A stretch of 19,024 bases of DNA, taken from contig JBBSWJ010000028.1 of NCBI GenBank assembly GCA_038046345.1, positions 1 through 19,024 on the forward strand, written 5' to 3'. Positions 1-19,024 of the stretch are shown in pieces. This DNA is from Nanobdellota archaeon (GTDB lineage: Archaea; Nanobdellota; Nanobdellia; SCGC-AAA011-G17; JACPNG01). The notes under the pieces are model-generated. The model had not been told where the DNA came from, searched no databases, and worked only from the letters and a program-made list of their open reading frames with translations. The position numbers and the translations under genes were made by a program. Position 1 is the first letter of the stretch, and every line of letters starts with the position of its first letter.

Positions 1-1
1 G

Positions 2-190
2 CAGGAAATCAGAGAGCAGATGGGTATAGAATCTGGGACAAAATTTGCAGTATATGGCAGAGGGGATACTATAATTTTTAAAAGAGTAGAATTGCCAACT
101 GTGAAAGATTTTGAAAAATTGGCTAAATTTGGAAGAGCATTTTCTACAAGAAAAGGCATAAAGGAAACAGACGTGCTGAAAGATGATTAG
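2..190 (+). CDS. AbrB/MazE/SpoVT-family antitoxin, 5'-truncated by the window edge
   Basis: Not in the ORF track. Frame from nt 2 reads QEIREQMGIESGTKFAVYGRGDTIIFKRVELPTVKDFEKLAKFGRAFSTRKGIKETDVLKDD*, with TAG at 188-190. Matches the AbrB pattern (IR..lGI..G..F.V......IIFKR), overlaps the PIN start by 8 nt, and is paralogous to 18717..18983. Confidence 0.85.
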   Translation, partial: QEIREQMGIESGTKFAVYGRGDTIIFKRVELPTVKDFEKLAKFGRAFSTRKGIKETDVLKDD

Positions 191-581
191 GGTATTACCC
201 GATACCAATATCGTCATTTCATCTGTATTCTGGAGAGGAAATCCCTATGAAGTTATTAAAAAAGGTATTCTTGGAGAATATCAACTGGTAATATCTATTG
301 AAATTCTGGGCGAGGTTGTTGATAAGTTGAGAAATAAATTTGAATTTCCAGAAGAAAGTATACAAGAATTGATTGACATACTTATGACTTATTGCCACAT
401 TGTTGATGTAACAAGCAAATTTGATGTTGTAAGAGATAAACAAGATAATAAGATTATTGAATGTGCTTTTGATGGGAAAGTTGATTATATTGTTACAGGA
501 GACCCGGACTTGCTTGTATTAGTGGAGTTTAGAGGAATTAAAATAGTTACAGCAAAGAAGTTTTTTGAAGAGATTAAATAA
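183..581 (+). CDS. PIN-domain (VapC-like, PIN_3/TIGR00305-type) toxin ribonuclease
   Basis: N-terminal VLPDTNIVISS, central ILGE, C-terminal RDKQDNKIIECA..GKVDYIVTGDPDLL carrying the acidic PIN active-site residues; translationally coupled to the upstream AbrB gene. Confidence 0.9.
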   Translation: MIRVLPDTNIVISSVFWRGNPYEVIKKGILGEYQLVISIEILGEVVDKLRNKFEFPEESIQELIDILMTYCHIVDVTSKFDVVRDKQDNKIIECAFDGKVDYIVTGDPDLLVLVEFRGIKIVTAKKFFEEIK

Positions 582-642
582 GTACATAAACTGGACTTCC
601 TCAAGTTAAAACTGAACAGTATCTTAATGGACAAATTTCACC

Positions 643-656
643 AAAAACCTTATTAT
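643..656 (+). promoter_or_regulatory. Archaeal BRE+TATA promoter of gatCA (leaderless)
   Basis: AAAAACCTTATTAT ends 21 nt before ATG 678; same architecture as upstream of gatB and pepA. Confidence 0.6.
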
Positions 657-677
657 TTTGTTAACATCCCAAAGCTC

Positions 678-965
678 ATGGAAATTAACAAAGATTTAAT
701 TAAAAATGTTGCCAGAAATGCTAGGCTTGGTATTAATGAAGATGAAGCAGAAGAATTTGTTCCACAGTTTAAGGAAGTTCTTGAATTATTCAAAAAGCTT
801 GAAGTTGTAGATACAGATAACATTGAGCCTAGTTTTCATCCAGTTGTTATAAAAAATGTTTTAAGAGAAGATACGGAAGAAAAATGTCTTTCTCAAGATG
901 ATGCCTTAAAAAATTCAGTGCATAAAAAAGAAGGATTTTTTGTTGGGCCTAAGGTGAGTTTATGA
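678..965 (+). CDS. gatC: Asp-tRNA(Asn)/Glu-tRNA(Gln) amidotransferase subunit C
   Basis: NVARNARLGINEDE...LREDTEEKCLSQDDALKNS..KKEGFFVGPKV is typical GatC; ATGA overlap with gatA. Start placed at ATG 678 (MEINKDLIK) rather than 627 because of the promoter position and the usual GatC length. Confidence 0.92.
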   Translation: MEINKDLIKNVARNARLGINEDEAEEFVPQFKEVLELFKKLEVVDTDNIEPSFHPVVIKNVLREDTEEKCLSQDDALKNSVHKKEGFFVGPKVSL

Positions 966-2308
966 ATTTGCAAAACTTTTCAGAAAAAATAAGCAAAAAG
1001 GAGATTAGTATACCGGAGCATACTAGGAGTATTTTAAAAGAAGTTAAAATGCTAAATGAGCGTTATAGTTATTTTTTGAACATTTCAGAAGATTTAGCAT
1101 TAGATCAGGCTAAGAATGCTAAAGGTAAATTAGCTGGTTTGCCAATATCAGTAAAGGATTGTTTGTGTGTTAAAGGTGTTGAGTCTACAAGTGGGTCAAG
1201 AGTGCTTAAATCGTATAAACCTTTGTTCACCGCAACATCTGTTCAGCGGTTAGTTAATGAAGGTGCTATTATTATAGGTAAAACTAATCAGGATGAATTT
1301 GGGTTTGGTTCTTTTAATATCAATGTTGGGCTTGGTAATCCTATTCCTAAAAACCCTTTTGATGAAGAGCGTGTTACTGGTGGTTCTTCTGGCGGCGGCG
1401 CAGGTTTTGCTCAAAAGACCACTCATGCTCATATAGCTGTTGTTGAGTCTACTGGTGGTAGTATTGTTGCTCCTGCTAGTTTTTGTGGTGTTTATGGTTT
1501 ATGCCCTACGTATGGAGCTGTTTCTCGTTACGGTCTTATGGATTATGCTAATAGCCTTGATAAGATAGGGCTTATAGGCAAGGATTGTGCTTCATTAAAG
1601 AAAGTTTTTGATGTTATGAAAGGGCATGATCCAAAAGATTGTACTTCAATATCTTTTGATGAGTCATCTTCTGAAATCAAAAAAGTTGGTCTTATAAAAG
1701 AGTCATTGAATGTTGACCCGCTTGTTAAGGAGATGTTTCTTAGAAAGTTAGAATCATTAGGTTATGAGGTTAAAGAAGTGTCCATGCCATTGACTATGAA
1801 GCATGGAATTGGTGTGTATTATATCATCGCTATGGCGGAAGCATCTACTAATCTTGCTAAGTATTGTGGTATTCGGTATGGACTTCAGGAAGAACTTGAT
1901 GATAATTTTAATGCATATTTTTCTCGGGTTAGGGATGATGGATTTGGTAAAGAAGCTAAAAGACGTATTTTGATCGGTACTTTTGTGCGTATGGCAGGTT
2001 ATCGTGATCAGTATTATCTAAAAGCAATGAAGGTAAGAACGCTGATCATTGACGAGTATAAGCGTCTTTTCAAAAAATTTGATGTGCTTGTTTCTCCTAC
2101 AATGCCGTTATTACCTCCAAAATTTTCTGAAGTTGAGAGTCTTACACCATTGCAGAATTATATGATTGATCAACTAACTGTTGGCCCGAATCTTGCGGGG
2201 CTGCCTCATTTGAATATTCCGGCTGGTTTTGTTAAGAATCTTCCTGTAGGTTTATTAGCAATTGCTGATCATTTTAATGAGGCTAAGTTGTTTAATTTTG
2301 ATAGATAA
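962..2308 (+). CDS. gatA: Amidotransferase subunit A (amidase signature family)
   Basis: GKLAGLPISVKD (catalytic Lys), GKTNQDEF, TGGSSGG, ESTGGSI..PASFCG (Ser nucleophile), YGAVSRYGL, RRILIGTF; directly follows gatC. Confidence 0.96.
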   Translation: MNLQNFSEKISKKEISIPEHTRSILKEVKMLNERYSYFLNISEDLALDQAKNAKGKLAGLPISVKDCLCVKGVESTSGSRVLKSYKPLFTATSVQRLVNEGAIIIGKTNQDEFGFGSFNINVGLGNPIPKNPFDEERVTGGSSGGGAGFAQKTTHAHIAVVESTGGSIVAPASFCGVYGLCPTYGAVSRYGLMDYANSLDKIGLIGKDCASLKKVFDVMKGHDPKDCTSISFDESSSEIKKVGLIKESLNVDPLVKEMFLRKLESLGYEVKEVSMPLTMKHGIGVYYIIAMAEASTNLAKYCGIRYGLQEELDDNFNAYFSRVRDDGFGKEAKRRILIGTFVRMAGYRDQYYLKAMKVRTLIIDEYKRLFKKFDVLVSPTMPLLPPKFSEVESLTPLQNYMIDQLTVGPNLAGLPHLNIPAGFVKNLPVGLLAIADHFNEAKLFNFDR

Positions 2309-2999
2309 CACTTAAATGTTGTTCTTCTACTTTTTTATAACCTTTATTTATTACGTGCCTGCATATATCCTCGCAGTTTTTGAGTAATCTTCTTGGGTTT
2401 CTTTCAGATTTTTCAAATATTTTTTTTATTATGTCATCTGACAGCAAAGATATACCTCCAATACGTTTTCGTATAATCTTTACAGCATCCTCTTCGCTTA
2501 ATTCGTCTAATCTGATTAAATTTTCTCCAACAAGTTCGTCAACACCATTTTTTGCAGATCCGTTTAAGCTGCTTCCAACTAGGACTATACTTTTAATATG
2601 TTTTTTGTAAAGTTTTTTTAGTTCATTTGCATCGCTTTCAGTTATGTCTTGTGCTTCATCCAATAATAATATAAGATTGGTTCCTTTTATTCCAAGTACC
2701 TTTCCTAAGGCTCCCCATCTTCCTCCAATTAATGAATTAAAATTAATGTCTTTTTCGCTTCGGTTGCATGAATAATAAATCAACTTTCTTCCACCGCCGA
2801 ACTCGCGGATTATTCTTTTTAGTATGGTTGTTTTCCCTTTTCCGTATTCTCCTTCTATGAAGAAGACCTGTCCTGCATTTATTTTGCTGAATATCTCTCT
2901 AAGGTTATAACCATATAACTCCTCATGAAATGCTAGTGGTTTTATGCTGAAAGGGTTTGTAAAAAATCCTAATTCTTTATACCAAGGTTTTGTTGCCAT
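2292..2999 (-). CDS. Small ExeA/GspA-like AAA+ ATPase, paralog 1
   Basis: N-terminal WYKELGFFTNPF (ExeA-like F..NPF), Walker A GEYGKGKT, Walker B LILLLDEAQ, sensor-II-like NPRRLL. Confidence 0.8.
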   Translation of the reverse strand: MATKPWYKELGFFTNPFSIKPLAFHEELYGYNLREIFSKINAGQVFFIEGEYGKGKTTILKRIIREFGGGRKLIYYSCNRSEKDINFNSLIGGRWGALGKVLGIKGTNLILLLDEAQDITESDANELKKLYKKHIKSIVLVGSSLNGSAKNGVDELVGENLIRLDELSEEDAVKIIRKRIGGISLLSDDIIKKIFEKSERNPRRLLKNCEDICRHVINKGYKKVEEQHLSVIYQN

Positions 3000-3000
3000 T

Positions 3001-3795
3001 TTAGTAATACTTCTCTGCTGGGTCCTCGTCTATTATTTCTTCACCTAATTGCATTACGTCGCTTTCAGTAAACACTTCTTTTGTATTTTCAATTTTTACT
3101 CCTGATTGGGGTAGTATTGAGTCCACCATTTCGATTGTTACTGATTTGCCTTTGTTTTCAACAGCTCTTTTTGCTAGTTCTTCTGCATTTTGCAAGAACA
3201 TTTTAACATTTTGTGATCTTTTAAACAATTCTTGTGCTACCTCTTGTGAAAACATATTATCACTTTTAATTCTATCTTTTAGTATCATGTATGCTTGTTG
3301 TTTGCTAACTTCAGGTATTTTAATTACTTTCTTTAATCTGTCCACTAGTGAGTCAGAGAAGTGTACAGTGTTCATGTTCTCTCCTGTGAATATCACTGAC
3401 TTTATGTAGTCTTGATCATAGAAGTACTTTAGTCTTTCTGTATTTTTTTTATCAAGCTCACTTGTGTTGTCCATTAAAAGAATCATTCTCCTTGGTTTTT
3501 CTCCAATAAGCTTTGCAATAAAGCCTTTGCGTTTTTCAATAATTTTCTCAATGTTTAGTGCTTTTATCTTTTCGCAGTCTAGGTATAGTACTTTTCCGTG
3601 GCCTCTGAATTGTTTTATTGCTTTTTTTAACAGGGCTGTTTTTCCGCTGCCATTTTCTCCTTCAACAAATATAAGATTACCTGCGTCAATGTTATATAGA
3701 ATCTCATTAACTGTGCTTTCATATCCAATAAGGTTTGTTTCTTCAGTATCCTTAAATGGATTATCGTCAAAGTCTAGTTGTTCAAACCACTGCAT
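3001..3795 (-). CDS. Small ExeA/GspA-like AAA+ ATPase, paralog 2 (degenerate Walker B)
   Basis: WFEQLDFDDNPF, Walker A GENGSGKT, Walker B MILLMDNT (no catalytic Glu), SLVDRL, acidic C-terminal tail; collinear with paralog 1. Confidence 0.8.
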   Translation of the reverse strand: MQWFEQLDFDDNPFKDTEETNLIGYESTVNEILYNIDAGNLIFVEGENGSGKTALLKKAIKQFRGHGKVLYLDCEKIKALNIEKIIEKRKGFIAKLIGEKPRRMILLMDNTSELDKKNTERLKYFYDQDYIKSVIFTGENMNTVHFSDSLVDRLKKVIKIPEVSKQQAYMILKDRIKSDNMFSQEVAQELFKRSQNVKMFLQNAEELAKRAVENKGKSVTIEMVDSILPQSGVKIENTKEVFTESDVMQLGEEIIDEDPAEKYY

Positions 3796-4012
3796 TATTC
3801 ATCGCCTCTGCTTTTTTCCTGTAAGTTATCGCTTCTTCTGCGTATTCTCCCGCAATTTCTGAATCTCCAAGCTCATGATATTTTACGGATTGCTTATGTG
3901 CTCTCTCTGCTTTTTTGTAATATTTTTTTTCTGATGTTCTTGCAAATATTGAGATTATAATAATAATTACCAGAAGAGCTATAGCACCTCCGATTATTGT
4001 TGTACTTTCCAT
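3782..4012 (-). CDS. Small single-pass membrane protein (76 aa), unknown function
   Basis: Hydrophobic N-terminus IIGGAIALLVIIIIISIFA followed by a charged helical region; has its own TATA box; overlaps the downstream ATPase start by 14 nt. Confidence 0.75.
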   Translation of the reverse strand: MESTTIIGGAIALLVIIIIISIFARTSEKKYYKKAERAHKQSVKYHELGDSEIAGEYAEEAITYRKKAEAMNNAVV

Positions 4013-4032
4013 GCCTTTTATGATTTTTGCTC

Positions 4033-4047
4033 TTTTATAAAATTTGC
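4033..4047 (-). promoter_or_regulatory. TATA promoter of the membrane protein/ATPase operon
   Basis: Minus strand reads GCAAATTTTATAAAA, with the TATA box about 23 nt upstream of the ATG at 4012. Confidence 0.5.
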
Positions 4048-4103
4048 TTTTTTGGAAAGTATATGTTTGTGTTAAGAATTTCCGGTAAAATGCTTATTAT
4101 TAT

Positions 4104-4976
4104 CTATGTTGTAACATTCTTTAATGCGTATAATGCGACTTCTAATTGTTTATCATCTGGTTCTCCGGTTGTAATCTTTTGTAATAATAACCCTGGTGTT
4201 ATCAAGATTTTTATGAACCAATTTGGGTTTTGTGCCTTTCTTATAACTTCATATGATACTCCCAGGATTAATGGTAGGAATAATAAATGTGTAGCTAACC
4301 TGATCAATAAGTTAGTATATCCTAACAGTAATCCAACGCTCGTATCTATGATAGCAAAGCCGATTATCGCTATTATTAAGGCTACTAACAAAAAACTTGT
4401 TCCGCATCTGTTATGGATTCTTGAATATTTTTTTGCTGAGTCTACGCATGGACTTAATTCATTTTCATAACAGTTCACTATTTTGTGTTCTGCTCCATGA
4501 TACCTAAACAATATTTTTACGTCCTTCCAGTATGATATTGCATAAATGTACAATATGAATAAGCCAATCCGTATTGCTCCTGCTAGTAAGTTAAATGATC
4601 CTGCGTTTTTTTCTAAATTAAAAAAATTTGTTGTTGCCCATAATGGTAAAAACATGAATATACCAACTGCTATTATTATTGCAAGTAATGTTGGTATTAT
4701 TAACGAAGTGCTATTATTCTTGTTTTTTTTATCAGTGCCTTTCATTGCTATATCTGCGGACCAGCTTAATATCTTTGTACCAATAACTACTGTTTCTATT
4801 AAGATAATTGTGCCCCTTATTATTGGTAGTTTTAGTAATTTATGTTTCTCTGTTACTGACTTAAAATTTTGGGTTTTTACTAAGATTCCATCACGTGTTC
4901 TTACAGCAGTTGCTATTCTGTTCTTATTCTTGATCATTACACCTTCAATTACTGCTTGTCCGCCGATCATTTCCAT
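4104..4976 (-). CDS. DUF1385 family membrane protein (putative metal-dependent enzyme, YqhQ-like)
   Basis: N-terminal IGGQAVIEGVM, YHGAEHK and HNRCGTSF motifs, several transmembrane segments, C-terminal LQKITTGEPDDKQLEVA. Confidence 0.9.
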   Translation of the reverse strand: MEMIGGQAVIEGVMIKNKNRIATAVRTRDGILVKTQNFKSVTEKHKLLKLPIIRGTIILIETVVIGTKILSWSADIAMKGTDKKNKNNSTSLIIPTLLAIIIAVGIFMFLPLWATTNFFNLEKNAGSFNLLAGAIRIGLFILYIYAISYWKDVKILFRYHGAEHKIVNCYENELSPCVDSAKKYSRIHNRCGTSFLLVALIIAIIGFAIIDTSVGLLLGYTNLLIRLATHLLFLPLILGVSYEVIRKAQNPNWFIKILITPGLLLQKITTGEPDDKQLEVALYALKNVTT

Positions 4977-4999
4977 TTGATCTTTTTTAGAATGTTAGG

Positions 5000-5012
5000 T
5001 TTAAAAAATTTG
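5000..5012 (-). promoter_or_regulatory. TATA promoter of the DUF1385 gene
   Basis: Minus strand reads CAAATTTTTTAAA, ending 23 nt before the ATG at 4976. Confidence 0.45.
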
Positions 5013-5124
5013 TTATAGTTGTGGCTTTGCCTTGGGACAAAATTAAGTAATTTTATCTCGCAGCCCTGTATTCCAAAAGATTTATATATAAGTCCATATA
5101 GAGTATAATATAAAAACATATAAA

Positions 5125-5382
5125 ATGAGTCAAATAATACACTATCCAAGTTTGAAAACAATGTTAATGGTAGAGAAGGTCTTGAAAACGGCAGATGTTA
5201 TGATTAGCCGTGAAGAGCTAAAAAGAAGATTGCCAAACAAAATAATGCATCAAACTCTCAATCTAATCTTGGAATATATGGAGGGCAGAGGTTTAATCAT
5301 AGACAGTCATAAAGGAATACTCTGGATTTACAACCCAAGTCCAAAACTAAAAAGAGCAATTGAGAACGGGAGAGAGTTATAA
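5125..5382 (+). CDS. Small winged-helix DNA-binding protein, putative antitoxin
   Basis: 85 aa; ISREELKRRLP...HQTLNLILEYMEGRGLI..SHKGILW has HTH-plus-wing form; TAATG stop/start overlap with the RelE-like gene; GATTTATATA upstream. Confidence 0.7.
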   Translation: MSQIIHYPSLKTMLMVEKVLKTADVMISREELKRRLPNKIMHQTLNLILEYMEGRGLIIDSHKGILWIYNPSPKLKRAIENGREL

Positions 5383-5756
5383 TGTTTGAAAACAAAGAGA
5401 TAAAAGTTGTTCTCTCCGAAGAGGCAGACTAGGTTTTTCAAGAACTGAATAGAATAGTTGGAGAAGAAAAAATGAAAGGAATTGAAAGTTCTTTTCATCA
5501 AACTCTTTTAAGATCAATTGAAAGGGTGATAGATTTACTAAAGAAGAATCCGTTTGCAGGTGATCAAGTTCCTAGAAGGCAATTGCCTGATAAGTATGCC
5601 AAAAAATATGATGCTGAGAATATTTGGAGAATTGAATTGGCTAATCGTTGGAGATTGGTTTACACAATTACAGGAAATAAACTAGAAGTCATAAATTTTG
5701 TGATGGATATTTTTGATCATAAGGATTACGATAAAGTTTTCGGATACAAACACTAG
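5382..5756 (+). pseudogene. RelE/ParE-superfamily-like toxin with an in-frame TAG at codon 17 (5430-5432)
   Basis: ATG 5382 is coupled to the upstream stop and reads MFENKEIKVVLSEEAD*VFQELNRIVGEEK, continuing in frame into track ORF 5472..5756 (LKKNPFAG...WRIELANRWRLVYTI...IFDHKDY). The N-terminal strand-helix typical of RelE folds lies before the TAG. Confidence 0.65.
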
Positions 5757-5920
5757 ACAATATGGGTTACAAACAAAAATTTGCGCCGAAAGGAAATAAT
5801 GTAATTCATGGAGCTGGACAAGTTAGATGTTGCACTTACGGTGATAAATAATTTGTACAAAAAACTAGCTCTACAAGAGATGCCCCATACAATAACACAA
5901 ATCATGATTAATTTACATCT

Positions 5921-5934
5921 AGAAAACTATAAAA
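5921..5934 (+). promoter_or_regulatory. BRE+TATA promoter of gatB (leaderless)
   Basis: AGAAAACTATAAAA ends 22 nt before ATG 5957. Confidence 0.65.
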
Positions 5935-5956
5935 GTACAACCATTACTGTCCTGTT

Positions 5957-7345
5957 ATGGTATTGATAGGTTTAGAAGTTCATGCTACAATTAACAAATT
6001 AAACACAAAACTTTTTTGTTCGTGTTCACTTCCAAGACAAGATTCCCCGCCTAATACCCATACTTGCCCGATATGTCTTGGTCATCCTGGCAGTAAACCA
6101 GTATTAAACAAAAGGGCATTCTTTTTATCATTAAAATTAGCTCTGGCTTTAAAATGTAAAATTTACAACAAACTTGTCTTTTCAAGGAAAACTTATTTTT
6201 ATCCTGACTTGCCAAAAAATTATCAGATAACTCAGTACGAACAGCCATTAGGTAATGATGGATACATCACTCTTGATTCTGGCAAGAAAATTAGTATTCA
6301 AAGAGTGCATATTGAAGAGGATCCAGGAGCTTTGGTTCATCCGGCTGGTATTTCTAGCTCTAATTATGTGCTTATAGATTACAATCGTTCTGGTATTCCT
6401 TTATGTGAGATAGTTACTAAACCAGAAATATCTTCTCCTGATGAGGCTAGAGAATTTCTTAAAAAACTTCAGACTATCATAGATTATCTTGATGTATTTG
6501 ATCCAGCGTCCGGTGTTATAAAAGCAGATGCTAATGTTTCTATTGATGGTGGTGAACGAATTGAAGTGAAGAACATAACTGGCTTTAAGGAGATTGAGCG
6601 TGCAATTGTCTATGAGATTAAGCGCCAGGAGTCATTATCAACACCACCAAAGAGAAAAGAAACTTGGGGGTGGGATACTGATAGGGGTATTACTTATTTT
6701 CAGCGTGTTAAAGAGGGTGAAGATGATTATGGGTATATTATTGATCCTGATCTTGTTCCAATTGATATTTCTTCTGAGCTTATAAGATCTTCAGAATCAG
6801 AACTTCCTGAGCTTCCAGAGTCTTTGGTTAAGCGGTGGGTTTCTGATCTGAATATTGATTCTTCTGATGCCAAGATCATTGCTAATAATCCTCAATTAGC
6901 TAAAATATTTAATGAAGTTTCTAAAAAAGTTGATCCTGTTCTTGCTGCTAGGTGGATTCGTAGAGAATTATCCAGGGTGCTTAATTACGCTAAAAAAGAG
7001 TTGTCTGATACTAAAATTACTTCCACTCATTTAATTGAGTTGTTATCATTTCTTGAAGAAAAACAGATTACTGATCAGAATGCTCAAAAGATTCTTGAAA
7101 TGTTAGTTGAAAAGCCTTTTTCTGTTAAACAGCATATTAATGAGCACGAACTAAAAGTTATTTCTGGATCTGCAATGCTTAGTAATTTATGCAATGAAGC
7201 TATCAATGAATTTCCTAATGCTGTTAAAGATTTTCGTGATGGCAAAGGAGAGGCTCTTAATTTCTTGGTTGGGCAGGTTATAAAAAAAACTAAGGGGCAA
7301 GCAAAGCCAGATAGTGTTAAAGAGATTATGAACAGTCTACTTTGA
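5957..7345 (+). CDS. gatB: Amidotransferase subunit B
   Basis: IGLEVH, KLFCSC, CPICLGHPG, RKTYFYPDLPKNYQITQY, HIEEDPG, DYNRSGIPLCEIVT, EVKNI, C-terminal YqeY-like NFLVGQVIKKTKGQAKP. Confidence 0.97.
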   Translation: MVLIGLEVHATINKLNTKLFCSCSLPRQDSPPNTHTCPICLGHPGSKPVLNKRAFFLSLKLALALKCKIYNKLVFSRKTYFYPDLPKNYQITQYEQPLGNDGYITLDSGKKISIQRVHIEEDPGALVHPAGISSSNYVLIDYNRSGIPLCEIVTKPEISSPDEAREFLKKLQTIIDYLDVFDPASGVIKADANVSIDGGERIEVKNITGFKEIERAIVYEIKRQESLSTPPKRKETWGWDTDRGITYFQRVKEGEDDYGYIIDPDLVPIDISSELIRSSESELPELPESLVKRWVSDLNIDSSDAKIIANNPQLAKIFNEVSKKVDPVLAARWIRRELSRVLNYAKKELSDTKITSTHLIELLSFLEEKQITDQNAQKILEMLVEKPFSVKQHINEHELKVISGSAMLSNLCNEAINEFPNAVKDFRDGKGEALNFLVGQVIKKTKGQAKPDSVKEIMNSLL

Positions 7346-7367
7346 TTGTTACTTATTGCAATAGATA

Positions 7368-7380
7368 GAAAACCTTATAA
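7368..7380 (+). promoter_or_regulatory. BRE+TATA promoter of pepA (leaderless)
   Basis: GAAAACCTTATAA ends 22 nt before ATG 7403. Confidence 0.65.
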
Positions 7381-7402
7381 TTCCGTTGATTTATTCACTC
7401 GT

Positions 7403-8860
7403 ATGAAGGTAGTAACTTCTAGTAAGGCTGTTGAGTCAGTTGTTGATGAAGCTTTAGTAATCCCTATTTTCGAAGGGGTCAAGCCAAGTAAGGATTTATC
7501 TAAAGATCTACAAAAAGCTTTGCTAAATAAAGATTTTAAGGCTGAACAATATGAAGTTTATCTTTCCTATCATGAAAGCTTCAAATCAAAAAGGGTTATT
7601 TATGTAAGCCTTGGTAAGGAAGAAAGTGTTACGCTAGAAAAGATAAGGCGAGCATACCATCAAGTTCAAAAAAAGTTAAACTCCCTTAAAATAAAATCTT
7701 TCTCGCTGAGTTTGCCAAAAACTAAACTTAAACTGGAAGAAGTAACTGATGCAATTCTTACCTCAATTTTGTTAAGTAATTATAGGTTTGACAAGTATAA
7801 ATCTGATGATAAAGACAAAGGCACAAGATTTTCTCAGATAACTGTTTTAGATGATAATCCTAAGCTGAAAAATGTGATAGATCATGCAGTTATTGTAGCT
7901 AAAGGGGCTAACTTTGTGAGAGACTTAGCCAATGAGAATGCTAGGGATAAAACTTCATTGATCTTGGAGGATATTGCGAGAAAAACTGCGAAGGAGAACA
8001 AGTTAAAAATAACTGTCTTTGATGAAAAAGATCTTAAAAGACTTGGTATGAACTTATTATTAGCAGTTGGTGCTGGGGCTGTTACTCCGCCTCGTTTGAT
8101 TGTTTTAGAATATCATGGTAATCCGTCATCTAAGGATGTTTATTCTTTTGTTGGTAAGGGTATTATTTTTGATTCTGGTGGTTTAAATTTGAAGCCTACT
8201 GGATCTATTGAGGATATGCGTGCTGATATGACCGGGGCAGCAACTGTTCTCGGGCTATTAAGAGTTGCATCTCAGCTGAAGATTAAGGCTAATTTGGTTG
8301 GTGTCATGGCAGTATGTGAGAATGCTATCTCAAATGGGGCGTATAAACCTGGTGATATTTTTAGGTCTTATAGCGGGAAAACAGTATACATAGGGAATAC
8401 CGATGCTGAAGGCCGCTTAATACTTGCTGATGCTTTGTCTTATTCAATAAAAAAGTACAAGCCAAAATTAACTGTTGACATGGCAACTTTAACTGGGGCG
8501 GCAGTTGTTGCGGTTGGTACAAAGATAAGTGCTATTCTTGGTAACAATGAAAAAGCGATCAATAATATAATCTCCTCTGGTAAGAAGGTAGGAGAAAATT
8601 TTCATGAGTTGCCTTTGTTTGAAGATTATAATGAGCTTATGAAAAATAATTTGGCCGATATAAGTAATATTTCATCTGAGAAATTTGGTCCTGGAACGAT
8701 TACTGCTGCGTTATTCTTGCAGAATTTTGTGGATAATCAACCATGGGTTCATTTAGATATTGCTGGACCAGCATTTATCAGCTCAGAATACCATTACGTA
8801 GGTCCTCAAGCTACGGGAGTTTGTGTTAGAACATTAATTAATTTCTTAGAGAATATTTAA
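7403..8860 (+). CDS. pepA: M17 leucyl aminopeptidase
   Basis: VGKGIIFDSGGLNLKP, DMTGAA, NTDAEGRLILADAL, DMATLTGA, WVHLDIAG. Start moved from TTG 7346 to ATG 7403 because of the promoter position. Confidence 0.96.
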   Translation: MKVVTSSKAVESVVDEALVIPIFEGVKPSKDLSKDLQKALLNKDFKAEQYEVYLSYHESFKSKRVIYVSLGKEESVTLEKIRRAYHQVQKKLNSLKIKSFSLSLPKTKLKLEEVTDAILTSILLSNYRFDKYKSDDKDKGTRFSQITVLDDNPKLKNVIDHAVIVAKGANFVRDLANENARDKTSLILEDIARKTAKENKLKITVFDEKDLKRLGMNLLLAVGAGAVTPPRLIVLEYHGNPSSKDVYSFVGKGIIFDSGGLNLKPTGSIEDMRADMTGAATVLGLLRVASQLKIKANLVGVMAVCENAISNGAYKPGDIFRSYSGKTVYIGNTDAEGRLILADALSYSIKKYKPKLTVDMATLTGAAVVAVGTKISAILGNNEKAINNIISSGKKVGENFHELPLFEDYNELMKNNLADISNISSEKFGPGTITAALFLQNFVDNQPWVHLDIAGPAFISSEYHYVGPQATGVCVRTLINFLENI

Positions 8861-9909
8861 GTAACATATTTTTTCTGTGGTTTTATTAATAGATGGTACA
8901 GTATTTGTATTAGATATTCCACATCGTTAAGGTTACAAATTCCTGCGCAAGAATGTATATTCCTTACAGGCACTGATATTGTTGTAGATGGTATCCCTTC
9001 CCGGGATAACATAATAGATGTTGCGTCGGTTGTTCCATAATCATCAACTTCTAATTGTAGCGGGATACGTTTTTCCTTTGCAATTTCTTGTAACAGCTCG
9101 TTAATTTGCCTGTTACCAATCATATCTGCGTCCTTTATTGTGATATATGGACCAGTACCGATAATACATCTCCCTCTAAGTTCTGAATCTTTTGCAGTAG
9201 TAGCATCTACAGCTATCCCCCAATCAGGTTTAAGATTCCATACAGCTGTTTTTGCTCCATACATTCCTATCTCTTCTTGTACTGTAAACACAAAATAAAT
9301 ACTTTCTTTTGTTTTTATTTGTTTAAGTCTCCTTGCAAGTTCAATGAGCGCGTAGCATCCAACCCGATCATCTATTGCTTTTCCGCTGATTATTTTTTCG
9401 CTGCCAAGTTGATGTACGGATTGTATTGGTATCATATAATTTCCTATTTTTACCCCCTTCCTTTTGAGTGTTGTACCATCAACTCCTGCATCAACATAAA
9501 GATCTTCTAATTTTGGCAGTTCAGTTATGTCTAGTGCATCATGGAATTGCGGGAATGATATCATCCCCTTGCATATTTCCTTGTTCTTGTCGTTGAGTAT
9601 TACAACTGGTTGTCCTATCAGGCTTATTGTGTCTAAACTTCCGACTGTTGATATCCTTAAGAATCCATTTGTTTCTATCTTTTTAACCATCAAACCTATT
9701 TCATCCATGTGCGCTGCAAGCATTATTCTTGTTCCGCTTCCTTTTTTTAGGCATATAAGATTTCCAAATTTGTCTGCGTATAGCTTATCAACGTATTTTT
9801 TCATTTCTTTTTTAATCATATTACGAACGTTGATCTCATTTCCAGAAGGGCCTAACTCTTTCATAAGTTTAAATAAAAGCTTTGTATTACCAGTGTTACC
9901 TTGTTTCAT
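8857..9909 (-). CDS. M42 (TET-type) aminopeptidase
   Basis: GPSGNE, AAHMDEIG, GKAIDDRVG, TVQEEIGMYGA, AVDAT, GTTDA, RNIHS: full M42 metal-ligand set. Last gene of the minus-strand operon, 21 nt downstream of the OTC stop. Confidence 0.93.
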   Translation of the reverse strand: MKQGNTGNTKLLFKLMKELGPSGNEINVRNMIKKEMKKYVDKLYADKFGNLICLKKGSGTRIMLAAHMDEIGLMVKKIETNGFLRISTVGSLDTISLIGQPVVILNDKNKEICKGMISFPQFHDALDITELPKLEDLYVDAGVDGTTLKRKGVKIGNYMIPIQSVHQLGSEKIISGKAIDDRVGCYALIELARRLKQIKTKESIYFVFTVQEEIGMYGAKTAVWNLKPDWGIAVDATTAKDSELRGRCIIGTGPYITIKDADMIGNRQINELLQEIAKEKRIPLQLEVDDYGTTDATSIMLSREGIPSTTISVPVRNIHSCAGICNLNDVEYLIQILYHLLIKPQKKYVT

Positions 9910-9930
9910 AAGTTTAACAGCACATTTGTT

Positions 9931-10830
9931 TTAATAAGCTTTATGTTTCAGTAGCCATATTAATATTGCTTTTTCTATGTGTAATCTATTCTCAGCTTGA
10001 TCGAGTATAATACTTTGTTTTCCGTCTATTACTTCTGTTGTTACTTCCATACCTCTTATTGCTGGCATGTCATGCATGAATATTGCATTTTTTTTGGCTC
10101 GTTTCATAACATTAGAATTAACTTGGTATTTTTTGAACATTATTTGCCTAATGGTTTTTTTCCATGCCGGAATATTATACGACATCCAGCTGTCTGTATA
10201 AACTACATCTGTTGGTTGTACTTTCTTTGGATTACGAACCCATGTTACATTACTTTTTGTTTTATCAAATAGTTCTTTGAGCGGTTTATTTGGCCCGGCA
10301 AGTATTAGCTTAAAGTTTAACTTTTTTGATGCTAACATCCAGCTGTTTGCTACATTTGTTCTGCAATCTCCATAATATGCAATTGATGCCTTCAATGTGT
10401 TTTTCTTTTCTTTTATTGTTAGTAAATCACCTAATATCTGGCAGGGATGGTACAAGTCTGTAAGACCGTTTATTACAGGTACTTCAGAGTGCCCGGCAAA
10501 TTCTTCTAATTTTTCATGTGAGTAAGTTCTTGCCATTATGATATCTGCCATTCTTGACATTACTTTTGCTGTGTCTGATAAGCTTTCTTTTCCTTTGTGT
10601 AATGGGGAGCTTGTTACATCATAGTAAATAGCATGTCCTCCTAAATGGGTCATACCTATCTCGAAGCTTAGTCTTGTTCTTAATGAAGGTTTTTCAAATA
10701 ACATGATTAATGTTTTTCTGTGAAGTACTTTGTTATACAAGTCTGGATTCTTCTTTATTTTCTGTGCTAAAGTTATTATATTAAATATTTCTTGAGCTTC
10801 TAAGTCATTTAAGTTTAATAAATGTCTCAT
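9931..10830 (-). CDS. arcB: Ornithine carbamoyltransferase (probably catabolic)
   Basis: FEKPSLRTRLSFE (carbamoyl-phosphate site), HPCQILGDL, YTDSWMSY, HDMPA, AENRLH; ATGA overlap with the upstream gene; in an operon with carbamate kinase. Confidence 0.9.
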   Translation of the reverse strand: MRHLLNLNDLEAQEIFNIITLAQKIKKNPDLYNKVLHRKTLIMLFEKPSLRTRLSFEIGMTHLGGHAIYYDVTSSPLHKGKESLSDTAKVMSRMADIIMARTYSHEKLEEFAGHSEVPVINGLTDLYHPCQILGDLLTIKEKKNTLKASIAYYGDCRTNVANSWMLASKKLNFKLILAGPNKPLKELFDKTKSNVTWVRNPKKVQPTDVVYTDSWMSYNIPAWKKTIRQIMFKKYQVNSNVMKRAKKNAIFMHDMPAIRGMEVTTEVIDGKQSIILDQAENRLHIEKAILIWLLKHKAY

Positions 10831-12140
10831 AAGATTCTCTTCAACAGGTTATTTAGTTTTATTTTTCCTGCGTCTTTATACGTATATTCAACAGTTACCC
10901 ATGGCTTGTTTATTTTTAGTATTTTTTGTAAGTTTACTGGAGTTCCATCTATAACTATATCACATTTAACTCTATTGATTGTTTTTTGTAAATCTTTTAT
11001 TTGTTTTTTATTATATCCCATTGCAGGCAATAATTTACCTATTCCGGGGTATTTTGTAAAAGTTTTTTTTATTTCTCCAACTGCTATTTCTCTCGGGTCT
11101 ATAATATGCTTGGCATGGTATTTCTTTGCTGCTAGAGTTCCAGCGCCGTAGGTCATGCCTCCATGTGTAAGTGTTGGTCCATCTTCTACTATGAGCACGT
11201 TTTTATTGCGTATCATGCCTGGATTAGATGGAATTAATTCAAGTGATCCGTATAAAATTTTAGCTTTAGGATTAACTTTCTTAGTATTATCTTCAACAAT
11301 TTTTACATTTTTCTTATCAGCAGTATTATACTTACTTATTATCACTACATCTGCCATTCTTAGGTTTACAGCTCCAGGATAGTACATAAGTTCGTGTCCG
11401 GGTCTGTGAGGATCTGTTAAGACAATGTGTAATCTTGGTTGGTAAAATGGCAAATCATTATTTCCTCCATCCCATATGATCACATCAGCTTCTTTTTCTG
11501 CCATTCTTATTATTTTTTCATAGTCTACTCCGGCATAAATCACAATACCCTGTTCTATCCATGGTTCGTATTCTTCTCTTTCTTCTATTGTACACTTTTG
11601 TTTGTCTAAATCACTGTACTGTGCAAATCTTTGGCATATTTGTTTTTTTAAGTCTCCATATGGCATTGGGTGGCGTATGGCTACAACTTTCTGTCCTTTG
11701 TCATAAAAATATTTTGCAACGGCTCTTGATACTGATGATTTTCCGCATCCTGTTCTTACTGCGCATATTGCAACAACTGGTTTTTTGGAAGTAATCATTG
11801 TGTGGTGTCTGCCCAGCATTCCGTAGTGTGCGCCTGCTGCTAGTACTCTTGATCCTAAATCCATAACTTCTTGGTGTGATAAATCAGAATAGGCGAGGAA
11901 TACAAAATCTATCTTAAGTTTTTTAATTAGTTCCTCTATGTTTTTTTCATCGTAAATCTTTATCCCTGCGGGGTATAATTTTCCTGCCAGTTCTTTTGGG
12001 TATTTTCTTCCTGAAATGTTTGGTATCTGTGCTGCTGTAAAGCAGACTACATTATATGTTGGATTATTTCTAAAATATGTATTAAAATCATGAAAATCTC
12101 TCCCGGCTGCTCCAGCAATGATCACTCTTATTTTATCCAT
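10827..12140 (-). CDS. arcE: COG2403 'predicted GTPase' / cyclic 2,3-diphosphoglycerate synthetase-like family; probable arginine synthetase (ArcE)
   Basis: GAAGRDFHDFN, FTAAQIPNISGRKYP, Walker A AVRTGCGKS, RHPMPYGDL, EEREEYEP, WDGGNND, EDGPTLTHGGM, PAMGY; sandwiched between carbamate kinase and OTC. Start is likely ATG 12140 after GGGGTGA (track uses GTG 12146). Family assignment is confident; the ArcE activity is inferred. Confidence 0.8.
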   Translation of the reverse strand: MDKIRVIIAGAAGRDFHDFNTYFRNNPTYNVVCFTAAQIPNISGRKYPKELAGKLYPAGIKIYDEKNIEELIKKLKIDFVFLAYSDLSHQEVMDLGSRVLAAGAHYGMLGRHHTMITSKKPVVAICAVRTGCGKSSVSRAVAKYFYDKGQKVVAIRHPMPYGDLKKQICQRFAQYSDLDKQKCTIEEREEYEPWIEQGIVIYAGVDYEKIIRMAEKEADVIIWDGGNNDLPFYQPRLHIVLTDPHRPGHELMYYPGAVNLRMADVVIISKYNTADKKNVKIVEDNTKKVNPKAKILYGSLELIPSNPGMIRNKNVLIVEDGPTLTHGGMTYGAGTLAAKKYHAKHIIDPREIAVGEIKKTFTKYPGIGKLLPAMGYNKKQIKDLQKTINRVKCDIVIDGTPVNLQKILKINKPWVTVEYTYKDAGKIKLNNLLKRIL

Positions 12141-12142
12141 CT

Positions 12143-13057
12143 TCACCCCTTTAGTATATGTGTTCCTCCTTTTCCATTTAAAGCTTTCTTCATCGTGTTT
12201 GGATTTGTTATAATAAATTTTTTACCACCATTTTTTAGAAAGTTTATCCCAGCTAATATTTTTGGTTGCATACTGCCAACACCGAATTGTTGTTCTTGTA
12301 TGTAACCCTCTGCTTGCTTTATTGTCATTTTATCAATTCCTTTTTGATTTTGCTTTCGGTAGTTTAGTGCTGCTTGTTGTACATCTGTTAAAACTAATAG
12401 AGTATGTGCTTTGATAGAATTACCAAGAACTTGTGATGCTAGATCCTTGTCAATTACTGCTTCTACTCCTTTGTATCCATTATTTGTTTTTATTACAGGT
12501 ATTCCGCCTCCGCCTGCTGCTATTACAATATCTTGTTTTTTTATTAAATGTTTAATACTGTTAGCTTCAAGTATCTTAATTGGTTTTGGTGATGGAACTA
12601 TTCTTCTGTAGCCTTTACCTTTTTGGAATAGGTATGGAAGTTTCTTTTTTTTAAAAATATTTGGAGAGCTATATGCTGGGCCTATTGGTTTTGTTGGATT
12701 CTTGAAAGCATTATCTTTTTTATCAACTAATACTTGTGTTAGCAATGATACTACATGAGCTTTTGGTGAATTGTTTAGCACACTCTGTTGTATCAGATAG
12801 CCTATTTCACCTTCAGATTCTGCAACGCACACTTCTAATGGTAAGGCATAAGCTTTTCCCAGTGCTTCTTCTGTTCTTATTAAGATGTTCCCAACTTGAA
12901 AGCCATTACCATGTGTTATTATAATATTATACTGTTTGTGTAATGAAACAATTTTTTTGGTGGTATTTTGTATAACTCTTTGTTGGTCTTTAATTGAATA
13001 TTTTCCTTTTTTTACAAGAGCATTTCCTCCTAGTGCTATAACAATTATTTTTTTCAT
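12143..13057 (-). CDS. arcC: Carbamate kinase
   Basis: VIALGGNAL, THGNGFQVG, TQVLVD, NPTKPIGP, RRIVPSPKP, GGGGIPV, GVEAVIDKDLAS, LTDV, GSMQPKI. Confidence 0.95.
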   Translation of the reverse strand: MKKIIVIALGGNALVKKGKYSIKDQQRVIQNTTKKIVSLHKQYNIIITHGNGFQVGNILIRTEEALGKAYALPLEVCVAESEGEIGYLIQQSVLNNSPKAHVVSLLTQVLVDKKDNAFKNPTKPIGPAYSSPNIFKKKKLPYLFQKGKGYRRIVPSPKPIKILEANSIKHLIKKQDIVIAAGGGGIPVIKTNNGYKGVEAVIDKDLASQVLGNSIKAHTLLVLTDVQQAALNYRKQNQKGIDKMTIKQAEGYIQEQQFGVGSMQPKILAGINFLKNGGKKFIITNPNTMKKALNGKGGTHILKG

Positions 13058-13062
13058 ACTGC

Positions 13063-14307
13063 TTATCTTTTTATACGGTTACATATTTTTATTGAGTGTT
13101 CTATAACACTTAAAGCTTCATCTATTTCTTTAGTTGTTACGACATAAGGTGGGATTATCCTAATACTTTTTTCACCTGCGCCCATAAGTACAAGCCCATT
13201 TTTTAGGCATTGTTGTACAAAGTTTTTTCTTACATTACCATCGCTTACATCAAATCCGACCATTAGGCCAAGCCCGCGTACATCATACATTTTATTTTGT
13301 TCACTTATTTCTCTTAATCTTTTTCTTAAGTATTCTCCGTGTTTTAGATTCTTTGATAATAAACCATCTTTTTTTATTGTTCTTATTGTTGCAACACCCA
13401 TTGCCATATCAATTATCTGCCCTCCTCCCCATGTGCTTGATATTGCGCCTGGTTCTGGAAAGTTTTTCTTGTTTGTTATAGCTGCTCCTACACCTAATGC
13501 CTTTGCGCTGCTCATTATGTCTGGTTCAATTCCAAAGTGTTGGAATGCCCACCATCTTCCTGTTCTTCCCATTCCTGCTTGTACTTCATCTGCTATGTAA
13601 GGTATCTTTTTTCTTTGGCATATATTACGCACTTTTATTACCATGTTTTTGTCAGGCACTCTGTATCCCCCTTCGCCCTGTACATGTTCTAATATCACAA
13701 AAGCAATGTCTTCAGGTGTTACTTCTTGTTTGAGTATTCTTTCTAATTTTTCAGATGCTTCTTCGCTAAATGGTAGCCGCTCTGTTGGTATTGTAAAGAA
13801 TCCTTTTTTGTGTATGCTATTAGAGTTTGTTAATGATAAAGCGCCGAGTGTTCTGCCATGAAATGCGCCTTGAAATGATATGCATGTTTTTGCGTGAGGT
13901 CGTAACCTCATTGCTATTTTCATACAGTTTTCTACTGCTTCAGCTCCTGAACTTATTAAGAATGCTGCGTTTAATTTTTTTGGGGTTATGCTTAGTAGCT
14001 CCTCTAACAGACTTACTTGTTCTTCTACAGCAAAATCTGCGCCTGCATATTTTATTGGTGTTCTTTTCTTGTATTTTTTTATAACCTTTAAATGTTCTGG
14101 GTGGTTGTATCCAAGCGGGTTTGATGCGATTTGTGATGCGAAATCTAAAAATGTGTTGCCATCTAAGTCTTTGAAGTAGCAGCCTTTTCCGTTTTTGCTG
14201 TACACGAATGGATATTTTGTGACCCATGCTCCGTTTAATCGTTCTAGTTTTTTTAGTACAACTCTTGAATTAGGTCCAGGTATTTTTGTTTTAATTAGTA
14301 TGCTCAT
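13063..14307 (-). CDS. Class-III PLP aminotransferase (ornithine/4-aminobutyrate omega-aminotransferase-like)
   Basis: DLDGNTFLDF, LGYNHP, SGAEAVEN, GAFHGRTLGALS, EHVQGEGGY, DEVQAGMGRTG, PDIMSSAKAL (PLP Lys), RGLGLM, IRIIPP. Confidence 0.92.
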   Translation of the reverse strand: MSILIKTKIPGPNSRVVLKKLERLNGAWVTKYPFVYSKNGKGCYFKDLDGNTFLDFASQIASNPLGYNHPEHLKVIKKYKKRTPIKYAGADFAVEEQVSLLEELLSITPKKLNAAFLISSGAEAVENCMKIAMRLRPHAKTCISFQGAFHGRTLGALSLTNSNSIHKKGFFTIPTERLPFSEEASEKLERILKQEVTPEDIAFVILEHVQGEGGYRVPDKNMVIKVRNICQRKKIPYIADEVQAGMGRTGRWWAFQHFGIEPDIMSSAKALGVGAAITNKKNFPEPGAISSTWGGGQIIDMAMGVATIRTIKKDGLLSKNLKHGEYLRKRLREISEQNKMYDVRGLGLMVGFDVSDGNVRKNFVQQCLKNGLVLMGAGEKSIRIIPPYVVTTKEIDEALSVIEHSIKICNRIKR

Positions 14308-14407
14308 TTGTTCTTTTGCTTCCTCCCCTCTTGTATACTCTGTATCTTCTTTTAAGTTTTTTTTCTTTTTTTGATTTCCTTCTGTCTAAATTTGTGTATT
14401 CTCCCAT
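14291..14407 (-). CDS. Possible 38-aa Arg/Lys-rich small ORF
   Basis: Manual translation gives MGEYTNLDRRKSKKEKKLKRRYRVYKRGGSKRTNEHTN*. It starts 1 nt after the ALDH stop and overlaps the aminotransferase start by 17 nt. It could be a chance ORF in purine-rich DNA. Confidence 0.3.
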   Translation of the reverse strand: MGEYTNLDRRKSKKEKKLKRRYRVYKRGGSKRTNEHTN

Positions 14408-14408
14408 G

Positions 14409-15872
14409 TTATTCAACCTTGTCAATTTGTGCTTTTTGTAATTTTCCTGAGTAATCAATGTATACTGTTTTTATTTCAGAAAATTCTTCAATGCCCATAA
14501 TACCTGCTTCCCTTGTTCCGTTTCCGGTTTGTTTTATTCCTCCGAATGGTAAGTGTACTTCTGCTCCTATTGTTGGGCTGTTTACATAAACAATTCCTGT
14601 TTCTATTTCTTCAATTGCTTTCATTGCGTATACAATACTTTTGGTGTAGATGCTTGAGCTTAATCCATAGTTTGTGTTGTTGATTTTTTTTATTGCTTCT
14701 TGTATATTTTTTATAGTTATTACAGTTAAAAATGGCCCGAATATTTCTTCTTGTGCTATGCGTTTATTTGTATTCTTTACTTCAAATATTGTTGGTGAAT
14801 AAAAATTTCCATTGATTTTAGGAATGAATCCTCCGCATAGTAATTTTCCTTCTTTTTTTCCAATGTCAACATATTTTTGTACTTTTTCTACTGCTTTCTT
14901 GTTTATTAGTGGGCCAACGTCTGTTTTTTTATTTAATCCGTTGCCTAATCGTAGTTTTTTTGTTTTTGTTAATAACTTGTTTAGTAATTTTTTCTTAATT
15001 TTTTTGTGGACTAATAATCTTGATGTAGCAGTGCATCTCTGGCCGCTTGTTCCGAATGCTCCCCATAATATTCCTTCAACTGCATTATTTAGGTCTGCGT
15101 CTTCCATGACTAAGATTGCATTCTTTCCGCCTAATTCCAATCCAACTTTTTTTATTCCCGCGTTTTTTGTTATGTACAATCCTGTGTCTCTGCTTCCTGT
15201 AAATGATATTGCATTTACTTCTTGGTGTTTTATTAGTGCTGCGCCAACGCTCTCTCCCTGTCCAGTTACTATGTTCACTACTCCGTCTGGTATACCCGCT
15301 TCTTTGAATATTTCAAGCATTGAGTACACTGCTCTAGGTGTATCAGAACTTGGTTTTATTACGCATGTATTTCCGCATATTAATGCTGGGGCTAGTTTCC
15401 ATGATGGTATTGCTATTGGAAAATTCCATGGTGTTATTAATCCAACTACCCCGATTGGTTGTCTTATTGTGTAGCATGATTTATTCCTCATTTCTGATGG
15501 TGTAGTATTTCCAAATAGTCTTCTGCCCTCTCCCGCCATATACTCAAATATGTCTATACCTTCTTGAACGTCTCCTAATGTTTCCTTTAGTACTTTTCCC
15601 ATTTCTTCTGTTATACCTCTTGCAAGTTTTTGTTTTCTTTCTTTCATTATTTCTGCAATTTTTAGTAATATTTGGCCTCTTCTTGGTGCTGGTGTATTTT
15701 TCCATTTAGGTAGTGCTTTTTTTGCTGTGATTATTGCTTTTTCTAAATCTTTTTCATTGCCTAACGGGAATCTAGCTATTGGTTTTAGGGTTGCTGGATT
15801 AAAATCTATAAAGTACTTTTTTGACGATGGTTTTACATTTCTCCCGTTGATTAGAAGTTCATATCTTTTCAT
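14409..15872 (-). CDS. NAD(P)+-dependent aldehyde dehydrogenase (semialdehyde dehydrogenase-like)
   Basis: GEGRRLFG, ITPWNFP, KPSSDTP, FTGS, LELGGKN (catalytic Glu), GQRCTA (catalytic Cys), EEIFGP, YGLSSS, PFGG. Confidence 0.95.
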   Translation of the reverse strand: MKRYELLINGRNVKPSSKKYFIDFNPATLKPIARFPLGNEKDLEKAIITAKKALPKWKNTPAPRRGQILLKIAEIMKERKQKLARGITEEMGKVLKETLGDVQEGIDIFEYMAGEGRRLFGNTTPSEMRNKSCYTIRQPIGVVGLITPWNFPIAIPSWKLAPALICGNTCVIKPSSDTPRAVYSMLEIFKEAGIPDGVVNIVTGQGESVGAALIKHQEVNAISFTGSRDTGLYITKNAGIKKVGLELGGKNAILVMEDADLNNAVEGILWGAFGTSGQRCTATSRLLVHKKIKKKLLNKLLTKTKKLRLGNGLNKKTDVGPLINKKAVEKVQKYVDIGKKEGKLLCGGFIPKINGNFYSPTIFEVKNTNKRIAQEEIFGPFLTVITIKNIQEAIKKINNTNYGLSSSIYTKSIVYAMKAIEEIETGIVYVNSPTIGAEVHLPFGGIKQTGNGTREAGIMGIEEFSEIKTVYIDYSGKLQKAQIDKVE

Positions 15873-15874
15873 TT

Positions 15875-15881
15875 GATCACC
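15875..15881 (-). promoter_or_regulatory. Shine-Dalgarno of the first operon gene
   Basis: GGTGATC just upstream of the ALDH ATG, complementary to the archaeal 16S 3' end (GAUCACC). A TTTTTATATG TATA box lies at 15911-15920 on the minus strand. Confidence 0.7.
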
Positions 15882-15979
15882 ACTTTTGTTATTGTTATAA
15901 CTCTTTTAAGCATATAAAAATATTATGTTTATTATTTTTAACACAAAACATTTTAAGTATAGACATTGTCCAATTCTAA

Positions 15980-16053
15980 GGGCTCGTAGCATAACCTGGA
16001 AAGTGCGACCGGCTTCGGACCGGTTGATCGGGGTTCAAATCCTCGCGGGCTCA
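15980..16053 (+). tRNA. tRNA-Arg (anticodon TCG at 16015-16017)
   Basis: Cloverleaf: acceptor GGGCTCG/CGGGCTC, D-stem GCAT/GTGC with GGA (A20, an Arg identity element), anticodon stem ACCGG/CCGGT with loop CTTCGGA, T-arm CGGGG-TTCAAAT-CCTCG, discriminator A. No intron and no encoded CCA; AAAACATTTTAAG promoter upstream. Confidence 0.95.
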
Positions 16054-16059
16054 TTATAA

Positions 16060-16530
16060 TTATTTATGTCTACTATTCAAATCGTGTCTTACGCGTTTTT
16101 CTAGCTCTTCATCATCAAATAAGCGCATTGCATGATCTGTTATAACATGTACCATGTTGAATAACCCTGCATCATTATAGCGGTTGTTGATCGTTTTGTT
16201 GTTTACAAATACTCTTCCGTCTCTTAGAACGAGTACTCTGTGGTCGCTTGTTGAGCAGTGTTTAACAATTGTACCTTCGTTTGTTAAAACAGACGTATCG
16301 GTATAGACTAATGGTGATATCCAACATGGACATGGGTCACTCAGCATGGGATCACCCGCGCGACATAAGCGAAATACGTTGTGATAATCAGATATTTTTG
16401 TTGCGTTATCCGACACGTATCTGTTTGCTGGGATATAGCTTATGTATGACTGTGAATCTGATGCTTTGCATTCTATTAAAACATTGAATGCATGATCAAT
16501 TTGGGGTTCTTGTGCTGCTTCACTTGCCAT
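16060..16530 (-). CDS. Hypothetical protein, paralog of 16564..17058
   Basis: 156-aa ORF sharing H.FN..IE, H....LRDGR.F.......RY and LF.DE.LE..VR blocks with its neighbour; has its own promoter copy. Confidence 0.75.
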   Translation of the reverse strand: MASEAAQEPQIDHAFNVLIECKASDSQSYISYIPANRYVSDNATKISDYHNVFRLCRAGDPMLSDPCPCWISPLVYTDTSVLTNEGTIVKHCSTSDHRVLVLRDGRVFVNNKTINNRYNDAGLFNMVHVITDHAMRLFDDEELEKRVRHDLNSRHK

Positions 16531-16533
16531 TTA

Positions 16534-16566
16534 TGTCTTCCATTTTGGTTGTGGTTTGTAAGCTTA
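16534..16566 (-). repeat. 33-bp direct repeat copy 1 (promoter of 16060..16530)
   Basis: tgtcttccattttggttgtggtttgtaagctta; 30/33 identical to 17060..17092. Confidence 0.9.
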
Positions 16567-17058
16567 TTTTGATTGTTCTAAAGCTTTTCTTACTAGTTCT
16601 TCCAAACGTTCATCTTCAAACAAGAATTTTGCGTAACGTAATATGTATGGTAATGCTCCTAAATATCTTCCAAAAGTAGATTTGTAGCGTTCATCAGTTA
16701 TTTCGTCTCTTATAAATAATCTACCATCGCGTAGAGCCATTAAGTTATGTGTAGTTATAGCAGCTTGTCTAATAATCTTACCATCTTTAACTACAACCCC
16801 TTTTAGGTGGCCTAATTGGCCTACATTGTGTATCTGTTCTTTATCCCATGTGGCTCTTATTATGCCTGAGTTAGCTACTTTAGGATCATACATTCCATAC
16901 AATACCAACTTCTCGTGTTGATCATATAAGCCTGTTACTCCAGCATGTACATCCAAATGTGTTAGCATGTAGTAGCATTCACCACATGATCTTGGAGGAT
17001 GACCTTCTATCACCGCGTTGAACACATGAACTCTTTGTTCTTCTACTTCATTTACCAT
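16564..17058 (-). CDS. Hypothetical protein, paralog of 16060..16530
   Basis: 164-aa ORF with the same shared blocks; its stop codon lies inside the promoter repeat of the downstream paralog. Confidence 0.75.
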   Translation of the reverse strand: MVNEVEEQRVHVFNAVIEGHPPRSCGECYYMLTHLDVHAGVTGLYDQHEKLVLYGMYDPKVANSGIIRATWDKEQIHNVGQLGHLKGVVVKDGKIIRQAAITTHNLMALRDGRLFIRDEITDERYKSTFGRYLGALPYILRYAKFLFEDERLEELVRKALEQSK

Positions 17059-17059
17059 G

Positions 17060-17092
17060 TGTCTTCCATTTTTGTTGTAGTTTATAAGCTTA
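17060..17092 (-). repeat. 33-bp direct repeat copy 2 (promoter of 16564..17058)
   Basis: tgtcttccatttttgttgtagtttataagctta; minus strand contains TTATAAA ending 22 nt before the ATG. Confidence 0.9.
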
Positions 17093-17121
17093 ATCTAAAC
17101 GTAATCTTTCAACAAAGATTA

Positions 17122-18072
17122 TTATATTTTTTCTGCTACTATTTCTACGCTTCCTCCATTACCGGATAGTGCTTCAAGGTAGGTCATGATTATTGAAGGG
17201 ATAATTATGACTCCAATGATAGTTACTTGTAGTATGTCTCTGTAATGGACTTTTCTATTACCCTTTATCAAACTGTAAAAGTCATCTCTTTCAAAACCCA
17301 TAACATTAAGAACGCTTTGTAATATCCAGTAAAGGTTTTGTTCCCATGAGAGATAGTTAGTTTCCTCGATCTTAAATTTATCTTTGAATAAATAGTTGAT
17401 AGCACTGATATTATACTGAAAAAATGTTCTGGGTGGTTCCATTCCAAACCATTTTCCCTTGAAAATTCTTGCTTGCCATGAACCAATGTTTGGTACAGCA
17501 AATAGTAATACCCCGCCTGGAGCCATCCATTGATATAAATAATTTATTGTAGTATCCGGGTCTTTCAGATGTTCAGCTACATGCCATAAGCTTATCATGT
17601 TAAAGAAGCTTTTTGGATAGTCTTCTGATGATATTTCTCCAGTTTTGATATGTAATCCTTTTTGTTTTTTTGCTCTTGCTGCGGATAGTTCTGAGAATTC
17701 ATTGCCATAACACTCACAACCATGATTAATAAAGAATGATAAGAAGTTTCCGTTACCGCATCCAAAGTCAAGTATTTTTGAATTGTTAGGAATTAATTTC
17801 TTTGCTTTAACTGCTCTTCTATTGCGAAACCAGGAGATTATTTTTTCTCCAGGGCCTATAAATTTTGTTTCACCAGCGCCATAATATTCTTGTTGGAACG
17901 CCATGCTTGTATGTTCCTCCTTTAGTGTTGGGTTTAGCACTAGTCTTTTGCAGTTATTGCATTGTTGGAATAAGAATTGTATGTTGTTATGTTTAAATTT
18001 GTATTTTGTCTTTTCTTTTAGTGATCCACCGCACGTGCAGTTGGTTACTTTTGTGGTGTAGTCGTTATTCAT
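17122..18072 (-). CDS. Class I SAM-dependent methyltransferase with an N-terminal Cys cluster
   Basis: CTCG...CNNC, motif I ILDFGCGNG, CYGNEFS, LWHVAEHLKDP, GGVLLFAVPN, PPRTFFQY. This architecture is commonly found in glycan-modification loci. Confidence 0.9.
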   Translation of the reverse strand: MNNDYTTKVTNCTCGGSLKEKTKYKFKHNNIQFLFQQCNNCKRLVLNPTLKEEHTSMAFQQEYYGAGETKFIGPGEKIISWFRNRRAVKAKKLIPNNSKILDFGCGNGNFLSFFINHGCECYGNEFSELSAARAKKQKGLHIKTGEISSEDYPKSFFNMISLWHVAEHLKDPDTTINYLYQWMAPGGVLLFAVPNIGSWQARIFKGKWFGMEPPRTFFQYNISAINYLFKDKFKIEETNYLSWEQNLYWILQSVLNVMGFERDDFYSLIKGNRKVHYRDILQVTIIGVIIIPSIIMTYLEALSGNGGSVEIVAEKI

Positions 18073-18095
18073 TTGATTTGGCTGTTAGTGATGCC

Positions 18096-18110
18096 ATATA
18101 AAGATTACTG
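18096..18110 (-). promoter_or_regulatory. TATA promoter of the methyltransferase
   Basis: Minus strand reads CAGTAATCTTTATAT, ending 23 nt before the ATG at 18072. Confidence 0.5.
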
Positions 18111-18192
18111 AATATTGAACTGTTAATTTAGCATCACTTTTTTCTTGGGTTTTAGAAAGTTTTTTAATCGTAGCTGATTATTTACTTTTATA

Positions 18193-18642
18193 ATGATTGG
18201 CTCAACTGCCAAAAAAATAATATCACGGGGTATTCCTTTCGCATTATGGTTATCCTTGCTTTCAGGGTCATTAGTTTCATTAACTGCTGCTTCTAATTTT
18301 TTTAAACATCACAATGTAGGCTATCAAATGTGGGATGGTGCGAAAGTTTTTAAAAAAATAGATGGACCTTTTGATCATACTGAGCTGATTATCCACCCGG
18401 ATGGAGCAGTTGAAGTAACCAGGATTGATTGCCCATATAGACATTACGAAGATAGTAATGGAGATGAAAATGTTGATATGGTCTGTCATGATAATTCTGG
18501 GTGTACGCCTTTTGGAATATTGGAGTTTCATCTGAGGTTATACAGAGATGAACATTTGGAACAATACCCTCAAGTATTTCAGGAAGCTGACTTAGAGTTT
18601 AGAAAACAAATAGAGAGATTTAAACCATTAATAAGTAAATAA
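18193..18642 (+). CDS. Hypothetical secreted or membrane-anchored protein
   Basis: Basic N-terminus plus hydrophobic GIPFALWLSLLSGSLVSLTAA, then a soluble domain containing DSNGDENVD. Confidence 0.7.
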   Translation: MIGSTAKKIISRGIPFALWLSLLSGSLVSLTAASNFFKHHNVGYQMWDGAKVFKKIDGPFDHTELIIHPDGAVEVTRIDCPYRHYEDSNGDENVDMVCHDNSGCTPFGILEFHLRLYRDEHLEQYPQVFQEADLEFRKQIERFKPLISK

Positions 18643-18665
18643 GTTTTTACATTTTGTAGAAACAT

Positions 18666-18686
18666 TTAAATAGTTCAACAGTTTAA
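18666..18686. promoter_or_regulatory. Imperfect palindrome over the TATA box of the AbrB-PIN operon (possible operator)
   Basis: TTAAATAGTTCAACAGTTTAA matches its reverse complement at 16/21 positions. Confidence 0.35.
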
Positions 18687-18716
18687 TTGTTTAACATAAT
18701 TCGGGAGGTAAGTAAG

Positions 18717-18983
18717 ATGGAAACCGATCTTGTAAAAATGAGTCCAAAAGGGCAGTTGGTTGTTCCTCAGAGTATACGGATGGAAGAAGGCTTTGCTACG
18801 GGAGATAGATTTGTGCCATTTCCGGTAAAAGGCGGGATTCTGTTTAAGAAAGTCGAAATACCAAATGTAAAAGCAGAATTTCAGAAATTGTCTCAGGAGA
18901 TTAAGAAACAATTCAAAAAGCAGAAAGTTACTCCGGAAGATGTTAATGAAGCTGTGAAATGGGCAAGACGAAGGTCTTCCTAG
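18717..18983 (+). CDS. AbrB/MazE/SpoVT-family antitoxin
   Basis: KMSPKGQLVVPQSIR..GF..GDRF...GILFKKV; SD GGGAGGTA at 18703-18710 supports the ATG at 18717. Confidence 0.9.
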   Translation: METDLVKMSPKGQLVVPQSIRMEEGFATGDRFVPFPVKGGILFKKVEIPNVKAEFQKLSQEIKKQFKKQKVTPEDVNEAVKWARRRSS

Positions 18984-19024
18984 ACACGAACATTCTCATC
19001 TCTGCTCTTGGGTGGAAGGGAAAA
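18959..19024 (+). CDS. PIN-domain toxin, N-terminal fragment (runs off the window)
   Basis: Not in the ORF track. ATG 18959 reads MGKTKVFLDTNILISALGWKGK, matching the PIN start at 183 (VLPDTNIVISSVFWRG); overlaps the antitoxin end by 25 nt. Confidence 0.85.
   Translation, partial: MGKTKVFLDTNILISALGWKGK

Follow-up and report, generated by a model that had tools for sequence, protein, structure and literature searches.

The arginine synthetase pathway, published in 2024 by Michimori, Yokooji and Atomi in PNAS (PMC11032458), operates in Thermococcus kodakarensis, where the arginine synthetase ArcE (TK2200; Arg + ADP + Pi <-> Cit + ATP + NH3) has ornithine carbamoyltransferase (OTC; ArcB, TK0871) and carbamate kinase (ArcC) as partners and no arginine deiminase (ADI) is present; the first-pass annotation of the locus described here had stated this correctly. 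ArcE was discovered through its presence with arcC where arcA is missing, and its reaction is nearly reversible, with K about 10 (PMC11032458). It has been characterised from a hyperthermophile, with assays run at 80 C. The ornithine formed in T. kodakarensis is passed to an ornithine aminotransferase (TK2101/PH1423) of the archaeal type to which the aminotransferase found here may also belong. The ADI pathway (ArcABC), including the copy acquired by epibiotic Saccharibacteria (PMC8764695), also makes ATP from arginine by OTC and carbamate kinase, and in Saccharibacteria it likewise serves ultrasmall cells that depend on a host as a compact module for energy (PMC8764695). However, it starts with the hydrolytic ArcA, whereas the locus described here would start with the ATP-forming ArcE in a genome where no PF02274 gene was found, and would therefore yield two ATP rather than one. 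The arginine synthetase pathway is thus already known; the literature that we searched does not mention it in a DPANN setting.

The locus lies in a DNA stretch of 19,024 nucleotides (the window), on which a first-pass annotation had described a coupled operon of three genes, namely, arcC, a COG2403 gene and OTC. All three lie on the minus strand and are translationally coupled as described, but the cluster is longer than had been proposed, since an aldehyde dehydrogenase (ALDH), an ornithine-type aminotransferase and an M42 peptidase also belong to it. This extension to six genes is new here. The features are as follows.

14409..15872, minus strand: ALDH, 487 aa, first gene of the cluster (PF00171, 569 bits)
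13063..14307, minus strand: class-III aminotransferase, 414 aa (PF00202, 307 bits)
12143..13057, minus strand: carbamate kinase ArcC, 304 aa (NF009007)
12143..12149, minus strand: Shine-Dalgarno-like GGGGTGA containing the arcC stop (read from the sequence)
10827..12140, minus strand: predicted ArcE-type arginine synthetase (COG2403 P-loop protein), 437 aa (homology to Thermococcus orthologues)
10827..10830, minus strand: ATGA, arcE stop overlapping the OTC start (read from the sequence)
9931..10830, minus strand: OTC (ArcB), 299 aa (PRK00779, TIGR00658)
8857..9909, minus strand: M42 aminopeptidase, 350 aa, last gene of the cluster (PF05343, 277 bits)
7346..8860, plus strand: M17 leucyl aminopeptidase (PF00883, 372 bits; NF002083, 492 bits against a cut-off of 468)

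The arcC stop codon TGA (12145-12143) is embedded in the GGGGTGA, which matches the host 16S rRNA 3' end, GGATCACCTCCT, by complementarity and lies 2 nt ahead of the arcE start codon ATG; if the alternative GTG start at 12146 were used, arcE and arcC would overlap by GTGA. The aminotransferase gene ends 5 nt before arcC, the ALDH gene lies a further 101 nt upstream in the same direction, and 21 nt separate OTC from the start of the M42 aminopeptidase gene. A promoter and terminator scan with bacterial-type models, which are not applicable to archaea, gave nothing above shuffled sequences.

The host is a Woesearchaeota-like DPANN archaeon of symbiont type with a small genome, in line with the probable DPANN origin suggested earlier. 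Its draft genome (35 contigs) measures 0.82 Mb, is 97% complete and has a "mesophilic-looking" GC content of 34%; its SSU rRNA scores 1342 bits on the archaeal model vs 1043 bits on the bacterial one, and the ArcE of a relative from the same family is identical to a protein that NCBI labels Candidatus Woesearchaeota. Some genes on the contig (GatCAB, DUF1385 and M17) look bacterial. A bacterial (CPR) contig or mis-binning was considered because of them, and is countered by the SSU rRNA, by a uniform GC content (32-36% across the nine genes computed) and by the presence of the same operon in related archaea. Compared with T. kodakarensis, the same three enzymes are encoded, but in one tightly coupled operon joined to an ALDH and peptidases, in a DPANN genome in which no pyrimidine synthesis was found.

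The middle protein of the core (12140-10827) has no match in Pfam or NCBIfam. Nevertheless, it aligns with Thermococcus orthologues at 59% identity and 77% positives without a gap over 432 residues (552 bits), where the reference (P0130) represents a 201-member cluster at 90% identity spanning Thermococcus and Palaeococcus, and where we infer the link to TK2200, which is not among the 15 cluster members listed, via near-identical Thermococcales orthologues. The motifs RTGxGKS (the P-loop), RHPMPYG, WDGGNND and EDGPTLTHG are invariant in an alignment of 31 sequences that includes the window protein, and every family-invariant residue is present in it. The top 150 matches in a search of representatives were all ArcE-like. 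The FastTree tree is unrooted, has weak deep branches and places long-branch representatives unreliably. The gene is single-copy in the host genome. In public sources, members of this family, including the Thermococcus orthologues, are labelled 'cyclic 2,3-diphosphoglycerate synthase' or 'predicted GTPase', just as the first-pass annotation had anticipated. Besides these names, the fold might seem to favour a cyclic 2,3-diphosphoglycerate synthetase (cDPGS) or a GTPase, as the nearest solved structure to the AlphaFold model (pLDDT 92) is the Methanothermus fervidus cDPGS (8ORU/8ORK; 8oru, Foldseek E 1.4e-17), which has the same three-part P-loop architecture, followed by LpxK, in agreement with the LpxK-type fold neighbours reported for ArcE (PMC11032458). 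However, the fold match has only 15% identity, the sequence match to solved cDPGS chains is local (21 bits, E 1.2e-3, about 115 residues), and the M. fervidus enzyme acts on another substrate to make a thermoprotective solute and is not a functional match. Since the same label also sits on Thermococcales orthologues of the proven arginine synthetase, and the gene context is one of arginine catabolism, we give this reading a negligible probability. The protein is therefore best supported as a predicted ArcE-type arginine synthetase; with its homology to ArcE, its coupled arcC and OTC partners and the lack of a PF02274 match in the genome, it would fill the deiminase slot, as had been suggested.

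The two partners are recognized by their own models. ArcC, which is single-copy in the genome, scores 327 bits on NF009007 (cut-off 266) and 339.9 bits on TIGR00746, slightly under its cut-off of 358.25. The OTC, the sole transcarbamylase of the genome, exceeds the cut-offs of both PRK00779 (345.7 bits vs 306) and TIGR00658 (306.4 vs 280.85), and its best solved relative is the Pyrococcus furiosus OTC. Canonical OTCs carry the substrate motifs STRTR, HPxQ, DxxxSMG and HCLP. In the window OTC, HPxQ is kept as HPCQ, STRTR reads SLRTR, which is also present in some bacterial OTCs, SMG is replaced by SYN, which is common to other OTCs from DPANN operons, and HCLP is replaced by HDMP, which is restricted to the subclade of the window OTC (HDLP in locus L143). 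The ornithine-contacting Cys of HCLP is thus an Asp in the window OTC, which sets it apart from the T. kodakarensis system; together with SYN, this counts against the arginine reading of the operon. One could accordingly consider another guanidino substrate such as agmatine, from which the ArcE-like enzyme would form carbamoylputrescine and ATP, while the transcarbamylase would be a putrescine carbamoyltransferase (PTCase) and the aminotransferase and ALDH would convert putrescine to GABA. The altered ornithine-site motifs (SYN and HDMP) fit this idea, as do the 261 bits that the protein scores with the model for putrescine carbamoyltransferase and the fact that a class-III aminotransferase and an ALDH are also the putrescine-to-GABA pair, with aminobutyraldehyde dehydrogenase models scoring about 395 bits on the window ALDH. 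However, those 261 bits are far under the model's cut-off of 500 in a protein that passes two OTC cut-offs, the best solved relatives are true OTCs (236 bits vs 167 for PTCase), HCLP is retained in this operon by most of the DPANN relatives, and the genome has a separate agmatinase. Moreover, the predicted ArcE shares 59% identity with orthologues specific for arginine, and none of its invariant residues is lost. We therefore regard a guanidino substrate other than arginine as quite improbable.

We surveyed 401 high-quality genomes of the phylum and found arcE in 38, arcC in 26 and ADI-family genes in eight. Hence about one in ten sampled genomes harbors arcE, and about two thirds of these also harbor arcC. 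Among the 26 arcC carriers, 25 have arcE and the remaining one has an ADI gene, while none has both. The arcC-arcE-OTC core was found in about 24 of the 43 phylum loci in the synteny survey, and an ALDH and an aminotransferase lie nearby in 14 of the 43, in differing gene orders; the M42 peptidase is a recurrent neighbor of the module in relatives. The six-gene cluster thus recurs with shuffled order in related DPANN genomes, which is also a new observation.

Searches of the whole genome bear on what the operon does. As these absences come from single-family profile searches of a draft genome, they apply to the families named. No ADI (PF02274) was detected in the window, as had been noted before, or in the genome, with controls responding, and profile searches found neither argG nor argH. 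A weak match to argH (18 bits) reflects the generic lyase fold and is not argH, and an arginase-family match, considered as another arginine route, is the agmatinase (TIGR01230, 201 bits vs a cut-off of 174) and provides no such route. Carbamoyl-phosphate synthetase had no match, and aspartate carbamoyltransferase is missing as well, the single match of TIGR00670 being the OTC itself; there is therefore no pyrimidine sink for carbamoyl phosphate. Because ADI, argG, argH, carbamoyl-phosphate synthetase and aspartate carbamoyltransferase are all missing, the catabolic, ATP-yielding direction is likely. The genome has almost no other ATP-making route among the enzymes searched: ATP synthase (PF00006), phosphoglycerate kinase, pyruvate kinase, acetate kinase and pyruvate:ferredoxin oxidoreductase (POR_N) gave no match, and the one further candidate is a lone ACD-beta-like protein. 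A search of the genome for APC-type amino-acid permeases found none, which counts against the breakdown reading; the ATP/ADP translocase profile (PF03219) gave no response in the control genomes.

Since the ArcE reaction is nearly reversible, we infer the direction from this genomic context. Run in reverse, carbamate kinase would act as a carbamoyl-phosphate synthetase, OTC would make citrulline and ArcE would make arginine, replacing ArgG and ArgH, neither of which was found in the genome. Given a supply of citrulline, ArcE indeed sustains the synthesis of arginine in vivo, and such a role has been proposed for some bacteria lacking ArgG and ArgH (PMC11032458). However, no route to ornithine was detected, as the genome has no second amino-acid kinase and no class-III aminotransferase paralogue; the conserved neighbors are an essentially irreversible ALDH and peptidases; and arcC tracks arcE almost perfectly in the phylum, as ATP recovery predicts. 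A cell without most of the ATP sources searched is also unlikely to spend two ATP on an amino acid available from peptides, so that we consider arginine biosynthesis unlikely. Still less probable, in our view, is that the pathway chiefly feeds carbamoyl phosphate or ornithine to anabolism. In T. kodakarensis, disruption of arcE or arcB causes pyrimidine auxotrophy and that of arcC has little effect (PMC13260591), and the host genome here lacks a detectable carbamoyl-phosphate synthetase. Nevertheless, given a host without pyrimidine synthesis, the supply role seen in Thermococcus is not applicable: no aspartate carbamoyltransferase is there to use the carbamoyl phosphate, arcC is part of the same coupled operon and is inherited together with arcE, and the ornithine is apparently consumed by the adjacent aminotransferase. 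We thus hold with good confidence that the operon encodes the arginine synthetase pathway run in the breakdown direction, which is also the direction that its catabolic neighbors, the ALDH and the peptidases, favor.

In the proposed breakdown pathway, the M42 peptidase, together with the adjoining M17 peptidase, would free arginine from peptides. ArcE would convert arginine, ADP and phosphate into citrulline, ATP and ammonia, OTC would use phosphate to split citrulline, yielding ornithine and carbamoyl phosphate, and carbamate kinase would transfer the phosphate of the latter to ADP, giving 2 ATP, 2 NH3 and 1 CO2 per arginine. The class-III aminotransferase would then turn ornithine into glutamate-5-semialdehyde, which the ALDH would oxidize to glutamate, and 2-oxoglutarate could be regenerated by a GDH-like enzyme whose gene lies outside the cluster. 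The best solved relative of the aminotransferase is 7vno from Pyrococcus horikoshii (E 1.6e-62, against 1.4e-55 for acetylornithine aminotransferases), which we take to be PH1423. PH1423 is listed as an ornithine delta-aminotransferase (PMC9986279). Although the window aminotransferase reaches no NCBIfam equivalog cut-off, its orthologues occur in eight of 12 arcE-positive relatives vs one of 28 arcE-negative ones, and we propose that it is an ornithine delta/omega-aminotransferase. The ALDH likewise reaches no equivalog cut-off; the solved structure that it matches best, 6fku, is that of a generic ALDH, and P5C dehydrogenases are not among its top matches. However, its orthologues co-occur with arcE and adjoin arcE/OTC in related genomes, and glutamate-5-semialdehyde is the substrate proposed from this context. 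The arrangement resembles the RocD/RocA-type route, in which a class-III aminotransferase also stands beside an NAD(P)-dependent ALDH after an ornithine-producing step, but differs from it in that the window ALDH does not clearly belong to the P5C dehydrogenases as a subfamily and is assigned by context.

The source of ATP in DPANN archaea with sub-megabase genomes is still debated, since 'no complete energy pathway' is where many reconstructions stop. Once the mislabelled 'GTPase / cDPG synthase' is read as ArcE, an orphan carbamate kinase becomes part of a full two-ATP substrate-level route, which public annotation still hides, even in Thermococcus. We tentatively suggest, as a combined reading that we consider possible although the balance is somewhat against it, that in this branch of Woesearchaeota-like DPANN archaea, whose genomes would lack ATP synthase and the ATP-forming glycolytic steps, this peptide-to-arginine-to-glutamate module built around ArcE may be the principal, perhaps the sole, endogenous ATP source, that its genes form a cohesive, shuffled set, and that a second arcE lineage, which is solitary and belongs to larger DPANN genomes lacking arcC, may have another role, possibly arginine synthesis. 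If true, this would account for the earlier reconstructions in which such genomes had arcC but 'no full energetic pathway'. Reading the gene as ArcE also predicts that the cell depends on its host or surroundings for peptides or arginine, a need that could inform enrichment or co-culture attempts. The M17 gene, which is convergent with the M42 gene and linked to the module by position, is a possible extra source of free amino acids.

The minus strand of the window carries six head-to-tail genes from 15872 to 8857:

15872-14409, minus strand, aldehyde dehydrogenase (ALDH)
14307-13063, minus strand, class-III aminotransferase (AT)
13057-12143, minus strand, carbamate kinase (arcC)
12140-10827, minus strand, arcE, encoding 437 aa that match nothing in Pfam or NCBIfam
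10830-9931, minus strand, ornithine carbamoyltransferase (OTC)
9909-8857, minus strand, M42 aminopeptidase

The junctions described in the first-pass annotation proved exact when the sequence was re-read: the arcC stop TGA lies within GGGGTGA, which pairs with the 3' end of the genome's own 16S rRNA (GGATCACCTCCT), the arcE ATG follows two bases on, and the arcE stop overlaps the OTC start in ATGA. arcC begins 5 nt after the end of the AT gene and the M42 gene 21 nt after OTC; the ALDH gene is set off by 101 nt, with its own GGTGATC motif and a TTTTATAT element upstream. The host genome consists of 35 contigs, of which the window is C28 (821 kb in all, 34% GC, completeness rated 97%), and its SSU rRNA scores 1342 bits with the archaeal Rfam model versus 1043 with the bacterial one.

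TK2200 of Thermococcus kodakarensis, which belongs to the same family as the window protein, is an arginine synthetase, as the first-pass annotation stated; its homologues occur throughout the Thermococcales, cyclic 2,3-diphosphoglycerate synthetase (cDPGS) being merely a distant relative (Michimori et al., PMC11032458). The window ArcE aligns with P0130, the representative of a 90%-identity cluster spanning Thermococcus and Palaeococcus, at 59% identity over 432 residues with zero gaps. Every column that is invariant among 31 aligned sequences is kept in it, among them those of the RTGxGKS P-loop and of RHPMPYG, WDGGNND and EDGPTLTHG. In a sequence search of solved structures, cDPGS was reached at 21 bits only. 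Judged by sequence similarity, ~550 versus 21 bits answers the question of ArcE or cDPGS placement, the same question as a rooted tree would address, and the middle gene is assigned to the ArcE type, as proposed, and not to cDPGS. Homologues at ~60% identity number in the thousands in public databases and, those of Thermococcus, Pyrococcus and Palaeococcus included, bear the names 'predicted GTPase' or 'cyclic 2,3-diphosphoglycerate synthase', the very mislabelling that had been predicted. An NCBI protein with the label Candidatus Woesearchaeota has exactly the sequence of the ArcE from another genome of the window's own family (G003).

Whole-genome family searches, to which control genomes responded, found no arginine deiminase (ADI), argininosuccinate synthetase or carbamoyl-phosphate synthetase, and the sole argH match was a generic one of 18 bits, so that the genome-wide check for arcA, argG and argH was otherwise empty. 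The arginase-fold protein of this genome is an agmatinase. No aspartate carbamoyltransferase was found and the cluster OTC is the only transcarbamylase of the genome; therefore, carbamoyl phosphate has no visible anabolic consumer. Since, in addition, no ornithine-making route was found in the genome and the neighbouring genes are catabolic, the evidence favours an operon running toward breakdown, in which arcC, arcE and OTC would convert Arg + 2 ADP + 2 Pi to Orn + 2 ATP + 2 NH3 + CO2. The proposal that ArcE fills the deiminase slot beside OTC and carbamate kinase is thus supported by homology, genomic absences and catabolic neighbours.

The ornithine might be carried on to glutamate. The best solved relative of the AT is the P. 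horikoshii protein 7VNO, which we take to be PH1423; both PH1423 and the orthologous TK2101 of Thermococcus are ornithine delta/omega-aminotransferases. The cluster dehydrogenase is a generic class-1/2-like ALDH, which, from genomic context alone, would oxidise glutamate-5-semialdehyde. arcE is present in 12 of 40 related genomes from the same taxonomic order; AT orthologues occur in 8/12 arcE-positive versus 1/28 arcE-negative relatives and ALDH orthologues in 10/12 versus 3/28, these being related genomes and not independent samples. On the metagenome contig nearest to the arcE clade of the window (L143, ena:ERZ27253369:k141_566471), a CBS-domain protein precedes arcE; beside arcE/OTC, upstream and in divergent orientation, are genes for a glutamate dehydrogenase (GDH; ELFV family) and a POR-family protein (PF01558), a gene set linking arginine breakdown to glutamate oxidation. 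A GDH-like dehydrogenase is also present in the window genome by family search.

Single-family searches of the draft genome did not find ATP synthase alpha/beta, phosphoglycerate kinase, pyruvate kinase, acetate kinase or the POR or POR/KOR N-domain. There is a lone ACD-beta-like ATP-grasp_5 protein of 223 aa (G000:C31:9648-10319, contig C31 of this genome; L111:1462-2133), with no ACD alpha subunit adjoining its gene. The arcE operon is thus the only complete ATP-yielding pathway among the routes covered by these single-family searches of a draft genome, which is a lead rather than proof. For a different Woesearchaeotal MAG, a preprint of 2020 recorded arcC yet 'no full energetic pathway'. 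The arginine synthetase pathway is already published and the window operon is another example of it; what is particular here is that the host is a DPANN archaeon, that six genes form a peptide-to-glutamate module, and that the searches turned up almost no other ATP route. The literature searched yielded no paper linking arginine synthetase with DPANN.

The proposed survey of DPANN synteny recovered the arcC-arcE-OTC core in ~24 of 43 loci fetched from the phylum, with ALDH and AT within a few kilobases in 14 and M42 a frequent member. The order ALDH-AT-arcC-arcE-OTC is found in the window and two other loci (L119 and L142), and arcC-arcE-OTC-ALDH-AT-M42 in most others; that order varies while clustering persists points to selection for clustering. 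At least three own-family loci carry an M32 (Taq-type) carboxypeptidase between arcC and arcE (L097:9300-10784, L100:2614-4101, L102:6517-8001), a gene absent from the window genome by tblastn. Of 80 loci around ArcE homologues, most of them bacterial, only roughly a tenth had arcC or OTC within 4 kb.

Among 401 high-quality, evenly drawn genomes of the phylum, 38 have arcE, 26 arcC and 8 ADI-family genes; 25 of the 26 genomes with arcC also have arcE, the remaining genome has ADI and none has both (without the unpublished genome G358: 37, 25 and 24/25). In 12 of the 13 arcE genomes that lack arcC, arcE is solitary. A quick FastTree places the window ArcE in a DPANN-dominated 29-sequence clade with operon-type genes (local support 95); most solitary DPANN copies branch outside it, one with a Patescibacteria protein. 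Solitary loci without arcC (L114, L116, L120-L125, L127, L128, L138) come from larger genomes of 1.1-1.7 Mb (G059, G294, G323, G421, G363, G372, G311, G264, G422, G371, G340), and these copies possibly serve arginine synthesis.

The window OTC passes the OTC family cut-offs and has an SLRTR motif; like all aligned DPANN operon OTCs, it has SY[N/H/K/R/Q] for the usual SMG. Its HDMP, where Asp replaces the ornithine-contacting Cys of HCLP, is matched by HDLP in L143:4137-5060, HCLP being kept in all other aligned OTCs; therefore, the Cys-to-Asp change is a conserved trait of a small subclade and not an error. These odd motifs could mean that the module acts on a shifted substrate, an explanation to which we give low weight because ArcE is so strongly conserved and most relatives keep HCLP.

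A tRNA-Arg(TCG) gene (15980-16053, plus strand; aragorn) lies immediately upstream of the first gene of the arginine operon and is divergent from it, which may be coincidence. Three small ORFs of 156, 164 and 149 aa (16060-17058, minus strand, and 18193-18642, plus strand) had no Pfam and no significant NCBIfam match; two lie just 5' of the operon, past the tRNA gene. gatCAB is split within 627-7345 into gatC-gatA (627-2308) and gatB (5957-7345), between which lie:

2292-2999 and 3001-3795, minus strand, a paralogous pair of AAA/STAND-like ATPase genes
4104-4976, a DUF1385 gene
5125-5382 and 5472-5756, a small winged-helix and YoeB/ParE-like pair

Follow-up and report, generated by a model that had tools for sequence, protein, structure and literature searches.

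The closest described system is the arginine synthetase pathway of Thermococcus kodakarensis, composed of ArcE (TK2200), ArcB and ArcC (Michimori et al. 2024, PMC11032458; 2026, PMC13260591). In that archaeon the responsible genes are scattered, ornithine is converted to proline via the aminotransferase OrnAT TK2101, and carbamoyl phosphate also serves pyrimidine synthesis and hydrogenase maturation. ATP is likewise obtained from arginine, via ornithine carbamoyltransferase (OTC) and carbamate kinase, in the classical arginine deiminase (ADI) pathway encoded by arcABC, which relies upon a deiminase and the arginine/ornithine antiporter ArcD. A third point of comparison is RocF-RocD-RocA of Bacillus subtilis, in which ornithine released by arginase is converted to glutamate by an omega-aminotransferase followed by an NAD-dependent aldehyde dehydrogenase (ALDH). 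Lastly, TK2101 and PH1423, members of the PRK05769 family of characterised archaeal ornithine omega-aminotransferases, depend upon 2-oxoglutarate; PH1423 is an ornithine delta-aminotransferase, and both enzymes accept ornithine as well as lysine (PMC9986279). Close paralogs of the two within PRK05769 are racemases.

The locus considered here lies in a 19,024-nt stretch of DNA, analysed as a whole and referred to as the window, from the 821-kb, 97%-complete genome of a Woesearchaeota-like DPANN archaeon. It shares with the T. kodakarensis pathway the same three enzymes, an ArcE approximately 60% identical to those of the Thermococcales, the lack of a detectable ADI and a predicted yield of two ATP per arginine, but its genes are clustered with those of an aminotransferase, an ALDH and a peptidase. 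Unlike the classical ADI pathway, it features a predicted ATP-forming ArcE, a proposed internal use of ornithine and no antiporter that could be found genome-wide. Between ornithine and glutamate, the reactions proposed are those of the Roc enzymes; here, however, ornithine would be supplied by ArcE and ArcB with a gain of ATP, and the aminotransferase and ALDH fall outside of the RocD (TIGR01885) and RocA (TIGR01237/PRK03137) families, such that from their sequences they look like non-orthologous replacements. The arrangement is a new variant on the pathway described in 2024. Literature searches on carbamate kinase, arginine synthetase or ornithine aminotransferase in DPANN or Woesearchaeota returned no description of it, in agreement with the sequence-only reading, which had not recognised it as a described operon.

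Gene order and identity of the arc genes

The run consists of six co-oriented genes on the minus strand: an ALDH gene (14409..15872; 487 aa; PF00171, 569 bits, E 7e-171), a class-III aminotransferase gene (13063..14307; 414 aa; PF00202, 307 bits, E 3e-91), the carbamate kinase gene arcC (12143..13057), the arginine synthetase homolog arcE (10827..12146), the OTC gene arcB (9931..10830) and, as the final gene, an M42 (TET-type) aminopeptidase gene (8857..9909). The open reading frame coordinates bear out the earlier observation that the ALDH and the aminotransferase head the arc run: the aminotransferase stop codon TAA (13065-13063) is followed by the 5 nt GCAGT and then by the arcC ATG at 13057. 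Overlaps of 4 nt are found at both the arcC/arcE and the arcE/arcB junctions. The same-strand gene order of what had been described as a five-enzyme run is thus retained, but the run has six members, with the M42 aminopeptidase gene beginning 21 nt past arcB; an M17 peptidase gene is its neighbour. Since the same genes are syntenic across many related genomes, the arrangement is non-random. The run is presumably co-transcribed. The 101-nt spacer between the ALDH and aminotransferase genes (14308..14408, minus strand) contains no oligo-T run, carries a Shine-Dalgarno-like GGGGAGG and, by eye, a TATA-like CTTAAAAG at about 14349-14356; a second copy of CTTAAAAG is located approximately 31-39 nt 5' of the ALDH start (about 15903-15911). 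Judged from these elements, the spacer may contain a second promoter, in which case ALDH and AT-arcCEB may form separate transcripts. A scan for bacterial promoters and terminators, a method unsuited to an archaeon, returned 28 sites versus 29 in shuffled sequence.

ArcE displays 58-61% identity over 97-100% of its length to proteins of Thermococcus sp. PK, T. atlanticus and P. horikoshii, a comparison made with Thermococcales orthologs other than TK2200 itself, and resembles cyclic 2,3-DPG synthetase weakly, as has already been described for ArcE (PMC11032458). The proposed, homology-based reaction is arginine + ADP + Pi <-> citrulline + NH3 + ATP. ArcC, the sole AA_kinase-family protein of the genome, exceeds the PRK12352 cutoff (327 bits, cutoff 266) and falls just under that of TIGR00746 (340 bits, cutoff 358), while ArcB, the only OTC/ATCase-family protein, exceeds the cutoffs of both PRK00779 (346 bits, cutoff 306) and TIGR00658 (306 bits, cutoff 281). 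Assignment of ArcB as a putrescine carbamoyltransferase was considered and rejected, the corresponding model yielding 261 bits versus a cutoff of 500 where the OTC models exceed theirs. The M42 peptidase matches PF05343 (278 bits); with the model for archaeal lysyl aminopeptidase it scores 198 bits against a cutoff of 700. The composition of an arginine synthetase pathway is therefore in place: an ArcE ortholog, OTC and carbamate kinase are present, and a search of the 97%-complete genome for ADI (PF02274) found none.

The aminotransferase and the aldehyde dehydrogenase

The aminotransferase, the lone PF00202 match in the genome, retains all of the residues of a class-III PLP-dependent omega-aminotransferase, namely the FHGRT Arg, the QGEGG Glu, the DEVQ Asp/Gln, the Schiff-base Lys and the C-terminal Arg (IRxIPP). 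Its best NCBIfam model is PRK05769 (339 bits, below the 552 cutoff), and its best solved relative is PDB entry 7vno, which we take to be P. horikoshii PH1423. TK2101 and PH1423 are characterised archaeal relatives, but it is approximately 40% identical to them and falls into a distinct clade, spread across DPANN, that is marked by the motif SQIASNPLGY. Identity to canonical ornithine aminotransferases is 27-28% (27% to the true enzyme of locus L025), the canonical motifs NYHP and AYSAVNQGH are lacking, and TIGR01885 falls outside the 25 best-scoring models, which places its score below 183 bits versus a cutoff of 378; the score against LAT_fam, 216 bits, is likewise below cutoff. Based upon these relationships, we propose that the protein is an ornithine omega-aminotransferase using 2-oxoglutarate, and that by analogy to its characterised archaeal relatives it may also accept lysine. 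A common source annotation of the protein is '4-aminobutyrate aminotransferase'.

The ALDH, similarly the lone PF00171 match in the genome, possesses the catalytic Cys, the general-base Glu (ELGGKN) and the EEIFGP and PWNFP motifs of its superfamily. Its best NCBIfam model is GucD/KGSADH (NF042993; 498 bits, cutoff 770), and sub-cutoff scores are also obtained with haloarchaeal 2,5-dioxovalerate dehydrogenase (NF052305; 463 bits, cutoff 750), the P5C dehydrogenase (P5CDH) models PRK03137 (408 bits, cutoff 648) and TIGR01237 (376 bits, cutoff 660), aminobutyraldehyde dehydrogenase (PRK13473; 396 bits, cutoff 615), succinate semialdehyde dehydrogenase (SSADH; TIGR01780, 391 bits, cutoff 646) and piperideine-6-carboxylate dehydrogenase (372 bits); the glutamate semialdehyde (GSA) dehydrogenase model TIGR01236 is absent from its top 25 NCBIfam models. 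The catalytic motif, GQRCTAxSR, is nearest to the GQKCSAxSR of P5CDH and differs from those of SSADH-like (SCI) and aminobutyraldehyde dehydrogenase (DCT) proteins. We propose that it is an NAD(P)-dependent glutamate-5-semialdehyde dehydrogenase. Some JGI annotations name this protein alpha-ketoglutarate semialdehyde dehydrogenase.

Because neither protein reaches a curated equivalog cutoff, the conversion of ornithine to glutamate semialdehyde and on to glutamate by this pair is put forward, from conserved gene neighbourhoods, as probable rather than assigned.

Conservation beside arcE in archaea and bacteria

ArcE was found in 20 of 60 relatives, which are kin and hence non-independent samples. 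An orthologous ALDH is encoded by 16 of the 20 ArcE-bearing relatives and by 4 of the 40 relatives without an ArcE match, two of these four being incomplete genomes that have OTC. The ALDH ortholog and a class-III aminotransferase lie on the contig and strand of arcE in 12 of the 20, and the module extends to a Pacearchaeota locus (L100), an Aenigmarchaeota locus (L106) and a 'Micrarchaeota' MAG (L107); a lack of synteny with arcE elsewhere, named in the sequence-only reading as a ground for refutation, is thus clearly not what is seen. At least 10 genomes, representing six or more families, carry the consensus cluster arcC-arcE-arcB-ALDH-AT-M42 with all genes on one strand, and because the gene order varies among relatives, selection on proximity is indicated. 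Two relatives show a 4-nt overlap between the ALDH and aminotransferase genes and another two a gap of 4-11 nt, while in several others the two genes are split by spacers of 0.4-2 kb or by inserted genes. Class-I aminotransferase and ELFV dehydrogenase genes are frequent neighbours; in L100, L106 and L107 a glutamate dehydrogenase (GDH)-like ELFV gene lies next to the module or no more than a few kb away, and a GPxKGG motif is seen in the aligned ELFV dehydrogenases of the window's genome, L100 and L107.

Several individual loci bear upon the substrates of the pair. Proline dehydrogenase (ProDH) produces P5C/GSA, and in one relative (G017) a ProDH gene (PF01619, 98 bits) precedes that of the orthologous ALDH, with 72 nt between them; another (G006) encodes a near-canonical ProDH/P5CDH pair besides the orthologous ALDH. 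In four relatives the aminotransferase slot is filled by a PRK05769-type enzyme (495-542 bits versus 552). In G045, the orthologous ALDH is kept beside separate SSADH-like and aminobutyraldehyde dehydrogenase genes, the latter directly before, and overlapping the start of, the orthologous aminotransferase gene; since these separate genes exist, the orthologous ALDH is probably neither an SSADH nor an aminobutyraldehyde dehydrogenase. The tightest conserved unit is ALDH-AT-M42, the M42 gene directly after that of the aminotransferase being kept in most relatives, and this triad is found apart from arc genes as well: in G002 (90% complete), in which no ArcE, OTC or ProDH was found, and in Iainarchaeum, which has no arc genes within the 8-kb flank. 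In G002 an agmatinase-like ureohydrolase gene lies 53 nt upstream of ALDH-AT; its product is 25% identical to the agmatinase of the window's genome, scores under the agmatinase cutoff and could equally be an arginase-like enzyme supplying ornithine. The aminotransferase stands alone in two Micrarchaeota contigs, in one of which (L099) it is near deoxyhypusine synthase. The G002, G045 and Micrarchaeota contexts hint at diamine substrates.

In bacteria, the position directly upstream of arcE-arcC is occupied by a canonical GSA dehydrogenase gene (TIGR01236, 770-782 bits, above 614) in Neomarinimicrobiota, Nitrospina and Fidelibacterota. In Chloroflexota a canonical ornithine aminotransferase gene (TIGR01885, 556 bits, above 378) precedes arcE by 38 nt, and an ALDH of the window's type fills the upstream slot in Zixibacteria. 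When all loci were probed for APC permeases, L070 was the only bacterial ArcE locus in which arcE is directly preceded by a permease gene, and this single case is too few to assess a complementarity between export and consumption of ornithine.

The fate of ornithine and competing readings

None of the annotated ORFs of the window matched a transporter family, as the sequence-only reading had noted for an antiporter, and no AA_permease_2, AA_permease or DcuC protein was found in the 97%-complete genome. The same genome yielded no PyrB, P5C reductase, ArgB, ProB or LysZ (the lone AA_kinase being ArcC), and no ProDH by either tblastn or Pfam. It does encode a true agmatinase (TIGR01230, 201 bits, above 174), such that putrescine can be made, and a short GDH-like (ELFV) dehydrogenase on contig C9. 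With no antiporter, ADI, PyrB, P5C reductase or ArgB/ProB detected, ornithine is left without another evident fate, and with neither P5C reductase nor PyrB found, the likely end product is glutamate, rather than proline as in T. kodakarensis.

On the basis of family-level gene identities, synteny, co-occurrence and genome-wide absences, we consider it probable that the six genes form an arginine catabolic module in which ornithine is consumed inside the cell. Arginine would be released from imported peptides by the M42 peptidase of the run and the neighbouring M17 peptidase, and ArcE would convert arginine, ADP and Pi to citrulline, NH3 and ATP. Phosphorolysis of citrulline by ArcB would yield ornithine and carbamoyl phosphate, the latter providing a second ATP via ArcC. 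From ornithine the class-III aminotransferase would then pass the delta-amino group on to 2-oxoglutarate, with glutamate and glutamate-5-semialdehyde (in equilibrium with P5C) as products, and the ALDH would irreversibly oxidise the semialdehyde to glutamate with NAD(P)+. Removal of ornithine in this manner, in place of an ArcD-type antiporter, would draw the unfavourable OTC reaction onward, in the presumed direction of flux. Internal consumption rather than export, as originally suggested, is thus favoured by synteny with arcE, by the bacterial GSA dehydrogenase and ornithine aminotransferase genes upstream of arcE and by the failure to find an antiporter, but the substrates of both enzymes are presumed, since neither protein falls within a curated ornithine aminotransferase or P5CDH family. 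Glutamate remains the likely product; as to the original stoichiometry of arginine to glutamate, the aminotransferase step needs 2-oxoglutarate, so that the net conversion would be arginine + 2-oxoglutarate to two glutamate unless the GDH-like dehydrogenase of contig C9 regenerates 2-oxoglutarate.

An unlikely alternative is that the pair degrades an arginine-derived diamine or omega-amino acid (putrescine to 4-aminobutanal to GABA, or GABA to succinate semialdehyde to succinate), in which case a general arginine/polyamine neighbourhood would account for its position beside the arc genes. The agmatinase of the window's genome, the aminobutyraldehyde dehydrogenase gene overlapping the aminotransferase start in G045, the deoxyhypusine synthase near the aminotransferase of L099 and the frequent 4-aminobutyrate aminotransferase label all suit such a role, as does an aminotransferase motif, LDFASQIASNPLGYNHP, that presumably resembles eukaryote-type GABA aminotransferase. 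The ureohydrolase beside ALDH-AT in G002, where no arc genes were found, points the same way, but its low identity to agmatinase and sub-cutoff score leave room for an arginase-like activity. Moreover, G045 has dedicated genes for the SSADH-like and aminobutyraldehyde activities, the catalytic motif of the ALDH is unlike those of either enzyme, the main context of the pair is directly after arcB (more than 10 genomes), and, with a single ALDH, a route from putrescine would stop at GABA and bring no evident benefit. A chiefly lysine-directed route (lysine epsilon-aminotransferase and aminoadipate-semialdehyde dehydrogenase), or a broad basic-amino-acid pair tied to M42 with ornithine as a side substrate, is less probable again. 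The tight conservation of ALDH-AT-M42 even without arc genes, the dual specificity of TK2101 and PH1423 (PMC9986279) and the sub-cutoff scores on LAT_fam (216 bits), piperideine-6-carboxylate dehydrogenase (372 bits) and lysyl aminopeptidase (198 bits versus 700) would fit it; in an 821-kb genome, however, no pathway that would take 2-aminoadipate further is evident, and the bacterial ornithine aminotransferase and P5CDH genes beside arcE, as well as the ProDH gene of G017, would be left unexplained.

We regard as very unlikely a lack of any coupling, with a general-purpose ALDH and aminotransferase transcribed on their own within an island of peptide and amino-acid catabolism. The possible promoter in the 101-nt spacer, the spacers and insertions that part the two genes in several relatives and the lone aminotransferase of Micrarchaeota would be expected in that case, but the two genes stay adjacent across DPANN phyla and in two genomes overlap by 4 nt, ALDH-AT co-occurs strongly with ArcE, and each protein is the sole member of its family in a minimal genome. 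There is a slimmer chance that 2,5-dioxopentanoate (alpha-ketoglutarate semialdehyde) is the true substrate of the ALDH and that ornithine loses both amino groups, by the omega-aminotransferase and by a class-I aminotransferase or ELFV dehydrogenase, to give 2-oxoglutarate. Its two best models, the JGI label and the frequent class-I aminotransferase and ELFV neighbours accord with this; yet the scores lie far under the cutoffs of 770 and 750, the position occupied is that of P5CDH and not one among pentose or hydroxyproline pathway genes, and we know of no described ornithine route via 2,5-dioxopentanoate. Scarcely credible, lastly, is the anabolic direction, from glutamate through ornithine and citrulline to arginine with ArcE as a synthetase. 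The ArcE reaction runs in both directions and in vivo can sustain the synthesis of arginine (PMC11032458), but the ALDH would be unable to reduce glutamate to GSA and ornithine would have no biosynthetic source; this reading was rejected on the failure to find ArgB, ProB or LysZ in the window's genome, whose sole AA_kinase is ArcC.

DPANN archaea have minimal genomes, and their energy metabolism is poorly understood. Catabolism of arginine through internally consumed ornithine would, if true, explain how the uphill OTC step proceeds in cells without an arginine/ornithine antiporter, and would extend to new lineages a pathway described only in 2024. A broader and more tentative suggestion, which we hold to be possible though short of even, is that several DPANN phyla share a self-contained, transporter-independent energy module, in which ArcE/ArcB/ArcC are joined by a TET-type peptidase, a short GDH, an ornithine omega-aminotransferase specific to DPANN and a glutamate-semialdehyde dehydrogenase that is not a P5CDH, and that this module would convert peptide arginine to glutamate/2-oxoglutarate with two ATP by substrate-level phosphorylation, would serve as a main ATP source of ultra-small symbionts and would include two new functional enzyme subfamilies. 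Ultra-small Saccharibacteria are reported to benefit from arginine deiminase systems (PMC8764695), and the present module would be an archaeal, higher-yield counterpart. The proposal also provides testable functions for two widespread DPANN enzyme clades that now go under generic names, 'aldehyde dehydrogenase family protein' and '4-aminobutyrate aminotransferase'.

Composition of the arc run

The run under study consists of co-oriented minus-strand genes: an ALDH gene (15872-14409; 487 aa) and, beyond a 101-nt spacer (between 14409 and 14307), a class-III aminotransferase (AT) gene (14307-13063; 414 aa), followed after 5 nt (GCAGT) by arcC (13057-12143), arcE (12146-10827) and arcB (10830-9931), the last two each overlapping the preceding gene by 4 nt. 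An M42 aminopeptidase gene (9909-8857) begins 21 nt after arcB, its end convergent with an M17 leucyl aminopeptidase gene. The sequence-only reading, which placed ALDH and AT at the head of this run with a 5-nt AT/arcC junction, was exact in its coordinates and right about co-orientation; its count of five genes becomes six with the M42 aminopeptidase.

The arcE product, a 439-aa protein outside all Pfam and NCBIfam families, shares 58-61% identity along its entire length with proteins of Thermococcus sp. PK, T. atlanticus and P. horikoshii, and bears only faint similarity to cyclic 2,3-diphosphoglycerate synthetase. These features match those reported for the arginine synthetase ArcE (TK2200; PMC11032458). 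The arcC product, carbamate kinase, exceeds the PRK12352 cutoff. The arcB product clears two ornithine transcarbamylase (OTC) cutoffs but not that of the putrescine carbamoyltransferase model, and the latter assignment was rejected.

Both remaining enzymes fall below every curated equivalog cutoff and belong to DPANN-wide clades carrying generic annotation only. The best model for the ALDH is KGSADH (498 vs 770 bits), with P5CDH models scoring 408 and 376. Its catalytic-Cys motif, GQRCTAxSR, is nearest to the GQKCSAxSR of both P5CDH types sampled and unlike that of an SSADH-like enzyme (GQSCIA) or an aminobutyraldehyde dehydrogenase (GQDCTA). The residues flanking this Cys presumably matter for binding glutamate-5-semialdehyde (GSA), judging by ALDH4A1 structures, and KGSADH could share them. 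The AT has a complete omega-AT catalytic set, its best model is PRK05769 (339 bits vs a cutoff of 552), and 7vno (E 2e-62), which we take to be P. horikoshii PH1423, is its best relative among solved structures. PH1423 is listed as an ornithine delta-aminotransferase active on lysine as well (PMC9986279). The NYHP and AYSAVNQGH motifs, both visible in the true ornithine aminotransferase (OAT) of locus L025, are absent from the window AT, which has its own signature, LDFASQIASNPLGYNHP.

Although no T-run terminator was found in the ALDH-AT spacer, it contains CTTAAAAG, the TATA-like element also present upstream of ALDH, which makes an internal promoter possible. A GCTTAWAAR-like element, likely an archaeal TATA box, recurs ~30-50 nt upstream of the start codons of ALDH (~15903-15911), AT (~14349-14356), M42 (inside the arcB 3' end) and the orphan genes orfA and orfB (16060-17058). 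The spacer is also filled by a 38-codon Lys/Arg-rich ORF (MGEYTNLDRRKSKKEKK..., 14291-14407, minus strand), which overlaps the AT start and may have arisen by chance in A-rich sequence; at a Pacearchaeota locus (L100), small called ORFs likewise lie between ALDH and AT, and a LAGLIDADG-like ORF separates arcC from arcE. The tRNA-Arg(TCG) gene (15980-16053, plus strand), divergent from ALDH and ~110 nt upstream of it, is probably there by coincidence.

Conservation among DPANN relatives

ArcE was found in 20 of 60 relatives belonging to the same family or order. An orthologous ALDH (57-67% identity) accompanies it in 16 of these 20, and ArcE, ALDH and class-III AT share one contig and strand in 12, bearing out the co-occurrence with arcE elsewhere that the sequence-only reading had set as a check; in three others the genes lie on separate short contigs. 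ALDH without an ArcE match occurs in only four of the 60 (two of them incomplete, with OTC), and 36 have none of the three genes, counts to be read as description rather than as a statistical test, because the genomes are related. The commonest order is arcC-(M32)-arcE-arcB-ALDH-AT-M42-(M29), of which the window's is a rearranged version. Two relatives have ALDH and AT overlapping by 4 nt, and in another two the gap between them is 4-11 nt. The window's order is also found in a Pacearchaeota contig and in a 'Micrarchaeota' MAG, and a split order is seen in Aenigmarchaeota; all three have a GDH-like ELFV dehydrogenase adjacent to the module or close by.

Several copies are irregular. The orthologous ALDH of a Woesearchaeota MAG (L009, contig C20, 7393-8824) is interrupted close to the N-terminus by two in-frame TAA stops or a frameshift, which indicates either a pseudogene or a fault in assembly, and one ArcE (genome G052) contains one TGA. 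A PRK05769-type AT (L085, contig C4, 12348-14681) is a 777-aa ORF whose family match falls in two stretches around a ~340-aa insert, possibly an intein.

A proposed route from arginine to glutamate

Further pointers to substrates come from neighbouring genes, for which 80 ArcE loci from many phyla were surveyed. In three unrelated bacterial lineages a canonical L-glutamate gamma-semialdehyde dehydrogenase (TIGR01236, 770-782 bits vs 614) lies immediately upstream of arcE-arcC, a slot held in Zixibacteria by a window-type ALDH (52% identity). A canonical ornithine--oxo-acid transaminase (TIGR01885, 556 vs 378) lies 38 nt upstream of arcE at a Chloroflexota locus, and a CPR ArcE locus has a near-cutoff OAT. 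Among DPANN relatives, four carry a PRK05769-type AT in the AT slot, one (G017) has proline dehydrogenase (ProDH) 72 nt upstream of the orthologous ALDH, and another (G045) keeps that ALDH next to distinct SSADH-like and aminobutyraldehyde dehydrogenase genes. Taken together, these neighbours point to GSA/P5C as the likeliest aldehyde and to ornithine as the likeliest amine.

The window's own genome (821 kb, 35 contigs, 97% complete), which the names of its closest protein relatives suggest is that of a groundwater DPANN archaeon resembling Woesearchaeota, encodes a single ALDH and a single class-III AT, and the arc run holds both. Not found in this 97% complete genome were ADI, AA_permease_2, AA_permease or DcuC transporters, P5C reductase, ProDH, 2-oxoacid:ferredoxin oxidoreductase, a second OTC/ATCase-family gene (so no PyrB), or an amino-acid kinase besides ArcC (so no ArgB, LysZ or ProB). 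ArcC is therefore the sole sink for carbamoyl phosphate, glutamate cannot supply ornithine or GSA, and P5C cannot go to proline. Elsewhere the genome encodes an agmatinase and an ELFV dehydrogenase of 371 aa whose GPGKGGIR motif is of the GDH type.

On balance we consider it rather probable that the run turns arginine into glutamate via ornithine; the internal use of ornithine through AT and ALDH, proposed earlier, is backed by comparative genomics, with enzyme specificities inferred. ArcE would convert Arg + ADP + Pi to citrulline + NH3 + ATP, ArcB citrulline + Pi to ornithine + carbamoyl phosphate, and ArcC carbamoyl phosphate + ADP to ATP + carbamate, after which AT would yield GSA + Glu from ornithine + 2-oxoglutarate (2-OG) and ALDH would oxidise GSA with NAD(P)+ to Glu + NAD(P)H. 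The net reaction would be Arg + 2-OG to 2 Glu + 2 ATP + NAD(P)H or, with 2-OG recycled by the GDH-like enzyme, Arg to Glu + 3 NH3 + CO2 + 2 ATP + 2 NAD(P)H. Because the OTC equilibrium is unfavourable in the catabolic direction, irreversible oxidation by ALDH would draw the OTC reaction forward without an antiporter. The arginine probably derives from peptides, given the conserved M42, M17, M32, M29 and M24 peptidase neighbours.

Against this reading, ALDH-AT-M42 occurs without arc genes in Iainarchaeum (within an 8-kb flank) and in one further genome (G002), two Micrarchaeota contigs carry AT by itself, and the ALDH-AT spacer of the window may hold an internal promoter. An agmatinase-like ureohydrolase, below cutoff and only 25% identical to the window genome's agmatinase, directly precedes ALDH in G002, an arrangement compatible with an arginase supplying ornithine and equally with agmatine-to-putrescine conversion. 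Genome G006 also has an extra near-canonical ProDH/P5CDH pair; B. subtilis likewise keeps two P5CDHs, RocA and PutC.

A literature search found no description of ArcE clusters with AT and ALDH, nor of arginine synthetase in DPANN, agreeing with the sequence-only reading, which did not recognise the five-enzyme arrangement as a described operon. RocD and RocA perform the same chemistry as that proposed for AT and ALDH; the novelty lies in its pairing with ArcE, in enzyme clades outside the canonical ones and in the conservation across DPANN.

Neighbours of related loci

In genome G045 (L087, contig C48, 5909-11267), the orthologous ALDH and AT are separated by an insertion of four genes. These encode a HemL/GntE-like class-III AT (GntE model 527 bits, above 525), an SSADH-like ALDH, a member of the saccharopine dehydrogenase family and an aminobutyraldehyde dehydrogenase (615.5 bits vs cutoff 615), perhaps a side route for a diamine, GABA or lysine. 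A 2-oxoacid dehydrogenase E1 alpha gene adjoins the GDH-like dehydrogenase of the window's genome (L082, contig C9, 702-1733), and E1 beta and E2 genes lie directly upstream of ureohydrolase-ALDH-AT in G002 (L095, contig C19, 724-3798); such a complex could oxidise 2-oxoglutarate where the ferredoxin oxidoreductase was not found. At two bacterial loci (L038, 12315-14359; L054, 6760-7896), P5CDH or window-type ALDH-arcE-arcC is followed by succinyl-CoA ligase sucC/sucD, a possible sign that arginine is carried further, by way of glutamate and 2-oxoglutarate, to succinate. In a Eubacteriales MAG (L070, 8469-9695), an APC-family permease gene directly upstream of arcE-arcC-arcB occupies the slot held by ALDH, OAT or P5CDH in other lineages.
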